In this document: one piece after another, positions 1-64,000 of the stretch
Layout of the letters: each line of letters begins with the position of its first letter
Numbering within the stretch: position 1 is the stretch's first letter
Origin: Eledone cirrhosa
Lineage: Eukaryota
Direction: 5' to 3'
DNA: 64,000 bases
NCBI GenBank assembly: GCA_964016885.1
Contig: OZ024741.1
Span: 411,432,001-411,496,000, forward strand
Notes under the pieces: generated by a model
Told to the model about the DNA's origin: nothing
Databases searched by the model: none
Seen by the model: the letters and a program-made list of their open reading frames with translations, nothing else
Program-made: the position numbers and the translations under genes

Positions 1-207
1 ATAAACGGAATAATAAAGAACTCTCCCGCTGTGAGTACTCCAACGTTGACTTATCCTACAATATTCCAACCTGTTTTTGCTGAAGCAACCAATATAAAGA
101 TTGTCTCTCAACAACTGACATATTACTTAAGAAGTGCCTTCAACTTCCAAATCTCAGAACATGCAGCTTATTTGGATTCTGCCCTGAATACAAAACTGCC
201 AGAATCT
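1..207 (+). CDS. Host gene coding exon A (5' boundary at or before the window start); MUN-domain-like (Munc13/CAPS-related) protein
   Basis: Frame 1 is open from base 1 (INGIIKNSPAV...SALNTKLPES) and ends at a donor TCT|GTAAGT (GT at 208), phase 0, compatible with the next exon. An alternative acceptor AG at 98-99 is possible. Confidence 0.65.
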
Positions 208-261
208 GTAAGTAACCGGAACCCTTTGTTAACATATTTCTAATAAAAGACACTATTTTAT

Positions 262-3200
262 TCAATGCACCTGGTTCACCCTGTAATGTAGTTTGCTGGT
301 TACATGATGAAAAAGTACCTGGTCCACCCTGTAAATTGATCAAACTGATGACACAATGAAAAAGCTCCTAGTCCACCCTGTAAGGTGGGTGTGCTGGTGA
401 GATGACAAAAAACACCCAGTCTACCCTGTAAGGTCCTCACATTGGTTACACAACAAAACCCCTAAGTCTACACTGTAAGGTCCTCACATTGGTTACACAA
501 CAATAAACCCTCAGTCTACCATGTAAGGTCCTCACATTGGTTACACAACAAAAAACACCCAGTCTACCCTGTAAGGTCCTCATATTGGTTACACAACAAA
601 AAACACACAGTCTACCCTGTAAGGTCCTCATATTGGTTACACAACAAAACCCCTCAGTCTACCATGTAAGCTCCTCATATTGGTTACACAACAAAAAACA
701 CCCAGACTACCCTGTAAGGTCCTCATATTGGTTACACAACAAAAAACACACAGTCTACCCTGTAAGGTCCTCATATTGGTTACACAACAAAAAACACCCA
801 GTCTACCCTGTAAGGTCCTCATATTGGTTACACAACAAAACCCCTCAGTCTACCATGTAAGCTCCTCATATTGGTTACACAACAAAAAACACCCAGACTA
901 CCCTGTAAGGTCCTCATATTGGTTACACAACAAAAAACACACAGTCTACCCTGTAAGGTCCTCATATTGGTTACACAACAAAAAACACCCAGTCTACCCT
1001 GTAAGGTCCTCATATTGGTTACACAACAAAACCCCTCAGTCTACCATGTAAGCTCCTCATATTGGTTACACAACAAAAAACACCCAGTCTACCCTGTAAG
1101 GTCCTCACATTGGTTACACAAAAAAAAACACCCAGTCTACCCTGTAAGGTCCTCACATTGGTTACACAACAAAAAACACCCAGTCTACCCTGTAAGGTCC
1201 TCACATTGGTTACACAACAAAAAACCCTCAGTCTACCATGTAAGGTCCTCACATTGGTTACACAACAAAAAACACCCAGTCTACCCTGTAAGGTCCTCAC
1301 ATTGGTTACACAACAATAAACCCTCAGTCTACCCTGTAAGGTCCACACATTGGTTACACAACAAAAAACACCCAGTCTACCCTGTAAGGTCCTCACATTG
1401 GTTACACAACAAAAAACACCTGGCCCACCCTGTAAGGTTACACAACAAAAAAGGACCTTACATTGGTTACACAACAAAAAACCCTCAGTCTACCATGTAA
1501 GGTCCTCACATTGGTTACACAACAAAAAACACCCAGTCTACCCTGTAAGGTCCACACATTGGTTACACAACAAAAAAAAACCATTCTACCCTGTAAGGTC
1601 GTCACATTGGTTACACAACAAAAAACACCCAGTCTACCCTGTAAGGTCCTCACATTGGTTACACAACAAAAAACACCCAGTCTACCCTGTAAGGTCCTCA
1701 CATTGGTTACACAACAAAAAACACCCAGTCTACCCTGTAAGATCCTCACATTGGTTACACAACAAAAAACACCCAGTCTACCCTGAAAGGACCTCACATT
1801 GGTTACACAACAAAAAACCCTCAGTCTACCCTGTAAGGTCCTCACATTGGTTACACAACAAAAAACACCCAGTCTAGCCTGTAAGGTCCTCACATTGGTT
1901 ACACAACAAAAAACACCCAGTCTACCCTGTAAGGTCCTCACATTGGTTACACAACAAAAAACACCCAGTCTACCCTGTAAGGTCCTCACATTGGTTACAC
2001 AACAAAAAACACCCAGTCTACCCTGTAAGGTCCTCACATTGGTTACACAACAAAAAACACCCAGTCTACCCTGTAAGGTCCTCACATTGGTTACACAACA
2101 AAAGACACCCAGTCTACCCTGTAAGGACCTCACTTTGGTTACACAACAAAAAACACCCAGTCTACTCTGTAAGGTCCTCACATTGGTTACACAACAAAAA
2201 ACACCCAGTCTACCCTGTAAGGTCCTCACATTGGTTACACAACAAAAAACACCCAGTCTACCCTGTAAGGTCCTCACATTGGTTACACAACAAAAACACC
2301 CAGTCTACCCTGTAAGGTCCTCACATTGGTTACACAACAAAAAAAAACCAGTCTATCCTGTAAGGTCCTCACATTGGTTACACAACAAAAAACACCCAGT
2401 CTACCCTGTAATGTCCACACATTGGTTACACAACAAAAACACCCAGTCTACCCTGTAAGGTCCTCACATTGGTTACACAACAAAAACACCCAGTCTACCC
2501 TGTAAGGTCCTCACATTGGTTACACAACAAAAAAAAACCAGTCTACCCTGTAAGGTCGTCACATTGGTTACACAACAAAAAACACTCAGTCTACCCTGTA
2601 AGGTCCTCACATTGGTTACACAACAAAAAACACCCAGTCTACCCTGTAAGGTCCTCACATTGGTTACACAACAAAAAAAAACCAGTCTACCCTGTAAGGT
2701 CGTCACATTGGTTACACAACAAAAACACCCAGTCTACCCTGTAAGGTCCTCACATTGGTTACACAACAAAAACACCCAGTCTACCCTTTAAGGTCCTCAC
2801 ATTGGTTACACAACAAAAAAAAACCAGTCTACCCTGTAAGGTCGTCACATTGGTTACACAACAAAAAACACTCAGTCTACCCTGTAAGGTCCTCACATTG
2901 GTTACACAACAAAAAACACCCAGTCTACCCTGTAAGGTCCTCACATTGGTTACACAACAAAAAAAAACCAGTCTACCCTGTAAGGTCGTCACATTGGTTA
3001 CACAACAAAAACACCCAGTCTACCCTGTAAGGTCCTCACATTGGTTACACAACAAAAACACCCAGTCTACCCTGTAAGGTCCTCACATTGGTTACACAAC
3101 AAAAAAAAACCAGTCTACCCTGTAAGGTCGTCACATTGGTTACACAACAAAAAACACTCAGTCTACCCTGTAAGGTCCTCACATTGGTTACACAACAAAA

Positions 3201-6200
3201 AACACCCAGTCTACCCTGTAAGGTCCTCACATTGGTTACACAACAAAAAAAACCCAGTCTACCCTGTAAGGTCCTCACATTGGTTACACAACAAAACCCC
3301 TCAGTCTACCCTGTAAGGTCCTCATATTGGTTACACAACAAAAAACACCCAGTCTACCCTGTAAGGTCCTCATATTGGTTACACAACAAAAAACACCCAG
3401 TCTACCCTGTAAGGTCCTCATATTGGTTACACAACAAAACCCCTCAGTCTACCATGTAAGCTCCTCACATTGGTTACACAAAAAAAAACACCCAGTCTAC
3501 CCTGTAAGGTCCTCATATTGGTTACACAACAAAAAACACCCAGTCTACCCTGTAAGGTCCTCACATTGGTTACACAACAAAACCCCTCAGTCTACCCTGT
3601 AAGGTCCTCATATTGGTTACACAACAAAAAACACCCAGTCTACCCTGTAAGGTCCTCACATTGGTTACACAAAAAAAAACACCCAGTCTACCCTGTAAGG
3701 TCCTCACATTGGTTACACAACAAAAAACACCCAGTCTACCCTGTAAGGTCCTCACATTGGTTACACAACAAAAAACCCTCAGTCTACCATGTAAGGTCCT
3801 CACATTGGTTACACAACAAAAAACACCCAGTCTACCCTGTAAGGTCCTCACATTGGTTACACAACAATAAACCCTCAGTGTACCCTGTAAGGTCCACACA
3901 TTGGTTACACAACAAAAAACACCCAGTCTACCCTGTAAGGTCCTCACATTGGTTACACAACAAAAAACACCTGGCCCACCCTGTAAGGTTACACAACAAA
4001 AAAGGACCTTACGTTGGTTACACAACAATAAACCCTCAGTCTACCCTGTAAGGTCCACACATTGGTTACACAACAAAAAAAAACCAGTCTACCCTGTAAG
4101 GTCGTCACATTGGTTACACAACAAAAAACACTCAGTCTACCCTGTAAGGTCCTCACATTGGTTACACAACAAAAAACACCCAGTCTACCCTGTAAGGTCC
4201 TCACATTGGTTACACAACAAAAAACACCCAGTCTACCCTGTAAGATCCTCACATTGGTTACACAACAAAAAACACCCAGTCTACCCTGAAAGGACCTCAC
4301 ATTGGTTACACCACAAAAAACCCTCAGTCTACCCTGTAAGGTCCTCACATTGGTTACACAACAAAAAACACCCAGTCTACCCTGTAAGGTCCTCACATTG
4401 GTTACACAACAAAAAACACCCAGTCTACCCTGTAAGGTCCTCACATTGGTTACACAACAAAAAACACCCAGTCTACCCTGTAAGGTCCTCACATTGGTTA
4501 CACAACAAAAAACACCCAGTCTACCCTGTAAGGTCCTCACATTGGTTACACAACAAAAAACACCCAGTCTACCCTGTAAGGTCCTCACATTGGTTACACA
4601 ACAAAAAACACCCAGTCTACTCTGTAAGGTCCTCACATTGGTTACACAACAAAAAACACCCAGTCTACTCTGTAAGGTCCTCACATTGGTTACACAACAA
4701 AAAACTCTCAGTCTACCCTGTAAGGTCCTCACATTGGTTACACAACAAAAAACACCCAGTCTACTCTATAAGGTCCTCACATTGGTTACACAACAAAAAA
4801 CTCTCAGTCTACCCTGTAAGGTCCTCACATTGGTTACACAACAAAAAACACCCAGTCTACTCTGTAAGGTCCTCACATTGGTTACACAAAAAAAAACTCT
4901 CAGTCTACCCTGTAAGGTCCTCACATTGGTTACACAACAAAAAACACCCAGTCTACTCTGTAAGGTCCTCACATTGGTTACACAACAAAAAACCCTCAGT
5001 CAACCCTGTAAGCTCCTCACATTGGTTACACAACAAAAAAAAACCAGTCTATCCTGTAAGGTCCTCACATTGGTTACACAACAAAAAACACCCAGTCTAC
5101 CCTGTAAGGTCCTCACATTGGTTACACAACAAAAACACCCAGTCTACCCTGTAAGGTCCACACATAGGTTACACAACAAAAAACACCCAGTCTACCCTGT
5201 AAGGTCCTCACATTGGTTACACAACAAAAAACACCTGGCCCACCCTGTAAGGTCCTCACATTGGTTACACAACAAAAAAAACCCAGTCTACCCTGTAAGG
5301 TCCTCACATTGGTTACACAACAAAAAACACCCAGTCTACCCTGTAAGGTCGTCACATTGGTTACACAACAAAAAACACCCAGTCTACCCTGTAAGGACCT
5401 CACATTGGTTACACAACAAAAAACACCCAGTCTACCCTGTAAGGTTCTCACATTGGTTACACAACAAAAAACACCCAGTCTACCCTGTAAGGTCCTCACA
5501 TTGGTTACACAACAAAAAACCCTCAGTCTACCCTGTAAGATCCTCACATTGGTTACACAACAAAAAACCCTCAGTCTACCCTGTAAGATCCTCACATTGG
5601 TTACACAACAAAAAACACCCAGTCTACCCTGTAAGGTCCTCACATTGGTTACACAACAAAAAACACCCAGACTACCCTGTAAGGTCCTCACATTTGTTAC
5701 ACAACAAAAAACACCCAGTCTACCCTGTAAGGTCCTCACATTGGTTACAAAACAAAAAACCCTCAGTCTACCCTGGAAGGTCCACACATTGGTTACACAA
5801 CAAAAAACACCCAGTCTACCCTGTAAGGTCCACACATTGGTTACACAACAAAAAACACCCAGTCTACCCTGTAAGGTCCTCACATTGGTTACACAACAAA
5901 AAACCCTCAGTTTACTCTGTAAGGTCCTCACATTGGTTACACAACAAAAAACACCCAGTCTACTCTGTAAGGTCCTCACATTGGTTACACAACAAAAAAC
6001 ACCCAGTCTACTCTGTAAGGTCCTCACATTGGTTACACAACAAAAAAAAACCCAGTCTACCCTGTAAGGTCCTCACATTGGTTACACAACAAAAAACACC
6101 CAGTCTACCCTGTAAGGTCCTCACATTGGTTACGCAACAAAAAATCCTCAGTTTACCCTGTAAGATCCTCACATTGGTTACACAACAAAAAACCCTCAAT

Positions 6201-9200
6201 CTACCCTGTAAGCTCCTCACATTGGTTACACAACAAAAAACCCTCAGTCTACCCTGTAAGATCCTCACATTGGTTACACAACAAAAAACACCCAGACTAC
6301 CCTGTAAGGTCCTCACATTTGTTACACAACAAAAAACACCCAGTCTACCCTGTAAGGTCCTCACATTTGTTACACAACAAAAAACACCCAGTCTACCCTG
6401 TAAGGTCCTCACATTTGTTACACAACAAAAAACACCCAGACTACCCTGTAAGGTCCTCACATTTGTTACACAACAAAAAACACCCAGTCTACCCTGTAAG
6501 GTCCTCACATTTGTTACACAACAAAAAACACCCAGTCTACCCTGTAAGGTCCTCACATTTGTTACACAACAAAAAACACCCAGTCTACCCTGTAAGGTCC
6601 TCACATTGGTTACACAACAAAAAACACCCAGTCTACCCTGTAAGGTCCACACATTGGTTACACAACAAAAAACACCCAGTCTACCCTGTAAGGTCCTCAC
6701 ATTGGTTACAAAACAAAAAACCCTCAGTCTACCCTGTAAGGTCCTCACATTGGTTAAACAACAAAAAACACCCAGTCTACCCTGTAAGGTCCACACATTG
6801 GTTACACAACAAAAAACACCCAGTCTACCCTGTAAGGTCCTCACATTGGTTACAGAACAAAAAACACCCAGTCTACTCTGTAGGGTCCTCACATTGGTTA
6901 CACAACAAAAAACACCCAGACTACCCTGTAAGGTCCTCACATTTGTTACACAACAAAAAACACCCAGTCTACCCTGTAAGGTCCTCACATTGGTTACACA
7001 ACAAAAAACACCCAGTCTACCCTGTAAGGTCCACACATTGGTTACACAACAAAAAACACCCAGTCTACCCTGTAAGGTCCTCACATTGGTTACAGAACAA
7101 AAAACACCCAGTCTACTCTGTAGGGTCCTCACATTGGTTACACAACAAAAAACACCCAGACTACCCTGTAAGGTCCTCACATTTGTTACACAACAAAAAA
7201 CACCCAGTCTACCCTGTAAGGTCCTCACATTGGTTACACAACAAAAAACACCCAGTCTACCCTGTAAGGTCCACACATTGGTTACACAACAAAAAACACC
7301 CAGTCTACCCTGTAAGGTCCTCACATTGGTTACAAAACAAAAAACCCTCAGTCTACCCTGTAAGGTCCTCACATTGGTTAAACAACAAAAAACACCCAGT
7401 CTACCCTGTAAGGTCCACACATTGGTTACACAACAAAAAACACCCAGTCTACCCTGTAAGGTCCTCACATTGGTTACAGAACAAAAAACACCCAGTCTAC
7501 TCTGTAGGGTCCTCACATTGGTTACAGAACAAAAAACACCCAGTCTACTCTGTAAGGTCCTCACATTGGTTACACAACAAGAAACACCAAGTCTACCCTG
7601 TAAGGTCCTCACATTGGTTACACAACAAAAAACCCTCAGTCTACCCTGTAAGATCCTCACATTGGTTACACAACAAAAAACCCTCAGTCTACCCTGTAAG
7701 GTCCTCACATTGGTTACACAACAAGAAACACCCAGACTACCCTGTAAGATCCTCACATTGGTTACACAACAAAAAACACCCAGTCTACCCTGTAAGGTTC
7801 TCACATTTGTTACACAACAAAAAACCCTCAGTCTACCCTGTAAGATCCTCACATTGGTTACACAACAAAAAACACCCAGTCTAGCCTGTAAGGTCCTCAC
7901 ATTGGTTACAAAACAAAAAACCCTCAGACTACCCTGTAAGGTCCACACATTGGTTACACAACAAAAAAACACCCAGTCTACCCTGTAAGGTCCTCACATT
8001 GGTTACACAACAAAAAACCCTCAGTTTACTCTGTAAGGTCCTCACATTGGTTACACAACAAAAAACACCCAGTCTACTCTGTAAGGTCCTCACATTGGTT
8101 ACACACAAAAAACACCCAGTCTACTCTGTAAGGTCCTCACATTGGTTACACAACAAAAAACCCTCAGTCTACCCTGTAAGGTCCTCACATTGGTTACACA
8201 ACAAAAAACACCCAGTCTACCCTGTAAGGTCCTCACATTGGTTACACAACAAAAAACACCAAGTCTACCCTGTAAGGTCCTCACATTGGTTACACAACAA
8301 AAAACACCCAGTCTACCCTGTAAGGTCCTCACATTGGTTACACAACAAAAAACACCCAGTCTACCCTGTAAGGACCTCACTTTGGTTACACAACAAAAAA
8401 CACCCAGTCTACCCTGTAAGGTCCTCACATTGGTTAAACAACAAAAAACACCCAGTCTACCCTGTAAGGTCCACACATTGGTTACACAACAAAAAACACC
8501 CAGTCTACCCTGTAAGGTCCTCACATTGGTTACACAACAAAAAACCCTCAGTTTACTCTGTAAGGTCCTCACATTGGTTACACAACAAAAAACACCCAGT
8601 CTACTCTGTAAGGTCCTCACATTGGTTACACAACAAAAAACACCCAGTCTACCCTGTAAGGTCCTCACATTGGTTACACAACAAAAAACACCCAGTCTAC
8701 CCTGTAAGGTCCTCACATTGGTTACACAACAAAAAACACCCAGTCTACTCTGTAAGGTCCTCACATTGGTTACACAACAAAAAACACCCAGTCTACTCTG
8801 TAAGGTCCTCACATTGGTTACACAACAAAAAACACCCAGTCTACTCTGTAAGGTCCTCACATTGGTTACAGAACAAAAAAACACCCAGTCTACTCTGTAA
8901 GGTCCTCACATTGGTTACACAACAAAAAACACCCAGTCTACTCTGTAAGGTCCTCACATTGGTTACACAACAAAAAACACCCAGTCTACTCTGTAAGGTC
9001 CACACATTGGTTACAGAACAAAAAAACACCCAGTCTACTCTGTAAGGTCCTCACATTGGTTACACAACAAGAAACACCCAGTCTACTCAGTAAGGTCCTC
9101 ACATTGGTTACACAACAAAAAACACCAAGTCTACTCTGTAAGGTCCTCACATTGGTTACACAACAAAAAACACCAAGTCTACCCTGTAAGGTCCTCACAT

Positions 9201-12200
9201 TGGTTACACAACAAAAAACACCCAGTCTACCCTGTAAGGTCCTCACATTGGTTACACAACAAAAAACACCCAGTCTACCCTGTAAGGACCTCACTTTGGT
9301 TACACAACAAAAAACACCCAGTCTACCCTGTAAGGTCCTCACATTGGTTAAACAACAAAAAACACCCAGTCTACCCTGTAAGGTCCACACATTGGTTACA
9401 CAACAAAAAACACCCAGTCTACCCTGTAAGGTCCTCACATTGGTTACACAACAAAAAACCCTCAGTTTACTCTGTAAGGTCCTCACATTGGTTACACAAC
9501 AAAAAACACCCAGTCTACTCTGTAAGGTCCTCACATTGGTTACACAACAAAAAACACCCAGTCTACCCTGTAAGGTCCTCACATTGGTTACACAACAAAA
9601 AACACCCAGTCTACCCTGTAAGGTCCTCACATTGGTTACACAACAAAAAACACCCAGTCTACTCTGTAAGGTCCTCACATTGGTTACACAACAAAAAACA
9701 CCCAGTCTACTCTGTAAGGTCCTCACATTGGTTACACAACAAAAAACACCCAGTCTACTCTGTAAGGTCCTCACATTGGTTACAGAACAAAAAAACACCC
9801 AGTCTACTCTGTAAGGTCCTCACATTGGTTACACAACAAAAAACACCCAGTCTACTCTGTAAGGTCCTCACATTGGTTACACAACAAAAAACACCCAGTC
9901 TACTCTGTAAGGTCCTCACATTGGTTACAGAACAAAAAAACACCCAGTCTACTCTGTAAGGTCCTCACATTGGTTACACAACAAGAAACACCCAGTCTAC
10001 TCAGTAAGGTCCTCACATTGGTTACACAACAAAAAACCCTCAGTCTACCCTGTAAGATCCTCACATTGGTTACACAACAAAAAACCCTCAGTCTACCCTG
10101 TAAGATCCTCACATTGGTTACACAACAAAAAACCCTCAGTCTACCCTGTAAGATCCTCACATTGGTTACACAACAAAAAACACCCAGTCTACCCTGTAAG
10201 ATCCTCACATTGGTTACACAACAAAAAACACCCAGACTACCCTGTAAGGTTCTCACATTTGTTACACAACAAAAAACACCCAGTCTACCCTGTAAGGTCC
10301 TCACATTGGTTACACAACAAAAAACACCCAGTCTACCCTGTAAGGTCCTCACATTGGTTACACAACAAAAAACACCAAGTCTACCCTGTAAGGTCCTCAC
10401 ATTGGTTACACAACAAAAAACACCCAGTCTACTCTGTAAGGTCCTCACATTGGTTACACAACAAAAAACACCCAGTCTACTCTGTAAGGTCCTCACATTG
10501 GTTACACAACAAAAAACACCCAGTCTACTCTGTAAGGTCCTCACATTGGTTACACAACAAAAAACACCCAGTCTACCCTGTAAGGTCCTCACATTGGTTA
10601 CACAACAAAAAACACCCAGTCTACCCTGTAAGGTCCTCACATTGGTTACACAACAAAAAACACCCAGTCTACCCTGTAAGGTCCTCACATTGGTTACACA
10701 ACAAAAAACACCAAGTCTACCCTGTAAGGTCCTCACATTGGTTACACAACAAAAAACACCCAGTCTACTCTGTAAGGTCCTCACATTGGTTACACAACAA
10801 AAAACACCCAGTCTACTCTGTAAGGTCCTCACATTGGTTACACAACAAAAAACACCCAGTCTACTCTGTAAGGTCCTCACATTGGTTACACAACAAAAAA
10901 CACCCAGTCTACCCTGTAAGGTCCTCACATTGGTTACACAACAAAAAACACCCAGTCTACCCTGTAAGGTCCTCACATTGATTACACAACAAAAAACACC
11001 CAGTCTACCCTGTAAGGACCTCACTTTGGTTACACAACAAAAAACACCCAGTCTACCCTGTAAGGTCCTCACATTGGTTAAACAACAAAAAACACCCAGT
11101 CTACCCTGTAAGGTCCTCACATTGGTTACACAACAAAAAACACCCAGTCTACCCTGTAAGGTCCTCACATTGATTACACAACAAAAAACACCCAGTCTAC
11201 CCTGTAAGGACCTCACTTTGGTTACACAACAAAAAACACCCAGTCTACCCTGTAAGGTCCTCACATTGGTTACACAACAAAAAACACCCAGTCTACCCTG
11301 TAAGGTCCTCACATTGGTTACACAACAAAAAACACCCAGTCTACCCTGTAAGGTCCTCACATTGGTTACACAACAAAAAACCCTCAGTCTACCCTGTAAG
11401 GTCCTCACATTGGTTAAACAACAAAAAACACCCAGTCTACCCTGTAAGGTCCACACATTGGTTACACAACAAAAAACACCCAGTCTACCCTGTAAGGTCC
11501 TCACATTGGTTACACAACAAAAAACACCCAGTCTACTCTGTAAGGTCCTCACATTGGTTACACAACAAAAAACACCCAGTCTACCCTGTAAGGTCCTCAC
11601 ATTGGTTACACAACAAAAAACACCCAGTCTACCCTGTAAGGTCCTCACATTGGTTACACAACAAAAAACACCCAGTCTACTCTGTAAGGTCCTCACATTG
11701 GTTACAGAACAAAAAACACCCAGTCTACTCTGTAAGGTCCTCACATTGGTTACACAACAAAAAACCCTCAGTCTACCCTGTAAGGTCCACACATTGGTTA
11801 CACAACAAAAAACACCCAGTCTACTCTGTAAGGTCCTCACATTGGTTACACAACAAAAAACCCTCAGTCTACCCTGTAAGGTCCACACATTGGTTACACA
11901 ACAAGAAACACCCAGTCTACTCTGTAAGGTCCTCACATTGGTTACACAACAAAAAACCATCAGTCTACCCTGTAAGATCCTCACATTGGTTACACAACAA
12001 AAAACACCCAGTCTACTCTGTAAGGTCCTCACATTGGTTACACAACAAAAAACACCCAGTCTACCCTGTAAGGTTCTCACATTTGTTACACAACAAAAAA
12101 CACCCAGTCTACCCTGTAAGGTCCTCACATTGGTTACGCAACAAAAAACCCTCAGTCTACCCTGTAAGGTCCTCACATTGGTTACGCAACAAAAAACCCT

Positions 12201-15200
12201 CAATCTACCCTGTAAGGTCCTCACATTGGTTACGCAACAAAAAACCCTCAGTCTACACTGTAAGATCCTCACATTGGTTACACAACAAAAAACACCCAGA
12301 CTACCCTGTAAGGTCCTCACATTTGTTACACAACAAAAAACACCCAGTCTACCCTGTAAGGTCCTCACATTTGTTACACAACAAAAAACACCCAGACTAC
12401 CCTGTAAGGTCCTCACATTTGTTACACAACAAAAAACACCCAGTCTACCCTGTAAGGTCCTCACATTGGTTACAAAAAAAAACCCCTCAGTCTACCCTGT
12501 AAGGTCCTCACATTGGTTAAACAACAAAAAACACCCAGTGTACCCTGTAAGGTCCACACATTGGTTACACAGCAAAAAACACCCAGTCTACCTTGTAAGG
12601 TCCTCACATTGGTTACACAACAAAAAACCCTCAGTTTACTCTGTAAGGTCCTCACATTGGTTACACAACAAAAAACACCCAGTCTACTCTGTAAGGTCCT
12701 CACATTGGTTACACAACAAAAAACACCCAGTCTACCTTGTAAGGTCCTCACATTGGTTACACAACAAAAAACCCTCACTTTACTCTGTAAGGTCCTCACA
12801 TTGGTTACACAACAAAAAACACCCAGACTACCCTGTAAGGTCCTCACATTTGTTACACAACAAAAAACACCCAGTCTACCCTGTAAGGTCCTCACATTGG
12901 TTACAAAACAAAAAACCCTCAGTTTACTCTGTAAGGTCCTCACATTGGTTACACAACAAAAAACACCCAGTCTACCCTGTAAGGTCCTCACATTGGTTAC
13001 ACAACAAAAACCCTCAGTCTACTCTGTAAGGTCCTCACATTGGTTACAGAACAAAAAACACCCAGTCTACTCTGTAAGGTCCTCACATTGGTTACACAAC
13101 AAGAAACACCCAGTCTACTCTGTAAGGTCCTCACATTGGTTACACAACAAAAAACCCTCAGTTTACTCTGTAAGGTCCTCACATTGGTTACACAACAAAA
13201 AACCCTCAGTCTACCCTGTAAGGTCCTCACATTGGTTACACAACAAAAAACACCCAGTCTACCCTGTAAGGTCCTCACATTGGTTACACAACGAAAAACA
13301 CCCAGTCTACCCTGTAAGGTCCTCACATTGGTTACACAATAAAAAACACCCAGTCTACCCTGTAAGGTTCTCACATTGGTTACACAACAAAAAACACCCA
13401 GTCTACCCTGTAAGGTCCTCACATTGGTTACACAACAAAAAACCCTCAGTCTACCCTGTAAGGTCCTCACATTGGTTACACAACAAAAAACACCCAGTCT
13501 ACCCTGTAAGGTCCTCACATTGGTTACACAACAAAAAACACCCAGTCTACCCTGTAAGGTCCTCACATTGGTTACACAACAAAAAACCCTCAGTCTACCC
13601 TGTAAGGTCCTCACATTGGTTACACAACAAAAAACCCTCAGTCTACCCTGTAAGGTCCTCACATTGGTTACACAACAAAAAACCCTCAGTCTACCCTTGA
13701 AGGTCCTCACACTGGTTACACAACAAAAAACACCCAGTCTACCCTGTAAGGTCCTCACATTGGTTACACAACAAAAAACCCTCAGTCTACCCTGTAAGGT
13801 CCTCACATTGGCTACACAACAAAAAAACACCCAGTCTACCCTGTAAGGTCCTCACATTGGTTACACAACAAAAAACCCTCAGTCTACCCTGTAAGGTCAT
13901 CACATTGGTTACACAACAAAAAACCCTCAGTCTACCCTGTAAGGTCCTCACATTGGTTACACAACAAAAAACCCTCAGTCTACCCTGTAAGGTCCTCACA
14001 TTGGTTACACAACAAAAAACCCTCAGTCTACCCTGTAAGGTCCTCACATTGGTTACACAACAAAAAACACCCAGTCTGCCCTGTAAGGTCCTCACACTGG
14101 TTACACAACAAAAAACACCCAGTCTACCCTGTAAGGTCCTCACATTGGTTACACAACAAAAAACAACCAGTCTACCCTGTAAGGTCCTCACATTGGTTAC
14201 ACAACAAAAAACCCTCAGTCTACCCTGTAAGGTCCTCACACTGGTTACACAACAAAAAACACCCAGTCTACCCTGTAAGGTCCTCACATTGGTTACACAA
14301 CAAAAAACAACCAGTCTACCCTGTAAGGTCCCCACATTGGTTACACAACAAAAAACAACCAGTCTACCCTGTAAGGTCCTCACATTGGTTACACAACAAA
14401 AAACACCCAGTCTACCCTGTAAGGTCCCCACATTGGTTACACAACAAAAAACAACCAGTCTACCCTGTAAGGTCCTCACATTGGTTACACAACAAAAAAC
14501 ACCCAGTCTACCCTGTAAGGTCCCCACATTGGTTACACAACAAAAAACAACCAGTCTACCCTGTAAGGTCCCCACATTGGTTACACAACAAAAAACAACC
14601 AGTCTACCCTGTAAGGTCCCCACATTGGTTACACAACAAAAAACAACCAGTCTACCCTGTAAGGTCCCCACATTGGTTACACAACAAAAAACAACCAGTC
14701 TACCCTGTAAGGTCCTTACATTGGTTACACAACAAAAAACACCCAGTCTACCCTGTAAGGTCCCCACATTGGTTACACAACAAAAAACAACCAGTCTACC
14801 CTGTAAGGTCCTCACATTGGTTACACAACAAAAAACACCCAGTCTACCCTGTAAGGTCCCCACATTGGTTACACAACAAAAAACAACCAGTCTACCCTGT
14901 AAGGTCCTCACATTGGTTACACAACAAAAAACAACCAGTCTACTCTGTAAGGTCCTCACATTGGTTACACAACAAAAAACAACCAGTCTACCCTGTAAGG
15001 TCCTCACATTGGTTACACAACAAAAAACAACCAGTCTACCCTGTAAGGTCCTCACATTGGTTACACAACAAAAAACACCCAGTCTACCCTGTAAGGTCCT
15101 CACATTGGTTACACAACAAAAAACCCTCAGTCTACCCTGTAAGGTCCTCACATTGGTTACACAACAAAAAACACCCAGTCTACCCTGTAAGGTCCCCACA

Positions 15201-18200
15201 TTGGTTACACAACAAAAAACAACCAGTCTACCCTGTAAGGTCCCCACATTGGTTACACAACAAAAAACAACCAGTCTACCCTGTAAGGTCCACACATTGG
15301 TTACACAACAAAAACCCTCAGTCTACCCTGTAAGATCCTCACATTGGTTACACAACAAAAAACCCTCAGTCTACCCTGTAAGGTCCTCACATTGGTTACA
15401 CAACAAAAAACACCCAGTCTACCCTGTAAGGTCCACACATTGGTTACACAACAAAAAACCCTCAGTCTACCCTGTAAGATCCTCACATTGGTTACACAAC
15501 AAAAAACAACCAGTCTACCCTGTAAGGTCCTCACATTGGTTACACAACAAAAAACCCTCAGTCTACCCTGTAAGGTCCTCACATTGGTTAAACAACAAAA
15601 AACACCCAGTCTACCCTGTAAGGTCCTCACATTGGTTAAACAACAAAAAACACCCAGTCTACCCTGTAAGGTCCTCACATTGGTTAAACAACAAAAAACA
15701 CCCAGTCTACCCTGTAAGGTCCTCACATTGGTTACACAACAAAAAACACCCAGTCTACCCTGTAAGGTCCACACATTGGTTACACAACAAAAAACACCCA
15801 GTCTACCCTGTAAGGTCCTCACATTGGTTAAACAACAAAAAACACCCAGTCTACCCTGTAAGGTCCTCACATTGGTTAAACAACAAGAAACACCCAGTCT
15901 ACCCGGTAAGGTCCACACATTGGTTACACAACAAAAAACACCCAGTCTACCCTGTAAGGTCCTCACATTGGTTACACAACAAAAAACACCCAGTCTACCC
16001 TGTAAGGTCCTCACATTGGTTACACAACAAAAAACACCCAGTCTACTCTGTAAGGTCCTCACATTGGTTACACAACAAAAAACACCCAGTCTACTCTGTA
16101 AGGTCCTCACATTGGTTACACAACAAAAAACACCCAGTCTACTCTGTAAGGTCCTCACATTGGTTACACAACAAAAAACACCCAGTCTACCCTGTAAGGT
16201 CCTCACATTGGTTACACAACAAAAAACACCCAGTCTACCCTGTAAGGTCCTCACATTGGTTACACAACAAAAAACACCCAGTCTACCCTGTAAGGTCCTC
16301 ACATTGGTTACACAACAAAAAACACCCAGTCTACCCTGTAAGGTCCTCACATTGGTTACACAACAAAAAACAACCAGTCTACCCTGTAAGGTCCTCACAT
16401 TGGTTACACAACAAAAAACAACCAGTCTACCCTGTAAGGTCCTCACATTGGTTACACAACAAAAAACACCCAGTCTACCCTGTAAGGTCCTCACATTGGT
16501 TACACAACAAAAAACACCCAGTCTACCCTGTAAGGTCCTCACATTGGTTACACAACAAAAAACAACCAGTCTACCCTGTAAGGTCCTCACATTGGTTACA
16601 CAACAAAAAACCCTCAGTCTACCCTGTAAGGTCCTCACATCGGTTACACAACAAAAAACCCTCAGTCTACCCTGTAAGGTCCACACATTGGTTACACAAC
16701 AAAAAACACCCAGTCTACCCTGTAAGGTCCTCACATTGGTTACACAACAAAAAACACCCAGTCTACCCTGTAAGGTCCTCACATTGGTTACACAACAAAA
16801 AACACCCAGTCTACCCTGTAAGGTCCACACATTGGTTACACAACAAAAAACACCCAGTCTACCCTGTAAGGTCCTCACATTGGTTACAAAACAAAAAACC
16901 CTCAGTCTACCCTGTAAGGTCCTCACATTGGTTAAACAACAAAAAACACCCAGTCTACCCTGTAAGGTCCACACATTGGTTACACAACAAAAAACACCCA
17001 GTCTACCCTGTAAGGTCCTCACATTGGTTACAGAACAAAAAACACCCAGTCTACTCTGTAGGGTCCTCACATTGGTTACAGAACAAAAAACACCCAGTCT
17101 ACTCTGTAAGGTCCTCACATTGGTTACACAACAAGAAACACCAAGTCTACCCTGTAAGGTCCTCACATTGGTTACACAACAAAAAACCCTCAGTCTACCC
17201 TGTAAGATCCTCACATTGGTTACACAACAAAAAACCCTCAGTCTACCCTGTAAGGTCCTCACATTGGTTACACAACAAGAAACACCCAGACTACCCTGTA
17301 AGATCCTCACATTGGTTACACAACAAAAAACACCCAGTCTACCCTGTAAGGTTCTCACATTTGTTACACAACAAAAAACCCTCAGTCTACCCTGTAAGAT
17401 CCTCACATTGGTTACACAACAAAAAACACCCAGTCTAGCCTGTAAGGTCCTCACATTGGTTACAAAACAAAAAACCCTCAGACTACCCTGTAAGGTCCAC
17501 ACATTGGTTACACAACAAAAAAACACCCAGTCTACCCTGTAAGGTCCTCACATTGGTTACACAACAAAAAACCCTCAGTTTACTCTGTAAGGTCCTCACA
17601 TTGGTTACACAACAAAAAACACCCAGTCTACTCTGTAAGGTCCTCACATTGGTTACACACAAAAAACACCCAGTCTACTCTGTAAGGTCCTCACATTGGT
17701 TACACAACAAAAAACCCTCAGTCTACCCTGTAAGGTCCTCACATTGGTTACACAACAAAAAACACCCAGTCTACCCTGTAAGGTCCTCACATTGGTTACA
17801 CAACAAAAAACACCAAGTCTACCCTGTAAGGTCCTCACATTGGTTACACAACAAAAAACACCCAGTCTACCCTGTAAGGTCCTCACATTGGTTACACAAC
17901 AAAAAACACCCAGTCTACCCTGTAAGGTCCTCACATTGGTTACACAACAAAAAACACCCAGTCTACTCTGTAAGGTCCTCACATTGGTTACAGAACAAAA
18001 AAACACCCAGTCTACTCTGTAAGGTCCTCACATTGGTTACACAACAAGAAACACCCAGTCTACTCAGTAAGGTCCTCACATTGGTTACACAACAAAAAAC
18101 CCTCAGTCTACCCTGTAAGATCCTCACATTGGTTACACAACAAAAAACCCTCAGTCTACCCTGTAAGATCCTCACATTGGTTACACAACAAAAAACACCC

Positions 18201-21200
18201 AGTCTACTCTGTAAGATCCTCACATTGGTTACACAACAAAAAACACCCAGACTACCCTGTAAGGTTCTCACATTTGTTACACAACAAAAAACACCCAGTC
18301 TACTCTGTAAGGTCCTCACACTGGTTACACAACAAAAAACACCCAGTCTACCCTGTAAGATCCTCACATTGGTTACACAACAAAAAACCCTCAGTCTACC
18401 CTGTAAGATCCTCACATTGGTTACACAACAAAAAACACCCAGTCTACCCTGTAAGATCCTCACATTGGTTACACAACAAAAAACCCTCAGTCTACCCTGT
18501 AAGATCCTCACATTGGTTACACAACAAAAAACCCTCAGTCTACTCTGTAAGATCCTCACATTGGTTACACAACAAAAAACACCCAGTCTACCCTGTAAGA
18601 TCCTCACATTGGTTACACAACAAAAAACCCTCAGTCTACTCTGTAAGATCCTCACATTGGTTACACAACAAAAAACACCCAGTCTACCCTGTAAGATCCT
18701 CAAATTGGTTACACAACAAAAAACCCTCAGTCTACTCTGTAAGATCCTCACATTGGTTACACAACAAAAAACACCCAGTCTACCCTGTAAGATCCTCACA
18801 TTGGTTACACAACAAAAAACCCTCAGTCTACTCTGTAAGATCCTCACATTGGTTACACAACAAAAAACACCCAGTCTACCCTGTAAGATCCTCACATTTG
18901 TTACACAACAAAAAACACCCAGTCTACCCTGTAAGGTCCTCACATTGGTTACACAACAAAAAACACCCAGTCTACCCTGTAAGATCCTCACATTGGTTAC
19001 ACAACAAAAAACCCTCAGTCTACCCTGTAAGATCCTCACATTGGTTACACAACAAAAAACCCTCAGTCTACTCTGTAAGATCCTCACATTGGTTACACAA
19101 CAAAAAACCCTCAGTCTACTCTGTAAGATCCTCACATTGGTTACACAACAAAAAACACCCAGTCTACCCTGTAAGATCCTCACATTGGTTACACAACAAA
19201 AAACCCTCAGTCTACTCTGTAAGATCCTCACATTGGTTACACAACAAAAAACACCCAGTCTACCCTGTAAGATCCTCACATTGGTTACACAACAAAAAAC
19301 ACCCAGACTACCCTGTAAGGTTCTCACATTGGTTACACAACAAAAAACACCCAGTCTACCCTGTAAGGTCCTCACATTGGTTACACAACAAAAAACACCC
19401 AGTCTACTCTGTAAGGTCCTCACATTGGTTACACAACAAAAAACACCCAGTCTACCCTGTAAGGTCCTCACATTGGTTACACAACAAAAAACACCCAGTC
19501 TACCCTGTAATATCCTCACATTGGTTACACAACAAAAAACCCTCAGGCTACCCTGTAAGATCCTCACATTGGTTACACAACAAAAAACACCCAGTCTACT
19601 CTGTAAGGTCCTCACATTGGTTACACAACAAAAAACACCCAGTCTACCCTGTAAGATCCTCACATTGGTTACACAACAAAAAACACCCAGTCTACCCTGT
19701 AAGATCCTCACATTGGTTACACAACAAAAAACACTCAGTCTACCCTGTAAGGTTCTCACATTTGTTACACAACAAAAAACACCCAGTCTACCCTGTAAGG
19801 TCCTCACATTGGTTACACAAAAAAAACACCCAGTCTACTCTGTAAGGTCCTCACATTGGTTACACAACAAAAAACACCCAGTCTACTCTGTAAGGTCCTC
19901 ACATTGGTTACACAACAAAAAACACCCAGTCTACCCTGTAAGGTCCTCACATTGGTTACACAACAAAAAACACCCAGTCTACCCTGTAAGGTCCTCACAT
20001 TGGTTACACAACAAAAAACACCCAGTCTACCCTGTAAGGTCCTCACATTGGTTACACAACAAAAAACACCAAGTCTACCCTGTAAGGTCCTCACATTGGT
20101 TACACAACAAAAAACACCCAGTCTACTCTGTAAGGTCCTCACATTGGTTACACAACAAAAAACACCCAGTCTACTCTGTAAGGTCCTCACATTGGTTACA
20201 CAACAAAAAACACCCAGTCTACTCTGTAAGGTCCTCACATTGGTTACACAACAAAAAACACCCAGTCTACCCTGTAAGGTCCTCACATTGGTTACACAAC
20301 AAAAAACACCCAGTCTACCCTGTAAGGTCCTCACATTGATTACACAACAAAAAACACCCAGTCTACCCTGTAAGGACCTCACTTTGGTTACACAACAAAA
20401 AACACCCAGTCTACCCTGTAAGGTCCTCACATTGGTTAAACAACAAAAAACACCCAGTCTACCCTGTAAGGTCCTCACATTGGTTACACAACAAAAAACA
20501 CCCAGTCTACCCTGTAAGGTCCTCACATTGATTACACAACAAAAAACACCCAGTCTACCCTGTAAGGACCTCACTTTGGTTTCACAACAAAAAACACCCA
20601 GTCTACCCTGTAAGGTCCTCACATTGGTTACACAACAAAAAACACCCAGTCTACCCTGTAAGGTCCTCACATTGGTTACACAACAAAAAACACCCAGTCT
20701 ACCCTGTAAGGTCCTCACATTGGTTACACAACAAAAAACCCTCAGTCTACCCTGTAAGGTCCTCACATTGGTTAAACAACAAAAAACACCCAGTCTACCC
20801 TGTAAGGTCCACACATTGGTTACACAACAAAAAACACCCAGTCTACCCTGTAAGGTCCTCACATTGGTTACACAACAAAAAACACCCAGTCTACTCTGTA
20901 AGGTCCTCACATTGGTTACACAACAAAAAACACCCAGTCTACTCTGTAAGGTCCTCACATTGGTTACACAACAAAAAACACCCAGTCTACCCTGTAAGGT
21001 CCTCACATTGGTTACACAACAAAAAACACCCAGTCTACCCTGTAAGGTCCTCACATTGGTTACACAACAAAAAACACCCAGTCTACTCTGTAAGGTCCTC
21101 ACATTGGTTACACAACAAAAAACACCCAGTCTACTCTGTAAGGTCCTCACATTGGTTACAGAACAAAAAACACCCAGTCTACTCTGTAAGGTCCTCACAT

Positions 21201-24200
21201 TGGTTACACAACAAAAAACCCTCAGTCTACCCTGTAAGGTCCACACATTGGTTACACAACAAAAAACCCTCAGTCTACCCTGTAAGGTCCTCACATTGGT
21301 TACACAACAAAAAACCCTCAGTCTACCCTGTAAGGTCCTCACATTGGTTACACAACAAAAAACACCCAGTCTACCCTGTAAGATCCTCACATTGGTTACA
21401 CAACAAAAAACACCCAGTCTACTCTGTAAGGTCCTCACATTGGTTACAGAACAAAAAACACCCAGTCTACTCTGTAAGGTCCTCACATTGGTTACACAAC
21501 AAAAAACCATCAGTCTACCCTGTAAGATCCTCACATTGGTTACACAACAAAAAACACCCAGTCTACTCTGTAAGGTCCTCACATTGGTTACACAACAAAA
21601 AACACCCAGTCTACCCTGTAAGATCCTCACATTGGTTACACAACAAAAAACACCCAGACTACCCTGTAAGGTTCTCACATTTGTTACACAACAAAAAACA
21701 CCCAGTCTACCCTGTAAGGTCCTCACATTGGTTACACAACAAAAAACACCCAGTCTACCCTGTAAGGTTCTCACATTTGTTACACAACAAAAAACACCCA
21801 GTCTACCCTGTAAGGTCCTCACATTGGTTACGCAACAAAAAACCCTCAGTCTACCCTGTAAGGTCCTCACATTGGTTACGCAACAAAAAACCCTCAGTCT
21901 ACCCTGTAAGATCCTCACATTGGTTACACAACAAAAAACACCCAGACTACCCTGTAAGGTCCTCACATTTGTTACACAACAAAAAACACCCAGTCTACCC
22001 TGTAAGGTCCTCACATTTGTTACACAACAAAAAACACCCAGACTACCCTGTAAGGTCCTCACATTTGTTACACAACAAAAAACACCCAGTCTACCCTGTA
22101 AGGTCCTCACATTGGTTACAAAAAAAAACCCCTCAGTCTACCCTGTAAGGTCCTCACATTGGTTAAACAACAAAAAACACCCAGTGTACCCTGTAAGGTC
22201 CACACATTGGTTACACAGCAAAAAACACCCAGTCTACCTTGTAAGGTCCTCACATTGGTTACACAACAAAAAACCCTCAGTTTACTCTGTAAGGTCCTCA
22301 CATTGGTTACACAACAAAAAACACCCAGTCTACTCTGTAAGGTCCTCACATTGGTTACACAACAAAAAACACCCAGTCTACCTTGTAAGGTCCTCACATT
22401 GGTTACACAACAAAAAACCCTCACTTTACTCTGTAAGGTCCTCACATTGGTTACACAACAAAAAACACCCAGACTACCCTGTAAGGTCCTCACATTTGTT
22501 ACACAACAAAAAACACCCAGTCTACCCTGTAAGGTCCTCACATTGGTTACAAAACAAAAAACCCTCAGTTTACTCTGTAAGGTCCTCACATTGGTTACAC
22601 AACAAAAAACACCCAGTCTACCCTGTAAGGTCCTCACATTGGTTACACAACAAAAACCCTCAGTCTACTCTGTAAGGTCCTCACATTGGTTACAGAACAA
22701 AAAACACCCAGTCTACTCTGTAAGGTCCTCACATTGGTTACACAACAAGAAACACCCAGTCTACTCTGTAAGGTCCTCACATTGGTTACACAACAAAAAA
22801 CCCTCAGTTTACTCTGTAAGGTCCTCACATTGGTTACACAACAAAAAACCCTCAGTCTACCCTGTAAGGTCCTCACATTGGTTACACAACAAAAAACACC
22901 CAGTCTACCCTGTAAGGTCCTCACATTGGTTACACAACGAAAAACACCCAGTCTACCCTGTAAGGTCCTCACATTGGTTACACAATAAAAAACACCCAGT
23001 CTACCCTGTAAGGTCCTCACATTGGTTACACAACAAAAAACACCCAGTCTACCCTGTAAGGTCCTCACATTGGTTACACAACAAAAAACCCTCAGTCTAC
23101 CCTGTAAGGTCCTCACATTGGTTACACAACAAAAAACACCCAGTCTACCCTGTAAGGTCCTCACATTGGTTACACAACAAAAAACACCCAGTCTACCCTG
23201 TAAGGTCCTCACATTGGTTACACAACAAAAAACCCTCAGTCTACCCTGTAAGGTCCTCACATTGGTTACACAACAAAAAACCCTCAGTCTACCCTGTAAG
23301 GTCCTCACACTGGTTACACAACAAAAAACCCTCAGTCTACCCTTGAAGGTCCTCACACTGGTTACACAACAAAAAACACCCAGTCTACCCTGTAAGGTCC
23401 TCACATTGGTTACACAACAAAAAACCCTCAGTCTACCCTGTAAGGTCCTCACATTGGCTACACAACAAAAAAACACCCAGTCTACCCTGTAAGGTCCTCA
23501 CATTGGTTACACAACAAAAAACCCTCAGTCTACCCTGTAAGGTCATCACATTGGTTACACAACAAAAAACCCTCAGTCTACCCTGTAAGGTCCTCACATT
23601 GGTTACACAACAAAAAACCCTCAGTCTACCCTGTAAGGTCCTCACATTGGTTACACAACAAAAAACCCTCAGTCTACCCTGTAAGGTCCTCACATTGGTT
23701 ACACAACAAAAAACACCCAGTCTACCCTGTAAGGTCCTCACACTGGTTACACAACAAAAAACACCCAGTCTACCCTGTAAGGTCCTCACATTGGTTACAC
23801 AACAAAAAACAACCAGTCTACCCTGTAAGGTCCTCACATTGGTTACACAACAAAAAACCCTCAGTCTACCCTGTAAGGTCCTCACACTGGTTACACAACA
23901 AAAAACACCCAGTCTACCCTGTAAGGTCCTCACATTGGTTACACAACAAAAAACAACCAGTCTACCCTGTAAGGTCCCCACATTGGTTACACAACAAAAA
24001 ACAACCAGTCTACCCTGTAAGGTCCTCACATTGGTTACACAACAAAAAACACCCAGTCTACCCTGTAAGGTCCCCACATTGGTTACACAACAAAAAACAA
24101 CCAGTCTACCCTGTAAGGTCCCCACATTGGTTACACAACAAAAAACAACCAGTCTACCCTGTAAGGTCCTCACATTGGTTACACAACAAAAAACACCCAG

Positions 24201-27200
24201 TCTACCCTGTAAGGTCCCCACATTGGTTACACAACAAAAAACAACCAGTCTACCCTGTAAGGTCCTCACATTGGTTACACAACAAAAAACACCCAGTCTA
24301 CCCTGTAAGGTCCCCACATTGGTTACACAACAAAAAACAACCAGTCTACCCTGTAAGGTCCTCACATTGGTTACACAACAAAAAACACCCAGTCTACCCT
24401 GTAAGGTCCCCACATTGGTTACACAACAAAAAACAACCAGTCTACCCTGTAAGGTCCTCACATTGGTTACACAACAAAAAACACCCAGTCTACCCTGTAA
24501 GGTCCCCACATTGGTTACACAACAAAAAACAACCAGTCTACCCTGTAAGGTCCCCACATTGGTTACACAACAAAAAACAACCAGTCTACCCTGTAAGGTC
24601 CTCACATTGGTTACACAACAAAAAACAACCAGTCTACCCTGTAAGGTCCTCACATTGGTTACACAACAAAAAACCCTCAGTCTACCCTGTAAGGTCCTCA
24701 CATTGGTTACACAACAAAAAACACCCAGTCTACCCTGTAAGGTCCCCACATTGGTTACACAACAAAAAACAACCAGTCTACCCTGTAAGGTCCCCACATT
24801 GGTTACACAACAAAAAACAACCAGTCTACTCTGTAAGGTCCTCACATTGGTTACACAACAAAAAACCCTCAGTTTACTCTGTAAGGTCCTCACATTGGTT
24901 ACACAACAAAAAACACCCAGTCTACCCTGTAAGGTCCTCACATTGGTTACACAACAAAAAACCCTCAGTCTACCCTGTAGGGTCCCCACATTGGTTACAC
25001 AACAAAAAACACCCAGTCTACCCTGTAAGGTCCTCACATTGGTTACACAACAAAAAACACCCAGTCTACCCTGTAAGGTCGTCACATTGGTTACACAACA
25101 AAAAACCCTCAGTCTACCCTGTAAGGTCCCCACATTGGTTACACAACAAAAAACAACCAGTCTACCCTGTAAGGTCCCCACATTGGTTACACAACAAAAA
25201 ACAACCAGTCTACTCTGTAAGGTCCTCACATTGGTTACACAACAAAAAACCCTCAGTTTACTCTGTAAGGTCCTCACATTGGTTACACAACAAAAAACAC
25301 CCAGTCTACCCTGTAAGGTCCTCACATTGGTTACACAACAAAAAACCCTCAGTCTACCCTGTAAGGTCCTCACATTGGTTACACAACAAAAAACAACCAG
25401 TCTACCCTGTAAGGTCCTCACATTGGTTACACAACAAGAAACACCCAGTCTACCCTGTAAGATCCTCACATTGGTTACACAACAAAAAACACCCAGTCTA
25501 CTCTGTAAGGTCCTCACATTGGTTACACAACAAGAAACACCCAGTCTACCCTGTAAGATCCTCACATTGGCTACACAACAAGAAACACCCAGTCTACTCT
25601 GTAAGGTCCTCACATTGGTTACACAACAAAAAACCCTCAGTCTACCCTGTAAGGTCCTCACATTGGTTACACAACAAAAAACACCCAGTCTACCCTGTAA
25701 GATCCTCACATTGGTTACACAACAAAAAACCCTCAGTCTACCCTGTAAGGTCCTCACATTGGTTACACAACAAAAAACAACCAGTCTACCCTGTAAGGTC
25801 CTCACATTGGTTACACAACAAAAAACAACCAGTCTACCCTGTAAGGTCCTCACATTGGTTACACAACAAAAAACACCCAGTCTACCCTGTAAGGTCCTCA
25901 CATTGGTTACACAACAAAAAACACCCAGTCTACCCTGTAAGGTCCTCACATTGGTTACACAACAAAAAACAACCAGTCTACCCTGTAAGGTCCTCACATT
26001 GGTTACACAACAAAAAACCCTCAGTCTACCCTGTAAGGTCCTCACATCGGTTACACAACAAAAAACCCTCAGTCTACCCTGTAAGGTCCACACATTGGTT
26101 ACACAACAAAAAACACCCAGTCTACCCTGTAAGGTCCTCACATTGGTTACACAACAAAAAACCCTCAGTCTACCCTGTAAGGTCCTCACATTGGTTACAC
26201 AACAAAAAACCCTTAGTCTACCCTGTAAGGTCCTCACATTGGTTACACAACAAAAAACACCCAGTCTACCCTGTAAGGTCCTCACATTGGTTACACAACA
26301 AAAAACCCTCAGTCTACCCTGTAAGGTCCTCACATTGGTTACACAATAAAAAACACCCAGTCTACCCTGTAAGGTCCTCAGATTGGTTACACAACAAAAA
26401 ACACCCAGTCTACCCTGTAAGGTCCTCACATTGGTTACACAACAAAAAACCCTCAGTCTACCCTGTAAGGTCCTCACATTGGTTACACAACAAAAAACAC
26501 CCAGTCTACCCTGTAAGGTCCTCACATTGGTTACACAACAAAAAACACCCAGTCTACCCTGTAAGGTCCTCACATTGGTTACACAACAAAAAACCCTCAG
26601 TCTACCCTGTAAGGTCCTCACATTGGTTACACAACAAAAAACCCTCAGTCTTCCCTGTAAGGTCCTCACATTGGTTACACAACAAAAAACCCTCAGTCTA
26701 CCCTTGAAGGTCCTCACACTGGTTACACAACAAAAAACACCCAGTTTACCCTGTAAGGTCCTCACATTGGTTACACAACAAAAAACCCTCAGTCTACCCT
26801 GTAAGGTCCTCACATTGGTTACACAACAAAAAACACCCAGTCTACCCTGTAAGGTCCTCACATTGGCTACACAACAAAAAAACACCCAGTCTACCCTGTA
26901 AGGTCCTCACATTGGTTACACAACAAAAAACCCTCAGTCTACCCTGTAAGGTCCTCACATTGGTTACACAACAAAAAACCCTCAGTCTACCCTGTAAGGT
27001 CCTCACATTGGTTACACAACAAAAAACCCTCAGTCTACCCTGTAAGGTCCTCACATTGGTTACACAACAAAAAACCCTCAGTCTACCCTGTAAGGTCCTC
27101 ACATTGGTTACACAACAAAAAACCCTCAGTCTACCCTGTAAGGTCCTCACACTGGTTACACAACAAAAAACACCCAGTCTACCCTGTAAGGTCCTCACAT

Positions 27201-30120
27201 TGGTTACACAACAAAAAACAACCAGTCTACCCTGTAAGGTCCTCACATTGGTTACACAACAAAAAACAACCAGTCTACCCTGTAAGGTCCTCACATTGGT
27301 TACACAACAAAAAACAACCAGTCTACCCTGTAAGGTCCTCACACTGGTTACACAACAAAAAACACCCAGTCTACCCTGTAAGGTCATCACATTGGTTACA
27401 CAACAAAAAACCCTCAGTCTACTCTGTAAGGTCCTCACATTGGTTACACAACAAAAAACCCTCAGTCTACCCTGTAAGGTCCTCACACTGGTTACACAAC
27501 AAAAAACACCCAGTCTACCCTGTAAGGTCATCACATTGGTTACACAACAAAAAACCCTCAGTCTACTCTGTAAGGTCCTCACATTGGTTACACAACAAAA
27601 AACAACCAGTCTACCCTGTAAGGTCCTCACACTGGTTACACAACAAAAAACACCCAGTCTACCCTGTAAGGTCCTCACATTGGTTACACAACAAAAAACA
27701 ACCAGTCTACCCTGTAAGGTCCTCACATTGGTTACACAACAAAAAACAACCAGTCTACCCTGTAAGGTCCTCACATTGGTTACACAACAAAAAACCCTCA
27801 GTCTACCCTGTAAGGTCCTCACATTGGTTACACAACAAAAAACAACCAGTCTACCCTGTAAGGTCCTCACATTGGTTACACAACAAAAAACACCCAGTCT
27901 ACCCTGTAAGATCCTCACATTGGTTACACAACAAAAAACCCTCAGTCTACCCTGTAAGGTCCTCACATTGGTTACACAACAAAAAACAACCAGTCTACCC
28001 TGTAAGGTCCTCACATTGGTTACACAACAAAAAACACCCAGTCTACCCTGTAAGATCCTCACATTGGTTACACAACAAAAAACCCTCAGTCTACCCTGTA
28101 AGGTCCTCACATTGGTTACACAACAAAAAACCCTCAGTCTACCCTGTAAGGTCCTCACATTGGTTACACAATAAAAAACACCCAGTCTACCCTGTAAGGT
28201 CTTCACATTGGTTACACAACAAAAAACCCTCAGTCTACCCTGTAAGGTCCTCACATTGGTTACACAACAAAAAACCCTCAGTCTACCCTGTAAGGTCCAC
28301 ACATTGGTTACACAACAAAAAACACCCAGTCTACCCTGTAAGGTCCTCACATTGGTTACACAACAAAAAACCCTCAGTCTACCCTGTAAGGTCCTCACAT
28401 TGGTTACACAACAAAAAACCCTCAGTCTACCCTGTAAGGTCCACACATTGGTTACACAACAAAAAACACCCAGTCTACCCTGTAAGGTCCTCACATTGGT
28501 TACACAACAAAAAACCCTCAGTCTACCCTGTAAGGTCCACACATTGGTTACACAACAAAAAACACCCAGTCTACCCTGTAAGGTCCTCACATTGGTTACA
28601 CAACAAAAAACCCTCAGTCTACCCTGTAAGGTCCTCACATTGGTTACACAACAAAAAACCCTCAGTTTACCCTGTAAGGTCCACACATTGGTTACACAAC
28701 AAAAAACACCCAGTCTACCCTGTAAGGTCCTCACATTGGTTACACAACAAAAAACACCCAGTCTACCCTGTAAGGTCCACACATTGGTTACACAACAAAA
28801 AACCCTCAGTCTACCCTGTAAGGTCCTCACATTGGTTACACAACAAAAAACCCTCAGTCTACCCTGTAAGGTCCTCACATTGGTTACACAACAAAAAACA
28901 CCCAGTCTACCCTGTAAGGTCCTCACATTGGTTACACAACAAAAAACACCCAGTCTACCCTGTAAGGTCCTCACATTGGTTACACAACAAAAAACACCCA
29001 GTCTACCCTGTAAGGTCCTCACATTGGTTACACAACAAAAACACCCAGTCTACCCTGTAAGGTCCACACATTGGTTACGCAACAAAAAACCCTCAGTCTA
29101 CCCTGTAAGGTCCTCACATTGGTTACACAACAAAAAACCCTCAGTCTACCCTGTAAGGTCCACACATTGGTTACACAACAAAAAACCCTCAGTCTACCCT
29201 GTAAGGTCCACACATTGGTTACACAACAAAAAACACCCAGTCTACCCTGTAAGGTCCTCACATTGGTTACACAACAAAAAACACCCAGTCTACCCTGTAA
29301 GGTCCTCACATTGGTTACACAACAAAAAACACCCAGTCTACCCTGTAAGGTCCTCAAATTGGTTACACAACAAAAAACACCCAGTCTATCCTGTAAGGTC
29401 CTCACATTGGTTACACAACAAAAAACCCTCAGTCTACCCTGTAAGGTCCACACATTGGTTACACAACAAAAAACACCCAGTCTACCCTGTAAGGTCCTCA
29501 CATTGGTTACACAACAAAAAACACCCAGTCTACCCTGTAAGGTCCTCACATTGGTTACACAACAAAAAACACCCAGTCTACCCTGTAAGGTCCTCACATT
29601 GGTTACACAACAAAAAACACCCAGTCTACCCTGTAAGGTCCTCACATTGGTTACACAACAAAAAACACCCAGTCTACCCTTGAAGGTCCTCACATTGGTT
29701 ACACAACAAAAAACCCTCAGTCTACCCTGTAAGGTCCACACATTGGTTACACAACAAAAAACACCCAGTCTACCCTGTAAGGTCCTCACATTGGTTACAC
29801 AACAAAAAACACCCAGTCTACCCTGTAAGGTCCTCACATTGGTTACACAACAAAAAACACCCAGTCTACCCTGTAAGGTCCTCACATTGGTTACACAACA
29901 AAAAACTCTCAGTCTACCCTGTAAGGTCCTCACATTGGTTACACAACAAAAAACACCCAGTCTACCCTGTAAGGTCCTCACATTGGTTACACAACAAAGA
30001 ACCCTCAGTCTACCCTGTAAGGTCCACACATTGGTTACACAACAAAAAACACCCAGTCTACCCTGTAAGGTCCTCACATTGGTTACACAACAAAAAACAC
30101 CTTCCCCACCCTGTAATGTG
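262..30120 (+). repeat. 48-bp tandem satellite, about 620 copies, intronic
   Basis: Consensus CACATTGGTTACACAACAAAAAACACCCAGTCTACCCTGTAAGGTCCT repeated head to tail. Three degenerate units at about 262-420 (CTGTAA at 281, 329, 378, then 426). Monomers differ by a few recurrent substitutions and by A-run length. Confidence 0.99.
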
Positions 30121-30163
30121 GTCATGGCTTACCCCTGGTCAGGACATCAGTCTATCAGAGGGT

Positions 30164-30379
30164 TTAATCCTTTAGCATTTACACCGGTCATATCCGGCCA
30201 GAATTCTCTCACCTCTTTCTGTTCAAATCAGCCGTAACTGGCTACTCATACTTATGTTATGGTATTGTCCTCAAAATAAATGATACCAAAATCTCATAGA
30301 TTCGATATTATGTTAAATAAAGTCTTTACCATGAAAATATAATAGTAAATATAAAGTAATGTAAATACTAAAGGGTTAA
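30164..30379. mobile_element. TTAA-flanked MITE (piggyBac-like non-autonomous element)
   Basis: TTAA-TCCTTTAGCATTTA ... TAAATACTAAAGGG-TTAA: imperfect ~14-bp terminal inverted repeats, TTAA on both sides, AT-rich non-coding interior. Confidence 0.75.
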
Positions 30380-30667
30380 GCCCCCTGCTACAGCTAGTAT
30401 TCATTTTCAGCTGAGTATACCGGAACAATGTAAATAGGTCACATGCATTCACCATTAACAAACCATTGCTTTTAACTCCCCAATACTACTTGACTGATAT
30501 TATATGTAGCACATGTTGCAGTTATTTCTGTTTACATACCAAACCTTCATGTTACCAACATGTAGCATTGATATATAACATGTAGCATTGATATATAAAC
30601 TGAGTGGTGACATGACCGACCTGCTCTATATAATTAATACTTTGTTAGAGTGTAACTGTTTAAGTCT

Positions 30668-30913
30668 GTATAAGTGTGTATGTGTGTATGTATGTGTGTA
30701 TAAGTGTGTATGTATATGTGTATGTGTCTGTGTATGTATGTGTGTATGTATGTATGTATGTGTGTATGTATGTATGTGTGTATGTATGTGTGTATGTGTG
30801 TATGTGTGTATGTGTGTATGTATGTGTGTGTGTGTGTGTGTATGTGTGTTTGTGTGTATGTGTGTATGTGTGTTTGTGTGTATGTGTGTATGTGTGTATG
30901 TATATGTATGTAT
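30668..30913. repeat. (TG)n/(TATG)n compound microsatellite
   Basis: Seen directly. Confidence 0.95.
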
Positions 30914-30914
30914 G

Positions 30915-31197
30915 TTGGTAGCACAACATCCAGTCCTAAATAAATGAGGTCGTGTAGGTGTCACAACAAAAATACACACAGTCCACGCTGTAATGTGGCC
31001 ATGTAAGTAACACAGTAAAAACCTCCCAGTCCACACTGTAAACGTGGTTGGTGTTAGGAAGGGCATCCAGCCGTAGAAAACCAGCCAGACAGTCCTATAC
31101 GAGCAAGACAACCACTCTTGCCTCTAGTGGGACAATTCCCGTCTAAACCCATGCTAGTGTGGAAGACAGACGTTAAACGATGATGATGATGATGATG
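30915..31197 (+). mobile_element. SINE-like interspersed repeat (3' part) with (GAT)n tail
   Basis: GTGGTTGGTGTTAGGAAGGGCATCCAGCCGTAGAAAA ... CCCATGCTAGTGTGGAAGACAGACGTTAAAC(GAT)n. Homologous copies occur at 36590-36880 (-) and 41840-41958 (+). Confidence 0.7.
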
Positions 31198-31512
31198 TGA
31201 GTATGTGTGTATGTGTGTGTGTGTGTGTTTGTGTGTATGTATGTATGTATGTATGTATGTGTGTATGTGTGTGAAAGAGAGGGGAGGTGGTATGTGTATG
31301 TGAGAGGGGGAGGTGGTATATGTGAGTATGTGAGAGAGGGGAGAGGGGGTATGTGTGTGTATGTGAGAGAGGAGGGAGGTGGTATGTGTGTGTATGTGAG
31401 AGAGGGGGTAGGTGGTATGTGTGTGAGAGAGAGGGGGGAGGTGATATATGTGAGTATGTGAGAGAGGAGGGAGGTGGTATGTGTGTGTATGTGAGAGAGG
31501 GGGGAGGAGGTA
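31198..31512. repeat. TG/TATG microsatellite and a degenerate GA-rich ~30-bp minisatellite (GTATGTGAGAGAGGAGGGAGGTGGTAT)
   Basis: Seen directly. Confidence 0.85.
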
Positions 31513-31619
31513 CAAATGTGAAGCCTACAACAAGGTCTGGTAGATAAGACACACAATTAGTAAAAAACTGTGACTTATCTACAGGTATATATTTAAGGGA
31601 GATAAATTGTAAATATGTT

Positions 31620-33845
31620 CATATATCTACCTGTATATTCTACTGCGTTGATGTATATACCTGTATACCTATATACCTATATACCTGTATATCTATCTAC
31701 CTGTATACCTGTATATCTATCTACCTGTATACCTATATACCTATATACCTGTATACCTGTATACCTATATACCTGTATATCTATATACCTGTATACCTGT
31801 ATACCTGTATATCTATATACCTGTATACCTGTATACCTATATACCTATATACCTTTATACCTGTATACCTGTATACCTATATACCTATATAACTGTATAC
31901 CTATATACTTCTATGCCTATATACCTATATACCTGTATACCTATATACCTATATACCTGTATACCTATATACCTGTATACCTATATACCTATATAGCTGT
32001 ATACCTATATACCTGTATACCTGTATACCTGTATACCTGTATACCTGTATACCTATATACCTGTATACCTGTATACCTATATACCTGTATACCTGTATAC
32101 CTATATACCTATATACCTGTATACCTATATACCTATATACCTATATACCTGTATACTATATACCTGTATACCTGTATACCTATATACCTATATACCTGTA
32201 TACCTGTATACCTATATACCTATATACCTGTATACCTATATACCTATATACCTATATACCTGTATACCTATATACCTGTATACCTATATACCTGTATACC
32301 TATATACCTATATACCTATATACCTGTATACCTATATACCTATATACCTATATACCTGTATACCTATATACCTGTATACCTATATACCTGTATACCTGTA
32401 TACCTGTATACCTATATACCTGTATAGCTGTATACCTATATACCTATATACCTGTATACCTATATACCTATATACCTATATACCTGTATACCTATATACC
32501 TATATACCTGTATACCAATATACCTGTATACCTATATACCTATATACCTGTATACCTATATACCTATATACCTATATACCTGTATACCTATATACCTGTA
32601 TACCTATATACCTATATACCTATATACCTGTATACCTATATACCTGTATACCTATATACCTGTATACCTGTATACCTGTATACCTATATACCTGTATAGC
32701 TGTATACCTATATACCTATATACCTGTATACCTATATACCTATATATCTGTATAGCTGTATACCTGTATACCTATATACCTGTATACCTGTATACCTGTA
32801 TACCTATATACCTATATACCTGTATACCTGTATACCTGTATAACTATATACCTGTATACCTATATACCTGTATACCTAGTATACCTATATACTTGTATAC
32901 TTGTATACTTGTATACATGTATACCTGTATACCTATATACCTGTATAGCTGTATACCTATATACCTATATACCTGTATACCTATATACCTATATACCTAT
33001 ATACCTGTATACCTATATACCTATATACCTGTATACCTATATACCTGTATACCTATATACCTATATACCTGTATACCTATATACCTATATACCTATATAC
33101 CTGTATACCTATATACCTGTATACCTATATACCTATATACCTATATACCTGTATACCTATATACCTGTATACCTATATACCTGTATACCTGTATACCTGT
33201 ATACCTATATACCTGTATAGCTGTATACCTATATACCTATATACCTGTATACCTATATACCTATATATCTGTATAGCTGTATACCTGTATACCTATATAC
33301 CTGTATACCTGTATACCTGTATACCTATATACCTATATACCTGTATACCTGTATACCTGTATAACTATATACCTGTATACCTATATACCTGTATACCTAG
33401 TATACCTATATACTTGTATACTTGTATACTTGTATACCTGTATACCTGTATACCTATATACCTGTATACCTATATACCTATATACCTATATACCTGTATA
33501 AGTGTTTATCTGTATACCTATATACCTGTATACCTATATACCTGTATATCTATCTACCCATATACCTGTATACCTGTATAAGTGTATACCTGTATACCTA
33601 TATACCTATATACCTGTATACCTATATACCTATATATCTGTATAGCTGTATACCTGTATACCTATATACCTGTATAGCTGTATACCTATATACCTATATA
33701 CCTGTATACCTGTATACCTATATACCTATATAACTATATACCTATATACCTGTATACCTATATACCTACATACCTGTATATCTATCTACCTATATACCTA
33801 TATACCTGTATACCTATATACCTGTATACCTGTATACCTGTATAT
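31620..33845. repeat. 8-bp minisatellite TATACCT(G/A), about 2.2 kb
   Basis: Mixed TATACCTG and TATACCTA units. An internal duplication at ~520 bp offset is marked by the rare variant TATACCTAGTATACC...CTTGTATACTTG at ~32871 and ~33392. Confidence 0.97.
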
Positions 33846-33872
33846 TTAATGTGTTTCTTTTCCTCCCACAAG

Positions 33873-33953
33873 CTGTTAGCTGATGATTTAGGAGCCAGAC
33901 TCAGTCTACTGGAACGCAATGTCAACCCCTTTCAACAACCTGACAACTTCATT
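33873..33953 (+). CDS. Host gene coding exon B (81 nt, LLADDLGARLSLLERNVNPFQQPDNFI)
   Basis: Polypyrimidine tract tttcttttcctcccacaAG acceptor, open frame, donor ATT|GTGAGT. Phase 0-0. Unique island between two minisatellites. Confidence 0.8.
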
Positions 33954-33984
33954 GTGAGTAGCCTTATAACTTACTGATCTACAA

Positions 33985-36310
33985 TGATGTGTTAACTGTG
34001 TTGCTAGATGTGTTAACTGTGTTGTTGATGTGTTAACTGTGTTGTTGGTGTGTCAACTGTGTTTTTGATGTGTTAACTGTCTTTCTAGATGTGTTAACTG
34101 TGTTGTTGATGTGTTAACTGTGTTGATGATGTGTTAACTCTGTTGTTAGTGTGTTAACTGTGTTGTTAGTGTGTTAATTGTGTTTACTGTGTTGATGTGT
34201 TAACTGTGTTGTTAGTGTGTTAACTGTGTTGATGTGTTAACTGTTTTGTTAGTGTGTTAACTGTGTTGATGTGTTAACTGTGTTGTTTGATGTGTTAACT
34301 GTGTTGATGTATGTGTTAACTGTGTTGGCAGATGTGTTAACTGTTTTGGCAGATGTGTTAACCCTGTTATTGATATGTTAGTTGTGTTGGCAGATGTGTT
34401 AACTGTATTGGCAGATGTGTTAACTGTGTTAGCAGATGTGTTGACTGTGTTGTTAGATGTGTTAACTGTGTTGTTAGATGTGTTAACTGTGTTATTGATG
34501 TGTTAACTGTGTTATTGATGTGTTAACTGTGTTATTGATGTGTTAACTGTGTTGTTGGTGTGTTAACTGTGTTGTTGATGTGTTAACTGTGTTTTTGATG
34601 TGTTAACTATGTTGTTGATGTATTAACTGTGTTGTTGGTGTGTTAACTGTGTTGTTGGTGTGTTAACTGTGTTGTTGATGTGTTAACTGTGTTGTTAGTG
34701 TCTTTCTTGTGTTGATGGTGTGTTAACTGTGTTGTTGATGTGTTAACCCCTGTTGTTGGTGTTAACTGTGTTGTTGGTGTGTTAACTGTGTTGGTGGATG
34801 TGTTAACCGTGTTGTGGATGTGTTAACTGTGCTGTTTGATGTGTTAACTGTGTTGTTTAATGTGTTAACTGTGTTGATGTATGTGTTAACTGTGTTGGCA
34901 GATGTGTTAACTGTGGTGGCAGTTGTGTTAACTGTGTTGTTGATGTGTTAACTGTGTTATTGATGTGTTAACTGTGTTGGCAGATGTGTTAACTGTGTTG
35001 ACAGATGTGTTAACTGTGTTGACAGATGTGTTAACTGTGTTGTTGATGTGTTAACTCTGTTATTGATGTGTTAACTGTGTTGTTGATGTGTTAACTCTGT
35101 TGACAGATGTGTTAACTGTACTGTTAGATGTCTTAACTGTGTTGTTGATGTGTTAACTGTGTTATTGATGTGTTAACTGTGTTATTGATGTGTTAACTGC
35201 GTTGTTGATGTGTTAACTGTGTTATTGATGTGTTAACTGTGTTGTTTGATGCGTTAACTGTGTTGTTTGATGTGTTAACTGTGTTGTTGATGTATTAACT
35301 GTGTTGGCAGATGTGTCAACTATGCTGGTAGATGTGTTAACTGTGTTATTGATGTGTTAACTTTGTTATTGATATGTTAACTGTGTTGTTGGTGTGTTAA
35401 CTGTGTTGGTGATGTGTTAACTATGTTGCTAGATGTGTTATTGACGTGTTAACTGTGTTGTTGATGTGTTAGCTGTGTTCTTGGTGTGTTATCTGTGTTG
35501 TTGATGTGTTAACTGTCTTTCTAGTTGTGTTAACTGTGTTGTTGATGTGTTAACTGTGTTGTTGGTGTGTTATCTGTGTTGTTGATGTGTTAACTGTCTT
35601 TCTAGTTGTGTTAACTGTGTTGTTGATGTGTTAACTGTGTTGTTGATGTGTTAGCTGTGTTCTTGGTGTGTTATCTGTGTTGTTGATGTGTTAACTGTCT
35701 TTCTAGTTGTGTTAACTGTGTTGTTGATGTGTTAACTGTGTTGTTGGTGTGTTATCTGTGTTGTTGATGTGTTAACTGTCTTTCTAGTTGTGTTAACTGT
35801 GTTGTTGATGTGTTAACTGTGTTGTTGATGTGTTAACTGTGTTGTTGGTGTGTTAACTGTGTTGTTGGTGTGTTAACTGTGTTGGTGGATGTGTTAGCCG
35901 TGTTGCGAGATGTGTTAACTGTGTTGCGAGATGTGTTAACTGTGTTGTTTGATGTGTTAACTGTGTTGATGTATGTGTTAACTGTATTGGCAGATGTGTT
36001 AACTGTGTTGTTGATGTGTTAACTGTATTATTGATGCGTTAACTCTGTTGACAGATGTGTTAACTGTGTTGTTGATGTGTTAACTGTATTATTGATGCGT
36101 TAACTGTGTTGGCAGATGTGTTAACTGTGTTGGCAGATGTGTTAACTGCGCTGGCAGATGTGTTAACTGTGCTGTTAGATGTGTTAACTGTGTTGTTGAT
36201 GTGTTAACAGTGTTGTTGATGTGTTAACTGTGTTGGTATATGTGTTAACTGTGTTGTTGATGTGTAAACTGTGTTTTTGATGTGTTAACTGTGTTGTTGA
36301 TGTGTTAACT
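33985..36310. repeat. ~20-bp minisatellite GATGTGTTAACTGTGTTGTT, about 115 copies
   Basis: Near-constant core TGTGTTAACTGTG (GTTAAC palindrome) with variable 17-21 bp spacing. Confidence 0.97.
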
Positions 36311-36339
36311 TTTGTGAATCATTGGTTGTGCAGGTTTTG

Positions 36340-36590
36340 TTGTGGAATGTAAATGTGAGAGAAAGGCTGAACTTGGATGAACTGATGGAGAAACTGGGTT
36401 TAAGAGGAAACCAAATTACTGTAGAAGAGAGAAGACTGCACTGGTACAGACATGTGATGAGCATGGATGATGATTGCTTGTGAAGAAGTACCAAGAAATC
36501 TCAGTGGAAGGAAGTGATAGTAGAGGTAGACCAAGGAAGACCTGAGCTGAGGTGATGAGAGCTGATCTCAAATTGCTGAAACTCATATCC
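36340..36590 (+). pseudogene. Degenerate 3' fragment of an RTE-type LINE ORF
   Basis: Translates with lesions to ERRLHWYRHVMSMDD ... VEG..SRGRPRKT*AEVMRADL, matching the RLRWxGHVxRM ... GRGRPxKTW C-terminal motif of RTE-clade reverse transcriptases. Confidence 0.7.
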
Positions 36591-36880
36591 ATCATCATCA
36601 GCAGCACCACCACCATAATCCTCATCATTTAACATTTACTTTCCCTGCTAGCAAGGGTTGAGTGGTACTTCAAAAACTGAGTCAGTAGTGAAGCAAGTCT
36701 CCTGACCTTCCTGACAGGCCAGTGTCTGTATCACACCTACTGAATACATTTTATCTTTGCACCAGTACTAGGGAGGTTATCATGTTTTTGACACAACTGA
36801 AAGGTCCAATCAACCCTTTCTTTGGCAAGTTTTCTATGTCTGGATGTTCTTCCAATCACCAACCATTTTACAAGAGTGTG
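36590..36880 (-). mobile_element. SINE-like repeat, same family as 30915-31197, minus strand
   Basis: (CAT)n tail, TTTAACATTTACTTTCCCTGCTAGCAAGGGTTG and TTTCTATGTCTGGATGTTCTTCCAATCACCAACCA are reverse complements of the family motifs. Confidence 0.6.
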
Positions 36881-39053
36881 TATATCTGGTTTACAATAGG
36901 TACACTGTATCCCTGTGTATATATGGTTTACAATAGGTACACTGTATCCCTGTGTATATCGGGTTTACAATAAGTACACTGTATCCCTGTGTACATCTGG
37001 TTTACAATAGGTACACTGTATCCCAGTGTATATCTGGTTTACAATAGGCACACTGTATCCCAGTGTATATCTGGTTTATAATACGTACACTGTATCCCTG
37101 TGGTGTATCTGGTTTACAATAGGTACACTGTACCCCTGTGTATATCTGGTTTACAATAGGTACACTGTATCCCTGTGTATATCTGGTTTACAATAGGTAC
37201 ACTGTATCCCTGGGTATATCTGGTTTACAATAGGTACACTGTGTCCCTGGGTATATCAGGTTTACAATAGGTACACTGTATCCCTGTGTATATCAGATTT
37301 ACAATAGGTACACTGTATCCCTGTGTATATCTAGTTTACAATAGGTACACTGTATCCCTGTGTATATCTAATATAAAATAGGTACACTGTATCCCTGTGT
37401 ATATCAGGTTTACAATAGGTACACTGTATCCCTGTGTATATCTGGTTTACAATAGCGTCACTGTATCTCTGTGTATATCAGGTTTACAATAGGTATACTG
37501 TATCCCAGTATATATCTGGTTTACAATAGGTACACTGTATCCCTGGGTATATCTGGTTTACAATAGGTACACTGTATCCCTGTGTATATCTGGTATACAA
37601 AAGGTACACTGTATCCCTGTATATCTGGTTTACAATAGGTACACCATATGCCTGTCTATCTGGTTTACAATAGGTACACTGTATCCCTGTTTATCTGGTT
37701 TACAATAGGTACACTGTATCCCTGTGTATATCAGGTTTACAATAGGTACACTGTATCCCTGTGTATATCTGGTTTACAATAGCGTCACTGTATCTCTGTG
37801 TATATCAGGTTTACAATAGGTATACTGTATCCCAGTATATATCTGGTTTACAATAGGTACACTGTATCCCTGGGTATATCTGGTTTACAATAGGTACACT
37901 GTATCCCTGTGTATATCTGGTATACAAAAGGTACACTGTATCCCTGTATATCTGGTTTACAATAGGTACACCATATGCCTGTCTATCTGGTTTACAATAG
38001 GTACACTGTATCCCTGTTTATCTGGTTTACAATAGGTACACTGTATCCCTGTGTATATCTAGTTTACAATAGGTACACTGTATCCCTGTGTATCTGGTTT
38101 ACAATAGGTACACTGTATCCCTGGGTATATCAGGTTTACAATAGGTACACTGTATCCCTGTGTATATCTGGTATACAAAAGGTACACTGTATCCCTGTAT
38201 ATCTAGTTTACAATAGGTACACTGTATCCCTGTGTATATCTAGTTTACAATAGGTACACTGTATCCCTGTGTATATCTGGTTTACAATATGTATACTGTA
38301 TCCCTGTGTATATCTGGTTTACAATAGGTACACTGTATCCCTGTGTGTATCTGGTTTACAATAGGTACACTGTATCCCTGGGTATATCTGGTTTACAATA
38401 GGTACACTGTATCCCTGTGTATATCTGGTTTACAATAGGTACACTGTATCCCAGTGTATATCTGGTTTACAATAGGTACACTGTATCCCTGTTTATCTGG
38501 TTTACAATAGGTACCATGTATCCCAGTGTATATCTAGTTTACAATAGGTACACTGTATCCCTGTGTATCTGGTTTACAATAGGTACACTGTATCCCTGGG
38601 TATATCAGGTTTACAATAGGTACACTGTATCCCTGTGTATATCAGGTTTACAATAGGTACACTGTATCCCTGTGTATATCTGGTTTACAATAGGAACACT
38701 GTATCCCAGTGTATATCTGGTTTACACTAGGTACATTGTATCCCAGTGTATATCTGGTTTATAATAGGAACACTGTATCCCAGTGTATATCTGGTTTACA
38801 ATAGGTACACTGTATCCCAGTGTATATCTGGTTTATAATAGGTACACTGTGTCCCAGTGTGTATATCTGGTTTACAATAGGTACACTGTATCCCTGTGTA
38901 TATCTGGTTTACAATAGGTACACTGTATCCCTGTGTATATCTGGTTTACAATAGGTACACTGTATCCCTGTGTATATCTGGTTTACAATAGGTACACTGT
39001 ATCCCTGTGTATATCTGGTTTACAATAGGTACACTGTATCCCTCTGTGTATCT
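36877..39053 (+). repeat. 37-bp minisatellite GTGTATATCTGGTTTACAATAGGTACACTGTATCCCT, about 59 copies (left arm of an inverted repeat)
   Basis: Seen directly. Confidence 0.97.
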
Positions 39054-39158
39054 GGAGTCTGCAAGTCGACCTCTATTTCAGTAGGTTAAATGGCATTAAA
39101 ACACTTGTTTTATATTTCCATAATTACAATTTTTCATAATTATAATTATCATTTTCAG

Positions 39159-39319
39159 TATAATAATTATGAATATTGGAAAAAAGAAGAAAGAGAACTC
39201 CTGGGTTCTTTACTCCAAATAATTGGTAGAAGCGATATTCCGAAGATGAAGGAGGAATCTGTCTCAAGATTGACTGACATTGATCACCATTATACCTGTT
39301 TGTCTCAGAAACTATTTCT
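39159..39319 (+). CDS. Host gene coding exon C (161 nt, YNNYEYWKKEERELL...DHHYTCLSQKLF)
   Basis: Acceptor attttcAG, donor TCT|GTAAGT, phase 0-2. HYTCLSQKLF resembles the Munc13 segment QYTCLHENLF at the start of the MUN region (recalled, not searched). Confidence 0.85.
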
Positions 39320-39486
39320 GTAAGTGCCTTCATTTTTCTTTTAAAGTTATTTTAAACCCTTTTGGTACCCCCTCCTCCACCCCCGTTCTACATTATTGAA
39401 CTGTTTATTTTAAAGTGTTTATATTTATCTACCGTCCATCATAATTTTATGACATCTTCCTTAAGTTATGTTCCAAACACCAGCTT

Positions 39487-39677
39487 AATAATTGTTTCTA
39501 CTTTTGGCACAAGGCCAGCAATTATCCCAGTGTATTACTGGTACTTTATTTTATCGACCCCGTAAGGATGAAAGGCAAAGTTAACCTCGGCAGGATTTGA
39601 ACTCAGATCATAAAGGGAGGTATCTCTATGCTGCATAGCGTCTGACCCTCTACCGATACTGTTAATCCACCGCCCTT
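39487..39677 (-). mobile_element. tRNA-derived SINE, probably with a MetaSINE-type core (copy 1)
   Basis: On the minus strand: tRNA-like head with B box GAGTTCAAATCC, core GCCTTTCATCCTTACGGGGTCGATAAAATAAAGTACCAG, 3' end TGGCCTTGTGCCAAAAGTAGAAACAA(TTA)n. Confidence 0.8.
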
Positions 39678-39873
39678 AATAATAATAATTGTTTCTACTT
39701 TTGGCACAAGGCCAGCAATTACCCAGTACATTACTGGTACTTTATTTTATCAACCCCGTAAGGATGAAAAGCAAAGTTAACTTTGGAGGGATTTGAACTC
39801 AGTCCGTAAAGGGAAGTAACTCTATGCTAGATAGCATGGCGTCCAACCCTCTACTGATACTGCCAATCCACTG
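39678..39873 (-). mobile_element. tRNA-derived SINE (copy 2, head to tail with copy 1)
   Basis: Same motifs. Its (TAA)n tail abuts the head of copy 1. Confidence 0.8.
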
Positions 39874-39939
39874 GGAGCTATTTTATTAGAGTATTTCATA
39901 TTCTGAAGCATTATAATCTGTTCATTTCTCCATACCTAA

Positions 39940-40445
39940 AACACACATACACTAATACACACATACACACATACAGTAATATACATACACACATACACAA
40001 ATACACACACATACACTTACACTAATACACACATACACACACACTAATACACACACATACACATACACTAATACACACACATACAGTAATACACACACAT
40101 ACAGTAATACACATACACACATACACTTACACTAATACACACACTAATACACACACATACACACACATACACATACAGTAATACACACACATACACTTAC
40201 ACTAATACACACACATACAGTAATACACACACATACAGTAATACACATACACACATACACTTACACTAATACACACACTAATACACACACATACACACAC
40301 ATACACATACAGTAATACACACACTTACACTTACACTAATACACACACACACCCTTACACTAATACACACACACACACTAATACACACACATACACATAC
40401 ACTAATACACACACACACACTTATACTAATACACACACACACACA
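39940..40445. repeat. CA-rich compound microsatellite (ACACATAC/ACTAATAC units)
   Basis: Seen directly. Confidence 0.95.
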
Positions 40446-40685
40446 GAATCCCTCCTGTACAGAAGGTCAGCCCTCTCCAACTCCACTTCACCAATAGTAT
40501 CTATCTTTAACAATTATATTGGAAAATGTTTATTTAAATAGGAACACTTTCAAATAGTTTGATTTATTTCATAGAACCAGAGGTGGTTTTGACCAAGTAG
40601 GTACGAAAAGGCTATGGGCACAGACCCACCAGGCATCAATCTCTCCAGTCCTGGAGGGCCTGTGAAGGCCATGGATGCTGTCCCT

Positions 40686-40798
40686 TCTTGAAGACCCACC
40701 AGAAATCAATCTCCCCAGACTTGTTCCACTGACTAAAATAATGAAAAAAATCTAATTAAACTTAAGCTGGATGTACTAACTCTCTGTCTCTCTCTGTC
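40686..40798 (+). repeat. ~113-bp direct repeat, copy 1 (copy 2 at about 41959-42072)
   Basis: AGACCCACCA-AAATCAATCTCCCCAGACTT-TTCCACTGACTAAAATAATGAAAAAAATCTAATTA-ACTTAAGCTG...CTAACTCTCTGTCTCTCTCT is present on both sides of the inverted array. Confidence 0.9.
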
Positions 40799-41958
40799 AG
40801 ATATACACACAGGGATACAGTGTACCTATTGTAAACTAGATATACACTGGGATACAGTGTACCTATTGTAAACTAGATATACACTGGGATACAGTGTACC
40901 TATTGTAAACTAGATATACACTGGGATACAGTGTACCTATTGTAAACTAGATATACACTGGGATACAGTGTACCTATTGTAAACCTGATATACACAGGGA
41001 TACAGTGTACCTATTGTAAACTAGATATACCCAGGGATACAGTATACCTACTGTAAACCAGATATACACAGGGATACAGTGTACCTATTGTAAACCTGAT
41101 ATAAACTGGGATACAGTGTACCTATTGTAAACCAGATATACCCAGGGATACAGTGTACCTATTGTAAATCTGATATACCCAGGGGTACAGTGTACCTATT
41201 GTAAACCAGATATACCACAGGGATACAGTGTACGTATTGTAAACCAGATATACACTGGGATACAGTGTACCTATTGTAAACCAGATATACACTGGGATAC
41301 AGTGTACCTATTGTAAACCAGATATACACTGGGATACAGTGTACTTATTGTAAACCTGATATACACAGGGATACAGTGTACCTATTGTAAACCAGATTTA
41401 CACAGGGATACAGTGTACCTATTGTAAACCAGATATACACTGGGATACAGTGTACCTATTGTAAACCAGTTATACACAGGGATACAGTGTACCTATTGTA
41501 AACCAGATATACACAGGGATACAGTGACCCTATTTTAAACCATATATACACAGGGATACAGTGTACCTATTGTAAACCAGATATACACAGAGATACAGTG
41601 ACCCTATTGTAAACCAGATATACACAGGGATACAGTGTACCTATTGTAAACCAGATATACACAGGGATACAGTGCACCTATTGTAAACCAGATATACACA
41701 GGGATACAGTGTACCTATTGTAAACCAGATATACACAGGGATACAGTGTACCTATTGTAAACCTGATATACACAGGGATACAGTGTACCTATTGTAAACC
41801 AGATATACACAGGGATACAGTGTACCTATTTTAAACCAGATATACACACTCCTGTAAAGTGGTTGGTGATTGGAAGAACATCCAGACATAGAAAACTTGC
41901 CAAAGAAAGGGTTGATTGGACCTTTCAGTTGTGTCAAAAACATGATAACCATCCTAGT
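40799..41958 (-). repeat. Inverted copy of the 37-bp array (~28 units) plus ~110 bp of its SINE-derived flank
   Basis: 41840-41958 is the reverse complement of 36767-36885. The ORF track shows the same peptide MFLTQLKGPINPFFGKFSMSG on opposite strands. Confidence 0.95.
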
Positions 41959-42183
41959 TCTTCCAGACCCACCAAAAATCAATCTCCCCAGACTTATTCC
42001 ACTGACTAAAATAATGAAAAAAAATCTAATTAGACTTAAGCTGAATCTACTAACTCTCTGTCTCTCTCTATCGTTAAGAAAACAGCTCTCTTTTTAAAGC
42101 TAATTTTCTTTTAGAGTAAAAAGCTTTGAAATTTGTAAATTAATTAATTTTATTTCAATTTATTTTTATATTTTTCCCCTAAG

Positions 42184-42283
42184 TTATGACAAGAAATGTC
42201 TGGAAACCATTGAGGATCAACCATATGTCTACTCTAACTATTCTGCTTGTATCTTGGAAGAGTTTGGACTTCGTTATGGTGTT
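42184..42283 (+). CDS. Host gene coding exon D (100 nt, YDKKCLETIEDQPYVYSNYSACILEEFGLRYGV)
   Basis: Acceptor tttttcccctaAG, donor GTT|GTAAGT. Phase 2-0 exactly completes the split codon CT|T from exon C. ILEEFGLRYGV resembles Munc13 IVDEFAMRYGV and CAPS VLDEYCARYGV. Confidence 0.85.
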
Positions 42284-42329
42284 GTAAGTGTTTTTCCTGC
42301 TTCTCTTAGTTTTAAATATTGTACTTGAT

Positions 42330-45300
42330 CCTTTCATTACCATAATTCTAATTAAAGACACTGTCTATGTCTTTAACCCTTTCATTACCATATAGCTAAT
42401 GTAAGACACTGTCTATGTTGTTTAACCTTTCATTACCATATTTCTAATGAAAGACACTGTCTATGTTGTTTAACCCTTCCATTACCATATTTCTAATGTA
42501 AGACACTGTCTATGTTGTTTAACCCTTTCATTACCATATTTCTAATGAAAGACACTGTCTATGTTGTTTAACCCTTCCATTACCATATTTCTAATGTAAG
42601 ACACTGTCTATGTTGTTTAACCCTTTCATTTCCATATTTCTAATGTAAGACACTGTCTATGTTGTTTAACCCATCCATTACCATATTTCTAATGTAAGAC
42701 ACTGTCTATGTTGTTTAACCCTTTCATTACCATATTTCTAATGTAAGACACTTTCTATGTTGTTTAACTCTTCCATTACCATATTTCTAATGTAAGACAC
42801 TGTCTATGTTGTTTAACCCTTCATTACCATATTTCTAATGTAAGACACTGTCTATGTTGTTTAACCCTTTCATTACCATATTTCTAATGGAAGACACTGT
42901 CTATGTTGTTTAACACTTTCATTACCATATTTCTAATGTAAAGCACTGTCTATGTTGTTTAACCCTTTCATTACCATGTTTCTAATGTAAGACACTGTCT
43001 ATGTTGTTTAACCCTTCCATTACCATATTTCTAATGTAAAGCACTGTCTATGTTGTTTAACCCTTTCATTACCATATTTATAATGAAAGACACTGTCTAT
43101 GTTCTTTAACCCTTTCATTACCATATTTATAATGTAAGGCACTGTCTATGTTGTTTACCCCTTTCATTACCATATTTCTAATGTAAAGCACTGTCTATGT
43201 TGTTTAACCCTTTCATTACCATATTTCTAATGTAAGACACTGTCTATGTTGTTTAACCCTTTCACTACCATATTTCTAATGTAAGACACAGTCTATGTTG
43301 TTTAACCCTTCCGTTACCATATTTCTAATGTAAGACACTGTCTATGTTGTTTAACCCTTCCATTACCATATTTCTAATGTAAGACACTGTCTATGTTGTA
43401 TAACCCTTCCATTACCATATTTCTAATGAAAGACACTGTCTATGTTGTTTAACCCTTCCATTACCATATTTCTAATGTAAGGCACTGTCCATGTTGTTTA
43501 ACCCTTTCATTACCATATTTCTAATGAAAGACACTGTCTATGTTGTTTAACCCTTCCATTACCATATTTCTAATGTAAGACACTGTCTATGTTGTTTAAC
43601 CCTTTCACTACCATATTTCTAATGTAAGACACTTTCTATGTTGTTTAACTCTTCCATTACCATATTTCTAATGAAAGACACTGTCTATGTTGTTTAACCC
43701 TTTCATTACCATATTTCTAATGTAAGACAGTGTCTATGTTGTTTAACCATTTCATTACCATATTTCTAATGAATGACACTGTCTATGTTGTTTAACCCTT
43801 TCACTACCATATTTCTAATGTAAGACACTGTCTATGTTGTTTAACCCTTCCATTACCATATTTCTAATGAAAGACACTCTCTATGTTGTTTAACCCTTCC
43901 ATTACCATATTTCTAATGTAAGGCACTGTCCATGTTGTTTAACCTTTTCATTACCATATTTCTAATGAAAGACACTGTCTATGTTGTTTAACCCTTCCAT
44001 TACCATATTTCTAATGTAAGACACTGTCTATGTTGTTTAACCCTTTCATTACCATATTTCTAATGAAAGACACTGTCTATGTTGTTTAACCCTTTCATTA
44101 CCATATTTCTAATGTAAAACATTGTCTATGTTGTTTAACCCTTTCATTACCATATTTCTAATGTAAGACGCTGTCTATGTTGTTTAACCCTTTCATTACC
44201 ATATTTCTAATGAAAGACACTGTCTATGTTGTTTAACCCTTTCATTACCATATTTCTAATGTAAGACAGTGTCTATGTTGTTTAACCCTTTCATTACCAT
44301 ATTTCTAATGTAAGACAGTGTCTATGTTGTTTAACCCTTTCATTACCATATTTCTAATGTAAGACACTGTCTATGTTGTTTAACCCTTTCATTACCATAT
44401 TTCTAATGAAAGACAGTGTCTATGTTGTATAACCCTTCCATTACCATATTTCTAATGAAAGACACTGTCTATGTTGTTTAACCCTTTCATTACCATATTT
44501 CTAATGAAAGACACTGTCTATGTTGTTTAACCCTTCATTACCATATTTCTAATGTAAGACAGTGTCTATGTTGTTTAACCCTTTCATTACCATATTTCTA
44601 ATGTAAGACAGTGTCTATGTTGTTTAACCCTTTCATTACCATATTTCTAATGTAAGACAGTGTCTATGTTGTTTAACCCTTTCATTACCATATTTCTAAT
44701 GTAAGACAGTGTCTATGTTGTTTAACCCTTTCATTACCATATTTCTAATGTAAGACAGTGTCTATGTTGTTTAACCCTTTCATTACCATATTTCTAATGT
44801 AAGACAGTGTCTATGTTGTTTAACCCTTTCATTACCATATTTCTAATGTAAGACAGTGTCTATGTTGTTTAACCCTTTCATTACCATATTTCTAATGAAA
44901 GACACTGTCTATGTTGTTTAACCCTTTCATTACCATATTTCTAATGTAAGACAGTGTCTATGTTGTTTAACCCTTTCATTACCATATTTCTAATGAAAGA
45001 CACTGTCTATGTTGTTTAACCCTTCATTACCATATTTCTAATGAAAGACACTGTCTATGTTGTTTAACCCTTTCATTACCATATTTCTAATGTAAGACAC
45101 TGTCTATGTTGTTTAACCCATCCATTACCATATTTCTAATGTAAGACACTGTCTATGTTGTTTAACCCTTTCATTACCATATTTCTAATGTAAGACACTG
45201 TCTATGTTGTTTAACCCTTTCACTACCATATTTTTAATGTAAGACAGTGTCTATGTTGTTTAACCCTTTCATTACCATATTTCTAATGAAAGACACTGTG

Positions 45301-46350
45301 TATGTTGTTTAACCCTTTCATTACCATATTTCTAATGTAAGACAGTGTCTATGTTGTTTAACCCTTTCATTACCATATTTCTAATGTAAGACAGTGTCTA
45401 TGTTGTTTAACCCTTTCATTACAATATTTCTAATGTAAGACAGTGTCTATGTTGTTTAACCCTTTCATTACCATATTTCTAATGTAAGACAGTGTCTATG
45501 TTGTTTAACCCTTTCATTACCATATTTCTAATGTAAGACAGTGTCTATGTTGTTTAACCCTTTCAGTACCATATTTCTAATGTAAGACAGTGTCTATGTT
45601 GTTTAACCCTTTCATTACCATATTTCTAATGTAAGACAGTGTCTATGTTGTTTAACCCTTTCATTACCATATTTCTAATGTAAGACAGTGTCTATGTTGT
45701 TTAACCCTTTCATTACCATATTTCTAATGTAAGACAGTGTCTATGTTGTTTAACCCTTTCATTACCATATTTCTAATGTAAGACAGTGTCTATGTTGTTT
45801 AACCCTTTCATTACCATATTTCTAATGAAAGACACTGTCTATGTTGTTTAACCCTTTCATTACCATATTTCTAATGTAAGACAGTGTCTATGTTGTTTAA
45901 CCCTTTCATTACCATATTTCTAATGAAAGACACTGTCTATGTTGTTTAACCCTTCATTACCATATTTCTAATGAAAGACACTGTCTATGTTGTTTAACCC
46001 TTTCATTACCATATTTCTAATGAAAGACACTGTCTATGTTGTTTAACCCTTCATTACCATATTTCTAATGTAAGACAGTGTCTATGTTGTTTAACCCTTT
46101 CATTACCATATTTCTAATGTAAGACACTGTCTATGTTGTTTAACCCTTTCATTACCATATTTCTAATGTAAGACACTGTCTATGTTGTTTAACCCTTTCA
46201 TTACCATATTTCTAATGTAAGACACTGTCTATGTTGTTTAACCCTTTCATTACCATATTTCTAATGAAAGACACTGTCTACGTTGTTTAACCCTTCATTA
46301 CCATATTTCTAATGTAAGACACTGTCTGTCTTTAATTTTCTTGTTACCAT
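42330..46350. repeat. 49-bp minisatellite TTAACCCTTTCATTACCATATTTCTAATGTAAGACACTGTCTATGTTGT, about 80 copies
   Basis: Seen directly. The unit begins with TTAA followed by a MITE-like terminal repeat. Confidence 0.98.
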
Positions 46351-46509
46351 ATTTTTAATGAAAATCACTGGTTATAATTTTTCAAATCATTTTGAGAAAG
46401 ATAAAGAATTTGGCAGGATTTAGCAATAAAATTTTCCAAATTATTTTCCAAATTATTTGTAACACACAGACAATGTACTTAATTTGAAATATGGTAACGA
46501 AAAAATTAA
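46330..46509. mobile_element. Remainder and right end of a TTAA-type MITE whose left end forms the 49-bp array
   Basis: GAAATATGGTAACGAAAAAATTAA (46486-46509) is the inverted counterpart of TTAACCCTTTCATTACCATATTTC. Confidence 0.6.
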
Positions 46510-46535
46510 TTATCTATTCTAATTTTGTTTATACG

Positions 46536-46584
46536 TAATAATTGTTTCTACTTTTGGCTCAAGGCCAGCAAATACTGGTACTTT
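46536..46584 (-). mobile_element. 3' stub of the tRNA-derived SINE
   Basis: TAATAATTGTTTCTACTTTTGGCTCAAGGCCAGCAAATACTGGTACTTT matches the SINE 3' end. Confidence 0.7.
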
Positions 46585-46641
46585 AAAAAGTCTAGAAGAA
46601 AACGATCAGTAGTTATATAGAATCTATTTTTATATTTGCAG

Positions 46642-46794
46642 AGTCTTCTGATCAGACTTATTGTTTACTTAGACCTTCTTGTGGAACATTTTGACCAAAG
46701 GTTTTCCAAGATTAAACACATATACCATATTCTTCTTGTTCTCTGGTCAATATTTCCTGAAGACAGAAGTAAATTCACCGCCACTGAAAAAGAG
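46642..46794 (+). CDS. Host gene coding exon E (153 nt, SLLIRLIVYLDLLVEHFDQ...KFTATEKE)
   Basis: Acceptor ttttatatttgcAG, donor GAG|GTAAGG, phase 0-0, continues the frame of exon D. No later exon was recognised in the window. Confidence 0.85.
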
Positions 46795-46984
46795 GTAAGG
46801 TTTTTCTTTCTTTTTTCTTCTTCATTAATTGTTAGACAAAATTTCTATTAAATTAAAATTTTCCAACATAATTTTATGTAAGAAGTCATTATATATCTTA
46901 GTAATGAAATAATCATCAGTTGATTCAAATTGAGTGCAATTTTTTGGAAATACTGTAATGAAGGCTTTAAATCAACCCCACACG

Positions 46985-47022
<38 letters not shown>

Positions 47023-47265
47023 TTTTCTTTATTAACCACAAGGGTTTACATAAAGTAGACATTAAGGACAGTACAGGACAATACAGGACGGTACAAATGG
47101 GCATTTCTGCATGTAAAAAAATCAGAGGTTGAAATAAAATAACAAAGAAAAATTCCCCAATAGGGGGGAGACTTCCGAGGGACATTTGTGGACAAAGCCC
47201 ATTAAAAGACCACAGTGGCCCTGACCACCAGGGCAAGTGCCCTCTCCCAGTTTTCCGCCTTTAAT

Positions 47266-50200
47266 TTACAGACACATACTCAGAGAAGGCCCATTCATTC
47301 GGGCCATACTTGCTTCTCTCACGCATCTTTCAACAAAATGCTGGGAAGAGAGCACTTCCCTCTCTACCCTGATTTTCCTTTTCAGATGAAATTTGAAAAA
47401 GTTAATCAGGGCATCACCGAAGAGGTAAGTGCTCGTCTTCAGCCCTTTCAAACGTGTCCACCATACTATCTCTTTCGCCATGGCCACCAGACAGATAAAA
47501 ACTGCCTGCCCTTCCCGGCTAAAGGAAGAGGGCGGGGCAATCCTCACGATGGACTCAGCTGATAGCTGGATCCGTCCTACACGTGACAGCAGGTGTTCGA
47601 CATAAACCCACAAGTCAGCAATGCTCGGACACTGGACGAGTGCGTGCAGGACGGTTTCGTCGCCCTGTGCGCATCTCGGACATGCCCGGCTGATGGCACC
47701 TCCATGCCTGTAAAGTTTATCCCGAACTGGCAAAGCACCCCGGTAGCACTGCCAGGCCAGGGATTTCTGGAAGTTGTCCATAGGCCCCGGCCCGAAAGTC
47801 CTTCCGAAGAGATTGGCTAGTTGATTTTCGTCGACGCCTAGAGTTTCTCCAAGTACGTCGTCGCTCTTCCCCACCACTAATCCCCTATAGAACGCCAAGG
47901 TGGAGTTTCCACCGATCACATTGCCCGATTGGTCGAGGGCTGTGAGCACCTGAAGACAATCCAGTCTCCAAGCGCTCCCTCTCGGTCTTCGCTTGACCCA
48001 GGACTGCATCTCCGTCAAGGAGACGAGCTGGGGAAAGACGCATCTAGCAAACGGCGACCACACCTGATCACCGTCGAGGAAGAGGTGGAGATGTCGTAGC
48101 CTGAGCGCATGTCTGCGCATCATCAGCCACGGCATGCCCAGCCCTCCACGTAGCGGGTGTTGACAGCAGATTGACCGCCTGACCATCAGAGCGCGTCCCT
48201 TCCACAAGAAGCGAAAGAGCAAATGCTCCAGCGCAGTCAGGCGGGGCTTAGGACAAGGTACGACGGTCAGGCGGTAGTAGATGACGGATGCGATGTACGC
48301 ATTCGCCACCTCCGCTCGACCTTTCAGGGATAGCTTCCTCTCGGCCCATTTCTGGGTGAGAGAAGCCACCCTGCTCGTCACCTCGTCCCAGTTTTTGTCC
48401 GTCTGGAGGTCTGGACCGAACCAGACCCCTAGCAATTTAACCGGTCTGTCCGTCCAGCGCCCAACGACGCTGTTGGACGGCATGGACCTGCCTCTCCAGG
48501 TGCCGAGCTGCAGCCCCACTGACTTTTCCTGGTTGATCATTGCTCCTGTCACCGCTTCGTATTCTCTTAGTGTAGTGCCGATCGCCTCGATGTGTTTGGC
48601 GTTCGACACCACTACGGTGACATCGTCGGCATATGCTGACACGGATCTTCCGCATCCTAGTTCGCGCGGGACCCCCCTCAGCGTCTCCAGTTTGTGCAGT
48701 AATGGCTCGAGAGTCAATACGTACAATAGAGACGAGAGGGGACATCCTTGGCGGACCGAGCGCATGATGTTGAACGGTTCCGAAAGGTGACCGTTCACTC
48801 TCACCACAGAGCAGATGTCACTGTGCATGGCAGCGATCCAGCCTCTGAAGATGGGCCCAAAGCCATCCGCCCTCAGGACTGCCGTTAGGTAATGATGGTC
48901 GACCCTATCGAAGGCTTTCGACTGATCTAAATTGATCAAAGACCCACCCGTGCCAGGTTCCTTAGCTACCCTCTCTACGATGTATCGCATGAAGTGGAGG
49001 TTGTCGTGGATGGATCTGTCTGGAATGGCGCATGTCTGCGCCTCTCCCACCAGACCACCAACGACAAGTGCCAACCTCTTTGCTAGCACCTTGGCCAAAA
49101 TCTTGAACTCTGTGTTTAGCAGAGTTATGGGCCTAAAATTATCTATGTTATCCCCCTTGTTCGGATCCTTTCTCAGCAGCGCCACCGCTCCTCGGCTCAC
49201 AGAGCTGGGAATTCTCCCGTTCTGTTGCCAGTTGCAGTAGACGTCTGCCAAGAGGCCTCCGAACAAGTTTGGCATTTGTACGTAAAGTTCATAGGGCAGA
49301 CCATCCAAACCAGGCGATTTACCCTTTGTGCAACTAGTCATTGCATCCCGTACTTCAGCGGTTGTTATCGGCTTTTCGCAACACTCCGCCTCAGTGGCCG
49401 AGAGCCGTGACAGTCCGTCGAGGTAGACACTAAAGTCCATCCCTCGATCCGGCCCGCCACTGCCCCGAAACAGTTGAGCGAAGTGTCGCTGAAAAGCTTC
49501 ACACATTTGCCCGGGATCGAGTAGCTTGCGCCCGTCGTGGTCCACCAAAGACCGGATCGTGGCTTTGTTGCCACGACGCGCCTCCGCCACTCGGGCCCAT
49601 TGAACGGCTTTCGTCCCCTCATGTCTGATAGCACGCACCCTAGCTCTGACAACGCAGCCTTCGTGCTTTGCATTGAAGAATTGGTCAAGGGCCAATTTCG
49701 CCGCAAGTACGTCGGTCGCGATGCCTTTGCTAAGCGCCTCATCTAATTTTCTAACTAGTTCTCCCTCTGCTCTATTTTTCTCTATTGCTAAAGTCTTACT
49801 AAACCTAATGGACTCTATTCTAATTGCTCTTTTCAGAGCAAACCACCACTTGTTGTTGACGATGGCCCCCGTCCAGCGTTCAGCTTCCAGTAACCAGGCC
49901 CTTGTCTATGAAGTCTGTCTATGTCGATCTCACAGATCACAAATTTGTGGTCTGTGTAGTCGACTATTTTAAATTGTGGACAACTTATATTAGCCTTATC
50001 TAGTTCTCTGCAGAATACCCTATCGAGATACGATCTGGATGACCCGATGCGGTTTGTCCATGTCCACATTGGCACATTCGGGTGATCCAGTCGATACCTG
50101 TCAGACAGTTCAAAACGTCTGAGCAGGTTGGTGAGGCCCTTGCACCCTCCTCCCCTATCCACTAGCCCCACACGATCCCAGCGTGCATCCAAGATACCGT

Positions 50201-50627
50201 TCCAGTCGCCCACTAATACTAAAGAGCGGGACGTTCCAAGAAAGGTCTCTAGACGTCTGAAGAAATCTGGCCGTCCTGCCCCTGTTGGGGCGTAGACGGC
50301 TACTAGCCTGAAAGCATTGCCTTCGCTGCTGGTCACGTCCAGCACCACCGACTTACCTTCTGGGTCTAGGAAGATGGCCCGTATCGCGAGATCCAAGCCT
50401 CTCCGAAAAAGGTCGGCGACCCCTCCCCCCGATCCTGGACGGCTGGGAGATGCGCAAACATCGTAGCTGCCGAAGATCGGTGCGAAGGCCTGTGCTTCAG
50501 AGATTCTGGTTTCACTGATGGCCACCACATCTATGTTTAGTGACCTGAGGTCGTTGAGCAGGTGACCCTGCTTCCAAGATGACCCCAGGCCACGTGCATT
50601 TATACTGCCTATTCTGAGTACGGCCAT
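47266..50627 (-). pseudogene. Tx1 copy 1 ORF2 (APE endonuclease + reverse transcriptase), one frameshifting deletion near 49875
   Basis: EN motifs NARGL, SET, VYAP, GDWN, YLDRVF, TDH. RT motifs KSPGLDGLP, FRPITLLN, DQSKAFDRVDH, VRQGCPLS, YADD. C-terminal CPRC..ETVLH..C. About 60 nt are missing relative to copy 2 after YWKLNA. Confidence 0.92.
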
Positions 50628-50659
50628 GTTGGATGAGAAATGGGGCAAGTGAGAAAGGG

Positions 50660-52663
50660 TCACTTACCTTGTTCGTGTGGTGAAGGGACAGTAGAACCGT
50701 CCCTTTCGCTGGTCGTGGGTGTTTCCAAGAGGATGTCAGTGTATATCCTCTTGGTAACCGACCCTCTGAAGTCTCCAACTACATTGGGGAATTTTTGTTT
50801 TAAAGGTTTGTACTGTTCTATTGAGATTTCGATGATGCTTATGTTTGTCGGGAGAGTTCTTGGTGTTGGTGGGGTGTAGTAGTTTTTTTCTGTGATGTCT
50901 GTGTGCTGCTTTATATATTGTATGAGTTCTTTTTTTGCCATGTTTATGGCTGTGTACTTTTTGGGGGAGGGGTGATTTTGTTGCTGTTTTCTTCTTGTTG
51001 CAGTTTGGTGTGTGTGTCTTGTGTTTGCGTTGTTGGTGTTTTTGATAATGCTGGTGGTGGTGTGGTTGTTGTTGTCAGTGGTGGTGATGGTGGTGGTGTT
51101 GCTGCAAGTTTCCTTGCTGCCTTTACCCCTCTTTGTATGCCTTCGCTTTTGGAGGGTGAATCTAAGGGGTTTTTTGTTTTTTTGTTTTTGTGGCAGACCG
51201 TTTGCCACTTCACTCCCACCTCAAACTCCATGTTGGATTCTGTGTTGTCTGGGAGGGGTATGTGCTCCACAGCTGTTGGTGGTGGTAGTGGAGCCCTCTT
51301 CGGCAATTTTGTTGCTGAGGTAGCTACTTCAAATGTAGCTATTGGTGTTGCCGCCACTGATGATGCTGCTTTAGTTGTCCGTGGCCTTGGTACGGGTGCT
51401 ACGGACGTTGCCCTCCTACTCACCGTGGAAGGGGCTTCTTCGTTTGTTGCCTGCCCTGCTCTTGGTAGCAGCGGACCAGGTATTGGAAGGAGAGGGGCCT
51501 TCTTCGCTGTCTTCTGCGGGCAAAAGGCCCTGAGGTGACCCTTCGACCCACAGAGATAACATTTTGGCCGTCTTCCTTCTACACTTATAGGGAGTTGGAG
51601 TCCTTCCTCGATGTCTATGATATCGGGGATAGCGTCGATACATTCCTGGTCAGTTTGTATAAGCATTTGCATGCCTATACCTGACCAGTTCTCTCTCCCT
51701 ATTTTTTCTACTTGCAGCAAGGACAGACGCGGCCAGCCAAGGTATGGGCACGTCGGGTGGGACCTGGGTCACTTTGACCCTCACAATTTTCTGCCCGCAG
51801 TAGGAGGGCACCAAGACTATCTCCTCACTCTTTAGGGTTTCCAAAGAGTGAGACTTTGCTTCCTGGGGGGTGGCGAAAAGTACGTCTACTGTGGCGTACT
51901 TTCTGCCTCGGGTGATGTGGGTTTTGCGTGCCCAGACGCACCCGAAGGCCTTTTGGATTTGAGCCTCCGTGGCTCTCTCCACCCGATGTGAGATTTTGCT
52001 TACGGTGCGGTAAGTCACCGTCCGTAGCTGCTGGTCCTTGAAAAAATCGGGTGGAGGTTTCAGGGAAACTCTATTTGCGCTTCTTGTCACCATGGCCCTT
52101 GCGACTGCCATCTCCTCCTCTGTGACTAACACTGTCTCGATATTTCGAGCGACACCTGCAAAAGAAGTGGTCCCTTTTTCAGCAGCACCACTATTGCTGC
52201 CGTTACTGGTCTTACTGGTGGTGTTGAGAACGCTATTACAGGTATCGGTGCTATTGTTGTTGTTTTCGTTGGTACAGTTGTTGGTGTTGTTGTTGTTGTT
52301 TTCGTTGATACTGTTGCTGTTGTTACTGTTATTGTGGCTGTTGTTATTATTGTTGTTTTTGTTGATACTGTTCCTACTATTATTGTTGTTGTGGCTGTTG
52401 TTATTGTCATTGTTAATGTCGTTCTCGACCTTACCGCTGTTATTTTTGTTATTGTCGTTCTCGACTTTACCGCTGTTGTTTTTGTTGTTGCTGTTGTTGT
52501 TGTTGCTGTTGTTGTTGTTGTTGTTGTTGTTTGTGTTAGAAATATTTGTTAATTTTAAATCTGTTACAATCTTCTTTTCCTTTGTAATATTTTCATTTAT
52601 ATTTACCTCCGCTGGAACGCTGTGTTGTCTGACAGCGCTCTCTCTCTTTCTTATGTTATCCAT
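50660..52663 (-). pseudogene. Tx1 copy 1 ORF1 (gag-like nucleic-acid-binding protein), frameshifted
   Basis: Three overlapping frames (51650-52678, 50944-51720, 50660-51208). Poly-Asn N-terminus, zinc knuckle CYLCGSKGHLRAFC, Pro/Thr-rich linker. Confidence 0.8.
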
Positions 52664-52808
52664 ATTGAAATTTTTCAAAAAAAATATTTTTACACAAATA
52701 CGAATACGGCACCCCGTAAAGGGGTGCCGTATTATTTACTAGTGAACCCCTGTATTAGGTGGGTCACTTCTTCTAAACTTTTATCAAATTTAAAACTTGA
52801 ATAAAAGG

Positions 52809-55800
52809 ATTAACCACAAGGGTTTACATAAAGTAGACATTAAGGACAGTACAGGACAATACAGGACGGTACAAATGGGCATTTCTGCGTGTAAAAAAAC
52901 AAAAACAGAAGATGTAACAAAAAATTAACAATAAAAATTCCCCAATAGGGGGAGACTTCCGAGGGACATTTGTGGAGAAAGCCCTTTAAAAGGCCACAGT
53001 GCCCTCTCCTAGTTTTCCACCTTTAATTTACAGACACATACTCAGAGTAGGCCCATTCACTCGGGCCATACTTGCTTCTCTCACGCATCTTTCAACAAAA
53101 TGCTGGGAAGAGAACACTTCCCTCTCTACCCTGATTTTCCTTTTCAAATTTGAAAAAGTTAATCAGGGCATCACCGAAGAGGTAAGTGCTCGTCTTCAGC
53201 CCTTTCAAACGTGTCCACCATACTATTCCTTTCGCCATGGCCACCAGACAGATAAAAACTGCCTGCCCTTCCCGGCTAAAGGAAGAGGGCGGGGCAATCC
53301 TCAAGATGGACTCAGCTGATAGCTGGATCCGTCATACACGTGACAGCAGGTGTTCGACATAAACCCACAAGTCAGCAATGCTCGGACACTGGACGAGTGC
53401 GGGCAGGACGGTTTCGTCGCCCTGCGCGCATCTCGGACATGCCCGGCTGACGGCACCTCCATGGCTGTAGAGTTTATCCCGAACTGGCAAAGCTCCTCGG
53501 TAGCACTGCCAGGCCAGGGATTTCTGGAAGTTGTCCATAGGCCCCGGTCCGAAAGTTCTTCCGAAGAGATTGGCTAGTTGATTTTCGTCGACGCCTAGAG
53601 TTTCTCCAAGTATGTTGTCGCTCTTCCCCTCCACTAATCCTCTATAGAACGCCAAGGTGGAGTTTCCACCGATCACATTGCCCGATTGGTCAAGGGCTGT
53701 GAGCGCCTGAAGACATTTCAGCCTCCAAGCGCTCCCTCTCGGTCTTCGCTTGACCCAGGACTGCAGCTCCGTCAAGGAGACGAGCTGGGGAAAGACGCAT
53801 CTAGCAAACGGCGACCACACCTGATCACCGTCGAGGAAGAGGTGGAGATGTCGTAGCCTGAGCGCGTGTTTGCGCATCATCAGTCACAGCATACCCAGCC
53901 CTCCACGTAGCGGGTGTTGACAGCAGATCGACCGCCTGACCATCGGAGCGCATCCCTTTCACAAAAAGCGAAAGAGCAAACGCTCCAGCGCAGTCAGGCG
54001 GGGCTTAGGACAAGGTACGACGGTCAGGCGGTAGTAGATGACGGACGTGATGTACGCGTTAGCCACCTCCGCTCGACCTTTCAGGGATAGCTTCCACTCC
54101 ACTGACTTTTCCTGGTTGATCATTGCTCCTGTCACCGCTTCGTATTCTCTTAGTGTAGTGCCGATCGCCTCGATGTGTTTGGCGTTCGACACCACTATGG
54201 TGACATCGTCCGCATATGCTGACATGGATCTTCCGCATCCTAGTTCGTGCGGGATCCCCCTCAACGTCTCCAATTTGTGCAGTAATGGCTCGAGAGTCAA
54301 TACGTACAAGAGGGATGAGAGGGGACATCCTTGGTGGACCGAGCACATCATGTTGAACGGTTCCGAAAGGTGACCGTTCACTCTCACCACAGAGAAGATG
54401 TCGCTGTGCATGGCAGCGATCCAGCCTCTGAAGACGGGCCCAAAGCCAGCCGCCCTCAGGACTGCCGCTAGGTAACGATGGTCAACCCTATCGAAAGCTT
54501 TCGACTGATCTAAATTGATCAAGTACCCACCCGTGCCAGGTTCCCTAGCTACCCTCTCTACGTTGTATCGCATGAGGTGGCGGTTGTCGTGGATGGATCT
54601 GTCTGGAATGGCGCATGTCTGCGCCTCTACCACCAGACCACCAACGACAAGCGCCAACCTCTTTGCTTGCACCTTGGCCAAAATCTTGAACTCTGTGTTT
54701 AGCAGAGTTATGGGCCTGAAATTATCTATGTTATCCCCCTTGTTCAGATCTTTTCTCAGCAGCGCCACAGCTCCTCGGCTCACAGAGCTAGGAATTCTCC
54801 CGTTCTGTTGCCAGTTGCAGTAGACGTCCGCCAAGAGGCCTCCGAACAAGTCTGGCATCTGTACGTAAAGTTCATAGGGCAGACCATCCAAACCAGGCGA
54901 TTTACCCCTTGTGCAGCCAGTCATTGCCTCCCGTACTTCAGCGGCTGTTATCGGCTTTTCGCAACACTCCGCCTCAATGGCCGAGAGCCGCGGCAGTCCG
55001 TCGAGGTAGACACTAAAGTCCATCCCTCAATCCGGCCCGCCGCTGCCCCCGAACAGCTGTGCGAAGTGTCGCTGAAAAGCTTCACACATTTGCCCGGGAT
55101 TGAGTAGCATGCGCCCGTCGTGGTCCACCAAAGACCGGATCGTGGCTTTGTTGCCACGACGCGCCTCCGCCACTCGGGCCCATTGAACGGCTTTCGTCCC
55201 CTCATGTCTGAGAGCACGCACCCTAGCTCTGACAACGCAGCCTTCGTGCTTTGCATTGAATAATTGGTCAAGGGCCAATTTCGCCGCAGGTACGTCGGTC
55301 GCGATGCCTTTCTAAGCGCCTCGTCTAATTTTCTAACTAGTTCTCCCTCTGCTCTATTTTTCTCTATTGCTAAAGCCTTACTAAACCTAATGGACTCTAT
55401 TCTAATTGCTCTTTTCAGAGCAAACCACCACTTGTTGTTGACGATGGCCCCCGTCAACGCCCGCTTAACTAGTTCGCTAATCCGGTCTCTGTAGGCCTTG
55501 CGTGCTGGTAAGGACGCGTATAGCTTCCAGTAGCCGGGTCCTCGTCTATGAAGCCTATCTAAGTCAAGCACACAGATCACGAATTTGTGGTCCGATAGCT
55601 GACTATCTTGAATTGTGGACAGCCTATGCTAGACCTATCTATTTTCCTACAAAATACTCTATCTAGATATGATCTGGATGACCCTACGCGATTTTTCCAA
55701 GTCCACATTGGCACATTCGGCAAATCCAATCGGTACCTGTCAGACAGTTCAAAACTTCTGAGCAGGTTGGTGAGGCTCTTGCACCCTCCTCCCCTATCCG

Positions 55801-58440
55801 CTAATCCCACACAGTCCCAGCGTGCATCTAAGATCCCGTTCCAGTCGCCCACCTACACTAAAGTGCGGGACGTTCCAAGAAAGGTCTCCAGACGCCGGAA
55901 GAAATCAGGCCGCCCTGCTCCTGTCGGGGCATAGACGGCCACTAGCCAGCACGTCCAGCACCACCAACTTACCTTCTGGGTCCAGGAAGATGGCCTGTAT
56001 GGCGAGATCCAAACCTCTCCAAAAAAGCACAGCAACTCCTCCCCCCGATCAGGACGGCTGGGAGATGCATACACATCGTAGCCGCCGAAGATCGGTGCGA
56101 AGGCCCATGCTTCGGAGATTCTGGTCTCGCTGATGGCCACTACATCTATGTTTAGTGACTTGATGTCATTGAGCAGGTGGCCCTGCTTCCATGACGACCC
56201 TAAGCCACGCGCATTTATACTGCCTATTCTGAGTGAGGTCATGTTGAAATGGAGTGGAAAAGATGGGAAAGACCACTTACCTTACTTCTCGTAGAGGAAG
56301 GATGGTTTCTCCATCCTTTTCATTGCTTGTGGCCTCCTCCGCAAGGATGTCCTTATAAATCCTCCTGGAGAGTGCTTGTCGGAAGTCTCCGATGTCTTTG
56401 GGGAATTTTTGTTTTAGTGTTGTGTACGTTTTCTGTGTGATGCGAGTGATTTGTATGTGTGGAGGTGGTGTGAACTTTTAGGTTGTTGTGTAGTCTTTTT
56501 CTGTGATGCTGGTGTTGTGTTGGATGTAGTGTAATAATTGGTTGTTGTTCAAATTTAATGCTGTGTAGTGTGTATCGTTTGGGTTGTTTTGTTTTGTTTG
56601 CGTTTGTTGTGGCTTTATTTCTGTTTCACTTTTTGGTGACTTTTGTGGTGTTGGTGATGATGGTGTTGGGGTTAATGATGGTGATGGTGTTGGTGTTTGT
56701 GGTGATGGGGTTGGTGATGCTGGTGTGGATGGTGACATAGCTGTCCTAACTTTTTTGTTTGATAGTTTATTTGTTTCCCTCTGTATTTTGTTTTTGGAGG
56801 GGGAAGGAAGAGAATTTTTTTCTTTTTTGGTTTCTTTTTCTTTTTTCCTGATACCGTTTCCCACTCCTCGTCGTCACAATCTGTCTCCAGTTGCGATAGG
56901 TCGGGGAGTGGAAAATCGTCCACAGGCGTTGGTTTTGGTTGTGGCGTGGTGGATGGTGTAGGCGCTGGTGCTAGTTCTGGCGCGTTGGGTGGTGGTGGTG
57001 TTGGTTTTGCTACTGTTGCTGGGGTTGTTGCTGTTACAGTTGCTTCTGTTGTTGCTGTTACAGTTGTTGCTGCCATTTCTGCTGCTGGTGGTGTTGATGG
57101 TTGAGTCACTGGGGTGGGTAAGAGAGGTGGCCTCAACCTTTTAGCATGAGGGCAGAAAGCCCTTAGGTGGGTTCCTTCACCACAAACGACACACCTAGGC
57201 CTTCTGCCCTCGACGATTATGGTGAGGTGGCTGCGGTCAGTGAGGTCTATTACCTCTGGGACCCCCTCAATGCTTTTTTGGTCCGCTTGGATCAGGAGCT
57301 CCATCCCAGATCCGGACCAGTTCTCCTGCTTTTCTTTCGCTATTTCGATTATCTTGGTATTGACTTCGATGCCGGCGGGGACGGCAGTCATTAGCCAGGG
57401 AATTTCGATGGCCGGTGGAACGTGGGTCACCCTGATCATTACGAGTCTCTGGCCACAATAGCTTGGGACGAGTGTGAAATCGTCACTTCTTAATGGGGCC
57501 ATGGAGTGTTCTCTGGCCTCCTGTGGTGTTTCAAAGAACACGTCCACGGTTCCATATTTCTGCCCACGTCTGATGTGGGTTTTTTTTGCCCACACATGCC
57601 CCAAAGCTTTTGGGATTTGGGACTCGGTTGCCTGTTCCACTCGGCGCGATTTTATGTTAATCGTCCGATAAGACACGGTGCATAGGCGCCGATGCTCCAT
57701 TTTATTAGGTGTGTGTGTGTGGGGGGGGGGGGCTGACCCTGTACCCATCTTTCTTTACCATTTTTTTGGCTTCTTCGAATTCCTCCTGAGTTACCTGGAA
57801 TGCTTCGCAATTTTTTGCTACTCTGGCAAATGACAGGGTGGTTTTCTTATTCTCATTGTTGCTGTTGTTGTTATCGTTATTTTGTTATTGTTAATTTTAG
57901 TTTCAGTTGTGGTGGTGGTGGCGTCAGTGGTGTTCGGTGTGGAAGAGTTCATTTTGGATGAATTCATTTCGATATCACGAGATAATTTATTTATTTATTT
58001 TGTTTCTGCTGTCGCTGTGGTGGTGGTGGGAGTGGCGGCTTCAACACCTGCAGTCATTGGTAATGGCGGGAAATGAATGTCTGCCTGAGACAAATTTAAA
58101 ATATTGCTACTGCTTATATTTTTAGTGTTGGCAAACGTAGTAATATTTACAATGGTGGTGTCGGTGTGAGGTGTTAGTTTGTGAGGAAGGCTCTCAGCTA
58201 TTTCGTTCAGCTGTGAGTCGGCCATGATTTTTCAAAGAAATTTTTTTTTATGATAATTATAAAAGTTTAAATTTTGGGCTCAAGGCCCCAATCTTTTTGA
58301 GTGTCCTTTTCTGAAAACCATGTATGTGCACTTATATACAGTTAACAATAAAAGTTTTCCATAAATGGCAATTTTAAACAACTGAAAACAACAAACCTTT
58401 GCGGAGCTCACGATGATACGATTTACTACGTAGGTCGCCA
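52809..58440 (-). mobile_element. Tx1/L1-clade retrotransposon, copy 2, full length but decayed
   Basis: 3' UTR and ORF2 closely match copy 1. ORF2 starts MTSLRIGSINARGL at 56242, with a stop at ~55027, frameshifts and an internal deletion at ~54095. ORF1 pieces span 58225 to ~56270 with CVVCGEGTHLRAFC. Confidence 0.92.
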
Positions 58441-58573
58441 ATAATAATAATAATAATAATTGTTTCTACTTTTGGCACAAGGCCAGCAATCAACCAGTAC
58501 ATTACTGGTACTTTATTTTATCCACCCCGTAAGGATGAAAGGCAAAGTTAACCTTGGCGGGATTTGAACTCAG
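58441..58573 (-). mobile_element. 5'-truncated tRNA-derived SINE with (TAA)n tail
   Basis: Nearly identical to 39487-39607. Truncated just past the B box. Confidence 0.85.
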
Positions 58574-59557
58574 AATAATAATGATTTCTTTATTGGCCAC
58601 AAGGGCTGACATCAAGAAAAACATTACAAACGGCACAGGACGAAACAGGAGGGTACGATGTGGGTTCTGTGCGTGTAAATATTTTTATTATTTATATAAG
58701 AAAAGAAAAAAAAAGGACATAGAAACATATATAAATATAAACAATAAAAATGAAAATTGAAACAATGAAAAATTCCCCAATAGGGGGAAACCTCCGAGGG
58801 TTACTCGTGGCGAAAACCACACAAAAGACCACGGCCACCCTGACCACCAGGGAAAGCGGCCTCTCTCAATTTTTCCATTTCTCAAACTACAGACGTATAT
58901 TCAGAGCGGTCCCGTTCATTCGGACCATTCTCGCTACATTCACCTACCTTTCAACAAACTTGCTGAAGGCAGCACTTGCCTCTCCACCCTGATTTTCCTC
59001 TTCAAGTGAAACTTGAAAAAGTTAATTAGGGATTCGCCGAAGAGGAAATTGTCTGTCTTTAACCCTTTTAACCTTGTCCACCACACAATATCTTTCGCCA
59101 TGGACACCAGTCAGATGAAAATCGCCTGCCCTTCCTCCTCGAAGGAAGACGGCGAGACCATCTGCACAATGGACTCAGTCGACAACCGGATCAGTCCTTC
59201 ACACGACAGCAACTGTTCGACATAGCTCCACAAGTCAGCAATGCTCGGGCACTGAACGAGTGCGTGCACGACGGTTTCGTAGCTCTGCGCGCATCTCGGA
59301 CAGGCTCGGCTGACGGCACTTCCGTGCCTATAGAGCTTATCTCAAACTGGCAGCGCTCCCTGGTAGCACTGCCAGGCCAGGGATTTTTGGAAGTTATCCA
59401 TAGGCCCTGGGCTGAAAGTTCTCCGGAAGAGAGCAAACAGCTGATCTTCTTTGACGCCCAGGATCTTTCCGAGAATGTCGTCGCTCTTCCCCTCCACTAG
59501 TCCTCTATAGAACGCCGAGGTGGATGTTCCACTGATACTGGTGCCCAGCTGGCAGAG

Positions 59558-59559
<2 letters not shown>
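58574..59559 (-). mobile_element. Tx1 copy 3, 5'-truncated, diverged subfamily
   Basis: Encodes the ORF2 C-terminus (GPMDNFQKSLAWQCY, ETVVHALVQCPSIADL). The 3' UTR is related to but distinct from that of copies 1, 2 and 4. Confidence 0.85.
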
Positions 59560-59604
<45 letters not shown>

Positions 59605-59856
59605 GGAGAGGGGGAAAATTAACCGATACCAGGACTTAAAGTGGGAGGTAAAAAGGATTTGGAACTGCCATGAAGTCAAGGTCGTCCTGATTGTCATAGG
59701 CGCACTAGGTACTATCTCAAAGAGTTTTCAAGGATGGTTTTAAGAAGATTAGTCCAGCCCCGCTTTTTGGAACACTTCCTGAATCTCTGAGGCTGCAGGT
59801 AGCGGCTTGATATTCATTTCAACAAACTTTCCAGTTAAATAACATGAGACTCAAAG
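59605..59856 (+). mobile_element. Short 3' fragment of an R4/Dong-type (RLE) non-LTR element between (TAA)n tracts
   Basis: Reads ..KINRYQDLKWEVKRIWNCHEVKVVLIVIGALGTISK, homologous to KLSKYKDLEIEIGKMWKLRTKTIPVVVGALG at ~63050-63145. Confidence 0.8.
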
Positions 59857-59868
59857 AACAACAACAAC

Positions 59869-59916
<48 letters not shown>

Positions 59917-59917
<1 letters not shown>

Positions 59918-60500
59918 TTTCCTTTATTAACCACAAAGGTTTACATAAATTAGACATTAAGGACAGTACAGGACAATACAGGACGGTACAAATGGGCATT
60001 TCTGCGTGTAAAAAAAACAGAGGATGTAATAAAATAACAAAGAAAGATTCCCCAATAGGGGGGAGACTTCCGAGGGACATTTGTGGAGAAAGCCCATTAA
60101 AAGACCACAGTGACCCTGACCACCAGGGCAAGTGCCCTCTCCCAGTTTTCCACCTTTAATTTACAGACACATACTCAGAGTAGGCCCATTCACTTGGGCC
60201 ATACTTGCCTCTCTCACCCATCTTTCAACAAAATGCTGGGAAGAGAGCACTTCCCTCTCTACCCTGATTTTCCTTTTCAAATGAAATTTGAAAAAGTTAA
60301 TCAGGGCATCACCGAAGAGGTAAGTGCTCGTCTTCAGCCCTTTCAAACGTGTCCACCATACTATCTCTTTCACCATGGCCACCAGACAGATAAAAACTGC
60401 CTGCCCTTCCCGGCTAAAGGAAGAGGGTGGGGCAATCCTCACGATGGACTCAGCTGATAGCTGGAACCGTCCTACACGTGACAGCAGGTGTTCGACATAA
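59917..60500 (-). mobile_element. Tx1 copy 4, 5'-truncated (~580 bp), flanked by (TAA)n on both sides
   Basis: Nearly identical to 47022-47605. Confidence 0.93.
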
Positions 60501-60540
60501 TAATAATAATGATAATAATAATAATAATAATAATAATAAT

Positions 60541-63409
60541 CAATCGCCAAATAAACCTTCTCCGATCTGACATAGAAATTTAAAAAAACTATAAAGTAGG
60601 TGAACATGTTAAACAAACTAAACTTAGAAAATTGAAAAGAAAGTACAGTATAAGATCAACAAGTGACAGGCATGCTGATAGAAATAATCAAGCAAAAAGT
60701 GTCGGCCAAAGCTGCTCGTATAAGGCACTTTGAAAAACGATCTAGATTCTATAAGAACAATAATATGTTCAAAACCAACCAAAGAAACTTCTACAGAAAA
60801 ATTGGTAAGTCAACAATAACTGCTAAATCAATACCACCCAAGGAGGAAATGCAAGAATTCTGGGAAAAGATCTGGGCCGAAGAAAAAGTTCATAATATAC
60901 ATGCCCCATGGATAGACAGACAAATGAAAGATACAGCTCACCTTGAGGAACAAATATGGGAAAATATAACAGTTGAACAGTTGCGCTTGGCTCTAAGAAA
61001 AACCAGCAAATGGAAATCCCCAGGAAAAGACAAAATACAAAATATTTGGATAAATGCCTTCACAGAGTCTCATGAACTGTAAGCCCAACTTTACAATGAA
61101 ATAGTTAAGGAGCCAGAAAAGATACCATCATGGCTAGTTAACGGCATTACATTCCTGCTTCCGAAGAATGATGAGACAAACAATCCCAAAAATTACAGAC
61201 CGATAACTTGCTTGACTACAATGTATAAAATTTTAACATCAGTCCTAACTGAATATACATATGACCACCTAATAACAAATGACCTATTTCCCATTGAGCA
61301 GAAAGGGTGTAAACGAGGCTCATATGGCTGTAAGGATCAGCTTTTGGTTAACAAAATGATACTGGAAGATTGTCATAATAGACACAAAAATCTATCAATT
61401 GCTTGGATAGATTATAAAAAAGCATTCGATAGTTTGCCACACAGTTGGATTGAAAAATGTTTAGAGATTTTCAAAATATCCCCCGTTGTCAGGAGGTTTT
61501 TGTCATTCAGTATGAAGACATGGAAAACGACACTCCTTTTGAATAGTGAAACAAAATCACTGGAAGCTGGAGAAGTTAATATTAATTGTTGAATTTTTCA
61601 GGGTGACTCTTTATCACCGCTTTTATTCTGCATCGCACTTATACTATTAAGTAAAATGCTTAATGAAACAAAACATGGATATAAAGTCTATGACAAAACC
61701 ATTAATCACTTGTTTTACATGGATGACCTGAAACTATTTGCAAAAAATGATGAACAATTGCAAGGGCTATTATCCACTGTGGAGCAGTTCAGTGATGACA
61801 TTAAAATGGAGTTTGGACTAGATAAATGCGCCAAAGCAACGTTCACCAGAGGAAAGCTGCTGAAAAGTTCAGACATTAATCTTGATCGAGGGAATGTGAT
61901 AAGAGAACTTGATCAAGAAAAAACTTACAAATATCTAGGTGTTTGTGAAGGAGACGGAATCAAGCACTCGACAATGAGGGAAAGGATAAGGAAGGAATGT
62001 TACCGCAGAGTAAGAGCAATCTTAAGAACGGAATTGAATGCAAGGAATAGGATCGATGCCATAAACACGCTTGCCATACCAGTAGTAACCTACAGTTACA
62101 ATGTCATCAACTGGTCAAGCACAGAGATCCGTAGGCTCGATACAAAAATTAGAAAATTCTTAACCATACACAGAATTCATCACCCTAAGGCAGATACAGA
62201 TAGAATATATCTCCCTAGGAAAGAAGGAGGACGTGGGTTAATCCAGTTAGACATTGCGTTGAAAACTGCAACAATTGGATTATCTACATATCTAAGGGAA
62301 TCACATGATTGGATGATCAAACTCGTTTTGAAACACGAAAGCATCAAAAGATCATATTCCATTACAAAAGATGCACAAAGATACAGTAATGGACTTCACA
62401 TTTCAGAAGTCCCATTTACTGCTGAAATGGAAAACACAGAAAAAGCAAAGCAGGTAAAAGTAACTGCAAAGAAAGGACTGCTACAGAAACTGGCTAAGAA
62501 ATGGCAAGAAAAGCCTCTGTATGGAAAATACCCAGAACGAGCTAACAATCCTGATGTTGACAAAACTTTAACCCATCAGTGGTTGGCATCCTCTGGACTG
62601 AAATCGGAGACTGAAGGACTGATTATATCAGCACAAGATCAGTGTCTGCCAACAAAAAATTACCAACCCAACATAATAAAAAATGGATGCAGCCCATTAT
62701 GCCGTGTATGTAAAAAACAACCAGAGACCATTGACCATATAATTTCAATGTGCAGTCCTATAGCTCCAACCGAATACCTAAACAGGCATGACAGAGCTGC
62801 ACAATACATACATTGGATAATGTGTAAGCATTTTGACCTGCCCCATCAAAAGAATTGGTGGGAGCATCAACCACCTCCCATACTTGAAAAAGATCACATC
62901 TCAATCTTGTGGAACTTTAGCATCCAAACAGACCGAAAAATAGATGCAAATAGACCTGATATAATATTGAAGGACTTTAAAAAGAGGGTATGCCTGCTAA
63001 TTGATATGTCCATTCCAATAGACAAGAATGTATCTATAAAAACATTTGAAAAATTGAGCAAGTATAAGGACCTGGAGATAGAAATTGGAAAAATGTGGAA
63101 ATTGAGAACTAAAACAATACCAGTGGTTGTAGGCGCTCTAGGAATGATACCTAAGGGGTCTAATGATTACTTATCGCAAATCCCAGGAAACCCGCGTATA
63201 GGAGAAATACAAAAGATAGTACTAATGGGAACTGCCCATATACTAAGGAAGATTCTGTCAATATAAGTACATCACAAGTCTAAACACTAAAGATGCATGT
63301 GTGAGTATGTATGTTCTTTCTTGAACATGGCGGACCTTGTTGTCTCTTGAGGTCACTGGTTGTGACTTGGTGATAACTCGTATGAACATAAAGCAAGAAA
63401 AATGCAGCT

Positions 63410-63410
<1 letters not shown>
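60541..63410 (+). mobile_element. R4/Dong-clade non-LTR retrotransposon, 5'-truncated, flanked by (TAA)n (60498-60540 and 63411-63452)
   Basis: Single ORF with RT followed by a CCHC finger and a restriction-like endonuclease. Confidence 0.9.
60663..63266 (+). pseudogene. R4/Dong ORF (RT + RLE) with in-frame stops at 61080-61082 and 61590-61592
   Basis: RT motifs WKSPGKD, NYRPITCL, EQKG, WIDYKKAFDS, IFQGDSLSP, HLFYMDDLKLF, YKYLG. Then CRVC..H...C, RHD, RPDI, IDMSIP, KLSKYKDL. Confidence 0.9.
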
Positions 63411-63453
<43 letters not shown>

Positions 63454-63819
63454 CATAACGCACATGGTGGATATATATCGTTATGGAATCGCTCCCGTAA
63501 GTCTTTGATTTTTACTTCTTTAAAACAACTGTGATAGAATAATTCTTATTACAAATGAACAATAAGATGACAGTTTTCACGTTCAGCAAGCTATAACGCA
63601 TCACTTTACGGCATAGGACCCCAATATTTAATATTTAATTTTGGATCAGAAATGTTATAGTCGAAAAAGAGGAAAATGGCAAAATGGCTAAATAGCTAAA
63701 TAGCTAAATGGCTAAGTGGACAGACAGAAAAATAATTTCACCACCAACACCACTACCACGCTAAAAACTCTAGTCAAGTTACCTCAACTTCTATTTCTAC
63801 TTCAACTTCAACACCATCA

Positions 63820-63995
63820 CTACAGTACTACGATCACATCACCACCACCACTGCCTCATTATCGCTACCGCCGCTATTCTCTCCCACTACCTCCTGCTAA
63901 GTATTACTAGCAGAGCACCACCACCACCACCACCACCACCACCACTGCCTCATTATCACTACCGCTGCTATTCTCTCCCACTACCTCCTGCTAAG
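63820..63995. repeat. (ACC)n-rich low-complexity region with a ~60-bp tandem duplication
   Basis: CCACCACCACTGCCTCATTATC-CTACCGC-GCTATTCTCTCCCACTACCTCCTGCTAAG occurs twice. It may be the start of another array at the window edge. Confidence 0.75.
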
Positions 63996-64000
63996 ACATG

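What the first reader, a model, noticed from the sequence alone, without database searches (positions are those of the whole stretch)
36767..41958. Kilobase-scale inverted repeat made of minisatellite arrays brackets host exon C
Seen: the left arm (36767-39053) and right arm (40799-41958) are reverse complements, including ~110 bp of non-array flank, and enclose the 161-nt exon 39159-39319. Inference: the pre-mRNA could fold into more than 1 kb of dsRNA, with many registers because the arms are tandem arrays. That would favour A-to-I hyper-editing (ADAR activity is high in coleoid cephalopods), back-splicing to a 161-nt circRNA, or exon skipping. Skipping would frameshift (phase 0-2), a possible regulatory switch.
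Basis: partly seen in the sequence, partly recalled or inferred. Interest (0 to 1): 0.7.

Follow-up and report, generated by a model that had tools for sequence, protein, structure and literature searches.

The report
Flipped repeat copy brackets octopod exon
In an octopus relative, a 1.2-kb piece of one intron sits backwards in the next intron between two copies of a 115-base sequence, likely the scar of one DNA-copying error; the unspliced RNA is predicted to fold into a long, likely edited stem around one exon, but a likely RNA-derived contig keeps that exon, so this is probably a tolerated accident rather than a splicing switch.

Summary
The inverted repeat is real: left arm 36764-39055 (113-bp flank plus 59 units of 37 bp), right arm 40799-41961 (28 units plus the same flank, 96% identical), around 161-nt exon C of an uncharacterised octopod gene. 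A duplex of about 1.0-1.1 kb is predicted. The right arm is therefore best read as a one-time templated, inverted copy of the left (template switch in repair or replication), not a foldback transposon. A likely RNA-derived contig joins exon C to exon D exactly. Editing, circles and minor skipping could not be tested. Intronic editing is likely and ordinary; a regulatory switch has no support here but has a real precedent (mouse Tbxt-insRCS2). Long inverted repeats are common in this gene, though exon C has the longest flanking pair of 16 exons. The scan reported the same pattern before on other DNA of this genome (TERT, DALRD3 notes).

The parts
33873..33953 (+). Exon B (81 nt, ends in phase 0) of the host gene
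   Evidence: AG/GT ends seen; matches P0002 aa ~235-260
36590..36876 (-). Fragment of a common dispersed repeat (SINE-like; label recalled, not from a call) ending in a (GAT)n tail; donor of the arm flank
   Evidence: Other genomic copies 81-87% identical; left copy continues through the family sequence past 36764
36764..36876 (+). Non-array flank of the left arm (the part present in both arms)
   Evidence: 95.7% to the right flank
36877..39055 (+). Left array, 59 units of a 37-bp dispersed satellite, with an internal 9-unit duplication (units 14-22 / 23-31)
39159..39319 (+). Exon C, 161 nt, phase 0-2, in the loop between the arms
   Evidence: 71% identity to P0002 aa 263-314; lies at 437-597 of a 2876-nt contig of run X4 with no differences
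40685..40798 (+). X: first copy of the 115-bp direct duplication, abutting the right arm
   Evidence: 92.2% to X'; full-length matches only at these two places among 7 candidates scored
40799..41848 (-). Right array, 28 units of the same satellite, inverted
41849..41961 (-). Inverted, truncated copy of the left flank
   Evidence: Stops where X' begins while the family sequence and the left copy go on
41958..42072 (+). X': second copy of the direct duplication
   Evidence: junction flank/X' bridged by a 455-nt contig of run X1
42184..42283 (+). Exon D, 100 nt; C plus D = 261 nt, in frame together
   Evidence: lies at 598-697 of a 2876-nt X4 contig, no differences

Best explanation
The right arm is likely a one-time, locally templated inverted copy of the left arm, likely made when a replicating or repairing DNA end switched template, and it is probably a tolerated passenger whose predicted RNA stem is likely edited but likely does not control splicing. 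Inferred steps: (1) a 37-bp satellite array became joined to an old dispersed-repeat fragment in intron B-C; (2) synthesis running through X (to 40798) jumped to the opposite strand of the left array 1.7-3 kb upstream, copied the array and 113 bp of flank backwards to 36764, then re-entered the original strand at 40685, re-copying X (switch order 3-2-4-1 in the four-point notation); (3) both arrays then changed unit number and order independently. Shown: the anatomy, the direction of copying, and a spliced form that joins C to D. Predicted: a 1.0-1.1 kb duplex with exon C and its splice sites in a 1.7-2.9 kb loop. Untested: editing, circles, minor skipping.
For: Direct duplication abuts both ends of the right arm only. 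The flank is 95.7% identical between arms but 81-87% to the other listed family copies; the family sequence continues past the arm boundary on the left and is cut on the right, which fixes left as donor. Unit variants link the arms: the swap at unit positions 9-10 occurs in 2 left and 2 right units and in 0 of 3509 units from 21 other arrays and not in the third array of this gene; the run 7G>C+insG then 18T>C occurs as L6-L7 and R17-R18; L shares 125 of R's 299 variant 15-mers against 6-84 for 11 arrays of 0.5-3 kb. Junctions show 1-4 bp of imperfect overlap, as reported for template-switch junctions (PMC5120786, passages). A separately assembled X1 contig bridges the flank/X' junction. A 2876-nt X4 contig holds exon C at 437-597 and exon D at 598-697. 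Long nearby inverted repeats are frequent in this gene: 8 clusters in 294 kb and 11 in 100 kb.
Against: The unit motifs were picked after seeing the arrays; in the unbiased test of exclusively shared 15-mers L does not stand out (2, against 14 for L037 and 8 for L025), and 10-kb arrays share up to 133. The order 4-before-1 was not observed among short human template switches (PMC5453318), so the event needs a break-repair or re-opening step that I cannot show. Both arrays end at nearly the same unit position (34 and 33), unexplained by a random switch, though 3 of 12 other array ends fall at 33-36. On function: exon C has by far the longest flanking reverse-complementary match of 16 internal exons (1165 bp; only one other exon has any, 182 bp), and a 220-bp copy of the same kind made skipping the major isoform in mouse Tbxt (PMC10901737). 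One contig from one run says nothing on minor or tissue-specific isoforms.
Confidence: 0.72

Rival explanations
1. The accident produced a working splicing rheostat: the stem loops out exon C, giving B-D transcripts with an immediate stop (decay), so gene output depends on array length and on ADAR unwinding.
For: Geometry equals Tbxt-insRCS2 / AluY-AluSx1 (PMC10901737, passages); predicted duplex of about 1 kb in many registers, nearest arm end 103 nt from the 3' splice site; skipping gives a stop two codons into D; exon C stands out among 16 exons.
Against: The spliced contig found includes exon C and runs through both junctions of C-D; splice sites are not in the long stem; no excess conservation of the arm flank over the neutral duplicate; the product would be only a decay substrate.
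Confidence: 0.1
2. The arms drive back-splicing of exon C to a 161-nt circular RNA with a function.
For: Reverse-complementary matches in both flanking introns are the known driver (PMC4201285, passages); arms confirmed.
Against: Exons of 400 nt or less circularised poorly or not at all in the ZKSCAN1 test (PMC4201285); circRNAs are at overall low levels in octopus, attributed to ADAR (PMC9699675); 161 nt is not a multiple of three.
Confidence: 0.04
3. The whole 5.2-kb structure is a foldback-type DNA transposon with modular terminal inverted repeats.
For: Outer unique domain plus inner tandem-repeat domain with unequal unit numbers resembles Tetris (PMC4079207, passages).
Against: No 8-10 bp target-site duplication at the outer ends; the left 'terminus' is the middle of another repeat; the interior holds a conserved, spliced host exon; 8 of 8 other short arrays lack a matching flank at the array end and lack flanking duplications.
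Confidence: 0.03
4. Two independent insertions of the dispersed satellite landed in opposite orientation by chance.
For: The family is dispersed and two further, apparently independent arrays lie in the same gene; the exclusive 15-mer test does not single out L.
Against: The identical flank-array junction in both arms, 96% flank identity and the truncation of the right flank cannot come from independent arrivals.
Confidence: 0.05
5. The right arm and X' are an assembly artefact.
For: Repeat-rich region 4.8 Mb from the contig end; the 3' third of the same gene is on the opposite strand in this assembly. The X/array junction and the flank/array junctions were not bridged by any listed contig.
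Against: Arms and X copies differ by 4-7% and in unit order, more than duplicated reads would; an X1 contig bridges the flank/X' junction and reaches through exon D; contigs of X1-X3 run from the last 30 bases of the left array through exon C without differences.
Confidence: 0.04

Closest known systems
Mouse Tbxt-insRCS2 allele and hominoid TBXT AluY/AluSx1 pair (PMC10901737, passages read)
   Same: A piece of one flanking intron copied in reverse into the other flanking intron, trapping one exon in a predicted loop; insRCS2 arose as an insertion at a break site.
   Different: Arms here are about 1.1 kb of satellite at 92-93% with many registers, not 220-300 bp; skipping here would frameshift to a stop; skipping is shown for Tbxt and not here.
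Template-switch mutations, four-point model (PMC5453318, passages read) and FoSTeS/MMBIR templated insertions (PMC5120786, passages read)
   Same: A nearby segment copied in reverse complement between two junctions with little or no microhomology; creates inverted plus direct repeats.
   Different: Kilobase scale and order 3-2-4-1; orders with 4 before 1 were not seen among short human events. The enzyme and pathway are unknown here.
Foldback transposons such as Tetris of Drosophila virilis (PMC4079207, passages read)
   Same: Long inverted arms with an outer unique domain and an inner tandem array of variable length.
   Different: No target-site duplication, no dispersed copies with these termini, host exon inside, one arm is a truncated copy of the other.
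Intronic reverse-complementary matches as ADAR substrates and circRNA drivers (PMC9989829, PMC4201285, PMC9699675, passages read)
   Same: Young, low-divergence repeats in opposite orientation in one pre-mRNA.
   Different: Arms are a satellite array, not a retroelement pair; the enclosed exon is short for circularisation; no editing or circle shown.

Membership tests
Locally templated inverted insertion (template switch) | Inserted segment is the reverse complement of nearby sequence | tested here: met
Locally templated inverted insertion (template switch) | Donor and copy can be told apart; copy is closer to the local donor than to distant copies | tested here: met
   Flank 95.7% vs 81-87% (40 of 2771 candidates scored); truncation on the right only. 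Array-only evidence is mixed.
Locally templated inverted insertion (template switch) | Two junctions with a deletion or duplication at the acceptor site and 0-6 bp microhomology | tested here: met
   115-bp duplication, 1-4 bp imperfect overlap
Locally templated inverted insertion (template switch) | Pre-insertion allele with a single X in a relative or another haplotype | not testable with these tools
   No related genome is held
Foldback transposon | Long modular inverted arms with tandem-repeat domain | tested here: met
Foldback transposon | 8-10 bp target-site duplication at the outer ends | tested here: not met
   Outer ends printed
Foldback transposon | Dispersed copies with the same termini | tested here: not met
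   Other arrays have unrelated flanks; other flank copies examined carry no array
Exon-skipping inverted pair (TBXT type) | Reverse-complementary pair in both introns flanking one exon | tested here: met
Exon-skipping inverted pair (TBXT type) | Skipped isoform detected and dependent on the pair | tested here: inconclusive
   Only an exon-C-containing contig was seen; contigs drop rare forms
circRNA locus | Back-splice junction in RNA | tested here: inconclusive
   Contigs of one run only, library not on record
ADAR hyper-edited intronic duplex | A>G clusters in RNA absent from DNA of the same animal | not testable with these tools
   No raw RNA reads listed; arms are multi-copy; A>G letters in the flank occur in DNA runs too

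The most novel reading that the evidence does not exclude
A single repair accident built a satellite-based 'poison-skip' dial: the two arrays pair around a frame-shifting exon, so that array length (a fast-mutating VNTR) and ADAR unwinding set how much full-length mRNA is made; and such templated copying is how this 37-bp satellite hops within octopod genes, repeatedly creating exon-bracketing hairpins.
Probability: 0.07. Interest if true: 0.72.

Novelty: new member of a known kind. Interest (0 to 1): 0.24.

Why it matters
As read here it is a well-preserved example of how a dispersed satellite gains a new, inverted copy next to the old one, with donor, direction and both junctions legible, and a natural counterpart of the Tbxt-insRCS2 allele: it shows that an octopod exon can still be spliced in despite a predicted kilobase stem around it. 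If skipping did occur and tracked array length or editing, it would be a VNTR-tuned, ADAR-sensitive control of gene dose in a lineage where the purpose of heavy editing is debated.

Tried and rejected
No RNA holder listed on record; X4 is taken as RNA only because its contig joins exons. No X4 joint going back at exon C, and no second X4 contig on exon D, was listed; contigs drop rare forms and tables were cut, so this is not evidence of absence. A>G letters at 41877, 41878 and 41939 appear in DNA runs as well and come from other repeat copies, so they are not editing. No contig of X was laid on X' at 90% likeness; a hole proves nothing. Protein identity: no Pfam family for the exons or for P0002; word-based search found nothing; Atlas hits all under 0.9; a resemblance to Munc13 that I recalled was not supported by any search. 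Idea that the satellite always inserts with long flanking duplications: rejected, 0 of 8 other short arrays. Idea of a Helitron-like fixed CTRR end: rejected, ends scatter over unit positions 2-36. Exclusive 15-mer test: did not single out L. Paper search for minisatellite + inverted + exon skipping + double-stranded RNA + VNTR gave 0 papers; listings showed no title on this satellite; one search did not return the paper I sought on template distances. Scan notes by sequence and near this place: none.
Full report
Observation. Tandem Repeats Finder gives two arrays of period 37 at 36877-39055 (59.4 copies) and 40803-41848 (28.2 copies) whose consensus units are reverse complements; 451 inverted arm pairs were found, the 25 longest at 89-95%. 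The outer, non-array flank matches over 117 bp at 95.7%, E 5e-50. The arms are unequal, 2.29 and 1.16 kb. Exon C (39159-39319) has canonical ends and is phase 0-2; joining B to D reads ...DNFIL-stop (in that script my B start and D end were each one base off, corrected from the printed ends and).

Host gene. Exon C has one hit among 1.84 billion representatives, P0002 (1525 aa, 71% identity, E 1.6e-13), named by its source as an uncharacterised Argonauta hians protein; no Pfam family. Its exons map in order from C2:411.32 to 411.61 Mb on the plus strand. The organism is thus an octopod; the protein's function is unknown.

(a) The right arm is bracketed by a direct duplication: X 40685-40798 and X' 41958-42072, 92.2% over 115 bp; a genome search found the full length only at these two places (7 candidates, all scored; other hits cover only the first 54-61 bases of the query). 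The left arm has no such duplication. (b) The flank is part of a common dispersed repeat (2771 candidates, 40 scored; copies outside the window 81-87%). In a nine-row alignment the left copy follows the family past 36764 to a (GAT)n tail, whereas the right copy stops there and turns into X'. 'SINE-like' is my recalled label. (c) The 37-bp unit is a dispersed satellite: matches on 8 contigs, 1599 exact copies of one unit, and a block that fills most of 11 of 11 stretches fetched at C2:409.77-409.95 Mb. The other arrays examined have unrelated flanks.

Origin. These facts give donor (left), copy (right) and both junctions. In the four-point notation of PMC5453318 (passages read; its Supplemental Fig. 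S1, which draws all 12 orders, was not seen) the order is 3-2-4-1, which creates inverted plus direct repeats; the paper notes that orders with 4 before 1 were not observed among short human events and would need the new helix to be reopened. At kilobase scale, insertions with a duplication at the acceptor site and blunt or 1-6 bp junctions are reported for FoSTeS/MMBIR (PMC5120786, passages), and templated insertions and partial tandem duplications for error-prone break repair (PMC7407515, passages). Junction overlaps here are 1-4 imperfect bases. Unit variants support kinship: the 9-10 swap is in 2 left and 2 right units and 0 of 3509 units of 21 other arrays (motif chosen after inspection), and L6-L7 matches R17-R18. 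An unbiased 15-mer test is mixed: L shares 125 of 299 variant words (arrays of similar size 6-84, 10-kb arrays 25-133), but exclusively shared words number 2 for L, 14 for L037 and 8 for L025. The flank, not the array, carries the argument. Divergence since the event is 4/109 in the flank and 8/110 plus one gap in X (p=0.37): old enough for the arrays to have been reshuffled, with no sign that pairing is preserved beyond neutral drift. I give no date, having no measured rate.

Is it real DNA? A 455-nt contig of run X1 spans 41921-42335, 37 bases into the flank and through exon D, with one other letter at 42044 that equals the state in X (depth under 5, so possibly an error). Contigs of X1-X3 cover 39026-39426 without differences, only 30 bases of them in the array. 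X1-X3 are one sample and may be the assembled animal. The X/array junction was not tested.

RNA. Duplex folding gives 1085 pairs and -1861 kcal/mol in the flank-anchored register and 997 pairs and -1684 in the inner register, with perfect runs up to 98 and 60; ten units of either arm alone give about -114 and -121 (no shuffle control was run). In the minimum-energy fold of 36700-42300 the splice sites of exon C pair only locally. Run X4, library not on record, has a 2876-nt contig at depth 10.4 with exon C at 437-597 and a contig of the same length and depth with exon D at 598-697; I infer one spliced contig that joins C to D. That shows the included form exists; it does not measure minor forms. 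ADARs mainly target duplexes of young repeats across metazoans (PMC9989829, passages), and in octopus most editing is in introns and 3'UTRs, rarely alters splice sites, and circRNAs are low (PMC9699675, passages). Short exons circularise poorly (PMC4201285, passages). Against complacency: a 220-bp inverted intron copy made skipping the major Tbxt isoform in mice (PMC10901737, passages).

Background. With arms of at least 200 bp, 80% identity and spacer up to 10 kb there are 8 clusters in 294 kb of the gene's 5' part (this one included, one self-overlapping; two others have 886 and 1246 bp arms at 99%), 11 in 100 kb of the 3' part, 15 in 30 kb and 1 in 40 kb nearby (regions not randomly chosen). 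Of 14 pairs examined, one other has a direct match abutting both ends of an arm (515 bp, 76%). Yet only 2 of 16 internal exons have a match of 100 bp or more in both adjacent introns, and exon C's is the longest. Two more arrays of the unit lie in the gene, one plus (12 units, 49 kb upstream) and one minus (72 units, 35 kb downstream, own variants, no shared flank), so the left arm has a competing partner.

Comparison and verdict. It works like a reverse-complementary intron pair and looks like a foldback element (PMC4079207, passages) but fails that family's target-site and dispersal tests. It is best filed as a locally templated inverted insertion, a new member of a known kind. Unreviewed scan notes describe like cases around TERT and DALRD3 exons in this genome; I did not check them. 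Interest 0.24; the switch reading stays open at about 0.07-0.10 and is directly testable by junction counts.

Noticed in passing
G000:C2:411.32-411.61 Mb (+) and 412.27-412.197 Mb (-): The host gene's first ~1088 codons lie on the plus strand and the last ~440 on the minus strand 0.6 Mb away: a mis-oriented scaffold piece or a real inversion splitting the gene.
   Followed up: partly
G000:C2:411505882-411508560 (L056-L057): A third array of the same 37-bp unit (72 units, minus strand, own variants) fills a small intron between two host exons; a fourth (12 units, plus) lies at 411419591.
   Followed up: partly
G000:C2:409.77-409.95 Mb (L025-L035), C2:217.94 Mb, C955: Large blocks of the same satellite, one interrupted by a 450-bp stretch that ends in a GT donor-like site (L030:6570-7018), suggesting satellite-filled introns of another gene.
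   Followed up: no
L038:5313 onward: A dispersed array ends in a short fold-back of its own units, a small template-switch-like scar.
   Followed up: no
14 array starts: 10 of 13 independent array starts fall in unit positions 19-30 (the TG/TA-rich part), perhaps microhomology with simple repeats or an alignment bias.
   Followed up: partly
window 450-30101, 31656-33844, 33985-36310, 42330-46327: Each neighbouring intron holds its own minisatellite (48, 8, 20 and 49 bp units); the 48-bp array is about 29 kb.
   Followed up: no
window 30650-30916 vs 39940-40203: A weaker inverted match (78% over 278 bp) between low-complexity tracts brackets exons B and C together.
   Followed up: no
G000:C2:411324558-411329326, 411590823-411598385, 412223141-412230085: Near-perfect (95-99.7%) inverted pairs of 0.5-1.2 kb, several starting in TA runs, possibly young long-TIR DNA transposons.
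   Followed up: no
window 47000-63250: GC-rich minus-strand and AT-rich plus-strand stretches that look like nested retroelement fragments separated by (TAA)n runs; judged by eye only.
   Followed up: no

Follow-up and report, generated by a model that had tools for sequence, protein, structure and literature searches.

Opposite-facing Tx1-like and Dong-like LINEs stacked end to end on (TAA)n in an intron of Eledone cirrhosa

The TAA microsatellite is the target of the Dong elements of the R4 clade, which encode an RLE endonuclease (Dong of Bombyx mori, and also DongAg and DongBg; PMC3812793). TAA repeats lie upstream of the Dong 5' end in the element sense, as judged from a primer, and an HDV-like ribozyme has been shown at this end of the B. 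mori element (PMC3774820). Among octopuses, recent activity of Dong-R4 LINEs is reported for Octopus vulgaris (PMC13282606) and a full-length Dong-R4 consensus for O. bimaculoides (PMC9115989); no account of targets or of stacking was found in either source. Microsatellites are targeted also by Tx1 families, namely Kibi in (TC)n, Koshi in (TTC)n and the crocodilian Tx1 in (TTCC/TTTC)n, and the 3' end of one SINE, SINEU-3, resembles a Tx1 family, Tx1-Mar (PMC4494074). In the (TTAGG)n telomeric repeats of Bombyx mori, two families, SART and TRAS, are inserted in opposite orientations, and SART1 is an APE-type element with a poly(A) tail (PMC7265360). Thus, TAA targeting by Dong, microsatellite targeting by Tx1, and opposite-facing elements in one repeat are all already known. 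TRAS is also of the APE type (R1 clade), and an APE and an RLE element, R1 and R2, occupy the same repeated locus in 28S rDNA, at different nearby sites in the gene and in the same orientation; insertion there is not known to create new targets, in contrast to what is proposed for the TAA stacks.

In an intron of the octopod Eledone cirrhosa, ten copies of two unrelated LINE kinds and a SINE stand end to end at (TAA)n; they probably arrived singly, with both LINE kinds homing to the repeat and insertions likely leaving repeat on both sides. The Tx1-like and the Dong-like elements have fixed, opposite orientations to the tract, at this locus and genome-wide. The latter resemble Dong in the TAA target, TAA at the 5' end and a single ORF with an RT and a C-terminal RLE, but here one target serves two divergent families and APE-type elements alike. 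The former resemble Kibi, Koshi and the crocodilian Tx1 as APE-type elements with an L1-group RT that are target-specific by the over-20%-of-flanks rule; the differences are the (ATT)n target, which is not TC-rich, the octopod host, and three exchangeable head types on one target. As in SART/TRAS, a single simple repeat has been entered by two families that face opposite ways, whereas the repeat here is a dispersed trinucleotide rather than telomeric, it is entered by APE and RLE elements, and the tails are made of the target unit. Every ingredient has precedent. Neither an ATT-targeting Tx1 nor APE and RLE elements in one repeat were found in the literature search, and a prior listing of an ATT/AAT Tx1 (e.g. 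in Repbase) is possible. ATT appears to be a new target for APE-type targeted LINEs, and the natural pairing of two unrelated nucleases with one short repeat, in opposite polarity, makes it directly testable whether site and orientation are set by the nuclease or by RNA-tail pairing. The locus also suggests one specific way in which introns and genomes can grow: ten elements and one unclassified repeat make up 26.65 kb of the intron, with 322 bp of other DNA, and the intron is still spliced.

The window, i.e. the whole stretch of DNA that was analysed, consists of 64,000 nt of contig OZ024741.1, in which the stack region begins at 46988; 'extended' positions are those of the window numbering carried on into the following contig bases. 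The features are as follows.

46642..46794, plus strand: host exon, the upstream neighbour of the stack; matched by a contig of run X4 and by the homologue P0121
46,795 to extended 73,769: intron, GT..AG, 26,975 bp
46988..47020, plus strand: (TAA)11, left edge, on the tail side of Tx copy 1
47021..52808, minus strand: Tx1-like LINE copy 1, head type A; first ~72 bp missing, no tract at the 5' end; APE at 50624-49836, RT frame at 49905-47266, ORF1 with a zinc knuckle, frameshifted
52809..58440, minus strand: Tx1-like LINE copy 2, head type B, full-length head on tract
58442..58459, plus strand: (TAA)6, both the tail of the SINE and the tract 5' of the type B head
58460..58576, minus strand: SINE, 5'-truncated, ~115 of 190 bp, with an (ATT)n tail
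~58575..58583, plus strand: short AAT run AATAATAAT, tail of the type C Tx joined to the 5' break of the SINE
58584..59559, minus strand: Tx1-like LINE of type C, ~0.97 kb left after 5' truncation, with ~79% identity to type A
59560..59604, plus strand: (TAA)15 between the 5' ends of a Tx and a Dong-like element; cannot be the tail of either
59605..59860, plus strand: Dong-like family B fragment with an internal deletion, comprising the last part of the RLE domain and the 3' UTR
59871..59915, plus strand: (TAA)15 between two tails, with (CAA)n before it
59916..60497, minus strand: Tx1-like LINE with the A/B type of 3' end, 5'-truncated, 0.58 kb
60498..60539, plus strand: (TAA)4 TGA (TAA)9 between two 5' ends
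60540..63410, plus strand: Dong-like family A with in-frame stops, 5'-truncated so that the final 2.87 kb of 4.95 kb remain
63411..63452, plus strand: (TAA)14, the tail of the family A copy, which also flanks the following element at its 5' end
63453 (running past the window end at 64000) to extended 67,848, plus strand: full-length Dong-like family B
extended 67,888-73,162, minus strand: full-length type C Tx, preceded by (TAA)10
extended 73,187-73,507, plus strand: Dong-like family B fragment, preceded by an interrupted TAA tract
extended 73,525-73,640, minus strand: unclassified repeat, preceded by a short AAT run and followed by host DNA
extended 73,770-73,869: next host exon, into which the 2,876-nt X4 contig continues

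The seven elements that an earlier note on this DNA had placed at 46988..63452 are all present, in the order and on the strands that it gave, with the four Tx copies and the SINE on the minus strand and the two R4 copies on the plus strand. Its statement that the tracts read TAA on the plus strand holds for every run of at least three TAA/TTA units between 46,900 and 64,000 (46988, 11 units; 58442, 6; 59560, 15; 59871, 15; 60498/60513, 4+9; 63411, 14). The stack does not end at 63452, however, but includes three more elements to about extended 73,507, and the two R4 copies represent two different families, A and B, in which blastn finds only the first ~100 bp in common (78%) and tblastx segments are mostly 32–58% identical. 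Five of the seven window tracts adjoin the 3' end of an element and might therefore be its tail; tracts between two 5' ends, which cannot be tails, are in the window only those at 59560 and 60498. The sole junction in the stack where no tract was found is that between Tx copies 1 and 2 (52808/52809): copy 1 lacks the ~72-bp head that is present in 28 of the 29 other copies, and copy 2 lacks the last ~10 bp of the 3' tip along with the tail and has a ~174-bp internal deletion at 54099. The four Tx copies in the window represent three exchangeable head types (A, B and C), mosaic Tx copies exist, and the stack copies diverge unequally from their relatives (median identity 75–98%).

The presence of two unrelated endonuclease types, asserted at the outset, is borne out by profile and structure matches. 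The minus-strand copies have an Exo_endo_phos domain (E 1.7e-13) at the start of ORF2 that aligns to L1 endonuclease structures, and an RT that matches the RVT_1 and zf-RVT profiles and, as the best PDB matches, human L1 ORF2 (E ~1e-42) and R2 (~1e-20). The zf-CCHC match in ORF1 of Tx copy 1 (E 0.0027, 18.2 bits) lies under the cut-off of 20.8 bits, and none was detected in the tested frame of copy 2. We call these APE-type LINEs Tx1-like from their architecture; no named Tx1 reference was among the homologues listed. The plus-strand copies encode an R2-type RT, a CCHC finger and a C-terminal RLE with the RPD..D..K motif, aligned to R2Tg; the window frame of family A reads CRVC..H..C and RPDII..LLIDMS..K, and family B carries the same motifs. 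A full-length Dong-like copy has one reading frame, a single ORF with the RT followed by the RLE and without an APE, and Dong-like elements have (TAA)n on both sides in the element sense. There were no named R4/Dong references among the 120 homologues listed, and a cluster look-up likewise gave no named clade reference. BLASTP of the two protein fragments, which overlap only in part, gave no significant match. No Rfam ribozyme family, HDV-like or other, was matched at E up to 1 at five loci, where only low-complexity matches below the cut-off appeared.

Despite the stack, splicing of the host gene joins the exons on its two sides. The 2,876-nt contig of run X4 covers exactly 46642-46794 and then extended 73,770-73,869; it is taken as spliced RNA because the GT..AG intron is skipped, with none of the listed runs being recorded as RNA. 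The contigs of runs X1–X3, all from one sample, end at a tract or a flanking repeat on both sides and include no joint, and neither an empty nor a partial allele was seen. The homologue of the host gene, an Argonauta protein of 1,525 aa, is uncharacterised and matches no Pfam family; the two exons directly after the stack do not align to it at E<1, and the earlier and later exons do. No host function is needed to explain the stack, or implied by it. A 50-bp match between the left and right flanks (84%) sits in a local degenerate repeat and is not claimed as a target duplication.

The fixed orientation can be gauged across the whole genome by exact-pattern searches for a head sequence with TTATTA or TAATAA upstream. 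The Tx type B head occurs 1,489 times; TTATTA lies 1–5 nt upstream in 709 of the 736 reverse-strand heads and TAATAA precedes none of the 1,489. The Dong A head has 466 occurrences; of the 240 on the reverse strand, 162 have TAATAA 0–5 nt upstream, and TTATTA is found at one of the 466; among the first 20 misses inspected, 17 have at least three TAA units within ~40 nt. The outcomes that the earlier note had named as refuting its reading did not arise: most full-length copies of both kinds carry a 5' tract, in fixed orientation. Smaller samples, taken as the best matches to the copies in the window and hence leaning towards young and long copies, agree. Of 39 Tx copies, 29 score 15/15 for ATT at the 5' end as mapped and two more have a type C head on ATT (type C 5' ends were left out of one 5'-end scoring, the reference copy being gapped), and by eye all 29 type A copies have an ATT tract at the 5' junction. 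The 39 Dong A copies, mostly truncated, score at least 12/15 for TAA in 31 cases and under 12/15 in 8. Among 33 tailed, 5'-truncated Tx blocks, 12 have three or more units of ATT no further than 15 nt from the break and none has TAA there; the remaining 21 have no tract by this rule, but on inspection about nine of them show an ATT run that is short or broken, and about four are alignment breaks. A first automatic junction tally, which is not relied on because true ends are mixed with alignment breaks and identical heads are collapsed, gave 47 ATT, 0 TAA and 51 without either for Tx and 28, 1 and 81 for the SINE; for Dong, it gave 108 TAA, 1 ATT and 36 without either. Chance is excluded as the source of the tract junctions because tracts of at least four units are rare at random flank positions (39 of 12,400 for ATT, 0.3%; 26 for TAA, 0.2%). 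The Tx target specificity (type B, 709/736; type A, 29/29; truncated, 12/33) is above the threshold of the over-20%-of-flanks rule (PMC4494074).

Stacking is routine in the E. cirrhosa genome, where many stacks like this one exist. When 56 full-length Tx heads were followed across their 5' tract, the far side proved to be the 5' end of a Dong in 20 cases and the tail of a Tx or SINE in 23; some library or tail-like element is found there in 47 of the 56. A Tx tail is followed by an inverted Dong at 17 of 39 loci, and a Dong A tail by an oppositely oriented Dong piece at 2 of 39. The Dong B partners behind Tx tails have eight different breakpoints in the 8 of 15 cases with ends seen; because these all differ, the partners were not carried as one unit.

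Under target-primed reverse transcription, the Tx enzyme would first nick and prime on the (TAA)n strand, with an (AUU)n RNA end, and the Dong enzyme would prime on the (TTA)n strand, with a (UAA)n RNA end. One insertion would split a tract into two, so that the landing sites per locus would grow with each event, and the split tracts could be topped up by target duplication (which is unreadable inside a pure repeat), by the element's own tail and by slippage. New stacks may be seeded by the tails that Tx copies, SINEs and further repeats ending in ATT leave behind; in this intron, the unclassified repeat at extended 73,525-73,640 likely supplied the seed with its tail. A broader scenario is conceivable but tentative: an undescribed (ATT)n-homing Tx1 lineage and Dong-like RLE elements might form a self-amplifying opposite-strand pair, with the ATT tails of other repeats and of the very abundant SINEs as seeds, that builds polarised stacks at thousands of loci and is a main, directional driver of giant introns in this genome (here, ~0.3 kb of host DNA in 27 kb), with the SINE borrowing Tx1 enzymes.

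The orientation could instead be set by pairing of the RNA tail: the two enzymes would cut AT-rich repeats on either strand or with loose specificity, and only nicks with a 3' end that pairs with an (AUU)n or (UAA)n tail would be extended. The tail of each family does equal its flank in sense and unit; many SINE copies have 10–15-bp duplications starting with ATT, comparable with the tail/TSD correlation in RTE retroposons (PMC6007223); and the 5' breaks of Dong A show extra TAA microhomology (mean 1.9 vs 1.0 nt, n=25 with two repeated breakpoints included, p ~0.002). Yet the SINE, with the same ATT tail, has TTATTA at ~8% of its heads compared with 96% for Tx (gap allowed, 0–3 and 1–5 nt, respectively), and endonuclease swaps shift target choice in SART/TRAS (PMC7265360), so that tail pairing as the determinant is rather unlikely. 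It is improbable, too, that the (ATT)n upstream of full-length Tx copies travels with them, by transcription from the donor tract, so that they create landing pads at sites chosen with a loose preference for ATT. This would fit the nearly constant ATT next to full-length copies (20/20; 709/736) compared with 12/33 for truncated ones, but 12 sampled truncated Tx copies and two in the stack (59559 and 60497) adjoin long tracts, no unique-sequence duplication is apparent after the tails of 28 full-length Tx copies, and 47 of 56 Tx heads sit against the end of another element.

Serial targeted insertion is also to be weighed against assembly of the stack by 3' transduction, tandem duplication or inter-tract recombination. 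The recurrence of a Tx tail with an inverted Dong (17/39 loci), one common breakpoint in two Dong A copies 10.5 kb apart (L128 and L129) and the mosaic Tx copies would fit such processes; given that the partner breakpoints are all different where seen, that five distinct LINE types with unequal divergence are present, and that the tract-to-tract units are not repeats of each other, they are highly improbable as the origin of the stack. Misjoining of repeats at microsatellites in the assembly has a negligible probability: although no short-read contig crosses any tract, one spliced contig contains the exons of both flanks in direct succession, the deletions and breakpoints of each copy are its own, and an orientation bias of 709 to 0 would not result from misjoins. 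Serial insertion of elements that home to the tract is, accordingly, the preferred reading.

The SINE is not a tract targeter. Genome-wide, TTATTA precedes 880 of 10,776 SINE heads, and most of the 30 copies inspected have unique flanks. Compared with SINEU-3/Tx1-Mar, the likeness to Tx is limited to ~25 nt and the SINE is without a Tx-level tract preference. This stretch of its 3' end is accompanied by a similar predicted terminal stem-loop, with shuffle p values of 0.003 for type C and 0.04 for types A and B; the corresponding value for Dong is above 0.99.

The seven retroelements of the earlier note, with their order and strands, are all correct in the sequence, and all TAA/TTA runs of at least three units in the region read TAA on the plus strand, as that note had it. 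The stack (retroelements joined at (TAA)n tracts in one intron, from 46988) is longer than the note gave, running past the window end with three more LINE copies and one unclassified repeat (extended positions count on from the window into the contig beyond it):

63,453-67,848 extended, plus strand: Dong-like family B, full-length
67,888-73,162 extended, minus strand: type C Tx, full-length
73,187-73,507 extended, plus strand: Dong-like family B fragment
after 73,507 extended, minus strand: unclassified repeat, other copies of which likewise begin with AAT on this side

In total, the stack comprises five Tx (Tx1-like, APE-type LINEs with 5' heads of types A, B or C), four Dong-like copies (RLE-type LINEs, families A and B), one SINE and one unclassified repeat. 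All nine LINEs keep the orientation of their kind. At the only tract-less junction, 52808/52809, both neighbouring copies lack sequence; the best reading is that a deletion came later or that a truncated insertion lost some of its target.

The stack fills 26,653 bp of a 26,975-bp intron with GT..AG ends, the remaining 322 bp being other DNA. A 2,876-nt contig from sequencing run X4 matches, free of mismatches, 46,642-46,794 and the next exon (extended 73,770-73,869), and around the latter its loose ends read as the last bases of the preceding exon and the first bases of the exon that follows; this splicing evidence is one contig from a run of unrecorded type and carries no expression-level information. 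The closest named relative of the host protein is from Argonauta hians. The host exons are short (about 33873-33953, 39159-39319, 42185-42285 and 46642-46794, and beyond), with minisatellite arrays of 48-, 8-, 20-, 37- and 49-bp units between them (the 48-bp array occupies 1451-30101); in the gene's other introns the added length comes from tandem repeats, not LINEs. A later intron holds a 1-kb ATT-joined cluster (L228, extended 91,137-92,180) of SINE, SINE, truncated Tx and SINE, all on the plus strand, so that cluster polarity is independent of gene direction.

Since both families end in repeat, 3' tracts are uninformative on targeting, and the 5' junctions carry the case. Exact head patterns were counted across the whole 3.0-Gb assembly, with the reverse strand used so that each site counts once. 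Type B Tx heads number 1,489; TTATTA lies 1-5 nt upstream in 709/736 (reverse strand) and TAATAA in 0/1,489. For the 466 Dong A heads, TAATAA lies 0-5 nt upstream in 162/240 and TTATTA in 1/466; among the first 20 misses listed, 17 have at least three TAA units no further than about 40 nt away, with short purine-rich or duplicated sequence lying before the head. Short extra sequence (purine-rich or duplicated-head) or (GAA)n often stands between tract and head in full-length Dong A copies (L230-L249). In seeded samples, 15/15 ATT was found at 29/39 Tx, two more having a type C head on ATT; type A Tx had an ATT 5' flank in 29/29; and Dong A, mostly 5'-truncated copies, had at least 12/15 TAA in 31/39. 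Truncated Tx are the weak spot of the targeting case, at least three ATT units adjoining 12/33 and not the other 21/33, with TAA adjoining 0/33. The opposite fixed orientation of the two families proposed earlier agrees with the genome-wide head counts, and the pattern is well supported as real and genome-wide.

In established target-primed reverse transcription, the first nick falls on the strand that is antisense to the element, and this strand primes the cDNA. Tx, with ATT in their sense, would be expected to prime from the (TAA)n strand, and Dong, with TAA, from the (TTA)n strand; insertion within a tract would leave tract on both sides, so that sites would multiply, a step that can only be inferred because a duplication is unreadable in pure repeat. 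Either the nuclease or tail pairing could set the polarity. The SINE serves as a control: it has the same ATT tail as Tx, and TTATTA lies upstream of its head in 880/10,776, a count with a narrower allowed gap than for Tx and a denominator that includes tandem arrays of heads. Together with the SART/TRAS endonuclease swap described in the available part of PMC7265360, this leads us to favour the nuclease. Pairing also matters, as the excess microhomology to TAA at Dong 5' breaks shows. The last ~25 nt of the SINE (58460-58576; L167-L196) resemble Tx 3' ends (CCTTGTG..GAAA, then ATT) and have a similar stem-loop fold, and its insertions show 10-15 bp duplications beginning with ATT. Exact SINE heads number at least 21,472 and in places, such as G000:C1:10.32-10.36 Mb, form ~45-bp tandem arrays; a tandem pair of minus-strand SINEs joined by (TAA)4 lies at 39490-39869.

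Stacking is general in the genome, not special to one locus. Another library element lies beyond the Tx tail at 24/39 (17 inverted Dong, 6 SINE, 1 Tx), beyond the type C Tx tail at 19/29, and beyond the Dong A tail at 31/39 (same-strand Dong at 17, inverted Tx at 8, inverted SINE at 4 and inverted Dong at 2). Of 56 full-length Tx heads, 47 face another element or a tail-like end on the far side of the 5' tract; at 20 of the 56 a Dong 5' end lies there, and at these the tract can be no tail of either copy. In the 8 of 15 cases with an end inside the locus, the partner breakpoints all differ, which argues against co-transposed units. The type A head of another Tx stack (L166, G000:C2:412.036-412.042 Mb), 0.55 Mb from the window (G000:C2:411,432,001-411,496,000), shares 99% identity with the type A head here.

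The minus-strand copies encode APE, RT and zf-RVT, with human L1 ORF2 as the best match among solved structures; the closest named relative of the Tx protein is from Argonauta hians (67%). In the plus-strand copies, RT is accompanied by a CCHC finger and a C-terminal RLE, and these align to R2 proteins. The names used are 'Tx1-like' and 'Dong-like'. The copies are young: among best matches sampled, Tx 3' ends and Dong A are each 98-100% alike, and some Tx keep a stop-free frame of ~1,150 residues. Tx have a mosaic make-up, with near-identical RT/3' halves joined to head types A, B and C that differ in 5' UTR and ORF1 (47021-58440; L042, L057, L069): A and B are 97.6% identical in the 3' 2.85 kb and at most 79% upstream, L042 and L057 join a type C head to a type B body, and ATT lies upstream of all three heads.

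In the available parts of the sources, Dong targets TAA (PMC3812793); that paper groups Dong with APE types, whereas PMC4640811 places the R4 clade among RLE types, in agreement with the RLE motifs here. Tx1 families have (TC)n, (TTC)n, (TTCC)n and (TTTC)n as their targets (PMC4494074), and SART and TRAS are oppositely oriented in telomeric repeats (PMC7265360). Dong-R4 and L1-Tx1 are reported as recently active in Octopus vulgaris (PMC13282606), the available text of which lacks the word 'target'. Neither ATT-targeting Tx1 nor APE and RLE elements sharing one microsatellite were found in the portions of the literature surveyed (including PMC3774820, PMC3747384, PMC9115989, PMC4758252 and PMC6007223; mostly without subscription papers, Repbase and the PMC4494074 supplements). 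The ingredients are known habits, the apparently new parts being one target (ATT for Tx1-like elements) and the APE/RLE pairing.

Dong families A and B are alike at the DNA level in the first ~100 bp only (63453-63557, 78%), which may reflect an RNA structure conserved at the 5' end; an Rfam search found none. The type A Tx 5' UTR contains, at 52703-52744, a GC-rich hairpin with CTAG close after it on the plus strand, an arrangement also present in other type A copies and resembling a Helitron 3' end.
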